Part shown: one piece after another, positions 1 to 39,201 of the stretch
Numbering within the stretch: the first letter of the stretch is position 1
Layout: each line of letters begins with the position of its first letter
Assembly (NCBI GenBank): GCA_041665345.1
Contig: JBAYJA010000003.1
Coordinates: 1 to 39,201 of the forward strand
Direction: 5' to 3'
Source of the DNA: Patescibacteria group bacterium
GTDB lineage: Bacteria > Patescibacteriota > Patescibacteriia > PEXW01
DNA length: 39,201 nt
Notes under the pieces: generated by a model
Databases searched by the model: none
Told to the model about the DNA's origin: nothing
Seen by the model: the letters and a program-made list of their open reading frames with translations, nothing else
Program-made: the position numbers and the translations under genes

Positions 1-59
1 CTTGCCCTGGAATTCATGCCATCGAAGTAGAACAAGGCTGCTAGAATAGACGCAACCCC

Positions 60-88
60 TTGACAAAAGGGGTATTTGTGCTACACTC
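60..88 (+). promoter_or_regulatory. sigma70-like promoter, TTGACA(60-65)-16 nt-TACACT(82-87)
   Basis: Near-consensus -35 and -10 hexamers with 16-nt spacing, about 35 nt upstream of an SD (AGGAGGG, 113-119) and ATG 123. Confidence 0.5.
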
Positions 89-122
89 AGCAGTTCGAAA
101 AACCCACAAACCAGGAGGGATA

Positions 123-425
123 ATGCGCATACAATGCACTATCACTCTCCGAGGTGTGTACGTCCTGGGCATTGCCAATCAGCCTCAAGTCTTTGTGAGT
201 CGGAATGGCAAGGAAGCTTGGGCAACGTACTACGCGGAGATCACCCTCCATTGGACGGAAGAGATATCAGACATCGCATTGATCGCGATGCAAAAAGTAC
301 ACTCGGACATTCTCTGTCCGCACATTGAAAAACTATTTCCCGACATTTTCTTCTGCGAAGAGATTGATGTCGCGTTTGAAAGGGAGAATATACATGAGAG
401 TAAAATTCACTCTCACCATGGATGA
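123..425 (+). CDS. hypothetical small protein (~100 aa)
   Basis: Internal ATG of ORF 60..425 preceded by strong SD AGGAGGG; no recognisable domain. N-terminus MRIQCTITL resembles that of the next small ORF (MRVKFTLTM). Confidence 0.4.
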   Translation: MRIQCTITLRGVYVLGIANQPQVFVSRNGKEAWATYYAEITLHWTEEISDIALIAMQKVHSDILCPHIEKLFPDIFFCEEIDVAFERENIHESKIHSHHG

Positions 426-630
426 CCTGACCGTCGATGACCAACACTACGACCAAGTGGAAATCGATTGGATTGCTGAGGTGGAAACGCAGGAAGTGCT
501 GGATCTATCCCAGAAGTGGATCACATCACAAAACTTCCTCACCCGCCGCATGATTGGCTTGCAACGGGTTGGTGAGTCATCGCTGACGATCGAGCCGGTG
601 GACGAAACAATTTCCTCGGACTTCGAATAA
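394..630 (+). CDS. hypothetical small protein (~78 aa)
   Basis: Internal ATG of ORF 325..630 preceded by SD AAGGGAG (380-386). Overlaps the end of the previous small ORF in another frame; acidic C-terminus; no recognisable domain. Confidence 0.4.
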   Translation: MRVKFTLTMDDLTVDDQHYDQVEIDWIAEVETQEVLDLSQKWITSQNFLTRRMIGLQRVGESSLTIEPVDETISSDFE

Positions 631-648
631 GTCGTGGGAAAATCAGCA

Positions 649-679
649 GCCCGCTTTCACCAGAGAGTGGGCTTTTTTT
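649..679 (+). terminator. rho-independent terminator-like hairpin (GCCCGCT/AGTGGGC stem, one G-U pair) plus T7 tract
   Basis: 7-bp stem 649-655/666-672, 10-nt loop, TTTTTTT 673-679. The T tract ends immediately before the ATG at 680. Confidence 0.5.
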
Positions 680-1729
680 ATGACAAAATATTGCTTTCCA
701 GGTATACTCCAAAGCACCATGCAAGCAATTGTCTACGAGGGAAAACACAAAATGACACTGCGGCACCTGCCCACGCCAGAGGTGGGACCGGATGACGTGC
801 TGCTCAAAGTCCGGGCAGTGGGCATTTGCGGTACCGACCTCCACATCTACAATGGTGGCACGGCTGTGAAACCCGGCACGGTCATTGGTCATGAGTTCAG
901 CGGTGAGATTGTGCGGGTGGGAAAGAATGTCGCCACCCACCACGTGGGCCAGCGCGCTGTGGGAGAGCATGTCATTACCTGCGGAGACTGCCTGTACTGC
1001 CGCACTGGTAGACCCACGCTCTGCAAGCGCAGCACCGTCATTGGCTTAACTCGGCCAGGCGCACTGGCGGAATACCTGGTGCTCCCAGCCCCACTGGTCT
1101 ACCCCATTGCCGATTCGCTAAATTTTGCCGATGCCGCGCTCATTGAACCCCTCTCCATTGCCGTGTACGCCGCACGGGAGGCGGGCTTCTTGCTGGAGAA
1201 ACGCGTTGGAGTTATTGGCCAGGGACCCATTGGTTTATTCCTGGATCAAGTCCTGCAGGCTGCGGGTGCGCGCGTCATTGGTTTTGACACGCTGGATCAC
1301 CGATTGCAGTTTGCGCAGAAGCAGGGGTGGATTGACCATGCAATTAATCCAAAGGTGGATGATGTTACCCGAGCTGTGGAAGCGATTACACACCATGGGT
1401 TTGAGCTGAGTTTTGAAGCAGTGGGTAATGCCGCAGCCATGCAGCTCGCCCTGGACGTCACGCGCAAGGCTGGGAAAGTGTTCCTGCTTGGGGTGTACGA
1501 GGGGACTGCGGCGCTGGATGTAATGCAAATTGTGAAGAAGGAGCTTACCGTGAGTGGTTCGTGGACCTGCGCTTTTGCGTTTCCAACCGCCATTAAGCTG
1601 GTGGAGCGAGGAAAAGTGGATGTTGCTTCACTGATCACCCATCGCTACGCACTCGCGGACGCACCACAGGCATTTGCTGATGCAGCAACGTACAGCGAAA
1701 AGCGGATTAAGACGGTTATTGAACTGTAA
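680..1729 (+). CDS. Zn-dependent alcohol/polyol dehydrogenase (MDR superfamily; threonine/sorbitol dehydrogenase-like)
   Basis: GICGTDLH and GHEFSGEIV catalytic-Zn motifs; structural-Zn Cys cluster CGDCLYCRTGRPTLC; GVIGQGPIG Rossmann motif; 349 aa. Confidence 0.85.
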   Translation: MTKYCFPGILQSTMQAIVYEGKHKMTLRHLPTPEVGPDDVLLKVRAVGICGTDLHIYNGGTAVKPGTVIGHEFSGEIVRVGKNVATHHVGQRAVGEHVITCGDCLYCRTGRPTLCKRSTVIGLTRPGALAEYLVLPAPLVYPIADSLNFADAALIEPLSIAVYAAREAGFLLEKRVGVIGQGPIGLFLDQVLQAAGARVIGFDTLDHRLQFAQKQGWIDHAINPKVDDVTRAVEAITHHGFELSFEAVGNAAAMQLALDVTRKAGKVFLLGVYEGTAALDVMQIVKKELTVSGSWTCAFAFPTAIKLVERGKVDVASLITHRYALADAPQAFADAATYSEKRIKTVIEL

Positions 1730-1775
1730 GGTAAGGCGTAAAGCCATAAAACAGTAAAGCTATAGAGGTCTTTTT

Positions 1776-1870
1776 CTTGTCATCCTGAGTCATACGAAGG
1801 ATCTTGCTTTTCGTATGAAACCAGCAGCAGGATCCTTCGTCGCAGACTCCTCAGGATGACAGAAAAGGAA
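1776..1870. repeat. imperfect palindromic ~95-bp structured element, copy 1
   Basis: Perfect 12-bp outer stem TGTCATCCTGAG(1779-1790)/CTCAGGATGACA(1850-1861) enclosing inner stems CGAAGGATC/GATCCTTCG and TCATACGA/TCGTATGA. Left arm nearly identical to the element at 16423-16520. Confidence 0.6.
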
Positions 1871-1886
1871 ACTTGGATCCCACCCT

Positions 1887-1906
1887 CCCCAATTCGTAAT
1901 TCGTAA
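1887..1906 (+). promoter_or_regulatory. ATTCGTA direct heptamer repeats (2-3 units), candidate operator upstream of galU
   Basis: AATTCGTAATTCGTAATCC about 55-70 nt upstream of the galU ATG; the same heptamer is repeated 5x at 15205-15258. Confidence 0.35.
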
Positions 1907-1960
1907 TCCTAGTCATTACATTCGCCAAAAAACCCAAAAGTTAGTATAATATCTCCGTGC

Positions 1961-2872
1961 ATGGAGGGTTTTTCTTCACGTTCACCACACGTTCCTATGC
2001 AGAAGATTCGCAAAGCAATTATCCCCGCGGCTGGCCTTGGCACGCGTTTTTTGCCGGCAACCAAAGCCATGCCCAAGGAAATGCTGCCTATTGTTGATAA
2101 ACCCATCATCCAGTACGTCGTGGAGGAAGCGGTCGCCTCTGGCATTGAAGACGTCATTATTGTTACCAGCTCAAACAAACGTTCGTTGGAAGACCATTTT
2201 GACTATCCCTACGAAATTGAAAAGAAGTTGGAAGAAGCGGGGAAAAGCGAACAAGCAGAAGAGCTCCGGCGCATTTCCCGCATGGCCAACTTCATTTACA
2301 TTCGCCAGCGTGGCGCCTACGGCAACGCCTCTCCAGTACTAACGGCAAAACACCTGGTGCGGGGTGAACCGTTTGCGGTGCTGTGGGGCGATGAATTTAT
2401 TCATGCCAATCCCCCACGCCTGAAGCAAATGGTGGACGTCTACGAGAAGTATGGCAAGTCCGTCATAAGTGCCGTCCGCATTCCCGAACCTGCGGATGTG
2501 TCGAAGTACGGCATTGCAGATGTTGAACCAGTAGAAGATGCGGTTTTTCGGATAAAGCAGATTGTCGAAAAGCCAAAACCCGAAGAAGCACCATCGAACT
2601 TAGCCGCGCATGGGGCATACATTCTCACACCCGAGATCTTCACCCACCTGGGCGCCTTGCAGCCTGGTAAGGGTGGCGAGCTGTGGCTCGTTGACGCTAT
2701 TAATGCGCTTATGGCAGTTGACGATGTCTACGCCAAAGAAATTGTGGGTGGCAACTATTACGACACGGGAAATAAGTTTGACTACCTTCGTGCGAATATT
2801 GAATTTGCCCTGGAACGCCCGGATTTAAAGGACAAACTCATGACCTACCTTCGCCTGCGCGTGCAAAAATAA
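1961..2872 (+). CDS. galU: UTP--glucose-1-phosphate uridylyltransferase
   Basis: Canonical GalU N-terminal core KAIIPAAGLGTRFLPATKAMPKEMLPIVDKP and full-length match to the GalU nucleotidyltransferase fold. A perfect TATAAT (1945-1950) lies 10 nt before ATG 1961, suggesting a leaderless start. The in-frame ATG 1997 (MQKIRKA...) matches the N-terminus of homologs better and is an alternative start. Confidence 0.9.
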   Translation: MEGFSSRSPHVPMQKIRKAIIPAAGLGTRFLPATKAMPKEMLPIVDKPIIQYVVEEAVASGIEDVIIVTSSNKRSLEDHFDYPYEIEKKLEEAGKSEQAEELRRISRMANFIYIRQRGAYGNASPVLTAKHLVRGEPFAVLWGDEFIHANPPRLKQMVDVYEKYGKSVISAVRIPEPADVSKYGIADVEPVEDAVFRIKQIVEKPKPEEAPSNLAAHGAYILTPEIFTHLGALQPGKGGELWLVDAINALMAVDDVYAKEIVGGNYYDTGNKFDYLRANIEFALERPDLKDKLMTYLRLRVQK

Positions 2873-2874
2873 GT

Positions 2875-4278
2875 ATGGATGATTTCAAAAAACGCATGGT
2901 ATTGCTTGGCGGTCTCCTAGGCCTTGTCATCGTGCTCATTATTGGCTACCAAATCTTTCAACGCTCACGAACCGGGGCAGTAGATTGCTCTTCGTCACCG
3001 GTGAAGCGAGTGGAGCTTTCCTGGTGGGGACACCTGGGTGAGGATCAAGCTCAAGCGTTCATTAACGCATACACCAGCCGCCGGCCCTACGTTACCATTA
3101 CCTACCGCAAATTGAGCGAGACGGACAGTGACCAGCAACTCATTGAGGCCTGGGCACGCGGAACCGGTCCGGACATCTACAGCGTGAAGAATGAGCAACT
3201 ACGGTACTTCACCGCATCAGGTTTGGTGACTCCCATGCCTGCCACCACCACCAGCTACACGTACACGGTGAAAAAAGTCTGGGGCATTAAAGAGGAGTTG
3301 AGCGTGTGCAAGCAAACCAAACCTCTGCCAACGTTAGAGTCATTGAAGAGCACCTTCGTTGCTGGAGCCGTGGAAGATATGGCGAAGAACGGGCAAATTG
3401 TTGGCTACCCGCTGAACTTCGACAGCGTGGCTATGTTCTACAACCAGAAGATGCTTGATGATGCGGGCATCCTCACCCCGCCCAGAACGTGGGTAGACTT
3501 TGCGGAGAAGGTGGTACCCAAGCTCACCCTGGAAGATGCGAGCGGCAATCTCACTCGTTCCGGTGCGGCCATGGGTCGGGGGACGAACGTGCTTCGGAAC
3601 CCGGAAATCGTCGCTGGGCTGCTCCAGCAGTACAATGTGCCACTGACTGATGCAACGGGCACGCAAGTGGCCTTTGGCAGCGGTACCAATGCACAAGCCG
3701 TCCTCACCTTGGCAGCAAGCTTCGGTATGCCCACCAAACGAAATTACAGCTGGAACGCCACTTTCCCTGAATCACTTGAGGCTCTGGCACAGGGCAAAGC
3801 CGCCGTGGCCTTTGGCACGCGTGAAGACTACCAAAAAGTGGTAAACCAAACCACCGGCACGGATATCCGCGTGGCTCCCTTCCCCCAAGCTGCTGCCAAC
3901 GGCACCACGTACGTGGCCAACTACTGGCTGGAAACAGTTGCCCGCGCTGCCAAAGACCCAAATGTGGCCTGGGACTTCCTCCGCACGATCGCTGACCCAA
4001 CGCAAGCAAAAATCATCACCGATACGGACACTCCGGCTGCCCGAACTTTAGTGCAGACTGCACGAGGCACAGAAGAGGAGAATCTCTCCATTGCCCAGGT
4101 CTTCGCGCGCCAAGCTGCAACTGCAAAGCCGTGGTACACGGGTGTCAATGCAACCAAGGGCCGCGAGGCGCTGAACACGCTCATTGACACTATTGGCGAT
4201 CAGAAGGAACCAATTGCCCAAGCAATTGAACGCGCCCAAGCACTCTTCCAAATCTCGCTGCGTATACCTGGCCGATGA
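2875..4278 (+). CDS. extracellular solute-binding protein (ABC transporter SBP family 1-like) with N-terminal membrane anchor
   Basis: N-terminal hydrophobic helix LLGGLLGLVIVLIIGY followed by a ~430-aa soluble domain with sugar-SBP-like composition (many aromatic/Gly/Thr residues, GYPLNFDSVAMFYNQKML). No permease or ATPase gene is adjacent. Confidence 0.65.
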   Translation: MDDFKKRMVLLGGLLGLVIVLIIGYQIFQRSRTGAVDCSSSPVKRVELSWWGHLGEDQAQAFINAYTSRRPYVTITYRKLSETDSDQQLIEAWARGTGPDIYSVKNEQLRYFTASGLVTPMPATTTSYTYTVKKVWGIKEELSVCKQTKPLPTLESLKSTFVAGAVEDMAKNGQIVGYPLNFDSVAMFYNQKMLDDAGILTPPRTWVDFAEKVVPKLTLEDASGNLTRSGAAMGRGTNVLRNPEIVAGLLQQYNVPLTDATGTQVAFGSGTNAQAVLTLAASFGMPTKRNYSWNATFPESLEALAQGKAAVAFGTREDYQKVVNQTTGTDIRVAPFPQAAANGTTYVANYWLETVARAAKDPNVAWDFLRTIADPTQAKIITDTDTPAARTLVQTARGTEEENLSIAQVFARQAATAKPWYTGVNATKGREALNTLIDTIGDQKEPIAQAIERAQALFQISLRIPGR

Positions 4279-5072
4279 AACGTTTTCTTCTCACTCTTAC
4301 AATTGCACTGAGCGCACTGCTTGTCTTTCCGGCTACAAGCAATGCGGCCAACCTCCCCCCAATTATTCCTGGGTGTGACCAAACCCAGTACACCGTATCA
4401 GGCACCAATGGAAATAAGGAAACGATCCCCCCTGGAACAATCATCGATTCGTCGCTGTACGGCACGGACGCATTCCCCTTAACGACCGTAACGGTTACTG
4501 GCTACTCGCTGAGTCGTGACTGCCAACTCACAGACTTCTTACAAGTGTTCATCAACCTCTACTCCTGGGGCTTGTACATCATCTCGGTTCTGGCACTGGT
4601 CTTCATGTTCGTGGGCGGTGGGACGTTGCTCTTTGCCGCTGGCAGTGAAGAGCGAGTACGCACAGGGAAAACAGTGCTAAAAAATACCATACTTGGTCTC
4701 CTGATTGCCCTGAGTAGTTGGATCATTGTGAACTTGGCGCTCGTCGCTATTCTCCCGGACACGGAAGAAAATCGCAAAGACGGCGTTGCGCATATCATTA
4801 AGAACCAACCATGGTTCAAGGTGGAAAATGATGCGCCCGCGTGTCAACCGAATGTTTCTCCAACCTATGGTTGCAAAAGCCAAACGGTGCGCGACTACCA
4901 AACAAAGCTTTCCAGCAAGCGTTGCTTCCCAAGTCCAAATGGAGAAAATATCACCAGTATTTTTGACAACAACACCATGGCTGCGTGGCTGAATTTACAA
5001 GGGGTAAACAAGGTGGTTCCGCCAACCAACCGATTAGAAGATCCGGATAATTACTCCGTCTCCTGCTTGTAA
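4275..5072 (+). CDS. pilin-like membrane protein (TrbC/VirB2-type T4SS pilin-like core) with signal peptide and Cys-containing C-terminal extension
   Basis: Signal peptide (...PATSNA); core of two TM helices flanking GGGTLLFAAGSEERVRTGKTVLKN, resembling the two downstream small pilin-like ORFs; start overlaps the SBP stop by 4 nt (ATGA). Confidence 0.55.
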   Translation: MKRFLLTLTIALSALLVFPATSNAANLPPIIPGCDQTQYTVSGTNGNKETIPPGTIIDSSLYGTDAFPLTTVTVTGYSLSRDCQLTDFLQVFINLYSWGLYIISVLALVFMFVGGGTLLFAAGSEERVRTGKTVLKNTILGLLIALSSWIIVNLALVAILPDTEENRKDGVAHIIKNQPWFKVENDAPACQPNVSPTYGCKSQTVRDYQTKLSSKRCFPSPNGENITSIFDNNTMAAWLNLQGVNKVVPPTNRLEDPDNYSVSCL

Positions 5073-5094
5073 TTTTTTTAACTACCTTCAGCGT

Positions 5095-5427
5095 ATGCGC
5101 ATCCTACAATCTCTTAAACTCAGTCTCATCGCCTTCGCCCTGCCCCTCACCACACGCGCGGCAGAATTGACCAATCCCTTAGGCGTGGATGACGCCAAGG
5201 AGTTCGTGGTTCGCGTGCTCCGCTACTCCTTGGGCCTTTTGGGTGTGGTCGCGCTCATTATGATCCTCTACGGTGGTTTCCTCATGCTCACGTCCGCGGG
5301 GAGCGCAGACCAAATTAAGAAAGCGAAAGGAACCATCATCTGGGCTGCAGTTGGCATTGCGGTCATTCTGCTCAGCTGGACTATCCTCCAGTATATTTTC
5401 CAAACTTTGAACGAGGTGGCAAGCTAA
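5095..5427 (+). CDS. TrbC/VirB2-like (T4SS-type) pilin-like protein, paralog 2
   Basis: 110 aa. Signal peptide, then motif LLGVVALIMILYGGFLMLTSAGSADQIKKAKGTIIWAAVGIAVILLSW (two TM helices with a short basic loop), typical of VirB2/TrbC-family pilins abundant in CPR genomes. Confidence 0.65.
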   Translation: MRILQSLKLSLIAFALPLTTRAAELTNPLGVDDAKEFVVRVLRYSLGLLGVVALIMILYGGFLMLTSAGSADQIKKAKGTIIWAAVGIAVILLSWTILQYIFQTLNEVAS

Positions 5428-5537
5428 ATTCCTGGACGAAAGAGCTTGTAAAGTGGTATAGTAGCGCTGCTCTCGTCAATGTGCTGACCAAAGGAACATT
5501 CAAGTACCTGTATTAATCGAAAGGGGGTGCAAGTAAA

Positions 5538-5894
5538 ATGAAACTCAACCGCAAACTTTTGGCAGGCGCCATCTCCGTCGGCGTCCTCGCCCTTCCCTTC
5601 GCTGCTTCAGCTATAACGATTGAAAACGTCGGTGGCACGCTGACCCTCGGTTCCGCTGATTTGAAGCAGACTGTCCTGAACATTATTACCTTTGTCTTGG
5701 GCCTCCTCGGGCTCATCGCCGTCATCATGATTCTCTACGGCGGCTTCATCTGGCTCACGGCCGGTGGCAACGAAGACAAAGTGTCTTCTGCAAAACGGAT
5801 TATCTCCTCAGCCATCGTTGGCTTGGTAGTCATCCTGATCTCCTGGGCAATCGTGAACTTCGTCGTGAAGAGCACGGTCAACGTTACCGCCTAG
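5538..5894 (+). CDS. TrbC/VirB2-like (T4SS-type) pilin-like protein, paralog 3
   Basis: 118 aa. Signal peptide; LLGLIAVIMILYGGFIWLTAGGNEDKVSSAKRIISSAIVGLVVILISW is clearly paralogous to 5095..5427. SD AAGGGGGTG precedes the ATG. Confidence 0.65.
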   Translation: MKLNRKLLAGAISVGVLALPFAASAITIENVGGTLTLGSADLKQTVLNIITFVLGLLGLIAVIMILYGGFIWLTAGGNEDKVSSAKRIISSAIVGLVVILISWAIVNFVVKSTVNVTA

Positions 5895-5923
5895 TAATCA
5901 ACATTCGTGAACAAACAAACCAG

Positions 5924-5950
5924 CCGTTCCACACCCGTGGGACGGTTTTG
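5924..5950 (+). terminator. rho-independent terminator after the pilin-like gene triplet
   Basis: Stem CCGTTCC(5924-5930)/GGGACGG(5939-5945) with one G-U pair, 8-nt loop, TTTT 5946-5949. Confidence 0.45.
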
Positions 5951-6030
5951 GGATAAAGGAAAAAATAGGGTTTTGGTGTAGCGGCGAGTGGAGTTCATGG
6001 GTGGGGGTGGGGAAGTGTTTTATTAGTCAG

Positions 6031-6114
6031 CCATACCCTCTACCCATACCTTCCTACTATACTCGCTGCCACACCCAAACCTTCTACCTCTCCAATACGG
6101 TATACTACCCGCAT
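6031..6114 (+). promoter_or_regulatory. conserved C-rich upstream element, copy A (shared promoter/leader module abutting an ATG with no SD)
   Basis: ...CCTCTACCCATACC...ATACTCGCTGCCACACCCAAACCTTCTACCTCTCCAATACGGTATACTACCCGCAT|ATG. Near-identical element in inverted orientation at 14943-15035 and a shorter copy at 31035-31097. Contains TATACT (-10-like) 8 nt before the ATG. Confidence 0.6.
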
Positions 6115-8019
6115 ATGCGCACCCGTATCGCTCTCTCCTTCCTTGGTCTTATTGGACTTGCTGTGCTTTGCTGGACGCTCCTGTTAGCAAACGCAAAACT
6201 CCACGCTGGCGTAACGAATGCACTGGATCTTGGTATTTACACCCAGGTGGCATGGCTATCTGGACATGGACATATTTTTGGTTTTACCATCCACCCCCAC
6301 CTCTACCTGGGTGACCATGTTGAATTTTTGTTCGTACTTGCTGCTCTCCCCTTCCGGCTGTTCCCCTGGCCTCTGACACTCGTTGCGCTGCAAGGATTGG
6401 CAGTCGTGGGTGCAGCATTTGCGCTCTACACCTTCTGCTTGCGTGTGGGATTAGCTACCAAGAGTAGCTTGGTTTGGGCAAGCATTTTCCTTCTCAACCC
6501 CTTCACGCTCAACGCGCTTGTTTTCGAGTTCCACGCATTGCTCTTTGCATTACCGTTCGTCTTTCTCGCAGCAATTGCCTACCAGAAAAAAACCTACAAT
6601 ACTTTTTGGCTATGGTTAATCGTCGTCCTCCTTGCGCGGGAAGATGCCAGCATTTTTGTGGCTAGCTTTGCCGTGCTGGGTCTGCTGGAGCGTCGCTCAC
6701 TCCGCTGGTGGCTGTGGCCAGGAATCGTTGCGGTCCTTTGGTTCTTTGGTACCTCACTACTCGCCGGGGCAATCAACGGTGAAGGGTACAAATTCCTGAG
6801 CCTGCTTTCGGGCGAGAGCAGCGCTGGTGGGTCACTTCGTAATATTCTGTTAGTGTTCAACCTTGGCAATGTCCTAGTGCTCATTGCGCTCCTCATAGGA
6901 ATGGTTGGCCTGCCTCTGCTCGCCTGGCGCTGGGCAGTGACGCTGCTCGTACCGTTCTTCGCCCTTGGTTTGGCTGGGTTGCAGGGAGGAGACCTGATTC
7001 TCCAAACCCACTACGCCGTGTTCTTCTTACCTATGCTGTTCTGCAGTGCGGTACTTGGGTGGCACTCCTTCACCTCCCGCCCTCCAAGCTGGGCACATAC
7101 CCTGGGTGAACACCTGCGTCCACTCAGTTGGATAACGCTCGGCGTCGTTTCGGTGTACGGTCTACTAACCTTCGGCCCAACCATTGGGGCAATCCAAGCC
7201 TGGCGAGCTATCACCCCGGCGCAGCAGGCCAAAGGCGCGGCAATGCAAAGTTTGCGCAATGCAACTGCCCCATCCGCGAGCGTCCTGGCTGGCTATGGCA
7301 CGCTGCCGCTGTTCAGCGCAAGGGCGAATATCTACGCCAGCCACTACGCTTTCCTGGGCAAACGGCAGTACAGTGATCAAGACTATCCCCTACCCAGCAA
7401 ACTTGACCTGGCTGTGCTGGATGCTGAAGACTTTGTCACCTACCAAGTCCAGTTTGCAAAAAAACCTTCCCGTGCCACTGACTACCTGACTGGCGTCAAA
7501 CGCTTTACCGACCTGCTTGCCGCACACCAGCTCCGGCTCACCAGCATTGATGACACGCTGCTGACGTTTACCACCCAGGGAACTGACCTCTTCCCACAGG
7601 TGGTAACGCAACGCACACGCGAGCCACTCAGCGGGGTGGAATTCCTCATCCAAACGCCCGCGCCTGCAATCCAAATCGCGGATGGCAAAACAACCCTACC
7701 CATCATCGCCCAAGTTGGAAACCCCTCACTAGCAAATCTCCAACTTGAACTTCGCTGGTTCAATGCTTCTCACCAGCTGCTGGAAACCCGCTACCTGCCG
7801 CTCGGGTACGGATTGTACCCAACTTCTGCCTGGAAAAATACTGACGAAATAACCACCAACTTCACACTCGTGGTCCCAGATGAAGCCGCCTCTGGCGAAC
7901 TGCGGGCGATCATCCCCAGCGGCCACCTGGCTCTCAATGGTTGGCGTGCAGCTGAAGTCAAACTCGACAAAGATACCCAGCAGATTGGTTTGCCAGTAAC
8001 GGTGGAGGTAGAACGTTAA
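6115..8019 (+). CDS. polytopic membrane protein, DUF2079-like (putative membrane glycosyltransferase) with C-terminal extracytoplasmic domain
   Basis: About 10 predicted TM helices in the first ~330 aa; ALDLGIYTQVAW...HPHLYLGDHVEF loop motif reminiscent of DUF2079; C-terminal ~300 aa soluble. The 5' part of the ORF-track call (6001-6114) is the noncoding conserved element. Confidence 0.55.
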   Translation: MRTRIALSFLGLIGLAVLCWTLLLANAKLHAGVTNALDLGIYTQVAWLSGHGHIFGFTIHPHLYLGDHVEFLFVLAALPFRLFPWPLTLVALQGLAVVGAAFALYTFCLRVGLATKSSLVWASIFLLNPFTLNALVFEFHALLFALPFVFLAAIAYQKKTYNTFWLWLIVVLLAREDASIFVASFAVLGLLERRSLRWWLWPGIVAVLWFFGTSLLAGAINGEGYKFLSLLSGESSAGGSLRNILLVFNLGNVLVLIALLIGMVGLPLLAWRWAVTLLVPFFALGLAGLQGGDLILQTHYAVFFLPMLFCSAVLGWHSFTSRPPSWAHTLGEHLRPLSWITLGVVSVYGLLTFGPTIGAIQAWRAITPAQQAKGAAMQSLRNATAPSASVLAGYGTLPLFSARANIYASHYAFLGKRQYSDQDYPLPSKLDLAVLDAEDFVTYQVQFAKKPSRATDYLTGVKRFTDLLAAHQLRLTSIDDTLLTFTTQGTDLFPQVVTQRTREPLSGVEFLIQTPAPAIQIADGKTTLPIIAQVGNPSLANLQLELRWFNASHQLLETRYLPLGYGLYPTSAWKNTDEITTNFTLVVPDEAASGELRAIIPSGHLALNGWRAAEVKLDKDTQQIGLPVTVEVER

Positions 8020-9680
8020 GCCGGGGGCAGCACTTCGTACACCTTCGCGCTCGGCGTATCGTGGATCAATTTGAGGTAGGACTTACCCTCTGGGCTAAAT
8101 GGTTCAAACTGTTCTTTTTCTAATTCGGTCCAGAAAAAGTATCGAATTCCTTCTTGCCGAAGAAATGCCTCAGGATTTCCTTCTGGGGTTGTAAAAGTTT
8201 CATACACACCCTTCTGCTTTTCAAAATACCCAAGTGTTTGGTGCCCATGCGCAAAGTATGTGGGCAGCAGAGTTCGTCCACTGAGAATGTACGACGTCGT
8301 TGATACGGAAAGGGTAATGCCAGGCGGCTGCGTCTTCAGCCAATCCATGGTTTCCAGGGTGGTTTTTGGTTGCATGTAGAGCGACCATTCCCCGGGTGTG
8401 TATACATACGAACGACTTATATCCCGCGCCATGAGGTAAAGCGGCGAGTAGCACAGCAAGAGAATGGCAAGCCATACTGTACCCGAACGCCACACAATTT
8501 TCAGTGGACTGTTCTGTGTGCGCGCAATAATTTGCTCCCATAGAAAAACGAGCGCGAAACTTGCCAAAATTGCAAAAACGATATGGAGACCATTGGTAAA
8601 CCGGCGCTGGATTTGCACAGGCACGTAGAGGAGGAACGCGTGCATGGGTGCCCAGGCGAGCAGAAAGAGCATGGGCAAAGAGCGGGGTAACCGAACAACC
8701 CGTAGCCAACCCCAAACCGCAAAAACCAGGAGGAAGCCATAGCCAATGCAGTAGTTCCAAATGGGTGGCGAAGTGGTGATATTTTGCTTTGCCCAACCAC
8801 CTAAAGCTGGCTCTATCTGGTAAACGGCAATGAAGTACGCGCCAATCCCTGCGGTAACAAGCCCCATGATTGCCAAACGGACAATGGAACGTTTGGCTTT
8901 GGCAATGGAAAATGCTCGATCATAGAGAATGCGAACAAACGGCAAAATAATCAAGACGCAAAAAATGACTGGTAAGTCATACGGGTGGAGAATTCCCAGG
9001 AGTGCCGTGAGGCCAGCAAAAATGAAGTGTGGCACCGTGCCTGGACTTTGCTCATCCCGCACGGCGAAGAGGAAAGTGAGTAAGAGCAGTATTTGAGATA
9101 TGATGAACAGGGGTGAGTGCAGGAGCGTGGTAAAAGTAAAGGCTTCCGAAACCCACATATCCACAGGATTCTTTGTGAGCAATTCTTGCAAACTCGTGAG
9201 GTGCAAAAAGGGAGAAACGTACCCACCCAGCCCCATACCAAAAGCTAAAGCAACAAAAGCAATCCGACGTTGCAGGGATTTCTCAATGAACAAGAGTAAG
9301 GCTTTATACGCAATCCATAGAAAAATACCCGCTAGAAAAATTTTCACGAGGTGAAAAAGTATTGCATTGGGTAGGTGAAAAACACCTGCCAGGAAACCCA
9401 AAATTGCCCAAAGTGGTTGGAAAAAAGCATACCTTTGCGCCTCAGGTGTAAAAACGTTCGTAAAGAACACATGCCCCGTGGTTCGCGCCTGCTCCATCAT
9501 GGAAAAGTAGACGTTCGTGTCCGAGGGAGCCAAAGTGCTGAAACCCATGAAGACATCTCCCTTCCGTAGCCAAAGAGCACCGAGCACAAGCGGCAAGACG
9601 CCTAGGATAATTGCAGCCGTTGCTATCCAAAAAGCAAATGGACGCTCAGCTTTTGGAATCGAGGGGAGAATAGGGTGCAT
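8016..9680 (-). CDS. large polytopic membrane protein, GT-C-fold-like (paralog of 11058..12716)
   Basis: 554 aa, >10 TM helices, C-terminal soluble domain. Strong paralogy to 11058..12716, e.g. FSMMEQARTTGHVFFTNVF..FFQPLWAILG vs LSYIEQARTSGHVFFANVF..FFQPLWAVIG, and C-terminal IRYFFWTELEKEQF vs IRYLFWTEQEKQFF. Confidence 0.6.
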   Translation of the reverse strand: MHPILPSIPKAERPFAFWIATAAIILGVLPLVLGALWLRKGDVFMGFSTLAPSDTNVYFSMMEQARTTGHVFFTNVFTPEAQRYAFFQPLWAILGFLAGVFHLPNAILFHLVKIFLAGIFLWIAYKALLLFIEKSLQRRIAFVALAFGMGLGGYVSPFLHLTSLQELLTKNPVDMWVSEAFTFTTLLHSPLFIISQILLLLTFLFAVRDEQSPGTVPHFIFAGLTALLGILHPYDLPVIFCVLIILPFVRILYDRAFSIAKAKRSIVRLAIMGLVTAGIGAYFIAVYQIEPALGGWAKQNITTSPPIWNYCIGYGFLLVFAVWGWLRVVRLPRSLPMLFLLAWAPMHAFLLYVPVQIQRRFTNGLHIVFAILASFALVFLWEQIIARTQNSPLKIVWRSGTVWLAILLLCYSPLYLMARDISRSYVYTPGEWSLYMQPKTTLETMDWLKTQPPGITLSVSTTSYILSGRTLLPTYFAHGHQTLGYFEKQKGVYETFTTPEGNPEAFLRQEGIRYFFWTELEKEQFEPFSPEGKSYLKLIHDTPSAKVYEVLPPA

Positions 9681-9684
9681 GGGC

Positions 9685-10941
9685 TTAGTACACTGTATAA
9701 ATCATAATGAACCAGCCAACAGTCAGAGCGAATACTGCTCGGTATGCATGTTTCGTCTTCATGAACGGGGTGAGCACAAGCGGCCACGTGAGATACCAAG
9801 GCTGTACCCACTGCAAAGCAAAGCAGATAACGGCGCAGAAAACGTAGAATGCGGCTACGGGTAACTCTAGCCGCCCCTTCCACACCAACCACGTGAGCCA
9901 GCCAATGCACACAATCGCAATGCTCGTCCCAATGACGACAGCGAGCTGCAGCGCTGCATGCAACGGCATATCAGGCTGCACAGTGCGAATAATACCCAAA
10001 AATAGTTTTTGTGGGAAAAAAATCGGATTGACATAAAATTGTCGCCCCATAACCAGGAGACCTTCAAACATCCTTGGTCCAACCCATAGGAGCGCATACA
10101 TCAAAACCAATGCCACGAGGGCAGACCCGCTTGCAAAGAGCAGCTCACGAAATTTCTTTTCACGCGCGTACACTGCAAGAAAGAGTGGACTTAGCACAAC
10201 GGAGATGTGCTTCGTGGCAATGCTTAAACCAAAACTAAGTCCGGAAAAAGCAGAGTTCCCAAATGGTATGAGCGCTAAGAGGATAAGCACGACGAACAGG
10301 CCGTCATTATGCGCATCGCCAATGAGCTCAATGATCAAAATGGGATTAAGGATGACTAGGAGTGCAAGCGTCCGAGGTCGCCATCGTCCTAACAAGGCTG
10401 CGACACTTGCAAACATTGCAACGCCCAGAAATTTGAAAATGAAGAACTGCGTTACTAGTCCAGCGTGCAGTTTTCCAATGAGCACAACAATGCCCATCCA
10501 AAGTGGGCCATATGGCGAAGGGTATGGGCGCCATTGATCCCATACACCGTGCCAAATTGGATTCCCGGGGCCTAAACTTGCTGGGCCTTGGAGGTACGGG
10601 CTGGCATGCTGACTAATTTCAGCATACGCCATGTAGTTGTAGACATCACTTGATTTGGTAAGAAAATTAAGGAAGTACGGAGCAACGGAGAGTGCGAGGA
10701 CGAGAATAACCTGCTGTATGGATGGCGTATACCCGTGCTGCATCCTGTACACTGCCAAAAGGTATGCGCCGACGAGTAGAAGGAGAAAAAAAGCATGCAG
10801 TCCCTCCTGAAGATTCACTGAAAAACCATACCAGATACCCGTCTGTTCAGCAGTAAGGGCAATGCCAGCATGCAAGGCGACGGCAAGAGCAAGCCCAGTG
10901 GGCGTGTATGGAAACAGCGATCCCTTCTTTTGCGTCACCAT
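9685..10941 (-). CDS. polytopic membrane protein, DUF2029/GT87-like (putative polyprenol-P-sugar-dependent glycosyltransferase)
   Basis: 418 aa, about 10 TM helices; first extracytoplasmic loop SDVYNYMAYAEI...GNPIW resembles the D..Y...A...NPY signature of the GT87/DUF2029 family. Confidence 0.45.
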   Translation of the reverse strand: MVTQKKGSLFPYTPTGLALAVALHAGIALTAEQTGIWYGFSVNLQEGLHAFFLLLLVGAYLLAVYRMQHGYTPSIQQVILVLALSVAPYFLNFLTKSSDVYNYMAYAEISQHASPYLQGPASLGPGNPIWHGVWDQWRPYPSPYGPLWMGIVVLIGKLHAGLVTQFFIFKFLGVAMFASVAALLGRWRPRTLALLVILNPILIIELIGDAHNDGLFVVLILLALIPFGNSAFSGLSFGLSIATKHISVVLSPLFLAVYAREKKFRELLFASGSALVALVLMYALLWVGPRMFEGLLVMGRQFYVNPIFFPQKLFLGIIRTVQPDMPLHAALQLAVVIGTSIAIVCIGWLTWLVWKGRLELPVAAFYVFCAVICFALQWVQPWYLTWPLVLTPFMKTKHAYRAVFALTVGWFIMIYTVY

Positions 10942-11057
10942 GGCGATTACAAATATGCAGGTGCAAAAAAATGTAGCAAATACATCATCGTATGATTATG
11001 CAGCTACGACAATGATACCACGCAAAGAATGTAGCGCCCAAAGGAGCGATCACGCCT

Positions 11058-12716
11058 TTACAGGGCATAAATTTCAGTTGTTTGATTTTGAAAAATGAGG
11101 TGCAACCATGGGTAGTCTTGCGGGGAAAATGCTGCAAAAAATTGCTTCTCCTGTTCAGTCCAAAAGAGGTACCGAATGTGGTTTTCCTGAAAAAAAGCTT
11201 TGGCCGTATTCGCGCTTCGGGATCCTGGAAAAGCTACACGTAGTGCTTGGAACTTCTCAGCGTGATTCGGCGTTTGACTTCCATCCGAAATATACGTGGA
11301 TCGCAAGGTTTGGCTCGACAGGACAAAGCTTGTGGTGTCTGCGCTGAGGGTCAGGCCGGGTGCTTGCTGGCGAAGCCAGTGCATAGCATCAAGTGTTGCT
11401 CGGTCAAACTGGTATACCTCCCGTAGTGTCCCTGGCACCGAACCACCCACGAGCGGCTCCACAACAGTAAACCAGGTTGAAGGACACAGCACCCCTGCAA
11501 ACACCATGCCGCCAGTGGTAAGCCACAACGCCAATGGCACGCGCTGCCGCTGTGCCCATTGCCACACTGGCTCCACCGCAAGCCCTACGACGACAGCCAG
11601 CACGATGCTCAGACCATTGAGAAAACGACTTTGTACTTGCGTGGGTGAGTAGCTGAGGACCAGTGCAATGGCCGGCCAAAGCAAAAAAATGGCTTTGGCT
11701 TTTTGAAAAATGTCCCGATGCTTCCACCCTTGCCAGAGCCATAGCGGAATGTACACGCCATAGCTTATGCACACCACAAGGAGTGATGGACTTGGGGTTA
11801 CATTTTGCTGCGCCCAACCCAGAATACTGTGGTCAAGAAGCAGGGCGCTCACAAAGTAAGCTAACGCTGCCGTAGCTGCTAAACAGAGCATCTCCAGCCG
11901 AACGATGCTCTGCTTCCAGCCGGATGTTCGATACACCGGTTCACGGAAGAACCGAAGCAGGCTAACACCACACACGCAGGCAATGAGAATGACGGCATCG
12001 TATGGATGGAGTAACGCAAGCAGCAACGTACCGGCAAAGAAAACTGACCGGGGGACTTGGCCAGGCGATTCTTCGTCGCGCATTGCGAGCGTTACTAAAA
12101 AAACGAGTAGAGCTAACGTGAGAATGAAAAGTGGTGAATGGGCGATGGACTGAAAGACAGTAAACTGCGGCATAGTAATATCCGCCGGCATAAGATTGGC
12201 ACCTGGTGAAAAAATTGTTGGGAGTTGCTGTACAAATGGCAAAAAATAGAGGCCTACTCCTGAGCCAAAAACGCCGAGCGTCGTTGCTACTATCCGACCC
12301 CGGACGGTTGGTAGAAGCAAACCCGTAAATCGGTAAATGGCGAGTACCAACAGTGGGATGGATGCCAGTCGTACGATGTGAAAGACAAGCGCTGGGGCAA
12401 GGTGGAATACCCATGAAAGAAGCCCAATGACCGCCCACAAAGGCTGGAAGAAGCTCTGCGTATGCGGCTCTGCCGCAAAAACGTTTGCAAAAAAGACGTG
12501 GCCGCTGGTTCGCGCCTGCTCAATGTACGAGAGGTAAATACCATTGTCATTGCGTGCGGTTTCACCAAAACCAATGAACACTTTCTCCGGTGGTAACCGG
12601 AGCACACCTACGAGCAATGGAATCCCGGCACAGAGGATTGCTACCAGGCTCAGCGCCCATAAAAACTGCCGCTCCCTTTTTGCAAACGGGGGAAAAAGGC
12701 GTTCCATACAATGCAA
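11058..12716 (-). CDS. large polytopic membrane protein, GT-C-fold-like (paralog of 8016..9680)
   Basis: 552 aa; same architecture and conserved blocks as 8016..9680 (see that entry). Confidence 0.6.
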   Translation of the reverse strand: MHCMERLFPPFAKRERQFLWALSLVAILCAGIPLLVGVLRLPPEKVFIGFGETARNDNGIYLSYIEQARTSGHVFFANVFAAEPHTQSFFQPLWAVIGLLSWVFHLAPALVFHIVRLASIPLLVLAIYRFTGLLLPTVRGRIVATTLGVFGSGVGLYFLPFVQQLPTIFSPGANLMPADITMPQFTVFQSIAHSPLFILTLALLVFLVTLAMRDEESPGQVPRSVFFAGTLLLALLHPYDAVILIACVCGVSLLRFFREPVYRTSGWKQSIVRLEMLCLAATAALAYFVSALLLDHSILGWAQQNVTPSPSLLVVCISYGVYIPLWLWQGWKHRDIFQKAKAIFLLWPAIALVLSYSPTQVQSRFLNGLSIVLAVVVGLAVEPVWQWAQRQRVPLALWLTTGGMVFAGVLCPSTWFTVVEPLVGGSVPGTLREVYQFDRATLDAMHWLRQQAPGLTLSADTTSFVLSSQTLRSTYISDGSQTPNHAEKFQALRVAFPGSRSANTAKAFFQENHIRYLFWTEQEKQFFAAFSPQDYPWLHLIFQNQTTEIYAL

Positions 12717-12731
12717 TGTGTGCTACGAAGC

Positions 12732-13343
12732 CTACCGCTTCTCCAGCAGCAACATGGTCCACGGGATGGGCTGCTTGCCCCGGCGAACAACGAATGATTG
12801 CCCAACGAATCGTCGGAAACCCCACGGGGTCCAGTGGTTGATGTGCCCGGGGGTGTTCCCCCACCCTTTGAGGTACGTTCCCCGTGCCATGTTCATCACT
12901 CGCCACAGCGGCTCATGGGGTACGCTGATGATCGCCCACTTCTTGGTGACTCTAGCGAGTTCAGCCAAGGCTTTTTCTGGCTGCTCCAGGTGCTCCAGTA
13001 CTTCCAGCGCAAAAACCAAATCCACTGAGGCGTCAGGCCGGTTGAGAGCAAAAATGGATTCCACGCTGCAGGTTGCGCTGGGTACCCGCGCTTGGGTTGC
13101 TGTCACCAATTCTGGGGTGATGTCCGATGCTTGCAAGTCAACGTCAGGCAAGAAATGCCGAATGTGCTCGGTGGAAAAGCCTTCACCGCAGCCGACCTCC
13201 AACACACTCTTTAGATCGTTTGGTAATAGTCCCTGCAAAGTTTTGAAAAACCCGCGGAGGAAGTGCCGCATGATTGGGTTCTTAGATTCGTACTTCCCGC
13301 GGAAATCATCCTCCGGCCGATTGATGGGTGGTTGGTATGGCAT
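12732..13343 (-). CDS. class I SAM-dependent methyltransferase
   Basis: Motif I VLEVGCGEGFST, acidic residue after beta-2 (ASDIT), motif IV-like LVFALEVLEHL; 203 aa. Confidence 0.8.
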   Translation of the reverse strand: MPYQPPINRPEDDFRGKYESKNPIMRHFLRGFFKTLQGLLPNDLKSVLEVGCGEGFSTEHIRHFLPDVDLQASDITPELVTATQARVPSATCSVESIFALNRPDASVDLVFALEVLEHLEQPEKALAELARVTKKWAIISVPHEPLWRVMNMARGTYLKGWGNTPGHINHWTPWGFRRFVGQSFVVRRGKQPIPWTMLLLEKR

Positions 13344-13352
13344 ATCCGTACC

Positions 13353-14942
13353 TTACTCTGGATTCTGCCAAGAGTAAATCCACACCTCAGCATCTTCGTA
13401 CGCCAGTTCCACACCCGGCGTCACGCGAACATTCTCGTACATCTCCCGATGATCTTTTTCCACAAAAATCCACTTCGTATTAAAGAGGTCAAAGGCTTCA
13501 GCCAGGTTGTCCTTTTTCTGGCCCAGGGTGGTCTGCGCCCAGGCCCAGTAGCGGGTGACATCTTGGCGGTAGAGGAAGGTTGGATCCAGACCGGCGATGT
13601 ACGCGTTTACCGTGTTGTAGTAGAACAGCACGGGAAAATCATCCCAGTCACTGTGGAAGACCACGTCGCCAGGTTTGGAATGCTCTGCCATCCAGGTGGC
13701 CGAGGCTTGAAAGTGAGTAGCATTTACTCCCGAAGAAAGGTTCTGCACATTGGTGCGCTGATCCCGCGCAACCACGTATGGCACGCTGACCACAATGTAC
13801 AGCGCGAGTAGCCCCACCACAATTTTTCGACGCTGCCACTGCTGCCACACGCTCTCCCAGATGTGTCGCCAATCGCTGGTTTTCAGCACATCACCCAGCG
13901 TCACTGCTGCAGCCAAAGCAATGAACGGCACGGCATACTCCACGTACCGCCTAGACTTTAAGGTGACAACGCTGAAGAGCAGTGCGAGGAGCACCAGGGT
14001 CCACCCTTTGGCCGTCGTTCGTCGCAGGTGCACAATGGCCAGCACCAGCGCCAGTAGGAACGGAATGATGACCACCACATTATTCCCAATGAACTCGGTG
14101 AAGCCGTACGGATACCACTCCCCGCCCACGCCAATGACATTTCGGTAGTTCACCACGCCAATTTGGATAACCTGCTCCCACAGAAAATGAAAAGTGTTTG
14201 GGAAAAAAGGGTTTGCCACCATGCCCACCCCGGCGCCAGCCAAAACGCAGCCAAAGACCTGCAGCGGTCGGTAGTGCAGAAATCCCTGCCAGGTCCACCA
14301 GGGTTTCCTCCCCGCTTCCGCTGCTTCCCGTGCCCAATGCCGTACCAGGTCAACGACTGCGTACGCAAGCAATGACAGCCCGGCTGCCGCAATGAGCACC
14401 AGAAAACCGCCGTAGAGCAAGACGAAGAACCACGCCAGAAAAAATGTCAGCCACCGCTTCCCCCGGAAGATGCACCACAGACCAATGAGGAGTGTGGCCA
14501 GAGACAAGCTGGGCGCTTTGGCCAAACTCATCCGAAAGGTGAACGGCGTTGCGGCCAATAGCACTGCTGCCCAAATCCAGGCGTGGCGTACCCCAAAACT
14601 GCGAACAAACCACACCGCAACTGTCAGTAAGAGCGATGCAAAAACTACGGTCGCCAGTTTGATACCAGCCAGTGGATCCATGAGCCGCACAAAGGGAACC
14701 AGCGCAACATGATACAACCAGTGCTGGTCAATGTAGTGCTCGCCCAGCGTGGTGAAGGGCAACCAGGGCAATTCTCGCACCGCACCCTGCTGGCTGGTCA
14801 GCACCGCGATCCGCGCATGGTAGAAGGAGTCAGGATCGGCAAAGACCGCGCTCCGTTGCATCAGGAAAAAAGCAACGAAGCTCACCACAAACGTACCTAG
14901 GAGCATGAGGAGCGTCGTGTGGCTCCGCCAGTGAATAGTCAT
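13353..14942 (-). CDS. polytopic membrane protein, ArnT/PMT-like GT-C glycosyltransferase candidate
   Basis: 530 aa from ATG 14942 (the ORF-track start 15122 includes the noncoding conserved element). First loop FADPDSFYHARIA resembles the PDE.RYAEI loop motif of ArnT/PMT_2-type GT-C enzymes. About 12 TM helices, C-terminal soluble domain. Confidence 0.5.
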   Translation of the reverse strand: MTIHWRSHTTLLMLLGTFVVSFVAFFLMQRSAVFADPDSFYHARIAVLTSQQGAVRELPWLPFTTLGEHYIDQHWLYHVALVPFVRLMDPLAGIKLATVVFASLLLTVAVWFVRSFGVRHAWIWAAVLLAATPFTFRMSLAKAPSLSLATLLIGLWCIFRGKRWLTFFLAWFFVLLYGGFLVLIAAAGLSLLAYAVVDLVRHWAREAAEAGRKPWWTWQGFLHYRPLQVFGCVLAGAGVGMVANPFFPNTFHFLWEQVIQIGVVNYRNVIGVGGEWYPYGFTEFIGNNVVVIIPFLLALVLAIVHLRRTTAKGWTLVLLALLFSVVTLKSRRYVEYAVPFIALAAAVTLGDVLKTSDWRHIWESVWQQWQRRKIVVGLLALYIVVSVPYVVARDQRTNVQNLSSGVNATHFQASATWMAEHSKPGDVVFHSDWDDFPVLFYYNTVNAYIAGLDPTFLYRQDVTRYWAWAQTTLGQKKDNLAEAFDLFNTKWIFVEKDHREMYENVRVTPGVELAYEDAEVWIYSWQNPE

Positions 14943-15035
14943 GTAGGAAGTATACCGTATTGGAGGGGTGGAGGGTTTGGGTGTGGCAGCGAGTATGGTT
15001 AGAGGGTGGCGGTTTAGGATGGGTAGAGGTACGAG
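14943..15035 (-). promoter_or_regulatory. conserved C-rich upstream element, copy B (inverted relative to copy A)
   Basis: Minus-strand reading: ...CCTCTACCCATCC...CCATACTCGCTGCCACACCCAAACCCTCCACCCCTCCAATACGGTATACTTCCTAC|ATG. About 85% identical to copy A over about 70 nt; abuts ATG 14942 with no SD. Confidence 0.6.
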
Positions 15036-15204
15036 TGAAATACAATACTCCTCCCCTCCTTTCGAAGGAGCCGTCTGCGGCGGGTGCGAGCGAGCACAGC
15101 ACCTTAGGTAGGGGGAGGTCACCCTTACCGAGAAAACAAAATCACGCAGAATAAAAGTCTGGAAAAAACAAAAACATATTCTACTTCCTTCTTCTCAATC
15201 CCCT

Positions 15205-15258
15205 CTCCATTCGTAATTCGTATATTCGTAGCATCTTTTCGTAATTCGTAACCGTATA
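15205..15258. repeat. five direct ATTCGTA(A/T/G) heptamer repeats
   Basis: CCATTCGTAATTCGTATATTCGTAGCATCTTTTCGTAATTCGTAACC; same heptamer as at 1887-1906. Lies between the PGI terminator and the element upstream of the membrane gene. Confidence 0.4.
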
Positions 15259-15261
15259 AGA

Positions 15262-15290
15262 AACCTCCCCACCAAGCATGGATGTGGGGA
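15262..15290 (-). terminator. hairpin terminator for the PGI/PMI gene (minus strand)
   Basis: Perfect 9-bp stem CCTCCCCAC(15262-15270)/GTGGGGAGG(15282-15290), 11-nt loop. On the minus strand it is followed by TTTCTTATAC, T-rich. Confidence 0.5.
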
Positions 15291-15321
15291 GGTATGCAAG
15301 ATCTGTATTTCGAAAATATAA

Positions 15322-16380
15322 TTACCCGAGCTTTTTCTTAAAGTAATGCACCCAGTTAATTGTGGCAGGGTTAATATGATTGCGCAAGCCCAAGGCCAAG
15401 GTCAACGCTCCACCAAATGCCACTGCCGCAACTGCTTGCGAAAACCGTGTCTGCCCCGGCACTCGGAAGCTGGCAACTTTCGCAGCGTTTTTCAGCACAA
15501 CCTCGCTCGTCAACCGGAAACGCTTCTGAATGCGAGGATGGTACAGCCCTGAAGTGAGGAAGAGAAACGTCGTTTTCCGGGTATTCACCTTGGGATTGGC
15601 CAGGCCTTCCATGAGGTGGTGATTCAATTCCGGAATGGCAAAGTAGGTAGCCAGAGCTTTAGCGGTTTCATTCAGTTGATTCGCCAGGACATGCGCCGAA
15701 CCAAGAGTGTGCTCTGCACCTATCACAAAGATTTGCCGGTTGAGCAACGTGGCGGTTAAGGTAGCCACAGGATTGCCTAGCTTCCGCAAATCAAGCTGCT
15801 TTGCATACCGTTCAAGGTCACGAATGGCTTGTTCAACTACGGGTAAAGGCAAAGTGATGAGCCCGGATTTGGAAAGCAGACCCAGCAAACCAAATATCCC
15901 ATACCCTAAGCCAAGCCTGGGTTGATCAGACGGGTTTTCTCTGGGGGTAAAGATGTACGCTGGGATATTCCCACGCTTTGCCGCGCGTCCCAACGCCCCG
16001 CCCGTGGCTTGAATTAGGATCTTCGCACCTCGCTGCTGGGCGACCTTCAGTGCGGCCAGGGTTTCTTCCGTCGTACCAGAGTAGCTGGAGAGGACAACCA
16101 ACGTCCGCTTCCCTACCCAAGCAGGCAAATGGTAATCATTCACAATCACAATTGGCACGCGCAAATACTCAGCGCAAGCTGTCTGCAGCATGTGCGCGCC
16201 CAAAGCGCTGCCACCCATGGCGGCAACCACAATCGCATCAACTTTTCCCTTCAATGAGGAGATTTTCAAGCGACGTACTTCTATCCACGCCTGCCTTGCT
16301 TGTGCGCCAAAACGCAGTACTGACCCATGGACATCCTGGGGATCGTACTGCTGCAGCAGTCGAGTGAAAGAGACTGGCAT
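15322..16380 (-). CDS. SIS-domain phosphoglucose/phosphomannose isomerase (bifunctional PGI/PMI-like)
   Basis: 352 aa; two SIS-like Rossmann segments (VVAAMGGSALGAHML and LVVLSSYSGTTEET), size and layout typical of archaeal/bacterial bifunctional PGI/PMI. Confidence 0.6.
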   Translation of the reverse strand: MPVSFTRLLQQYDPQDVHGSVLRFGAQARQAWIEVRRLKISSLKGKVDAIVVAAMGGSALGAHMLQTACAEYLRVPIVIVNDYHLPAWVGKRTLVVLSSYSGTTEETLAALKVAQQRGAKILIQATGGALGRAAKRGNIPAYIFTPRENPSDQPRLGLGYGIFGLLGLLSKSGLITLPLPVVEQAIRDLERYAKQLDLRKLGNPVATLTATLLNRQIFVIGAEHTLGSAHVLANQLNETAKALATYFAIPELNHHLMEGLANPKVNTRKTTFLFLTSGLYHPRIQKRFRLTSEVVLKNAAKVASFRVPGQTRFSQAVAAVAFGGALTLALGLRNHINPATINWVHYFKKKLG

Positions 16381-16422
16381 ATCCGTACCCTAGCGCGTGG
16401 CGGAGAAGCTGTAAAGTCGCGA

Positions 16423-16520
16423 AGGCCTTTTTCTGTCATCCTGAATCAGATGAAGGATCCCCAGACTATGGATAAACTTCGGAGATTCTTCGTTAGACTC
16501 AGAATGACAATGAGGAGGAG
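16423..16520. repeat. imperfect palindromic ~95-bp structured element, copy 2
   Basis: GGCCTTTTTCTGTCATCCTGAATCAGATGAAGGATCC...CTTCGTTAGACTCAGAATGACAATGAGGAGG. Left arm is about 85-90% identical to 1771-1804; outer stem TGTCATCCTGAATC/GACTCAGAATGACA (12/14 paired). Confidence 0.6.
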
Positions 16521-16647
16521 TTAGGTAGAAGAGGGCGGGATCCCGCCTCAGTGACGGGACGTAACTATCCCCTTCACATAATGGTGTAAAACGGACAACT
16601 ACGTTAAAATAAAGCCGTCATTCATTAGCTAAAGCACGCTTGCATCT

Positions 16648-19600
16648 ATGGAAATCAAGTCAAAATTTCACTTTTTTCGTCAGAACAACTTCACCTACCT
16701 GGACAGCGCCGCCACAACCCAAGTACCGGATGCGGTGACGCGTGTGGTGGAGCAGTCTTTGCAGTACAAAGGCAACCCGAATCGTAGTGCGCACGCCGTA
16801 GCGGAAAAAAATGAACAGGCGTTGCAAGCCGCCCGGGAGAATATTGCCGGCTTCATTGGCGCCACGGCAGAGGAACTCATCTTCACAAATAACACTACGG
16901 ACAGTATCAACCTTGCGGTGGATGGTATTGCCGACCATGTAAAGCCTGGTGACGAAATTGTCATCGCCGTGTCTGAACATCACTCCAACATGCTGCCCTA
17001 CACCAAGCTGGTAAAGCGTGGGGCGAAAATCCGCATCGTAGGCATCAAAGACGGCGTGGTCAATCCAAACGATGTGCAGAAAGCGCTTACGCCCAAAACC
17101 CGTATCGTGGCCGTGGGACACTGCTCCAATGTCCTCGGGAACATCAACGACGTGGTAGCTATTGGCAAACTCGTTAAAAACCACGACAAGAAAATCTTCT
17201 TCATTGTGGATGGCGCGCAAGCCGTGGCGCACATCCCAGTAGACGTCCAGGCAATGCAGGCGGACTTCTACGCGTTCTCGGGCCACAAAATGTACGGGCC
17301 AGATGGCGTAGGTGGATTGTACATTGCCCGAAAAATCCACCACCTGCTCACTCCGACACGTATGGGTGGCGGCACCGTGCAGAATGTGGCCATCACCTTT
17401 GATAAAACTGGTGATATCATCTCCCCTGACTACTTCCCGTCGCTCATCACGTTGGAAGGTGGCACGCCAAACCTGTCCAACATTCTCGGCCTTTCTCGCG
17501 CCGTCAACTTCATTCGTTCTATTGGCTTCCCAGATATTCAGGCACACGAACGCGGGCTGCTAAAACGTTTGCTGGATGGGTTGGCGACAATTCCTGGGGT
17601 GCAGGTCTTTGGTCCCACCGACCTCCAACAAAAAATTGGCGTCCTCTCTTTTGGTTTGCAAGACACGAACACCAAAGAACTCGGCGAACACCTTGGTCGC
17701 CAAAAGATCTGCATTCGCTACGGCGCACATTGTGCCTTCCCGCTAGCGGAAAAGCTGGGCCAAGAAACCCTGCGCATTAGTCTGGGCGTGTACAACACCG
17801 AAGAAGACATTGACCACGTGCTCAACGAAATGCGATTCTTCTTCGATAAGAAACAAGGGCGCATTACCAACCCCAACCTGGAGCCCCTGCGCAACAAGCT
17901 CTACTACCGCAGCACCCATGTGGTGAATTCCTATGCTGCCCTGGCCGAAAAGCTGCAGCAATCCCTCTACGGCCCACAGGATACGGAAATTATTGTCATG
18001 GGTGGCCACTTCTTGGGCATACCAGACATGCAGGAAAACCGCTTCTGGCCCAGCATTGCAACCATGGTACCCGAGCGCCTGCACGGCCTCATGGATGAGT
18101 TTGGCATGACGAGCTTTCCGCTTTTCACGTGGCGCTTGGCTTGTCGGACGGTTGCGGATTTGAAAGCGCACGGATACCAAGCAAAACTGGCAATTATTGC
18201 CAATGACACAACGGGAATGAATGAACTTCGTAACTCTGAAGCCAACACAACAAAGAAAACCGCTGAGCAATACCGAACTGAGTTACTAGATACTTTTCAA
18301 GAAGACGGTCATTTACCAAATCGCTATAGTGAAATTCTCAAAGAGCACGGATTGCATAAGCGAGATATTCTCAAGAATGGTGACAAATTCGTATTTCAAG
18401 AAACCTTACTCCGAGCCAACTTCAAAAAATTTGTTGATGGTAATAAAAATTTCTTTGATGGCATCATTGCCTACACAAAAAAGGCAGAGGAGAATATCGA
18501 CTTATCAATTAAACTCCTCGATAATCAGGAAATTGCTTCCTGCACGTTTAATACATTTCAATCAAAAACTGGTGGGAAGTTTTGCATTGTTGAATTGTGT
18601 CAATTTATTGCCGAACTCTTTGGTAAACCAGAACTGATTACATTCCCCTATGTATCACAGCGCGTACTGAAACCAAAGGTGACAGCAAATCACAAGATTC
18701 TTTTTGCAATCACGCCCGCGATGTGCGACAACGCTGTGACGCGATCCGCGGAACTCTACACCAAGCTTTTCCTCCAGGAGCAGAGTAAAGGATCATTTAA
18801 ATTCTTCAACTTGCCCCTAGGCCCAAATGCTGAGCGCAGCTTAGCTATGGGCGCAGAACTCAAGTATGTCTCAGACAAAGACAATCTTGAGGTACTTGAT
18901 ATTGAGCATGAGCCCGCATTTCCAGATCTCTGGCGCTTGGCTGAGTACAAGCTCATCTACAATGCTCCTGCCTATGTAACTGAAATGACCGCGCTTTTTG
19001 CGAAGCTGGGCCTCACCAAGAAATCCGCACTGCTGGATACCTGTGTGGGTCCAGGCTTCTTTGCCACTGAGCTGTTGCGGCAAGGTTACAATCTGCATAC
19101 CGCAGACAAGAGTGAAACCATGATGGCACCATTCCGCGCAACCCTGAAAGAGCTTGGTATCAACCACCAGCCCACAGTGAGCACGTGGCTTGATTTGCCA
19201 AAACACTTCGAGGCAAATTCCATGGATATGCTCTTCAACCGTGGGAACACCTTCATCTACGCGGCAGGCGGCTGGCATGAGCGAATCACCGTGGACCGAG
19301 AAAAATCTTTGGCGAAATATTTAGAGACGTTACGCGTCTACTACAGCCTTCTCAAGCCAGGTGGCTACCTCTACGTAGATAAATTCCGTGATGCAGAAAT
19401 CCCAGATAAAAAAGTTGTTGCTCGGCTGTACATTCAGGAGCCTGCGCAGCAAAAAGACGTAGTCTTCTACGTCGAACGCAAACCAGAAGATCACATTCGC
19501 TTTGCGCAAATGCTCTTGCGCGACACCCAAGGCAAAGAGACTGGATTACCAAACATGGCCTATGACTTGAGCGTAGAAGAAATGGAAATGTTGCTACAGA

Positions 19601-19677
19601 AAGCTGGGTTCAAGAACGTCCAACAACTCAAGCTCGCACAAGAAAAACACTTCGTCGTCTGGCTAGCCCAGAAATAG
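16648..19677 (+). CDS. 1009-aa multidomain protein: N-terminal SufS-like cysteine desulfurase (class V PLP fold), unknown central module, C-terminal GNMT-like class I SAM methyltransferase
   Basis: aa 1-~400: YLDSAATTQ, PLP-Lys motif FSGHKMYGPDGVGGLY, catalytic-Cys loop RYGAHCAFPL (cf. SufS RTGHHCAQP). aa ~730-1009: LLDTCVGPGFFA (motif I), GNTFIYAAGGW, LLKPGGYLYVDKFRD, resembling glycine/sarcosine N-methyltransferases (NSFxH, LLVIDHRNYD). aa ~400-730 unrecognised. 18230-18660 is an A/T-rich in-frame segment. Confidence 0.8.
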   Translation: MEIKSKFHFFRQNNFTYLDSAATTQVPDAVTRVVEQSLQYKGNPNRSAHAVAEKNEQALQAARENIAGFIGATAEELIFTNNTTDSINLAVDGIADHVKPGDEIVIAVSEHHSNMLPYTKLVKRGAKIRIVGIKDGVVNPNDVQKALTPKTRIVAVGHCSNVLGNINDVVAIGKLVKNHDKKIFFIVDGAQAVAHIPVDVQAMQADFYAFSGHKMYGPDGVGGLYIARKIHHLLTPTRMGGGTVQNVAITFDKTGDIISPDYFPSLITLEGGTPNLSNILGLSRAVNFIRSIGFPDIQAHERGLLKRLLDGLATIPGVQVFGPTDLQQKIGVLSFGLQDTNTKELGEHLGRQKICIRYGAHCAFPLAEKLGQETLRISLGVYNTEEDIDHVLNEMRFFFDKKQGRITNPNLEPLRNKLYYRSTHVVNSYAALAEKLQQSLYGPQDTEIIVMGGHFLGIPDMQENRFWPSIATMVPERLHGLMDEFGMTSFPLFTWRLACRTVADLKAHGYQAKLAIIANDTTGMNELRNSEANTTKKTAEQYRTELLDTFQEDGHLPNRYSEILKEHGLHKRDILKNGDKFVFQETLLRANFKKFVDGNKNFFDGIIAYTKKAEENIDLSIKLLDNQEIASCTFNTFQSKTGGKFCIVELCQFIAELFGKPELITFPYVSQRVLKPKVTANHKILFAITPAMCDNAVTRSAELYTKLFLQEQSKGSFKFFNLPLGPNAERSLAMGAELKYVSDKDNLEVLDIEHEPAFPDLWRLAEYKLIYNAPAYVTEMTALFAKLGLTKKSALLDTCVGPGFFATELLRQGYNLHTADKSETMMAPFRATLKELGINHQPTVSTWLDLPKHFEANSMDMLFNRGNTFIYAAGGWHERITVDREKSLAKYLETLRVYYSLLKPGGYLYVDKFRDAEIPDKKVVARLYIQEPAQQKDVVFYVERKPEDHIRFAQMLLRDTQGKETGLPNMAYDLSVEEMEMLLQKAGFKNVQQLKLAQEKHFVVWLAQK

Positions 19678-19685
19678 ACCCAACC

Positions 19686-20531
19686 ATGATGTCTGAAAAA
19701 AATCACGCGCCAAATCAGGACGCGGATAAGGAAAAAACCGAATACAAGACATTCCGCCTAGATCACGAGCCCACGTTTGCGGAGCTGTGGGAGCTGTGCG
19801 TGAATGAGCTGCTCTATAATGCGCCAAAGCATTACGATGAAATTGAGGCACTTTGGGAGCGACAAGGAATAACCAAAGAATCCAAAATTATTGATGTTGC
19901 TGCTGGGAGTGGCTTCCCCGCACTTGGTTTGCTGCAACGAGGGTGGAACATAGACTCCGCTGATGGCTTTACGGATGAGGTGGAACTCTTCAACAAACGT
20001 GCGGAAGAGGCGGGGTTGCCCGAACGCTGCGCCCAAGTGCTATGGGCGGATTTGCTCAAACAGTACCCAAAAGAAGCCTACGACTTCTTACTATGCAGAG
20101 GTAATTCATTCATATACGCGCCGGGGGGTTGGAATGCTGAAGCGCCGATAACCCCGCAGGCTGCACTGGAAGCCTACACCAACACAGCAAAAAACTTCTA
20201 CGATTTGCTCAAACCCGGTGGGCAGATGTACATCGATAAATTCAAAGATACCGAAATCTCGCATAAAGAAACCGTTGCGCGCTTGCAAATTGGTAACGCG
20301 ACCCCAGAAGACCTCATTTTCTGGACCCAACGCTTTTCGGAGCAGCACATTCGCCGTGCGTCCATGATTCGCCGCAAACAGGATGGTACCGAAACTGGCA
20401 CACCGAACATTTCGTATGACCTTACCTTTCCAGAAATGGAAAAGGCATTAACGACGGCTGGTTTTTCCAAGATTGAACAGCAGCAGCTTGAAACAGAAAA
20501 AGTTTTCAACACCTGGATTGCAACAAAGTAA
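19686..20531 (+). CDS. GNMT-like class I SAM-dependent methyltransferase, standalone paralog of the C-terminal domain of the upstream 1009-aa protein
   Basis: 281 aa, co-linear with aa ~730-1009 of the upstream protein: DHEPTFAELWEL/EHEPAFPDLWRL, IDVAAGSGFPA/LDTCVGPGFFA, CRGNSFIYAPGGW/NRGNTFIYAAGGW, LLKPGGQMYIDKFKDTEI/LLKPGGYLYVDKFRDAEI, C-terminal ETEKVFNTWIATK/AQEKHFVVWLAQK. Confidence 0.75.
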   Translation: MMSEKNHAPNQDADKEKTEYKTFRLDHEPTFAELWELCVNELLYNAPKHYDEIEALWERQGITKESKIIDVAAGSGFPALGLLQRGWNIDSADGFTDEVELFNKRAEEAGLPERCAQVLWADLLKQYPKEAYDFLLCRGNSFIYAPGGWNAEAPITPQAALEAYTNTAKNFYDLLKPGGQMYIDKFKDTEISHKETVARLQIGNATPEDLIFWTQRFSEQHIRRASMIRRKQDGTETGTPNISYDLTFPEMEKALTTAGFSKIEQQQLETEKVFNTWIATK

Positions 20532-20565
20532 GTTCGCGGATTGAACGCAGGACGCACTTTTTCAC

Positions 20566-20594
20566 TTGACCTTCACATATTTTTTTAGTATAGT
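20566..20594 (+). promoter_or_regulatory. sigma70-like promoter TTGACC-17 nt-TATAGT upstream of yebC
   Basis: Hexamers at 20566-20571 and 20589-20594 with 17-nt spacer; ATG 20627. Confidence 0.45.
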
Positions 20595-20626
20595 CATCAT
20601 ACTTCCAGGGGGATTTTTTCTGTTGT

Positions 20627-21343
20627 ATGTCTGGACATTCCAAGTGGTCTACTATTAAACGGCAAAAGGGTGTTGCGGATGCCAAGCGCAGCTCAGTCTT
20701 TACCAAACTTGGCAAAGCAATTGTGGTGGCTGCCCGGCTGGGCGGAGCTGACCCGGCTATGAACTTCCGTCTTCGGCTGGCTGTGGAAAAAGCACGCGAG
20801 GCCAGCATGCCCAAAGACAACATTGAGCGAGCCATTGCCAAGGGTAGTGGTACGGCCGAGGGTCAGCAGTTGGAAGAGGTAACCTACGAAGGTTTTGGAC
20901 CTGGTGGCACCGCCATCATCGTGGAAGCGGTGACCGATAACCGCAACCGCACTGTGCATGAGGTAAAAACCTTATTTAGCAAGCACGGCGGTACCATGGG
21001 GAATGAGAATAGTGTACGGTGGCAATTTGACCGACGGGGGGTGCTTCGTATTGCCGCAGAACACCTACCCAAGGATCACGACACCTTTGCACTGCAGATG
21101 ATTGAAGAAGGCGCCGAAGATGTGAAAGATGATCCAGAAGGAATCACTTTGCTGACGCAACCCGAGGCATTGGAAAAAGTGAAAGTCGCGCTTGGGACCA
21201 CCCCTGTGGCATCTGCGGACATTGAATTCGTGCCCAAAACTCCCCTCCCTCTTTCTCCGGCGGACGCGGAGAAGCTGCACACGCTCACCGGCATTCTTGA
21301 AGACCACGCTGATGTCACCAACGTCTGGACGAACGGTGCGTAG
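20627..21343 (+). CDS. yebC: YebC/PmpR-family transcriptional regulatory protein
   Basis: MSGHSKWSTIKRQKG...FTKLGKAI...AR.GGADP..N..LR.A...A...MPKDNIERAI...G, full-length 238 aa. Confidence 0.9.
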   Translation: MSGHSKWSTIKRQKGVADAKRSSVFTKLGKAIVVAARLGGADPAMNFRLRLAVEKAREASMPKDNIERAIAKGSGTAEGQQLEEVTYEGFGPGGTAIIVEAVTDNRNRTVHEVKTLFSKHGGTMGNENSVRWQFDRRGVLRIAAEHLPKDHDTFALQMIEEGAEDVKDDPEGITLLTQPEALEKVKVALGTTPVASADIEFVPKTPLPLSPADAEKLHTLTGILEDHADVTNVWTNGA

Positions 21344-21374
21344 CCCCCATCGTAGCTCGAAGAGCGAAGGTGGG

Positions 21375-21842
21375 CGCGTTATCCTTGGCATTGACCCGGG
21401 GTTTGGGCGCGTGGGCTGGGGCGTCATCCAGCAAACTGCCAACAAACTAACGGCTATTGACTACGGGGTGATTGAAACCCCAGCGGGCACCCCTTTTGCC
21501 AAGCGCTTGCAGCTCATCTACAGCAAATTAACTGAGCTGATCCATTCCTACAAACCGCAAGTCGGTGGGGTTGAACGCCTCTTCTTCTCGCAGAACACCA
21601 CAACCGCCATGCAGGTGAGTGAGGCGCGCGGGGTGATCCTGCTCACGCTGGCGCAAGCCAAGATTCCCGTGCACGAGTGTACGCCGCAAGCCGTGAAGCA
21701 GACGCTCTCCAGCTACGGCCGCGCGGACAAAGCCCAGGTCCAGCGCATGGTCGCTACACTCCTTCATCTCCCTTCCATTCCCAAGCCTGACGATATCGCG
21801 GATGCCTTGGCCATTGCCATCACCGCCGCAACTTCCACATGA
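21375..21842 (+). CDS. ruvC: crossover junction endodeoxyribonuclease RuvC (5' end/start codon uncertain)
   Basis: RVILGIDPGFGRVGWGV... catalytic N-terminus and ...DIADALAIAIT C-terminus. There is no in-frame ATG/GTG/TTG between the yebC stop (21343) and the conserved ILGIDPG block, so the exact start is unresolved (nonstandard initiator or sequence error). The ORF-track start at 21192 overlaps yebC and is not credible. Confidence 0.75.
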   Translation, partial: RVILGIDPGFGRVGWGVIQQTANKLTAIDYGVIETPAGTPFAKRLQLIYSKLTELIHSYKPQVGGVERLFFSQNTTTAMQVSEARGVILLTLAQAKIPVHECTPQAVKQTLSSYGRADKAQVQRMVATLLHLPSIPKPDDIADALAIAITAATST

Positions 21843-23098
21843 AACGCATCGCCCTCATCAACGTGCACTGCGATCCACTCGAAAGCCTTGGATCCGCAGA
21901 AGCCGGCGGTCAAAATGTCTACGTCCAGCACCTTGCTAAGGCACTTGGCAAACGCGGTTACTATGTGGATGTCTTTTCCCGGCTCAACTCTCGCTCCAAA
22001 AAGGAACGCGTCCGGGTTTCCAAGCACGTGCAATTCATCCGCCTCGTCGCTGGCCACCGGCAGTTCATCCCCAAGAATAAACTGGGGCCACTGCTGCCTG
22101 AATTCATTAGCAACTTCCTGGCCTGGCAGAAACGTGAGGGTGTGCGGTACGACCTGCTGCACTCACACTACTGGGAGGCGGGCTGGGTAACCATGCAGCT
22201 GAAGTACATACTCAAAGTCCCACAGGTCCACACCTTCCACAGCTTGGGCATCATGCGCTACAACGCGCTGAAAGGATTTCGGGAGCAGAGCCTGGATACC
22301 ACGGAAATGAAGAAGCGTATTGCCATTGAAAAAGAAATTACGGAAAAAGCTGAGTGCATTCTGAGCACTAGCCCGTACGAACGTGAGTACCTGGAGAAGC
22401 ACTATGCTGCAAAATCTGAGAACATTCGCGTTGTCCCTTGTGGCGTGGATTTGCAACGCTTCCGACCCATTGACCGAAATGAGGCACGAAAAAAAATTAA
22501 TGCGCCAAACGGCGACAACCTTATTCTCTACACTGGTCGCATTGAGTGGCGCAAGGGCATTGGCACCCTGGCCATTGGCGTCGCTAAACTCTTCAAGCAC
22601 CACCCAGAGCTGCGAGGAAAAACCTGGCTGTACATTGTCGGCGGCAACCTGGGCCGCCGGGCAGAGCCCGAAGTCCGGGAGGAAATCAAACGACTGAAAG
22701 ATGTGTGCCGAGAGTATGGGATACGTGATCGCACCGTATTTACCGGCGCCGTGCAGCAAGAAAAACTCCACTTCTACTACTCAGCGGCAAACGTCTGCGT
22801 CATCCCCTCCTACTACGAGCCTTTTGGCATGGTGCCGTTGGAAGCCATGGCCTGCAAAGTGCCGGTGATCGCCTCTGATACCGGTGGCCTGCCGTACACG
22901 GTTCGGAATATGAAGAGCGGGATTTTAGTCCCCGTTCGCAACCCGGGTGCCATCGCCCATCGCTTAGCCGACGTCCTGACCAAGCGCGAGCTGGCAGAGA
23001 AACTGGTGCGAGGAGGCCGGGAACTTGCAAAGACCACCTTTAGCTGGCGGCTGATTGCGAAGGGCGTCGCCGAGGTGTACGAACGGCTGGTGAAGTAA
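21839..23098 (+). CDS. GT4 glycosyltransferase, sucrose-phosphate-synthase-like (SPS/MshA-type GGQNVYV family)
   Basis: N-terminal MKRIALINVHCDPLESLGSAEAGGQNVYVQHLAKALGKRGYYVDVFSR (SPS/MshA-type signature); C-terminal GT-B E-x7-E region YEPFGMVPLEAMA; 419 aa, like minimal cyanobacterial SPS. Start overlaps the ruvC stop (ATGA). Confidence 0.7.
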   Translation: MKRIALINVHCDPLESLGSAEAGGQNVYVQHLAKALGKRGYYVDVFSRLNSRSKKERVRVSKHVQFIRLVAGHRQFIPKNKLGPLLPEFISNFLAWQKREGVRYDLLHSHYWEAGWVTMQLKYILKVPQVHTFHSLGIMRYNALKGFREQSLDTTEMKKRIAIEKEITEKAECILSTSPYEREYLEKHYAAKSENIRVVPCGVDLQRFRPIDRNEARKKINAPNGDNLILYTGRIEWRKGIGTLAIGVAKLFKHHPELRGKTWLYIVGGNLGRRAEPEVREEIKRLKDVCREYGIRDRTVFTGAVQQEKLHFYYSAANVCVIPSYYEPFGMVPLEAMACKVPVIASDTGGLPYTVRNMKSGILVPVRNPGAIAHRLADVLTKRELAEKLVRGGRELAKTTFSWRLIAKGVAEVYERLVK

Positions 23099-23175
23099 GA
23101 GTTTCAACTATACGAATCGACTCTACTGCGATTTTTTGTAGCCTAAAATGGGACTTATAGTGTAAACTGGAAACC

Positions 23176-23943
23176 ATGGATGACCATCCAACTCCTTCAA
23201 CGATTAATTTTTCCCTTACTCTTCCGCTCTATAACGAGGGGAGTATTCTGCAAAAAAATTTAACTTCTATCCACACAATTTTATCTGGGAAAGGGTCATT
23301 TTCCTTCGAAGTTATCGTTATTGATGATGCTAGTAAAGACGACACAGCTCGCAGCGCAAAACAGTTTTGTGACCATCTACCAAATTGGCATTTCCTGCAA
23401 AATGAAAAAAATCTTGGCCGGGGTGGTACGGTAATGCGGGGTTTTCGTGAATCACGGGGAACGATCGTTGGCTTTATTGACGTCGACTGCGAAGCTTCGC
23501 CAATGTACCTGTTGGATTTCATTCCGGATTTACTCGCACATAAAGTTGATGGGATTACCGGCATGCGCATATACCCATTTTCATTTTCAACATTCCTTCG
23601 CGCTGGGACAAGCTACCTCTATCGCCAACTTGTGCAACTATTTTTACGCGTAGCGTACAAGGACAGGCAATCTGGGTATAAAACATTTCGTCGGGAAGCA
23701 ATTTTACCACTCCTAGCGTACACAAAAAATCAGCATTGGTTTTGGGACACGGAGATTATGGTCATTGCACACCTGGCTGGTTTACGTATTGAGGAAAGGC
23801 CCATTTTGTTCTACCGTGACACTGCAAAAAAATCTACGGTGAAACTCTTTCGAGACAGTATGCTGATGGTGAGGGAACTCTTTCGCTTTCGAGCACGTAT
23901 GCCGCAACTTGCGGCTGACTTAGCCGAACGCACGAACCGCTAA
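23176..23943 (+). CDS. GT2 glycosyltransferase (polyprenyl-phosphate sugar transferase, DPM1/GtrB-like)
   Basis: LTLPLYNEGSIL, VIVIDDASKDDT (DxD-type nucleotide-sugar-binding acidic motif), second acidic motif IDVDCE; 255 aa. Visibly more A/T-rich than the flanking genes. Confidence 0.8.
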   Translation: MDDHPTPSTINFSLTLPLYNEGSILQKNLTSIHTILSGKGSFSFEVIVIDDASKDDTARSAKQFCDHLPNWHFLQNEKNLGRGGTVMRGFRESRGTIVGFIDVDCEASPMYLLDFIPDLLAHKVDGITGMRIYPFSFSTFLRAGTSYLYRQLVQLFLRVAYKDRQSGYKTFRREAILPLLAYTKNQHWFWDTEIMVIAHLAGLRIEERPILFYRDTAKKSTVKLFRDSMLMVRELFRFRARMPQLAADLAERTNR

Positions 23944-23945
23944 GC

Positions 23946-24686
23946 ATGGAGTCGCAGCTGTACCACACTTTTGCGCAAAATGAGATGACTCATTGGTGGT
24001 TTGTGGGTCGGCGGGAAATTTTTTCCGCGGTCTTCAAGAAATTACTGCAAAAAAAAGAATTACAAATCTTAGACGTAGGGTGCGGAACAGGGGGCAACCT
24101 ACCACTCCTCGCTGGCTATGGAAACGTCGTTGGGATTGATAATAGCCCCACGGCCGTGGCGTACGCAAAAACCCAAGGATACACATCCGTAATTTGTGCC
24201 GATGCATCCAAGCTCCCATTTGCAGACAACTCCTTTGACTGTGTCGTGGCAATTGACATTATCGAGCACATGCAAGACGATTCCGCATTCGTCAAAGAGC
24301 TCCACCGGGTACTCACACCCGAGGGATTTGCGGTACTTTCAACGGCCGCTTTTTCTTTTTTGTGGAGCTCACACGACACTCGAAACCAACATTGGCGACG
24401 GTACACCAAAAAGCAGCTTACTGCGTGCTTTCCAAAGAATCTCTGGCTTTCGAAGATCGTGCGATACTACAACTTCATTTTTTTTCCAGTGATTGCAGTC
24501 ATTCGCCTGTGCCAAAAGTTGATACCGGAAAGGACCCCAAAAGAGGGGGCGGCGTGGGAACTTGCAACCCCACCCACCCTATTCAATGCTGTACTTCACA
24601 GTGTCCTTGCCGCCGAAAGATTCTTTTTGCGATTTCCAATACCCTGGGGGGTTTCTCTACTAGCGGTATACCAAAAAAGGAAGTGA
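23946..24686 (+). CDS. class I SAM-dependent methyltransferase
   Basis: Motif I ILDVGCGTGGNL, GIDNSP, FDCVVAIDIIEHMQD; 246 aa; part of the A/T-rich cassette. Confidence 0.8.
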   Translation: MESQLYHTFAQNEMTHWWFVGRREIFSAVFKKLLQKKELQILDVGCGTGGNLPLLAGYGNVVGIDNSPTAVAYAKTQGYTSVICADASKLPFADNSFDCVVAIDIIEHMQDDSAFVKELHRVLTPEGFAVLSTAAFSFLWSSHDTRNQHWRRYTKKQLTACFPKNLWLSKIVRYYNFIFFPVIAVIRLCQKLIPERTPKEGAAWELATPPTLFNAVLHSVLAAERFFLRFPIPWGVSLLAVYQKRK

Positions 24687-24691
24687 GGCAG

Positions 24692-25585
24692 ATGCATATC
24701 GCCATGTTTGGGGGGACAGGATACGTTGGGAGTGCTTTGCGCGCACATTTGGCTAGCCAACGTATTCGAGTGAGTGTTTTTTCACCCCACTCCCCTAGCC
24801 CACTCTACCCTCTGGAAACCCACGTGGTTGCCGACCCATGGTCTGCCAGAATTGAACCCGGGGTATTTACGCATATCCTTGACTTCTACGGCGTATCTGG
24901 AGATGCGGCCTGTGCTCGGAATCCGCAGGAGGCAGCGTATAGAAACGTAGACTCGGTTCGTGCGCTCATGCATGCAGCGGCGGGTACAGGCATTGATAGA
25001 TTCGTCTATGTCTCTACTGCTTCAGTGTTTGATGATGGTGTCCAGAAAACGGGGAATGAATTTTTTGAAAACGATGTGCCTCGTCCTGCAACAGTGTACG
25101 GCGATACAAAGCGAATTGCGGAAAATCTACTCCTATCACAAGAAAAGGTACCCTGCACAATTATTCGCCATCCAACAATCTATGGCCTATCGCCGTGCAT
25201 GCGATGGGACACATTGATGCAATTTTGCGTTCAGCAAGCAAAAAAAGAGGGGGTGGTGCGCATGTTTGGGGATGGGAGTGCGTTTCGCCCCCTCGCCGCG
25301 TTGTCACACGTTGTTGCTGGATACGCACATGTGCTACATTCTCCCCCACCTTCACAGTCTTGCTTCCACATTGTTTCTGAGAATGAGCCAATTCGTAACT
25401 ACCTAGAGAGAATCCAGCAGGTTGCCAAGGAATGTGGGCAGCGTATTAGCGTGGAAACGGTAGAGCAGTCCTACGTCCCAAGCTATCGGGTGCACAGTTC
25501 TTTCCCCTATACCAACCGACCAGAGTATTCTTTCGAGCTCCTTCAAGCTATTTGGAAAGCGGCGGTCGGTCGCAATCACCTGTAG
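24692..25585 (+). CDS. NAD-dependent epimerase/dehydratase (SDR family)
   Basis: Start at ATG 24692 with SD AAGGAAGTGAGG. N-terminal GGTGYVGS Rossmann motif, catalytic YGDTK (YxxxK). The ORF-track 5' extension to 24362 overlaps the methyltransferase and is rejected. Confidence 0.8.
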   Translation: MHIAMFGGTGYVGSALRAHLASQRIRVSVFSPHSPSPLYPLETHVVADPWSARIEPGVFTHILDFYGVSGDAACARNPQEAAYRNVDSVRALMHAAAGTGIDRFVYVSTASVFDDGVQKTGNEFFENDVPRPATVYGDTKRIAENLLLSQEKVPCTIIRHPTIYGLSPCMRWDTLMQFCVQQAKKEGVVRMFGDGSAFRPLAALSHVVAGYAHVLHSPPPSQSCFHIVSENEPIRNYLERIQQVAKECGQRISVETVEQSYVPSYRVHSSFPYTNRPEYSFELLQAIWKAAVGRNHL

Positions 25586-25646
25586 CTGGCGCTTGATTGC
25601 CAAAGGCGTGGCCGAAGTGTACGAACGAATGGTGGAGAAAAAATAA
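25576..25646 (+). pseudogene. relic 3'-end fragment of an SPS-like GT4 gene (duplicate of 23034-23098)
   Basis: CACCTGTAGCTGGCGCTTGATTGCCAAAGGCGTGGCCGAAGTGTACGAACGAATGGTGGAG...TAA is about 80% identical to the last about 65 nt of the GT4 at 21839..23098 (..SWRLIAKGVAEVYERLVK*). It would encode SWRLIAKGVAEVYERMVEKK*. The epimerase stop TAG lies inside it. Confidence 0.6.
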
Positions 25647-25657
25647 CTTTACCGGCG

Positions 25658-26731
25658 CTAGGTCTCCGTACGATCGGTTCGGATTTTTTGTATTCGCTCC
25701 GCCCGCTGCAGCACTTCCGCAGCGTAGCTAATACTCTCAGGACCAAGCCGATCACCTTTTTCAACGTAGATTGCTTTCAGGGCTCCATCTTCTCCCATGA
25801 CCCTACGGAAGCTACTCTTCCCAGGTTTTTCCGGGGCTGACGCATCAACCGCGGAAACAAGTTCTGACTTTGCGCCACCAACCACCACAGCTTGCAACTT
25901 CCCTGACCGCATGAGCATGTCGGTGTCATTCCCGCTGTCACCCGCCACCAAACCTTTTTCCACATTCGTAAGCTTCGCTACGTAGTCAACGGCTCCGGCT
26001 TTGGTTATGGGCAGAACGTCCAGGCAGTACTTTTTTCGTGGTTCACCCTCGTGCTCACGGTTGTAGCCAATTTCCTCGCAGGCCACCAGCTCCTGACCGG
26101 GAAAGGCTGTGGCCGCCTCTTGCATCACTCCCTCCACTCCTGCCGGTGCGTCAGCGAAAAAGTAAAAGCTGAGCTTGAATTCCTGCACCGCCTGGTTCAC
26201 CGCTTCGGGCTCCGGGTTAGCGAGGTACCGCCTTTCTGCCTCGGGTTTCTGGTATACGACCTCAGCAGCTTGGGCAGGTTGACTGACGAGAAAGGCACTG
26301 GCGGCAGCGGCAATTTCTGGCCGGTTGAAGTGCTTTTCTTCCAGCAGCATCTTCCGATACGCTTCATCTCTTCGGTACGTACCGTCGGGCTGCAGGACGT
26401 GGATTTCCGTTCCCACAGAACCAATGAGCACTGGGAATTTTGGCAACTCCCCAGCTGCCTGCCGCTTCTGAATACCAGCTAGGTCATTCCCGGTCACGGC
26501 AACCAGTGGATACTCCAGCTCCTCCGCCTTCGCAAAAAGCACTTCCGATTCCTGCTGCCGGTCTTTGCGGTGGAAGGTGTTATCAATGTCCGTAAACCCA
26601 ACAGTAAAGCCCTCACCCCGTTCAGCTTGCTTGGCTTTCATTGCTAGATACGGTGAATCTCGGTAAACCGCCAAAGCCTGCTCGAGTTCTGCATCTGGGT
26701 TGTACTGCTCTCTACCTTCAAATGACATCAC
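25658..26731 (-). CDS. HAD-IIB phosphatase, sucrose-phosphate-phosphatase (SPP)-like
   Basis: HAD motif I FTDIDNTF (DxDxT), motif II VAVTGN, motifs III/IV K...GDSGNDTDML characteristic of the SPP/S6PP family; 357 aa. Confidence 0.7.
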   Translation of the reverse strand: MMSFEGREQYNPDAELEQALAVYRDSPYLAMKAKQAERGEGFTVGFTDIDNTFHRKDRQQESEVLFAKAEELEYPLVAVTGNDLAGIQKRQAAGELPKFPVLIGSVGTEIHVLQPDGTYRRDEAYRKMLLEEKHFNRPEIAAAASAFLVSQPAQAAEVVYQKPEAERRYLANPEPEAVNQAVQEFKLSFYFFADAPAGVEGVMQEAATAFPGQELVACEEIGYNREHEGEPRKKYCLDVLPITKAGAVDYVAKLTNVEKGLVAGDSGNDTDMLMRSGKLQAVVVGGAKSELVSAVDASAPEKPGKSSFRRVMGEDGALKAIYVEKGDRLGPESISYAAEVLQRAERIQKIRTDRTET

Positions 26732-26785
26732 GATATGGTGTAAGTAAGGTATACTACCAGTACTCTACCACTTACCTTTGCCCGT

Positions 26786-27835
26786 ATGAAGAAGCTCCGG
26801 ATTGCGCAGCTGGTTCCGTTTGAAGAAACTGTCCCTCCCACCAAGTACGGCGGCACAGAGCTCGTCGCAGCAAACCTCTGCGATGGGTTGGTGAAACAAG
26901 GACATGACGTCACCCTCTTCTCCGTGGGCGGTTCCAAGACCAAGGCCAAGTTGGTGAAGATTTTTCCCGGCTCACTTCGCGCCATGACTGGCACCGACGT
27001 GAAGCAACGAGAATCTTTGAAGTACATGGGCGTGGGCAAGGTGCTCACCGCGGTGGCGGCTGGAAAATTCGACATTGTCCACAACCACATTGGCTGGCGC
27101 GTGCTGCCCTTCACCGGCATGATCCCCCACCCTGTGGTCACCACGCTCCACGGACCCTTGGACATTGGCTACCAGCAAATGGTGTACAAGCCCTACAGCC
27201 ACACCCCGTTCGTTTCCATATCCAACAACCAGCGCAAACCCCTGAAGCTCAACTACGCGGCCACCGTGTACAACGGTATTCATGTGGAAAAGTTTGCCTA
27301 CCTGGAGAAGAAGGATGACTACCTGGCGTTTTTGGGCCGCATGAGCCCAGAGAAAGGTCCGGTGCAGGCCATCCAGGTGGCAAGGAAAACTAAACGTCGT
27401 TTGATAATGGCCGCGAAAGTGGATGCGGTGGATGTGAAGTTCTTCACCGAGAAGGTGAAACCGCTCATTGACGGCAAGCAAATCAAATTCTTGGGTGAAG
27501 TGGATCACGTTGGAAAATCCAAACTCCTGTCCCGCGCTGCAGGCTTGCTGGCGCTCATCCAGTGGGAAGAGCCCTTTGGCCTCTTCATGGCAGAGGCTAA
27601 TGCCTGCGGCACGCCGGTCATTGCCATGGCACGGGGAGCCGCGCCTGAGGTGATTGCCCACAAGCAGACTGGCTTCCTGGTGCACTCCAATGACGAAGCG
27701 GCGCGCATGGTGAGCAAGCTGGGAACAATTAGACCCGCGGCCTGCCGAAAACGAGCGGAGCAGTACTTTTCCGTGGAAGCAATGGTCGCTGGGTACCTGG
27801 CGGTGTACCAAAAGCTCATCCGGCAGTGGCGGTAA
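26786..27835 (+). CDS. GT4 glycosyltransferase (small, ~350 aa), paralog a
   Basis: N-terminal KKLRIAQLVPFEETVPPTKYGGTELVAANL..GH.VTLF; C-terminal GT-B motif WEEPFGLFMAEANACGTPVIA (E-x7-E). Paralogous to 28827..29885 and 29882..30922. Confidence 0.8.
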   Translation: MKKLRIAQLVPFEETVPPTKYGGTELVAANLCDGLVKQGHDVTLFSVGGSKTKAKLVKIFPGSLRAMTGTDVKQRESLKYMGVGKVLTAVAAGKFDIVHNHIGWRVLPFTGMIPHPVVTTLHGPLDIGYQQMVYKPYSHTPFVSISNNQRKPLKLNYAATVYNGIHVEKFAYLEKKDDYLAFLGRMSPEKGPVQAIQVARKTKRRLIMAAKVDAVDVKFFTEKVKPLIDGKQIKFLGEVDHVGKSKLLSRAAGLLALIQWEEPFGLFMAEANACGTPVIAMARGAAPEVIAHKQTGFLVHSNDEAARMVSKLGTIRPAACRKRAEQYFSVEAMVAGYLAVYQKLIRQWR

Positions 27836-28830
27836 ATCCACATATGACTCGGACCGCCCTCCTGAAGCACGTTCGCGGCCTCCTGCAGAAACGCGGGTTA
27901 ACCCCAGATGCCGATGTGAAAGAAATGCTCAACCACCAGCGACGGTTTTTTCGTACGCGCTGCGTGGATGCAAAGGGCCGGGCCTACACCTTCAAGGTGT
28001 ACCTCATGCGCGTGCCAACCACGCGGCACGACTTCCAGCACGAAATTGCTTTCTACCACTTCACGGCCAAAGCGCGGCTGAACCAATTTCCTCGCTGGGT
28101 GGAAGGAAATCGAACCGGAGCACACCCCTGGATTCTCTACCACTACATACCCGGCGAGCTCTTCACGGCGTACCTCCGCAAACATCGGAACCACGTTCCA
28201 CCAAAGCTCATCGCCAACCTCAGCCACATGCTGGCACACTACGGCCAGCTGCCCATTCCTCTGGCTACACGCCGGCTCCTCCACCTCCAAGCACACCGCG
28301 CCAGTGACTTTACTGCCCGCTTTCGAACCTACGCTCGGGGGAAAAACGGCCAGACACTTCGGACGTACCTCAGTGATGCTGAGCTTGAAGTTGCTGCACG
28401 CATTGTGGCGTTCCACCAGCTCGAACGGCATACCCGGCACCAATTAGGCATTAGCCACGGCGACTTAAGTACAAATAACCTCCTCGTGGATCAGGGACGC
28501 TTTGCGGTACTAGACTGGGAGCATATTCAAATTGCCTCCCCGGCGTACGACGTGGCGGAACTCTGGGTCAAAGAATTCAGCCGCGCACCCTGGCGGAACC
28601 GGCTGGTAAAAAAAGTTGCTGACCTGCAGCCAGACCACGCTGCCTTTAGCGCGCTCTTCGCCATTGAGGTACTACTTTTCTGCCTCCGGGATATTCTCCT
28701 CCACCACCGCATCCTCTCGGAGCTGCACCACACCAAGAATAAAGTGATTGTCCGTAAACTCTTACGCTACTACGTTCGCACATTCCGCGCCGGGCTGCAT
28801 GGCTTTTCCTCGCTTATGAAAAATGCATGA
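27826..28830 (+). CDS. APH/choline-kinase-family phosphotransferase (putative sugar or small-molecule kinase)
   Basis: Brenner catalytic motif ISHGDLSTNNLLVD and downstream LDWEH (DxE metal-binding). 334 aa; overlaps the upstream GT4 stop by 10 nt and the downstream GT4 start by 4 nt. Confidence 0.65.
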   Translation: MAVNPHMTRTALLKHVRGLLQKRGLTPDADVKEMLNHQRRFFRTRCVDAKGRAYTFKVYLMRVPTTRHDFQHEIAFYHFTAKARLNQFPRWVEGNRTGAHPWILYHYIPGELFTAYLRKHRNHVPPKLIANLSHMLAHYGQLPIPLATRRLLHLQAHRASDFTARFRTYARGKNGQTLRTYLSDAELEVAARIVAFHQLERHTRHQLGISHGDLSTNNLLVDQGRFAVLDWEHIQIASPAYDVAELWVKEFSRAPWRNRLVKKVADLQPDHAAFSALFAIEVLLFCLRDILLHHRILSELHHTKNKVIVRKLLRYYVRTFRAGLHGFSSLMKNA

Positions 28831-29885
28831 ACAAATCTCGCAGACTCCGCATTGCCCAAGTTGCTCCCCTGGCTGAACGCGTTCCACCCCGCAAGTACGG
28901 CGGTACCGAATTGGTCATTGCAAATTTGGTGCAAGGCTTGGTCAAGCGCGGACACAGCGTGACACTCTTCGCGCGGTCCGATTCCGACACGCCTGCAAAG
29001 CTGGTTCCCGCCTACCACCCTGACCCGCGCGCGACCAACCGCAGCCGTATTCGGGGCTACAGCGTACCAGCCTTTTGGCAAATGCTGCAGTACGGCCATG
29101 TCTTTGAGCACGCCAACGATTTTGACATCATCCACATGCACGTGGGATCGAGTAGCTTCCCTTACACCCGGCTGGTACAAACGCCGTGCGTGCTCACGCT
29201 GCATGGCCGTTTGAACACGAGTGAAGCGAAAATTGTGCACCAAGCCTACCCAGAAATTCCCCTGGTCTCCATTTCTAACAACCAGCGTGAACCGCTCCCC
29301 AAACTGAACTTCATTCGCACCGTGTACAATGGCATTGACGTTGCCAAATTCCGCTACAACGACCGCCCCAAAAAGTACCTAGCATTCCTGGGTCGGATGA
29401 GCCCAGAGAAGGGCCCAGTAGAAGCAATGCAGGCGGCAAAGAAAGCGGGCTTACCTTTGGTCATGGCCGCAAAAGTGGACACCGTGGATGAAGCGTACTT
29501 CATGAAGAAAGTCCGACCGTTCATTGATGGGAAGCGGGTGATCTTCCTTGGTGAAGTAAACCATGCAAAAAAGGTGGATCTCCTCCGTAATGCCTTGGGT
29601 TTGCTGGCGCTCATCCAGTGGGAAGAACCTTTTGGCTTGTTCATGACCGAAGCCATGGCCTGCGGCACACCAGTGATTGCCACCCGCCGGGGCGCCGTGC
29701 CAGAAATTGTGGTGGATGGGAAAACGGGGTTCATTGTTGCCTCCGTTGCCGGGGCAGCTAAGGCAATTGCCAAGCTGCAGACCATTGATCGTGCGGCCTG
29801 CCGGGCACGAGTGGAAAAAGGCTTCTCCCTTGATACAATGGTAGATGGGTACCTCGCGGCCTATGCCAAACTCCTGAAAAAATGA
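28827..29885 (+). CDS. GT4 glycosyltransferase (small), paralog b
   Basis: RLRIAQVAPLAERVPPRKYGGTELVIANL...GHSVTLF; WEEPFGLFMTEAMACGTPVIA; closely related to 26786..27835 (same blocks throughout). Confidence 0.8.
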   Translation: MNKSRRLRIAQVAPLAERVPPRKYGGTELVIANLVQGLVKRGHSVTLFARSDSDTPAKLVPAYHPDPRATNRSRIRGYSVPAFWQMLQYGHVFEHANDFDIIHMHVGSSSFPYTRLVQTPCVLTLHGRLNTSEAKIVHQAYPEIPLVSISNNQREPLPKLNFIRTVYNGIDVAKFRYNDRPKKYLAFLGRMSPEKGPVEAMQAAKKAGLPLVMAAKVDTVDEAYFMKKVRPFIDGKRVIFLGEVNHAKKVDLLRNALGLLALIQWEEPFGLFMTEAMACGTPVIATRRGAVPEIVVDGKTGFIVASVAGAAKAIAKLQTIDRAACRARVEKGFSLDTMVDGYLAAYAKLLKK

Positions 29886-30922
29886 AGAAACCAAAGATAG
29901 CTATCCTCGCCTCCAACCTCTTCCCCATTCCGCCGCAGCGTACGGCCGCGGCTGAGCTTATTGTCTCCCAAATTACCGAAGGGCTTGTGAAACGTGGCTT
30001 TCCGGTGACGCTCTACGCTGCCGGTGATACCAAAACCAAAGCGCGCTTGGTTGCCGCCACCCCCCGCGCCTCCATCCGTGAGCCCAAGATTGGCATGGAA
30101 AACCACAAGGCCTACGAGCTCATCCAAACCAGCAATGCCTACCGAGATGCCACGCGCTGGGGCGCCAACGTCCTGCTCTCCCACGTGCCCATGATGAGCG
30201 CGCACTTCTCCCCGTTCGCCCCTTTTCCATCCACTGCGCTCCTGCACAGTCCGCCAACTTTCACGGACCAAGCGGTCATGCGAACCTACAGCAAGACGCA
30301 GAGCTACATTGCCATTTCCAAAGCGCAGCGCAACTTGGCGCCTGGCGCACGTTTCATTCAGACCATTCAGCACGGCGTGGATCTACACAAACTCCCCTTC
30401 CACCCCAAGCCCGGCACGTACCTGGCCTTCCTGGGTCGCATCCGCAACTACAAAGGCGTACATGAGGCTATTACCGTGGCGCATCGGCTCAACCTACCTT
30501 TACGCATTGCCGGCCCCATTGGCGACCCCGTGTACTTTGCCCAACAAGTGAAGCCCTACCTCAACAGCCGCATCCGGTACATTGGTGAAATTACCCACCG
30601 AGAGAAAGGCGCCTTCTTGGGCAATGCCCTGGCCACACTCTTCCCCATTTCGTGGGATGAACCCTTTGGCTTGGTGCTCATTGAATCATTGGCCGTGGGC
30701 ACACCCGTGGTGGCATTCAAGCGTGGCTCGGTCCCAGAAATTCTCAAGGATGGGAAAACTGGTTTCATTGTCAAAAATACTGCAGCCATGGCGCAAGCAG
30801 TCCGGCACATCGACGCAATTGACCGAGCGGTCTGCCGCAAAGACATGGAAAAACGTTTCAGCCTTGACCGCATGGTGGATGACTATGCTGCTTTACTTAC
30901 ACGTCTAGCCGCCGGTAAGTAG
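29882..30922 (+). CDS. GT4 glycosyltransferase (small), paralog c (more divergent)
   Basis: KIAILASNLFPIPPQRTAAAELIVSQITEGLVKRGFPVTLYA; WDEPFGLVLIESLAVGTPVVA; start overlaps the upstream stop (ATGA). Confidence 0.75.
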   Translation: MKKPKIAILASNLFPIPPQRTAAAELIVSQITEGLVKRGFPVTLYAAGDTKTKARLVAATPRASIREPKIGMENHKAYELIQTSNAYRDATRWGANVLLSHVPMMSAHFSPFAPFPSTALLHSPPTFTDQAVMRTYSKTQSYIAISKAQRNLAPGARFIQTIQHGVDLHKLPFHPKPGTYLAFLGRIRNYKGVHEAITVAHRLNLPLRIAGPIGDPVYFAQQVKPYLNSRIRYIGEITHREKGAFLGNALATLFPISWDEPFGLVLIESLAVGTPVVAFKRGSVPEILKDGKTGFIVKNTAAMAQAVRHIDAIDRAVCRKDMEKRFSLDRMVDDYAALLTRLAAGK

Positions 30923-31034
30923 AACAAGGAACTCGGAACCGAGAACAGAGAACCAGAATGGGAAAAAGCAGGAGTGAACCTCCCCTCTGGTTCCAAGTTC
31001 ATTGTTCTCAGTTCAAAGTTCCCTTCCAAAGTAG

Positions 31035-31097
31035 CCATCCAACCATACCTTTCAACGATACTCGCTGCCACAACCAAACCCTCACCCCTTTGCAACT
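31035..31097 (+). promoter_or_regulatory. conserved C-rich upstream element, copy C (core only)
   Basis: CCATCCAACCATACCTTTCAACGATACTCGCTGCCACAACCAAACCCTCACCCCTTTGCAACT|ATG. Shares the ATACTCGCTGCCACA(C/A)CCAAACC(C/T)TC(T/C/A)ACC core with copies A and B but lacks the CCAATACGGTATACT proximal module; no SD. Confidence 0.5.
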
Positions 31098-32030
31098 ATG
31101 CCTGTCCGCTCACCTGAACTTCGGCTTGACCCCATCCACGATCGGGCAGTGGTCATTGCGCCAAAGCGGAACATCCGTCCGCACGATATTCCAGACCCCT
31201 ACGTCCGAACGGTTCGGCCGCAGCAGTGCCCATTTTGCCCAGAAAGCATTAAGGGGAAACACCCCACAGCGCACCTTGGCCGGGGAAAAAATCTGATTCG
31301 CGCCATTGCCAATGACTACCCAGCCGTGAGTTTGAAGACTCCCAAAGCCTACGGCTACCAGGAAGTCATCATTGACACCCCGGATCATGACGCGGACTTG
31401 GGCGAGCTGAGCGTGACGCAGCTTGATCACTTACTGAGTTTCTACCAGCTACGAACAAAAGCAATTGCCCGGATTCCCAACATTGAGTACATTCTCATTT
31501 TCAAAAATCACGGAGGCAAATCCGGCGCCAGCTTGGTGCACGCCCACTCGCAGGTGTTTGCCACGGGCTTTGTGCCGCCGCACATTGTGCTCAAACTCCA
31601 GAACGTTCGGCAATACAAGCTGGAGCACGGCCACTGCTACTACTGCAAGCTTCTGGCTGATGAGAAGAAGGGTCCCCGCCGCATTCTCAGCAACAAGTAC
31701 GTTACGGCGTTCGCGCCCTACGCCTCAGCCTACCCGTACGAAGTCTGGCTCTTCCCCAACCGGCACCTGGATAACTGTACTCGCCTGAGCTTGGTGGAGC
31801 GTCGGGCGTTTGCCGCTGCACTCCAATCGATCCTCAAGAAGCTCAACCTCATCCGCGCGTCGTACAACTACTACCTCCACCAGACCCTTACTGACCAGGA
31901 CGAACACTTCTACCTGCGCATCGCCCCGCGCGAGCAAACCTGGGGCGGGGTAGAAGTCGGCTCCCGTCTGGTCATCAACGGCGTGGCCCCTGAGGACGCG
32001 GCGAAGTTTTTCCGGAAAGGAATCCGCTAG
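31098..32030 (+). CDS. GalT-branch HIT-superfamily nucleotidyltransferase (galactose-1-phosphate uridylyltransferase / NDP-sugar phosphorylase-like)
   Basis: Zn-knuckle CPFCPE near the N-terminus and active-site HxHxQ (LVHAHSQVFA), typical of GalT (HPHGQ) and ADP-glucose phosphorylase relatives; 310 aa. Confidence 0.7.
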   Translation: MPVRSPELRLDPIHDRAVVIAPKRNIRPHDIPDPYVRTVRPQQCPFCPESIKGKHPTAHLGRGKNLIRAIANDYPAVSLKTPKAYGYQEVIIDTPDHDADLGELSVTQLDHLLSFYQLRTKAIARIPNIEYILIFKNHGGKSGASLVHAHSQVFATGFVPPHIVLKLQNVRQYKLEHGHCYYCKLLADEKKGPRRILSNKYVTAFAPYASAYPYEVWLFPNRHLDNCTRLSLVERRAFAAALQSILKKLNLIRASYNYYLHQTLTDQDEHFYLRIAPREQTWGGVEVGSRLVINGVAPEDAAKFFRKGIR

Positions 32031-33949
32031 CTGTTCCAGACGATACGATACTCACCAAACGTGTGTACGTTTTTGTACTTGATATCGGGAGTTGGCGGGG
32101 CATCATCACGGAAAATCACGTAGTACCCTTGGGTCAAAAGGTCATTGAGAAATGCTGCGGTTTGTGATTGGAAAAGCCACGTCTCAAATGGCTGACGATA
32201 GCCAACGGGTGTGTACCCGCCAAAGTAGTACAGGTAAAAATCAATGTCGGGGACGGCAAAGTACACCTTGGTACTCATTTGCGTTACCGCTTGAATCGTT
32301 TGGAGGGTGTCAGCGTACGTCTTTGGGTCAGCAAAACTACTTGGCTGATGTATTTGCCCAGTGCGAAGACGCTGTACTTGCATGCCAAGAGTACTCACCA
32401 CCCTGTTTGAGTAAGAAACAAAGAACAGGCAAACGATAGTAGCCAGACCGGCGAGCGCAAACTTTCGGAATGAGTGACCCGCCCGCCCTGCTTTCAGCTG
32501 GTACATCAAATCTATGAAATAGAAGAGCCCAAAAAGAAAAATGGTCGAAATGCTAATGATGCTATTTTCGTGACTCCGACCAAAGAAGTACATTGAGTTA
32601 CCAATGGAGAACACAAGGAGAAAAACACCTAGGGTATACGCACGTGAACTGAAGCGGTGACGATATTTGAGCAGGAAGATCCAGGCAAGGCTGAGGCAAA
32701 TGATGACGAACCAATAGAATGACTGGCGTGAAATTGGCATAAAACCAATCCCATAGCGTGAAAAATTTGTTTCAGGCCCATCTTTCGGAACCCGGAGAGC
32801 AAAGAAGCTTATAGCGGTTCCCATTCCAATAATGGTTACGTTAACCCAGATTGAACGGATAAATGTACGTGCTGCAAAAAGTATTTTTTTGGGCGATCGA
32901 ATGATCCCCTGATCAACGACCTGAAGTGCAAAGAGAATGAAAGCCAGCTCAAAAAATGAAATGGCATAAATGAGGCCAAAATGTCTGTGGAGAAATACCA
33001 GGACGACTACGGTGAGGCCAAAAAGCCAATGACGTAGGCCCTTAAAGTACAAAATGATCAACAGTACAAACCACAAGTCCAAGCGCAAGGGGGTTGTCTG
33101 TAGCCACTGCACTGGATCAACCATTGAAGCGTACACGCGAATAATAATGTAAGAAAAAAAGAATCCATAGGCTAAACTCTTTTCTCGGAATACTTTTTTC
33201 CCAAAGATGAGCAGGCCAACTGCAAAGAAAAAGTAGGAGGCCTGCACTACCCAAGCAAAGGCATTGATATCCCAGTGGAATTGTAGCCAAATTGCAGGAA
33301 GGAATGACGAGAGAATATCGTACTGAAAGTAAATTTGTGACCAAGGAATGCTGTGCAAAATCTTCAAGGCTGGATGAAAAAAATAGGCGTAATCGTAAAA
33401 TGAAATTGGGGCGGTGGCAACAAAAAAGAGTGGCGCACTCGCAAGCACAACCAACCAGAAAAACCAACGCGCGCTAGCATATCGCCAAGCGGCAGCAGCA
33501 GCTCCAGCCACAAGGCTTAGGTGGAAGAGCAGCTGCCACGAGTATCGAAAATCGACATTGACGTTTGGCACGAGTGGATTGATTCGAAAAAGTGCAACGA
33601 ATGCAGCACAAAGAAGTAGCCATGCAGACCATGGGCGGCGCTGCCAACCCAGCCCACTGAAAAAACGCGTGTACAGGACGCCACACAAGAAAACAATCAA
33701 CCATACAAGGGCGTAAAGGACGAATGGCTCATAGCCATCATGCTGCGTCGAGCGAGTCCAGAGTTTCATCCAGAGCGTGACATCCGCTACCTGGGAGAGA
33801 TCATGGAACTGCCAGATGAACGGAGCAAAAGAAAAAAACACTTGGTGAGCACCGAAAACAATGAGCGTAGAGAGGACAAAATATTGTACAAATCGATTCT
33901 GCGGAACACGGGTGTATACATCCGTCAAAACTTCCTTCCAGGTTTTCAT
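32027..33949 (-). CDS. large polytopic membrane protein (640 aa) with C-terminal soluble domain; function unknown (GT-C-like architecture)
   Basis: About 14 hydrophobic helices and a ~150-aa soluble C-terminal domain. Markedly A/T-rich coding sequence relative to neighbours; convergent 4-nt overlap with the GalT-like gene. Confidence 0.55.
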   Translation of the reverse strand: MKTWKEVLTDVYTRVPQNRFVQYFVLSTLIVFGAHQVFFSFAPFIWQFHDLSQVADVTLWMKLWTRSTQHDGYEPFVLYALVWLIVFLCGVLYTRFFSGLGWQRRPWSAWLLLCAAFVALFRINPLVPNVNVDFRYSWQLLFHLSLVAGAAAAAWRYASARWFFWLVVLASAPLFFVATAPISFYDYAYFFHPALKILHSIPWSQIYFQYDILSSFLPAIWLQFHWDINAFAWVVQASYFFFAVGLLIFGKKVFREKSLAYGFFFSYIIIRVYASMVDPVQWLQTTPLRLDLWFVLLIILYFKGLRHWLFGLTVVVLVFLHRHFGLIYAISFFELAFILFALQVVDQGIIRSPKKILFAARTFIRSIWVNVTIIGMGTAISFFALRVPKDGPETNFSRYGIGFMPISRQSFYWFVIICLSLAWIFLLKYRHRFSSRAYTLGVFLLVFSIGNSMYFFGRSHENSIISISTIFLFGLFYFIDLMYQLKAGRAGHSFRKFALAGLATIVCLFFVSYSNRVVSTLGMQVQRLRTGQIHQPSSFADPKTYADTLQTIQAVTQMSTKVYFAVPDIDFYLYYFGGYTPVGYRQPFETWLFQSQTAAFLNDLLTQGYYVIFRDDAPPTPDIKYKNVHTFGEYRIVWNS

Positions 33950-34183
33950 AAAATTTACTTATTGAGTACATCATGATACTACCTACTGATAGTTTACACT
34001 AAGTTCATACTTGCTAAATTGGAGCCGCCCACCAACAAGGGCAGATGTATACCATTGAATCGTTACCAGAAAAGCAAATGTTAGCCAAAAAGCATCCTAC
34101 TCAATCAGGGCTACAAAATTTAGTGGGTATTTGCCTACAGCTTTACGGCTTATAGCCTTTGGCGTCCTTGCTATACTACCCCC

Positions 34184-36046
34184 ATGCCCCAGTTAGACCC
34201 AAACCTCTGGATCGAAGGCGGATACTACGTGGATTTTGACTTGCTGGACCAGTTCCGCATTCTGGGTCCCAACAACCACGTCTACTGTGGGTTCATTGAT
34301 ATTCCCCGCCACCGCCTGCGCATTGATTCGGTGGAAGCCACACCCCAGGGCACGTGCATCATCAAAGGTCATTTCCAGAAATCGACGATCAATCTCTACT
34401 ATCCAGTGATGGGCGACATGCGCACCATGCGCGGACTGGTCGTTGACCCCAAAACCGGCGAGCTAATCACTTTCCTGGAACTCCGGCGCCGGGAAACCAG
34501 CCAGAGCGTGCCCATGTGGATTCATAAGAGTGTAGGCGCGGAAGGGAAGGCTTTGGTCTTCCGCCGCTCCTATGGCGAGCACTGGTACGGCACCACCTTC
34601 ACGTTTCCTAAGGGCGTGTCAGTGAAGCAAATCCAACGACCGTTTGGTGGGTTTCAGCTCACCACCAAGGCGCGGGAACTGCCGTTCACCATCACGGCGG
34701 AAACCAATGACATTGCCACCAAGACAACGACCTGCAGCGTCCTCCCAACGGAAGCGCTGGAGTGGTCCGTCTTTGGGAAGGACGCAAAAAACATCAAACG
34801 ATTTTGGCAACGCTCAAAAATTGAAGCTGACCACCTGATCACCTGGGGCAAAACCTCGGGCGACCGATTTGGGACGGTCTTCCCGCGCGACTGGATGGAG
34901 AGCGTCCTGCTGGGTGCTGGTGACATTCCGGCTGCGGTGGTGGACGAAATGATTGTGCGCTGCTTGGCGAATGTGGATAGCCGCGGACGCGCCTGGCACG
35001 AAGACGTGGTGGGTGAGTACCGCTACCGCCACGAACTTGCAGGCCGGGATTTGTTTGACCGGAAAATGATTGACATTGAACCATTGACGCTCTTGGCACT
35101 ACGATACGCCTCGCCCTACTTCTGGACACGGAAAGAGGCGGTGAAGAAGCTGCGGCGGATGGCCGGGTACGTCATTAGCCGCGCACAAGCGAAGCACTTC
35201 GTAGCGTTCAAAAAACGACCGGGGGCAAAGGCAATCAAAGATGAGCCGTACTACCTGGTGGGCAACTGGCGAGACAGCACCTGGGCCTTCAAAAAAGTGC
35301 ACCCCCACATTGCACCGTTTGACGTAAACGCAACGCTCTACCCCCTTGCCCTAAAGGAAATTCAGCTGCTGCAGCAGAAACTTGGGCTTCGGGTTCCCAA
35401 ACTGGACCAGCTGGTGAAGCGCTGGAGCGGGAAGCACCAGGCATTTGCATTCACCAATCCAGATAAACTTTCAGCCTTCGCCCTGGCGGTCTACGGTTTT
35501 TCGGCCAACCGCACCACAGCTCGGCAAAAAATTCACTTTAGCCAGCTGAAGGTGAACCACCTGGACGAGTGCACGCGGTACGCCTTGGGCGAGGGCGCAG
35601 AAATAGACTTGGTGAGCTTTGCAAAACGCTTAGCAGATCCCACGTACTTCTCTACCCCATCTGGCCCCACACTCGTTGCGGCAAATAACGGTATGGGCTA
35701 CACCTCACAGGAGTACCACGGCCTGGTGGTGTGGACGAAGCAAACCGCATTTACCGTGATGGGGCTCACCCGGCACCTCCAGCTGGGGAAGAAGCTCGGG
35801 TGGAAGCCCGCCAGTCTCACATTGCTCCGGCGAACGGCGTTGACGATTTGCCAGAGCATGCTCCACGTCTTCCAAACCCTGGATGCCGTACCCGAACTCC
35901 ACTACGATAACCATGGCACCCCACACTTCTTCACTGACCAGCAGGCTGTGGGCGAGCACATGAGCAAAGTGCAGCTCTGGTCGGCCTTGGGCGCCCGCCG
36001 GATATTCCGCGAATACTACAAACTCCTGCGGAAGAAAACCGCGTAG
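34184..36046 (+). CDS. hypothetical soluble protein (620 aa), no confidently recognisable domain
   Basis: Long uninterrupted ORF with host-like codon usage between the membrane gene and the PBP; no signal peptide or TM helix. Confidence 0.5.
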   Translation: MPQLDPNLWIEGGYYVDFDLLDQFRILGPNNHVYCGFIDIPRHRLRIDSVEATPQGTCIIKGHFQKSTINLYYPVMGDMRTMRGLVVDPKTGELITFLELRRRETSQSVPMWIHKSVGAEGKALVFRRSYGEHWYGTTFTFPKGVSVKQIQRPFGGFQLTTKARELPFTITAETNDIATKTTTCSVLPTEALEWSVFGKDAKNIKRFWQRSKIEADHLITWGKTSGDRFGTVFPRDWMESVLLGAGDIPAAVVDEMIVRCLANVDSRGRAWHEDVVGEYRYRHELAGRDLFDRKMIDIEPLTLLALRYASPYFWTRKEAVKKLRRMAGYVISRAQAKHFVAFKKRPGAKAIKDEPYYLVGNWRDSTWAFKKVHPHIAPFDVNATLYPLALKEIQLLQQKLGLRVPKLDQLVKRWSGKHQAFAFTNPDKLSAFALAVYGFSANRTTARQKIHFSQLKVNHLDECTRYALGEGAEIDLVSFAKRLADPTYFSTPSGPTLVAANNGMGYTSQEYHGLVVWTKQTAFTVMGLTRHLQLGKKLGWKPASLTLLRRTALTICQSMLHVFQTLDAVPELHYDNHGTPHFFTDQQAVGEHMSKVQLWSALGARRIFREYYKLLRKKTA

Positions 36047-36118
36047 CCCAGCTCTAGACATTCGCAGAAAAATCTTGTAGAGTAAGTTCTTGCCGAAACG
36101 TTAAACCGACGCCCAACC

Positions 36119-38665
36119 ATGCCCCTCCCCCAGCTTCGCCGGGTGTACCGGCCACAACATCAATCCGAAAACCGATCGCCCGACGGGAAACCAAAACGTC
36201 GCTGGAATCGCCGCCGCATCCTGAAAGTTGCGGGCATTGTGGTTGGCGTGGGTTTCCTGTGCGGTGTCATTGTGGTGGTTGCGGCGTTTGCCTGGTTCAG
36301 CCGTGAGCTGCCAGACCCAAACCGCATCAAAGACCGCGCGGTGGCCATCAGCACGAAAATCTATGCCCGGGATGGCTCCACGTTGCTCTACGACGTGCAC
36401 GGTGATCAAAAACGTTCACTGGTTAAGCTACAAGACATCCCCGAGCACGTACGCCAAGCGACCATTGCCTTGGAGGACAAAGAATTCTACACCCACGGGG
36501 GTGTGAGCATCCGTGGGCTTATCCGCGGGGTCATTTTGGACACGTTCCGTGGCCACGCTACGGGTGGGTCAACCATCACCCAGCAGTTCATCAAGAATGC
36601 GGTGCTCACCTCGGAACGGAAAATCTCCCGCAAGCTCAAGGAGATTATTCTGGCGTACGAACTGGAGCGGAAATTTAGCAAAGACGAAATTCTGCAACTG
36701 TACTTCAACGAAATTCCGTACGGCAGCACGGTCTACGGCATTGAAGCAGCCAGCCAAACCTTCTTCCGCAAACCCGTGCAGAAGCTCTCTATTGCTGAGG
36801 GTGCGCTGCTGGCCGCTATCCCCCAAAGACCAACCTACCTCTCGCCCTACGGCAATCACATTGAGGATCTCATTGGCCGGCAGCAGTACGCCTTGCAGCA
36901 AATGAAAGACCAGGGGTACATCACCCAGGAAGAGTTGGACACCGCGCTTAAGGTGGATATGAAGAAAGCGATTCAACCCAAGTCTGAACAAATTCTGGCT
37001 CCGCACTTTGTGCTGATGGTGAAGGAGGAACTGGCTGACCGGTACGGTGAAAACCTGCTGGAGCGCGGCGGCTTACGGGTGACAACAACCCTGGATTGGA
37101 AAATGCAGCAGGCAGCAGAAAAAGCCATTACGGATATTGGGAACAAGAACGTGAAGCGATATGGCGCAAATAACGCCGCGCTTGTGGCAATTGACCCGAA
37201 AACCGGCCAGGTGAAGAGCTTGGTTGGCTCCCGCGACTACTTTGACACGAAGAATGACGGGAATGTGAATGTGGCAACCCGTGAACGCAACCCAGGCTCT
37301 TCCTTCAAACCCATTATCTACACCAGCGCATTCTTAAAAGGCTACGGCCCAGATACGCTGCTCTTCGACCTGAAAACCAACTTTGGTGGCAACCCGGCCT
37401 ACGTCCCCAATAACTACGACGGCGGGGAACGCGGCCCGGTGACCATGCGCAAGGCGTTGGCCGGCTCCCTGAACATTCCCGCGGTGAAAACCCTGTACCT
37501 GGCTGGGATTCCTGACACGCTCACCCTGGCGCGGAAGCTGGGGTACACCACTCTCACCGACCCCGACCGCTACGGTCTGGCGCTCGCACTGGGCGCCGGT
37601 GGCGTGAAGCTCATTGAGCACACGAATGCGTTTGCCACCTTTGCTGCGAACGGTACGCACCGACCCATTGCAACTATTTTGAAGGTGGAGGATAAGAACG
37701 GAAAAGTCCTGGAGCAATTCAAAGACCGGCCCACGGAAGCAGTGGACAAAGATGTGGTTGCCAAACTCCTCAGCGTCCTCACGGACAATGAGGCACGTAG
37801 CTTCATCTTCGGCTCACGCTCGCAGTTGATTCTGCCAGACCGTACGGTGTTTGCGAAGACTGGCACCACGAACGATTGGCGTGATGGCTGGACCATGGGT
37901 GGTACACCGTCCCTGGTGGCTGGGGTGTGGGTGGGGAATAATGACAATTCGAAAATGGCCAAGGGTGCAGATGGGTCTTTTGTGGCGGCGCCGGCGTGGA
38001 ATGCCTTTTTACGAGCAGCGCTGAAGGGCACGAAGGCAGAAGGCTACCCCAAACCGCCTGAGAATAAAGCCACCAAACCCGTGCTCCAAGGGAAACTCAC
38101 CGCGGATGTGCCAATTGCCATTGACCGCGTTACGGGCCTCCGGATTCCAGATGCTTGCCTCACTACCTACCCCGCGGATTTTCAAACCACAACCACAGTG
38201 AAAGAGGTGCACGAAATTCTCTACTACGTGCAGAAGAGCGACCCGCAAGGTGCTGTGCCAACGAATGCTGCGGCTGATCCGCAGTTCACCCGCTGGGAAG
38301 AGCCCGTGCAGCGCTGGGCGAAGACCAAAGGGTACGTCGCAACGGCACCTGGGCTGGGTGATTGCAGCCTGCGTGACCCCGGCGCCGCACCCACGGTTAC
38401 CATCAACACCCCCACGCTCAATCAAACCGTTACCACATCACCCCTGCCGGTGAGCGTCAGTACGGGTGGACCTCGGCCGGCCACAAAAGTCACGTACACA
38501 GTTGACGGGAAAGTCTTGGGTGAAGTTGCAGTTGGGCCAGACTTCGCCGCGAGTTTGGATCTTACGGGTTTTGAGAGTGGCTTCCACACGTTGGCCGCAA
38601 TCGTCACTGACAACGTTGAAAATACTGGCACGAGCAGTATTACCTTCAATTACCTTTTGCCCTAA
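36119..38665 (+). CDS. class A penicillin-binding protein (bifunctional GT51 transglycosylase/transpeptidase, PBP1A-type)
   Basis: N-terminal TM anchor. GT51 motifs EDKEFYTHGGVS, GGSTITQQ, RKLKEIILAYELERKFSKDEILQLYFNEIPYGSTVYG. Transpeptidase SSFKP (SxxK), SLN, KTGTT (KTG). C-terminal ~150-aa extension. Confidence 0.9.
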   Translation: MPLPQLRRVYRPQHQSENRSPDGKPKRRWNRRRILKVAGIVVGVGFLCGVIVVVAAFAWFSRELPDPNRIKDRAVAISTKIYARDGSTLLYDVHGDQKRSLVKLQDIPEHVRQATIALEDKEFYTHGGVSIRGLIRGVILDTFRGHATGGSTITQQFIKNAVLTSERKISRKLKEIILAYELERKFSKDEILQLYFNEIPYGSTVYGIEAASQTFFRKPVQKLSIAEGALLAAIPQRPTYLSPYGNHIEDLIGRQQYALQQMKDQGYITQEELDTALKVDMKKAIQPKSEQILAPHFVLMVKEELADRYGENLLERGGLRVTTTLDWKMQQAAEKAITDIGNKNVKRYGANNAALVAIDPKTGQVKSLVGSRDYFDTKNDGNVNVATRERNPGSSFKPIIYTSAFLKGYGPDTLLFDLKTNFGGNPAYVPNNYDGGERGPVTMRKALAGSLNIPAVKTLYLAGIPDTLTLARKLGYTTLTDPDRYGLALALGAGGVKLIEHTNAFATFAANGTHRPIATILKVEDKNGKVLEQFKDRPTEAVDKDVVAKLLSVLTDNEARSFIFGSRSQLILPDRTVFAKTGTTNDWRDGWTMGGTPSLVAGVWVGNNDNSKMAKGADGSFVAAPAWNAFLRAALKGTKAEGYPKPPENKATKPVLQGKLTADVPIAIDRVTGLRIPDACLTTYPADFQTTTTVKEVHEILYYVQKSDPQGAVPTNAAADPQFTRWEEPVQRWAKTKGYVATAPGLGDCSLRDPGAAPTVTINTPTLNQTVTTSPLPVSVSTGGPRPATKVTYTVDGKVLGEVAVGPDFAASLDLTGFESGFHTLAAIVTDNVENTGTSSITFNYLLP

Positions 38666-38840
38666 CTCAAGCACACGATCTTCGAGCCTTTTACTGGAAT
38701 CATCACTTGGAGTTGGATGCACTTGAGATGCCTGATGTGCTGAAAAGTGTCATTGAGTCAGCTTGAGTGAATGGGGAAGACAAAGATGTGTCGGAAACTG
38801 GTACAAACTATTGCTTGAGGAATGTAAGCGAGTGTTTGTA

Positions 38841-38878
38841 AATTAAATCACCCCGTACCAACTTCTGTTGATACGGGG
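38841..38878 (-). terminator. hairpin terminator for the minus-strand gene entering from the window's 3' edge
   Basis: Stem CCCCGTA(38851-38857)/TACGGGG(38872-38878), 14-nt loop. On the minus strand it is followed by TGATTTAATTTACAAA (A/T-rich). Confidence 0.4.
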
Positions 38879-38908
38879 GAAAAGACCAATGCATAGAAGA
38901 TACTAAGA

Positions 38909-39201
38909 CTATTCGTTGCAGACGACTACGAAGCAACACCGCTGAGCCCAAGGAACGTCAGCCGAGGAACAGCGCAACTTCACGCCGTCCTCGTTAGCAT
39001 AAACATAGACCCGAGACGGGTTGCCGAAACGCCTCACAACAGGACCGATAAGACCGACACGGGGGTTCTTTGCCAACTGTTCGGACGTATACCACTTGCG
39101 GATATAGGTCTCCACTTCGGCTCTGGAGGGCTGGCGGCACTTCATCTCGGTAGCCTTTGTGAGAACCTCGTCGTCTATCGGACCATGGTCGAACTCCAGC
39201 T
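38909..39201 (-). CDS. hypothetical protein, 5'-truncated by the window edge
   Basis: Open frame from the window end to the stop at 38909 (...LEFDHGPIDDEVLTKATEMKCRQPS...VYVYANEDGVKLRCSSADVPWAQRCCFVVVCNE*); no recognisable domain. Confidence 0.35.
   Translation of the reverse strand, partial: LEFDHGPIDDEVLTKATEMKCRQPSRAEVETYIRKWYTSEQLAKNPRVGLIGPVVRRFGNPSRVYVYANEDGVKLRCSSADVPWAQRCCFVVVCNE

Follow-up and report, generated by a model that had tools for sequence, protein, structure and literature searches.

A GT2-methyltransferase-SDR module gained at the end of a glycosyltransferase gene in a Patescibacteria lineage, bordered by a repeat of that gene end

How did three glycan-related genes come to lie between two convergent genes that are neighbours in related genomes, and why is the end of one of the two present twice? 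The question is raised by a locus of a Patescibacteria group bacterium (GCA_041665345.1, contig JBAYJA010000003.1, forward strand), of which a stretch of 39,201 nt, here called the window, was analysed. The features of the locus are the following.

21839..23098, + strand: GT4 glycosyltransferase gene (419 aa, SPS/MshA-like), the insertion target, still intact (Pfam, PDB, synteny)
23035..23098, + strand: copy A of the repeat, the functional last 20 codons and stop of GT4, attL-like
23075..23085, + strand: GTGTACGAACG in copy A, the longest block identical in both copies (11-mer) and presumed crossover region
23099..23143, no strand: spacer after the GT4 stop, possibly the intergenic region and the HAD 3' end in a diverged second version (GATTTTTTGTA also at 25682-25692)
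23176..23943, + strand: cassette gene 1, family-2 glycosyltransferase (GT2), 255 aa (PF00535)
23946..24686, + strand: cassette gene 2, class I SAM methyltransferase (MT), 246 aa (PF08241)
24692..25585, + strand: cassette gene 3, extended short-chain dehydrogenase/reductase (SDR), RmlD/epimerase-like, 297 aa (PF01370, PF04321 RmlD_sub_bind)
25577..25646, + strand: copy B of the repeat, non-coding relic of the GT4 3' end, attR-like
25617..25627, + strand: GTGTACGAACG in copy B, likewise a presumed crossover region
25658..26731, - strand: HAD-IIB (haloacid-dehalogenase-type) hydrolase, like sucrose-6-phosphate phosphatase (S6PP), convergent with GT4, the right flank of the insertion site (PF05116)

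The locus and its empty counterparts in relatives

The target gene carries the Pfam domains Glycos_transf_1 and Glyco_transf_4 and has 6KIH (Tll1590, 311 bits) as its top match among solved structures. Against the sucrose-phosphate synthase model TIGR02472 it scores 157 bits for a cut-off of 576, while the MshA model scores higher (293 bits). The S6PP-like HAD gene adjoins it, and in relatives a GH100 invertase-like gene comes next after the HAD gene. Orthologs of GT4 with 80-95% amino acid identity and conserved synteny are present in 20 related loci.

The initial annotation had predicted that related genomes would show GT4 converging directly on the HAD gene, and such empty sites were found in three of them. 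In the sister lineage (L003 and L033, GT4 94-95% identical at the amino acid level) the GT4 stop is followed by 20 nt and then by the HAD stop, and in L009 the two stops abut, so that the range across the three is 0-20 nt. The GT2-MT-SDR trio is found in none of the 12 informative related Patescibacteria loci, and every relative sampled has the site empty. The filled structure is present in three independent assemblies; the ENA and JGI copies are identical in structure, with 1 and 3 mismatches, so that it is no assembly artefact. The wider region is framed by conserved flanks, YebC-RuvC-GT4 on one side and GT4b-APH-GT4c-GT4d-GalT on the other. Between GT4 and GT4b the content varies in relatives, comprising HAD with or without an EamA transporter, a GH100-type (invertase-like) glycoside hydrolase or a TrmB-family regulator, or nothing at all. 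Other inserts at the GT4/HAD junction of relatives are without repeats.

The proposal that the cassette is more A/T-rich than its flanks was borne out by GC and tetranucleotide profiles, if to a modest degree: the cassette has 48.3% GC, against 55-57% in the flanking genes and 52.7% in the whole window. The GC3 values of GT2, MT and SDR (0.43, 0.53 and 0.49) are the lowest in the window, those of the neighbouring genes being 0.57-0.73, and GC3 in the sister lineage is as high as in the window. In tetranucleotide deviation the cassette ranks second of 148 segments, with three other patches of the window similarly deviant. The cassette is therefore compositionally foreign, although its A/T-richness is modest.

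One lineage of Patescibacteria of ~53% GC (Parcubacteria-type) gained a 2.4-kb GT2-MT-SDR module at the convergent GT4/HAD junction. The insertion, being lineage-specific and compositionally foreign, was horizontally acquired as had been suggested. It is a clear but ordinary horizontal gene gain, an island insertion that is well documented and belongs to a known kind. The locus offers a base-resolved case of surface-glycan gene gain in an uncultivated Patescibacterium with a reduced genome, and its value lies in the matched empty sites in relatives together with the preserved footprint of the junction.

The cassette genes and their likely function

The three gene identities first given to the cassette are upheld at the Pfam level. 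GT2 matches PF00535 at 88 bits and has weak PDB matches to dolichol monophosphate mannose synthase (DPMS, 5MLZ, E = 4.5e-8) and ArnC (9HWJ, E = 2e-6), and its NCBIfam scores lie far under the curated cut-offs (28.7 vs 529 for ArnC, 52.9 vs 500 for PgfS). Its nearest homolog is 63-64% identical and is located on a Parcubacteria-type contig of 42.5% GC. In L017 and L018 the GT2 homolog is followed by a gene to which MT is 43-46% identical. The nearest homologs of the SDR are merely 31-36% identical, and its tail after a conserved Trp is 4-5 residues longer than theirs. Assignment of this SDR as dTDP-4-dehydrorhamnose reductase (RmlD) was rejected, given 54.7 bits against TIGR01214 for an equivalog threshold of 224, and it is described here as an extended SDR at the Pfam level.

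The trio recurs in L017, L018 and L019, beside PMT_2/GT-C-like, DUF2079 and pilin genes, and these other trio loci are without flanking repeats. Rather than an exotic import, the trio is a conserved module of glycan clusters of lower-GC Parcubacteria. In L018, L034 and L035 the GT2 homolog is accompanied by methyltransferases, sugar-modifying enzymes and PMT_2-like multi-pass proteins, a context which favours the polyprenyl-phosphate glycosyltransferase family (DPMS/ArnC/GtrB-type) for GT2. The module would make or modify a polyprenyl-phosphate-linked sugar, to be used, probably, by the GT-C-like membrane proteins whose genes lie 8-19 kb upstream.

The repeated gene end and the route of integration

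Positions 23035-23098 and 25577-25640 align over 64 nt without gaps, with 53/64 (83%) identical and a local alignment score of 73; 200 shuffled queries run against the whole window on both strands gave a mean of 24.2 (SD 2.0) and a maximum of 30. The repeat of the GT4 end, initially put at ~65 nt and ~80% identity, is thus confirmed, as are the peptides proposed for both copies: translated in the frame of GT4, copy B gives TCSWRLIAKGVAEVYERMVEKK and the true gene end TFSWRLIAKGVAEVYERLVK, each followed by a stop. The repeat had been placed right after the epimerase stop, which has to be corrected, since the last two codons of the SDR and its TAG stop fall inside copy B (9 nt into it). The insert between the two copies is ~2.4 kb. 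Copy B is part of no plausible gene, its frame having upstream stops and overlapping the SDR in another frame, and it has a Cys where the family has the invariant Phe401. It retains the ancestral E-K ending found in all more distant relatives, and the K-stop ending of copy A is common to the sister lineage. Leftward extension of the repeat past 23035/25577 is not significant (1813 of 3000 shuffles score as well). A weak rightward extension of ~45 nt beyond the stop is possible, with the common 11-mer GATTTTTTGTA (27 of 2000 shuffles score as well), and the spacer so concerned shows no significant similarity to the sister-lineage junction.

The differences between copies A and B are mostly synonymous (pS 0.49, pN 0.065, p = 0.0025), and for this reason the copies are regarded as two alleles, not as a gene and its decayed copy. 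Set against the sister lineage, the changes form a mirrored mosaic. Five changes are unique to copy A, all synonymous and at repeat positions 16-40; those unique to copy B are at positions 52-62, plus one at position 6; GTGTACGAACG sits between the two clusters. The runs test on unique changes gives p = 0.04, or 0.016 leaving out position 6, and the B-unique changes affect 1/40 sites on the left and 4/13 on the right (p = 0.01). Native-looking sequence makes up the left 40 nt of copy A and the right 13 nt of copy B, incoming-looking sequence the left 40 nt of copy B and the right 13 nt of copy A. The allele reconstructed as incoming differs from the sister lineage at 7/64 positions and the one reconstructed as native at 15/64; over the whole GT4 gene, nucleotide identity with the sister lineage is 81-82.5%. 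By this mosaic both copies would be hybrids, and within copy B original DNA would be limited to the final ~13-19 nt. The notion of a displaced original 3' end left as a relic therefore holds in that copy B is a non-coding relic, but is too simple in view of the synonymous divergence and the hybrid make-up of both copies. As the mosaic is based on only 10 polarised sites in 64 nt, with p values of 0.01-0.04 that are partly post hoc and an outgroup whose synonymous sites are close to saturation (identity of 0.53-0.57 at third positions), the mechanism is an inferred one.

Our tentatively preferred reading, which we hold at a little short of an even chance, is that the module was joined to a homolog of the GT4 end, which recombined with the resident GT4 3' end in one reciprocal crossover of the Campbell type. 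The homolog, ~64-110 nt long and taken from a related lineage, would have arrived together with the module, and a single exchange within or beside GTGTACGAACG would have produced both borders. Copy A would then consist of the native left and the incoming right part, so that GT4 stays intact with the shorter ...ERLVK end, and copy B of the incoming left and the native right part (...ERMVEKK), as a non-coding relic into which the SDR runs for 9 nt to take its stop codon there. The candidate enzyme would be RecA, acting on short homology of ~84% identity, or a site-specific recombinase encoded elsewhere. The products predicted by this model agree with the sequence. Against it stand the longest identity block of just 11 nt and the ~84% identity of resident and incoming alleles, a poor substrate for RecA, as well as the lack of any recombinase gene in the cassette or the 39-kb window and the finding of neither a donor with a closer cassette (GT2 >64% at the amino acid level) nor a circular form. 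Because the spacer after copy A is unlike the sister-lineage junction, no particular lineage is put forward as the source of the incoming GT4-end allele.

Two readings without reciprocal exchange have to be weighed against the mosaic. In a duplication in situ, the cassette would have been caught at the GT4/HAD junction where a staggered break arose or where replication switched templates, with ~64-110 nt of resident DNA duplicated, copy A remaining under selection and copy B decaying. Direct repeats around the insert, a possible right extension that spans the whole convergent junction, the absence of mobility genes and the distribution of changes (5/5 A-unique synonymous, 4/5 B-unique non-synonymous; Fisher p = 0.048) speak for it. 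It is contradicted in that A would have changed 4.5 times faster per neutral site than B, which is supposed to be neutral (p = 0.02), that the non-synonymous share is too low (p = 0.04) and that B has decayed very unevenly (1/40 vs 4/13 sites). It also needs parallel double substitutions or a reversal to account for the ancestral E-K in B and the derived K-stop in A and the sister lineage. Moreover, the left part of B has diverged far less than the putative relic behind copy A, although the two would be of one age; we consider this reading rather unlikely. Still less probable is homology-facilitated illegitimate recombination (HFIR) after DNA uptake, by which a linear fragment from a relative, with the 3' part of GT4 and the cassette, would have been anchored by homology in GT4 and joined illegitimately in the last SDR codons, 64 nt before the resident GT4 stop, leaving copy A wholly donor and copy B wholly native. 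HFIR usually results in a deletion in the recipient; for the duplication seen here the illegitimate joint must fall upstream of the anchor end, and a mirrored mosaic, with A right and B left sister-like and A left and B right not, is not predicted. Mostly synonymous divergence between the copies, as two alleles would show, the abrupt fall of similarity at the stop codon, the loss of the SDR's own stop at the right junction and a non-significant left extension, which fits an abrupt joint at 25574-25577, agree with it all the same. The mechanism has been described (PMC3240628), and competence as well as the retention of recombination genes is reported for Patescibacteria (PMC12455944).

A remnant or satellite of a site-specific integrative element, CIME-like, with attL/attR repeats around the core GTGTACGAACG and an integrase lost or acting in trans, would account for the short identical core with diverged arms, the hybrid arrangement (p = 0.016-0.04), the reconstituted 3' end of the target gene and the empty sites in L003, L033 and L009. 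It is nevertheless improbable: neither the cassette, whose coding capacity is filled by three enzymes, nor the 39 kb holds an integrase, excisionase or transposase, and the repeats are missing both from the other trio loci and from the other inserts at the junction. Since homology extends to both sides of the core, a homologous gene end that was captured fits better than a dedicated attP. By a further reading the module would be a small excisable unit without integrase, moving as a circle among related Patescibacteria with the GT4 3' end as attachment site, GTGTACGAACG as core and a host recombinase encoded elsewhere. To this we give a slim chance, slightly below that of the element remnant; if true, it would amount to a cassette-shuffling system for surface-glycan genes. 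To our knowledge, very few mobile elements are known in the phylum, and we found no evidence of repeated mobility of this cassette. It is least credible that the clade inherited the cassette and both repeats from its ancestor and that relatives lost them by recombination between the repeats. Direct repeats do permit precise excision, and the content of the GT4-GT4b region is variable across the clade; yet absence of the trio from 12/12 informative relatives, including outgroups at 80-85% GT4 identity, would demand many independent precise losses, the cassette GC3 is unameliorated, and the junction of the sister lineage is no hybrid but follows the ancestral gene end collinearly, with two point changes added. 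Should the hybrid repeats of the preferred crossover hold, the locus would show genes being gained by a reciprocal exchange whose identical block is very short and which involves no recognisable mobile-element gene, and would bear on the origin of cell-surface diversity in the phylum.

Comparison with known systems

A Pfam scan of all ORFs of the window that reach 150 aa, 28 in number and eight of them without any Pfam match, detected no integrase, resolvase or transposase, and no inverted repeat pairs the two cassette ends. An integron gene cassette was rejected, with no attC-like hairpin, junction folding no better than in shuffles (z = -0.5 to +1.1), no Rfam match, no integrase and three genes instead of one. 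A transposon or IS was likewise rejected: there is no transposase, there are no terminal inverted repeats, and the duplication is at least 64 nt long and 83% identical, against an expected 2-15 bp.

Integrase-less cis-mobilizable elements (CIMEs) occupy the 3' end of the fda gene of Streptococcus thermophilus, where Campbell-type integration gives hybrid attL and attR sites. As in CIMEs and integrative elements, direct repeats flank the insert, each repeat is a hybrid centred on a short identical block, the target regains its reading frame through the incoming arm and relatives have empty sites. Unlike them, the cassette has three metabolic genes only, without integrase, excisionase or conjugation genes, and homology between the incoming site and the gene end extends to both sides of the core. 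HFIR differs in predicting a wholly donor arm and usually a deletion, where a duplication and a mirrored mosaic are seen here. It is similar in that foreign genes lie beside a stretch homologous to the recipient and mobile-element genes are not needed (PMC3240628), in a phylum reportedly competent (PMC12455944). ArnC/ArnT and DPMS/PMT modules resemble the cassette in function only, through the GT2 homologs found with sugar-modifying and PMT_2-like genes (L018, L034, L035); the GT-C-like genes of the window are 8-19 kb off and not adjoining. With glycan loci of the O-antigen or capsule type the locus shares conserved flanking genes and variable content between them, but swaps in such loci normally occur without a duplicated gene end, whereas here the footprint of the joining is preserved.

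The three inserted genes

The glycosyltransferase gene GT4 (SPS/MshA-like, 21839-23098) and the phosphatase gene HAD, which converges on it, are separated by three genes, referred to here as the cassette or trio.

Genes downstream of GT4
23176-23943, forward strand, GT2 (PF00535)
23946-24686, forward strand, class I SAM methyltransferase (PF08241)
24692-25585, forward strand, extended SDR (PF01370, RmlD_sub_bind)
25658-26731, reverse strand, convergent S6PP-like HAD hydrolase (PF05116)

The cassette genes, GT4 and HAD all score under the curated cut-offs of NCBIfam, so that family-level names alone are justified. The best solved-structure match of GT4, at 311 bits and above the MshA-type entries, is 6KIH (Tll1590), which we take to be the sucrose-phosphate synthase of Thermosynechococcus.

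The cassette has a GC content of 48.3%, and the GC at third codon positions of its genes (0.43, 0.53 and 0.49) is the lowest among the 28 genes of the window, the neighbours ranging from 0.57 to 0.73. In tetranucleotide deviation it ranks second of 148 segments, with similar deviance in three other patches (approximately 8.7-11.4 kb, 18.2-20.7 kb and 31.7-34.4 kb). Donor DNA of sister-like composition was ruled out as the source of the low third-position GC, this value in the sister lineage being equal to that of the window.

No integrase, transposase or other mobility gene was detectable among the 28 window ORFs of at least 150 amino acids, and the window has no tRNA gene as target. At the junctions there was no Rfam match at E ≤1, the terminator scan gave nothing, and folding for structured RNA or attC-like hairpins was no better than in shuffles; no inverted repeat pairing the two cassette ends was found.

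Empty sites and gene order in related loci

The exact GT4 protein is also encoded on two further contigs, one from ENA (176 kb) and one from JGI, in which the arrangement is the same, with 1 mismatch in 21 kb and 3 mismatches in 16 kb, respectively. Three independent assemblies thus agree, and an assembly artefact is ruled out.

In scans of genomes and metagenomes, 20 related loci were recovered whose GT4 is 80-95% identical in amino acids, the close homologs being annotated as Patescibacteria or Parcubacteria. Their common gene order is PGI-YebC-RuvC-GT4-(variable)-GT4b-APH-GT4c-GT4d-GalT, where PGI is phosphoglucose-isomerase-like, APH a kinase of the aminoglycoside-phosphotransferase family and GalT galactose-1-phosphate uridylyltransferase-like. 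Twelve distinct loci with at least 300 nt downstream of GT4 were informative, and none of the 12 carries the trio there. In the sister lineage (loci L003 and L033; GT4 94-95% identical to that of the window in amino acids and 81-82.5% in nucleotides, 96.4% in nucleotides mutually) the HAD stop lies 20 nt after the GT4 stop, and in L009 the two stops abut. These sites bear out the initial annotation, which had proposed the horizontal gain of an A/T-rich cassette and empty sites in relatives. In the remaining relatives HAD is absent, or this position is taken by other genes, namely an EamA transporter, a TrmB regulator or hypothetical proteins. Since gene content differs in this way, the GT4-to-GT4b interval reads as a variable region of the clade. 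Other inserts in the same site (L004, L005, L008 and L010) have no duplicated GT4 end.

Between HAD and GT4b a GH100 invertase-like or GDE_C glycoside hydrolase is found in L004 (13882-15225), L008 (10810-12099) and L009 (12418-13848), there is no such gene in the corresponding gap of the window (26732-26785), and HAD is also missing in four relatives (L010, L011, L020 and L021); across the clade, therefore, the putative set of sugar-phosphate synthase, phosphatase and hydrolase is patchy. Further downstream, GT4b (26786-27835) and GT4c (28827-29885) are paralogs with 53% identity, separated by the APH-family kinase gene, and GT4d (29882-30922) has repeat blocks in common with both, an arrangement kept in all relatives. 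Loci L003 and L005 (CAZBMC010000067.1 and CAZAMC010000004.1) are titled 'uncultured Gammaproteobacteria bacterium'; as they match Patescibacteria MAGs in full gene order and have GT4 identities of 83-94%, these bins are probably mislabelled.

PGI and YebC, directly adjacent in L003, L020, L021, L023 and L026, are separated in the window by a second lineage-specific block (16381-20626). It encodes a protein of 1009 amino acids in which a class-V aminotransferase (NifS-like) is fused to a methyltransferase-like C-terminal part, and a 281 amino acid ORF without Pfam match; GC falls to 0.36-0.39 at 18150-18600, and no junction duplication or repeats flank the block. The RuvC ORF listed at 21192-21842 has a TTG start and shares about 150 nt with YebC. 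According to gene callers the start is near 21336 (giving 168 amino acids) or further downstream, and in the long ORF the Pfam match starts from residue 64.

The repeated GT4 end

The final 20 codons and stop of GT4 (copy A, 23035-23098) recur without gaps at 25577-25640 (copy B), with 53 of 64 bases identical. The local alignment score is 73, against a mean of 24.2 and a maximum of 30 for 200 shuffled queries on both strands of the whole window, which confirms the duplication noticed in the initial annotation. To the left there is no significant similarity beyond the 64 nt; to the right about 45 nt align weakly and with gaps, including the common 11-mer GATTTTTTGTA, at a score matched by 27 of 2000 shuffles, and the repeat may possibly extend this far. 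Copy B reads TCSWRLIAKGVAEVYERMVEKK* in the GT4 frame, as originally written. Stops upstream in this frame and the overlap with the SDR gene in another frame make copy B non-coding. The SDR protein aligns with its nearest homologs as far as a conserved Trp, followed by nine residues where the homologs have four, and its final two codons and TAG stop are inside copy B; the module thus abuts the repeat without intergenic spacer and has borrowed its stop codon from it.

Apart from paralogous coding sequence and short intergenic repeats, this is the only repeat of its kind in the window. A 49-nt direct repeat (6036-6084 and 31035-31083, 84% identical, containing TATACT) has one copy immediately after the listed start of the DUF2079 ORF and one immediately upstream of GalT, and may be a common promoter or leader motif. 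A 39-nt intergenic repeat (1765-1803 and 16421-16459, 79% identical, ..TGTCATCCTGA.TCA.A.GAAGGATC) follows the ADH gene and recurs at the left edge of the 16381-20626 block. An 85-nt repeat (5229-5313 and 5696-5780, 73% identical, spaced by 467 nt) lies downstream of the T4SS-pilin-like ORF and suggests small pilin-like paralogs in tandem, too short to pass the ORF-size filter.

Over the 20 sense codons, seven of the ten differences between A and B are synonymous (pS 0.49, pN 0.065, the proportions of synonymous and non-synonymous differences; binomial p = 0.0025), and A, B and the sister sequence S all differ pairwise at 11 of 64 sites. Changes unique to A (n = 5, all synonymous) occupy repeat positions 16-40; those unique to B are at position 6, a Phe to Cys change at the invariant Phe401, and at positions 52-62. 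The two sets are spatially segregated (runs test p = 0.04; 0.016 without position 6), B-unique changes affecting 1 of 40 sites on the left and 4 of 13 on the right (p = 0.01). The boundary falls on the longest identical block, GTGTACGAACG (23075-23085 and 25617-25627). Joining A left to B right gives ...AEVYERMVEKK* (...GCGAAGGGCGTCGCCGAG GTGTACGAACG AATGGTGGAGAAAAAATAA), a reconstructed native allele which has 15 mismatches to S over the 64 sites (an identity of 77%, compared with 81-82.5% over the full gene) and retains the E-K ending present in every more distant relative. Joining B left to A right gives the reconstructed incoming allele ...AEVYERLVK* (contiguous ...CGCTTGATTGCCAAAGGCGTGGCCGAAGTGTACGAACGGCTGGTGAAGTAA), which has 7 mismatches to S over the 64 sites and, like S, the derived K-stop ending. 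We infer this mirrored mosaic from ten sites, against a near-saturated outgroup and with partly post-hoc tests. Copy B is a relic, as first proposed; its description as the displaced original end was too simple, both copies being hybrid by the mosaic. Along GT4 no change-point of divergence was found other than a protein-variable stretch shared by all relatives.

Proposed mode of integration at the GT4 end and setting of the trio

From these alignments, Campbell-type integration at the GT4 end is the best reading. The incoming molecule would have carried the trio and a GT4-end homolog out of a related lineage, and one reciprocal crossover would have occurred inside or beside the 11-nt block. 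The copies have the pattern that such a crossover would yield, resident-left with incoming-right on the left and incoming-left with resident-right on the right; both the donor and the form of the incoming DNA (circular or ends-in) we infer. The two alleles are only about 84% identical, with the longest identity block no more than 11-15 nt, which by minimal homology requirements is a poor substrate for RecA. Such short and diverged homology would suit a site-specific recombinase, and none is seen in the window ORFs. Natural competence and the retention of genes for homologous recombination have been reported for Patescibacteria (PMC12455944).

Alternatively, the GT4 end may have been duplicated in situ, copy B being neutral ever since. 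The non-synonymous share expected is then about 62%, against 3 of 10 observed (p = 0.04), and a neutral B should have changed at least at the synonymous rate of A, whereas 5/64 is observed for B and 5/14.2 for A (p = 0.02). Homology-facilitated illegitimate recombination (PMC3240628) is a documented alternative; by this route, however, one copy should be entirely donor and the other entirely native, with no mirrored mosaic.

As to the origin of the trio, the best SDR homolog in an exhaustive HMMER scan of 1.84 billion representatives has 36% identity, and GT2 homologs are 50-64% identical, the nearest 64%. The donor search by GT4 scans of genomes and metagenomes found no relative above 94-95% amino acid identity and none with the cassette. 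In three loci elsewhere (L017, L018 and L019, on contigs of 42-49% GC) a GT2 homolog is followed in the same order by a methyltransferase (24-46% amino acid identity) and an SDR (31-35%), with no flanking repeats. At these loci, as well as in L034 and L035, the module is part of glycan clusters (PMT_2-like multi-pass proteins, DUF2079, sugar aminotransferases, pilin genes), and L017 and L018 also have homologs of the window's hyp552 and hyp554. The window itself encodes at 4275-15122 a T4SS-pilin-like protein, DUF2079, hyp554, hyp418, hyp552, a methyltransferase and hyp589. Gene context and weak DPMS/ArnC matches suggest that the trio may supply or modify a polyprenyl-phosphate-linked sugar for GT-C-type transferases.

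The insertion failed the membership tests for integron cassettes and for transposons and has no recombinase typical of integrative elements; it is therefore filed as Campbell-like, in no named family. It represents a clearly resolved instance of an event of known kind, in a phylum that has been little studied. It belongs with the small genomic islands found at the 3' ends of protein-coding genes and has att-like hybrid repeats; its setting is a variable glycan region between conserved genes, and in its working it is like Campbell integration, while belonging to no named element family.

Follow-up and report, generated by a model that had tools for sequence, protein, structure and literature searches.

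The window, meaning the whole 39,201-nt stretch of DNA analysed (contig JBAYJA010000003.1), is placed in the Candidate Phyla Radiation (CPR) by three T4SS-pilin genes and by its closest relatives, which are Kerfeldbacteria and Patescibacteria MAGs. Identical sequence was found in JGI 3300037810 and in Logan runs. Flanks of 8.3 kb and 9.5 kb on the same ENA contig (ERZ27249449, k141_524871; 176,635 bp) bring the analysed part of this genome to 57 kb. A GalT-like gene of 310 aa (31098–32030, + strand; Pfam PF01087, GalP_UDP_transf, 48 bits, with the NCBIfam GalT models scoring under cut-off) is the last of a row of genes, GT4-kinase-GT4-GT4-GalT. It is convergent, with a 4-nt overlap, with a 640-aa gene (32027–33949, − strand) that is specific to the lineage of the window and is absent from a related species represented by one contig (Logan SRR28495930_12487; L084 and L088). 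Directly before the GalT-like gene, as the earlier note had reported, lies copy C of an intergenic module. Copy A precedes the gene for a DUF2079 membrane protein, and copy B precedes a five-gene minus-strand operon encoding a 529-aa membrane protein, a methyltransferase, a 549-aa protein, an MptA/B-family GT-C transferase, and a 554-aa protein. The genes upstream of the copies encode a pilin, PGI, and a GT4. The DUF2079 and 529-aa proteins are not detectably related (BLASTP E=0.07), and the GalT-like protein is of a different Pfam family from the products of the A and B genes. Since the genes downstream of A and B are unrelated, gene duplication does not account for the copies.

All three module-bearing units end in convergent pairs with a 4-nt overlap (8016–8019; 32027–32030), leaving no room for a terminator between the genes. 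In the operon following copy B, the MptA-family and 549-aa genes (9685–12716) are 58–65 % identical at the amino acid level to those of L084 and of another relative, L060, against 83–95 % for their neighbours. L084 and L060 also have two extra genes in this block (a GT2 and a 299-aa methyltransferase); 9685–12716 is a replaced, hypervariable core of the glycosyltransferase block. Elsewhere, a 64-nt direct repeat (23035–23098 and 25577–25640; 83 % identical), which duplicates the 3′ end of a 419-aa GT4 gene, encloses a GT2-methyltransferase-epimerase cassette of 2.5 kb that neither L060 nor L088 has, and looks like a cassette-insertion footprint. Two other small repeats were noted. The sequence GGTACGGAT (13344–13358 and 16381–16395, − strand) lies directly before ATGCCA of the methyltransferase gene (12732–13343) and of the PGI gene (15322–16380), the copy at PGI being conserved in L084 and L060. 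Small palindromic repeats of the GTCAT(C/T)CTGA...GAAGGATC type (1765–1803, 16421–16459, and about 16490–16520; 39 nt, 79 % identical) are confined to two intergenic regions.

The core of copy C, ATACTCGCTGCCACAACCAAACCCTCACCCC, was located by exact pattern matching at 31058–31088 (+; 31 nt), 9 nt before the GalT-like ATG at 31098. It recurs at 6059–6089 (+) in copy A and at 14996–14966 (−) in copy B, with none expected by chance, and the third copy is therefore real. When up to three mismatches in the 31 nt were allowed, the other match in the window was that of copy B (0.00 expected, 100 shuffles), and the first 15 nt of the core, ATACTCGCTGCCACA, are exact at 6059 (+), 14996 (−), and 31058 (+). 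Copy C as a whole (31032–31092, +) consists of a Box1-like CCATCCAACCAT, the core, and a CCCTCACCCC tail, without a −10 box; its composition is 42 % C and 8 % G. That only the core module is retained here was correctly recognized before, as CCAATACGGTATACT is restricted to 6092–6106 (+) and 14963–14949 (−) and absent at C. In the profile search (nhmmer) copy C spans 31035–31092 (E=8e-9), and in local alignments 31035–31089 pairs with 6036–6091 of copy A and 31032–31089 with 15025–14964 of copy B; by blastn, A and C share 49 nt at 84 % and B and C 37 nt at 92 %. The extent first given for the copy, 31035–31097, agrees with these alignments except for its last 5–8 nt, which are ancestral sequence and not part of the element. 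Its distance from the other copies had been put at 30 kb; the actual distances are 25 kb to A and 16 kb to B.

Copy A (6029–6106, +; nhmmer E=3e-17) consists of Box1 (CCCTCTACCCAT), the core, CCAATACGG, and TATACT at 6101–6106, and is followed by the DUF2079 ATG at 6115. Copy B (14949–15029, −; nhmmer E=5e-19) has Box1, an extra CCTAAACCGCC segment, the core, the same sequence after the core as copy A, and TATACT at 14954–14949, followed by the ATG of the 529-aa membrane-protein gene at 14942. The two align locally over about 105–115 nt (A 6006–6109, B 15059–14946), with 62 nt at 87 % by blastn, and intrinsic terminators lie upstream of both. Besides copies A, B, and C, the profile search of the 57 kb of genome returned A′ (5966–6008, −; nhmmer E=0.02–0.05), an inverted and degenerate version of the core that stands head-to-head with A. 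The family is C-rich and G-poor (42–49 % C and 6–8 % G on the sense strand) and 60–110 bp in length; all full copies are intergenic, each pointing at the adjacent start codon.

Together, A′ and A form a long, imperfect hairpin (5958–6093) of about 40–45 bp, a palindrome of ~130 nt with arms of ~26 nt, which on the minus strand is followed by TATTTTTT. It is stable both in the window (z=−4.0) and in L084 (z=−5.6), with 45 consensus pairs and no compensatory changes between the two sequences compared. Taken by itself, the element has no structure in any of the A and B copies of the two species or in C (z from −0.8 to +0.8), the RNA of copy C giving −3.7 kcal/mol over 98 nt (z=+0.4). A riboswitch-like structured RNA is not indicated, as the element by itself has no stable fold and only the A′/A palindrome, which is without covariation, is stable; an Rfam 15 E-value scan of the whole window gave only one chance miRNA match, elsewhere. 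The core has no dyad symmetry of the kind usual in bacterial operators. At A, the core is also one arm of the conserved long hairpin, which a simple operator model does not explain. Antisense hairpins with T-runs occur both upstream of A (in the hairpin just described) and in the spacer of copy C (30986–30970, followed by GCTTTTTCCC); these may stop antisense read-through.

In all four A and B copies of the window and L084 there is a ACGGTATACT box with C at −15, CCAAACC is separated from TATACT by exactly 19 nt, and GGTATACT lies 6–8 nt before the ATG. The end of TATACT is 6 nt from the ATG at B, L084 B, and L060 B, and 8 nt from it at A and L084 A. In relatives without the module the box reads TGnTAnACT (TTGGTATACTACCCGCATG in L060; TGCTACACT-N6-ATG in L086), and other leaderless-type genes (34184; L052 4428) have TGnTATACT-N6-ATG, with the TGn kept. 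A leaderless extended −10 was defined as TGnTAnnnT ending about 6–8 nt before the start codon and kept in orthologues; this pattern is conserved at A, at B, and in the module-free relatives, and is absent at C. The ACGGTATACT box fits a putative −10 for leaderless mRNA. The previous assignment of the proximal module as a −10 region finds support here, since the box is kept at this distance from the ATG in both species and also in relatives that have no core.

The module spans approximately −15 to −95, where the −35 hexamer of a sigma-70 promoter would normally be. It contains no TTGACA-like hexamer, the −35 position reading AACC(C/T)T, and a simple promoter scan for TTGACA-like and TATAAT-like hexamers 16–18 nt apart returned no promoter-like sites in 30850–31150, 5880–6160, or 14900–15330. 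Canonical sigma-70 promoters are present elsewhere (TTGACC-17-TATAGT before yebC; TAGACA-17-TAGAGT before a PBP gene), and many other genes here have strong GGAGG Shine-Dalgarno sites; the organism therefore also uses ordinary signals. A −10 without a −35, at a fixed spacing from the module, is the layout of a promoter dependent on a factor over the −35, and this is the basis of the mechanism preferred below.

L084, in which the DUF2079 and 529-aa proteins are 81 % and 93 % identical to those of the window, carries A′, A, and B at the same sites (A′ 144–106, A 172–260, B 10824–10738). Between the two species, identity amounts to 88 % in the intergenic region of A (215 nt) and to 82–87 % in the B module (84 nt), while four-fold degenerate sites in the flanking genes are only 36–57 % identical. 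Identity of 82–88 % in the module where silent sites are saturated indicates that A and B are under purifying selection. This evidence spans the whole of the A and B modules and not C. Stem positions in both arms of the pilin terminator, which lies upstream of A, are not the same in the window as in L084.

In a gene-by-gene comparison L084 and L060 are sisters, with the window branching outside them, therefore the module predates all three. L060 has lost the module at B, the upstream sequence being unrelated, but keeps its basal box. In the outgroup L086, DUF2079 (56 % identical) is preceded only by a terminator and gaTGCTACACTtgagccATG, both within a 92-nt spacer. As both module-free regions keep the basal box, the module appears to be an add-on to a pre-existing basal leaderless promoter. 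No copies outside the orthologous sites were found in about 1.1 Mb of relatives' DNA, nor any element at metagenome-contig relatives of the 529-aa gene (32–39 % identical). Exact scans with ATACTCGCTGCCACNNCCAAAC gave no matches in genome or metagenome contigs, in collections without the source species. Three matches in a viral scan came from one phage sequence with no flanking similarity and were dismissed as a chance match. The module family is, as far as these comparisons reach, lineage-restricted, selectively maintained, and positioned upstream of predicted promoters.

Copy C has a different history. It is part of a 170-nt insert (30923–31092, +) between the GT4c stop and the ancestral CAACTATG, made up of a hairpin and the 60-nt copy C, and this insert was found only in the species of the window. 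In L088, L089 (the L060 genome), and L091 (the Logan assembly of the L003 species) the GT4c stop and the GalT ATG are 5 nt apart (the L088 junction reads ...TTAGCAAAGTAACAACTATG). In more distant relatives (L004–L011 and L040; GalT 65–69 % identical) GT4 and GalT abut, except in L009, where the spacer is made of TTCGTAA repeats. The hairpin of the insert (30928–31022; 95 nt, imperfect) is unrelated in sequence to A or B and gave only self matches by blastn; the RNA of 30915–31110 folds at −44.8 kcal/mol (z=−2.1), and the minus strand has the terminator-like site at 30986–30970 mentioned above. A target-site duplication is not evident at the insert.

At copy C, the position of the −10 in the rest of the family, 19 nt after CCAAACC, is GCCTGT and falls inside the GalT coding sequence; the bases at −12 to −7 before the ATG are CCCTTT, and no sigma-70-like promoter was found in the spacer. 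The N-terminus of GalT is conserved in relatives, therefore a downstream start codon is unlikely. Lacking the −10 box, copy C cannot, by its sequence, be a promoter of the A/B type. It is the youngest member of the family, restricted to the species of the window. The earlier note had inferred from the retention of the core at C that the core is the functional unit; this does not follow, as C is the youngest copy, present in one species and without a −10, and the evidence of selection comes from A and B only. With no promoter at the family spacing, a DNA-site function at C is unsupported. At most, copy C may be a solo binding site or an unstructured leader for GalT that lacks a Shine-Dalgarno (SD) sequence, and it is possibly functionless.

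Other changes were observed around the same junction in relatives. A gap of 100 N in L003 (4142–4241, equal to L090 1401–1500; MAG CAZBMC010000044.1) destroys the GT4c gene call; that it might hide a repeat upstream of GalT was discounted, as L091 shows 41 nt of ordinary sequence. Nucleotide identity between L003 and L088 is 96 % in the GT4 operon and the 620-aa gene and drops to 89 % in GalT (L003 4242–5160), which in L003 is followed by an additional minus-strand gene of 124 aa. In this genus, the GalT locus seems to be a hotspot of recombination. The tandem TTCGTAA(T)TCGTA repeats, which in L009 occupy the GT4-GalT junction that copy C occupies in the window, are intergenic in several related genomes, usually just after a terminator (window 1883–1905 and 15200–15260; L060 4100–4146; L009 about 7616–7659 and 3966–4008; L005 6843–6885), and may be a second portable upstream module.

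Sequence has been exchanged between the copies within a genome. In the window, A, B, and C all read CGCTGCCAC, and A and B share the segment after the core that is missing from C. In L084, both copies read GCAATACGG and CCCTTCACC; L084 A reads CGCCGCTAC and L084 B reads C---GCCAC. Window B is nearer to L084 A (87 %) than to L084 B (82 %). The substitutions common to copies within a genome, together with this cross-resemblance, indicate that the copies swap sequence by gene conversion.

The closest published parallel is to putative mobile promoters (PMPs), a class of non-coding stretches that are homologous to one another but lie immediately before non-homologous genes of the same genome (Matus-Garcia et al., 2012; PMC3488235). 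PMP families are small, with a conserved core, variation near the start codon, and diverged partial copies; they are recognized by alignments of upstream regions that exceed 50 nt with at least 80 % identity, where the neighbouring coding sequences do not align (PMC3488235). Copies A, B, and C resemble them in all four of these family characters. The coding sequences upstream and downstream of the copies do not align. By length and identity the A–B pair falls within the PMP definition, whereas C is marginal or outside it, just under the length threshold, and is a diverged copy. PMP is, however, an operational class with no mechanism attached, and A and B are old, with purifying selection at orthologous sites, rather than just recent duplicates.

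Three further systems were compared. The first is the textbook E. coli model of class II activator sites and of extended −10 promoters that lack a −35. The modules resemble these in lying over the −35 with a good −10, no TTGACA-like −35, and a fixed spacing to the −10, but they have neither dyad symmetry nor a known activator, and the host is an uncultured CPR bacterium. ECF-sigma promoters combine a −35 'AAC' with a −10 'CGT' about 16–17 nt away. The arrangement ccAAAC-N17-CGGTAT, invariant in all four A and B copies, loosely resembles TGAAAC-N16-CGTA. However, there is an extra G in the −10 motif, C has no −10 half, and module-free relatives keep a plain extended −10; no ECF sigma gene is present in the 57 kb. 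Correia elements (CREE) are miniature palindromic elements of Neisseria, and copy A is like them in that its ~130-nt palindrome, placed between a terminator and the start of a gene, supplies sequence close to the promoter. It is unlike them in homology that continues past the inverted arms, in having no target-site duplication seen, in very low copy number, and in orthologous retention across species. These three resemblances are leads and do not establish membership of any of the classes.

Of the explanations considered, the one we prefer, tentatively and at a little below even chances, is that of a DNA module recognized by a protein, which was added in front of basal promoters and spread by copying among glycosylation genes, with C as a young, promoter-less copy of putative function. 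An element acting at the RNA level is a rather unlikely alternative. The element would then be an unstructured C-rich, G-poor leader, either a platform for SD-less translation initiation or a Rho-loading (rut-like) site, for which the criterion is ~80 nt of unstructured RNA with C far in excess of G in a genome with Rho. At C it would give GalT a ribosome-accessible leader after the insert broke translational coupling to GT4. The base composition and the failure of the element to fold alone are in keeping with this, as are the C-rich, G-poor regions upstream of other SD-less genes here (yidC and dnaN in L055), and co-transcription of GalT with GT4, if it occurs, would necessarily place copy C in the mRNA immediately ahead of an SD-less ATG. 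However, with TATACT downstream of the element and terminators upstream of it, the element is probably not in the mRNAs of A and B, and a function driven by composition requires neither exact identity over 15–23 nt nor a fixed spacing of 19 nt. The possibility of a coding sequence, with the element as an N-terminal extension, is still more readily discarded and can be given almost no credence. Gene callers do place the DUF2079 start at GTG 6001 (672 aa) and choose a start that gives the L084 orthologue 677 aa, and all three frames are open across the G-poor element. However, the element is not in the same frame with respect to the ATG in A as in B/C, indels that distinguish the window from L084 break the frame locally, the NCBI annotation has the 634-aa ATG start, and L086 and L060 lack the sequence entirely; a leader peptide was likewise rejected on the inconsistent frames.

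It is improbable that the copies are a selfish or neutral palindromic repeat of the MITE, REPIN, or Correia kind, spread by transposition or ectopic recombination, with A′ and A as the full copy, B and C as partial copies, and any promoter effect incidental. The outgroup L086 has no A′/A palindrome, its terminator and promoter lying side by side, copy C arrived within a discrete insert, and the copies show gene conversion, all of which such a repeat could explain. On the other hand, in the 57 kb an inverted pair is found at A only, and the homology of A, B, and C runs 8–30 nt past the inverted-repeat arm, therefore the arms are not the ends of the element. In addition, there is no evident target-site duplication at C, only 3–4 copies occur in 57 kb, all aimed at a start codon, and none occurs in the relatives' DNA outside the orthologous sites; the retention of A and B at the same sites despite saturated silent sites points to selection and not selfish turnover. 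Likewise, A (+) and B (−), as 78-nt inverted repeats with 81 % identity bracketing 6110–14945 and with both genes facing inward, might be recombination sites at which inversion switches upstream contexts, similar to Mycoplasma vsa/vpma, and their mosaic similarity and gene conversion do imply exchange between them. Nevertheless, this is very unlikely: each copy has its own −10 beside its own gene, so that inversion would not switch expression, the ENA, JGI, and Logan assemblies and the related species are colinear with no alternative junction seen, and there is no recombinase gene in the 57 kb.

A number of further candidates were set aside. Contig breaks do not fall in the element, occurring instead in the 3′ end of the third pilin gene (about 5849–5860) and by the TTCGTAA repeats (15254). 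By eye, the G-runs of an antisense G-quadruplex are not conserved in A, only CCACA of a DnaA box matches, and no GG/GC pair is correctly spaced for a sigma-54 −24/−12 promoter. The distal nATACT is not a conserved second −10, being TCCACT in L084 B and having no −35. The sub-motif CACCCAAACC is uninformative, with 12 matches (up to one mismatch) against 4.3 expected, mostly inside genes.

According to the preferred explanation, the module would be a DNA site bound by a protein, which might be an alternative sigma factor or else a regulator (activator or repressor) that overlaps the −35 region. It would have been added onto the pre-existing basal promoters of two convergent cell-envelope glycosylation units, one being the DUF2079 gene and the other the five-gene operon with the 529-aa gene and the MptA-type GT-C transferase. 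Selection, and gene conversion from one copy to another, would maintain the similarity of the copies. Copy C would be a later, partial copy of the module, inserted together with an unrelated hairpin where GT4 and GalT had been tightly joined.

No sigma or regulator gene linked to the copies was found in the 57 kb. The nearest candidate regulator, a TrmB-family wHTH gene 6.7 kb left of the window, is only a guess. A TrmB-family regulator is encoded at L052 1589–2434, and in the 54-nt divergent promoter region between an S6PP-like gene and the GT4 operon, TACTACCAGTA (26752–26762) matches the TrmB-type palindrome TACT-N3-AGTA; there are two such matches in the window where 0.12 would be expected. 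The element itself has no such palindrome. The promoter region of the GT4/kinase operon (26732–26785), for which the earlier note suggested putatively common control with the membrane glycosyltransferase block, contains no core.

A more specific and speculative version, which we consider doubtful, is that A, B, and C are operators of an undescribed CPR regulon. Its factor would read an asymmetric C-rich ...ACTCGCTGCCACACCCAAACC... 19 nt upstream of a weakened extended −10, co-ordinating leaderless genes for GT-C membrane glycosyltransferases. If this were true, the recent arrival of a solo site before GalT would show a regulon in the course of growing, and the supply of sugar nucleotides would be tied to surface glycosylation. 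Copy C itself is mainly of value as a correction, as it is the least informative member of the family and cannot define a functional core. To our knowledge, almost nothing is known of transcription control in the CPR/Patescibacteria, and no paper in the library searched combined Patescibacteria with leaderless promoters. A constrained non-coding module, at a fixed spacing from a leaderless-type −10 and before cell-surface glycosylation genes, would therefore offer a concrete experimental target in these bacteria.
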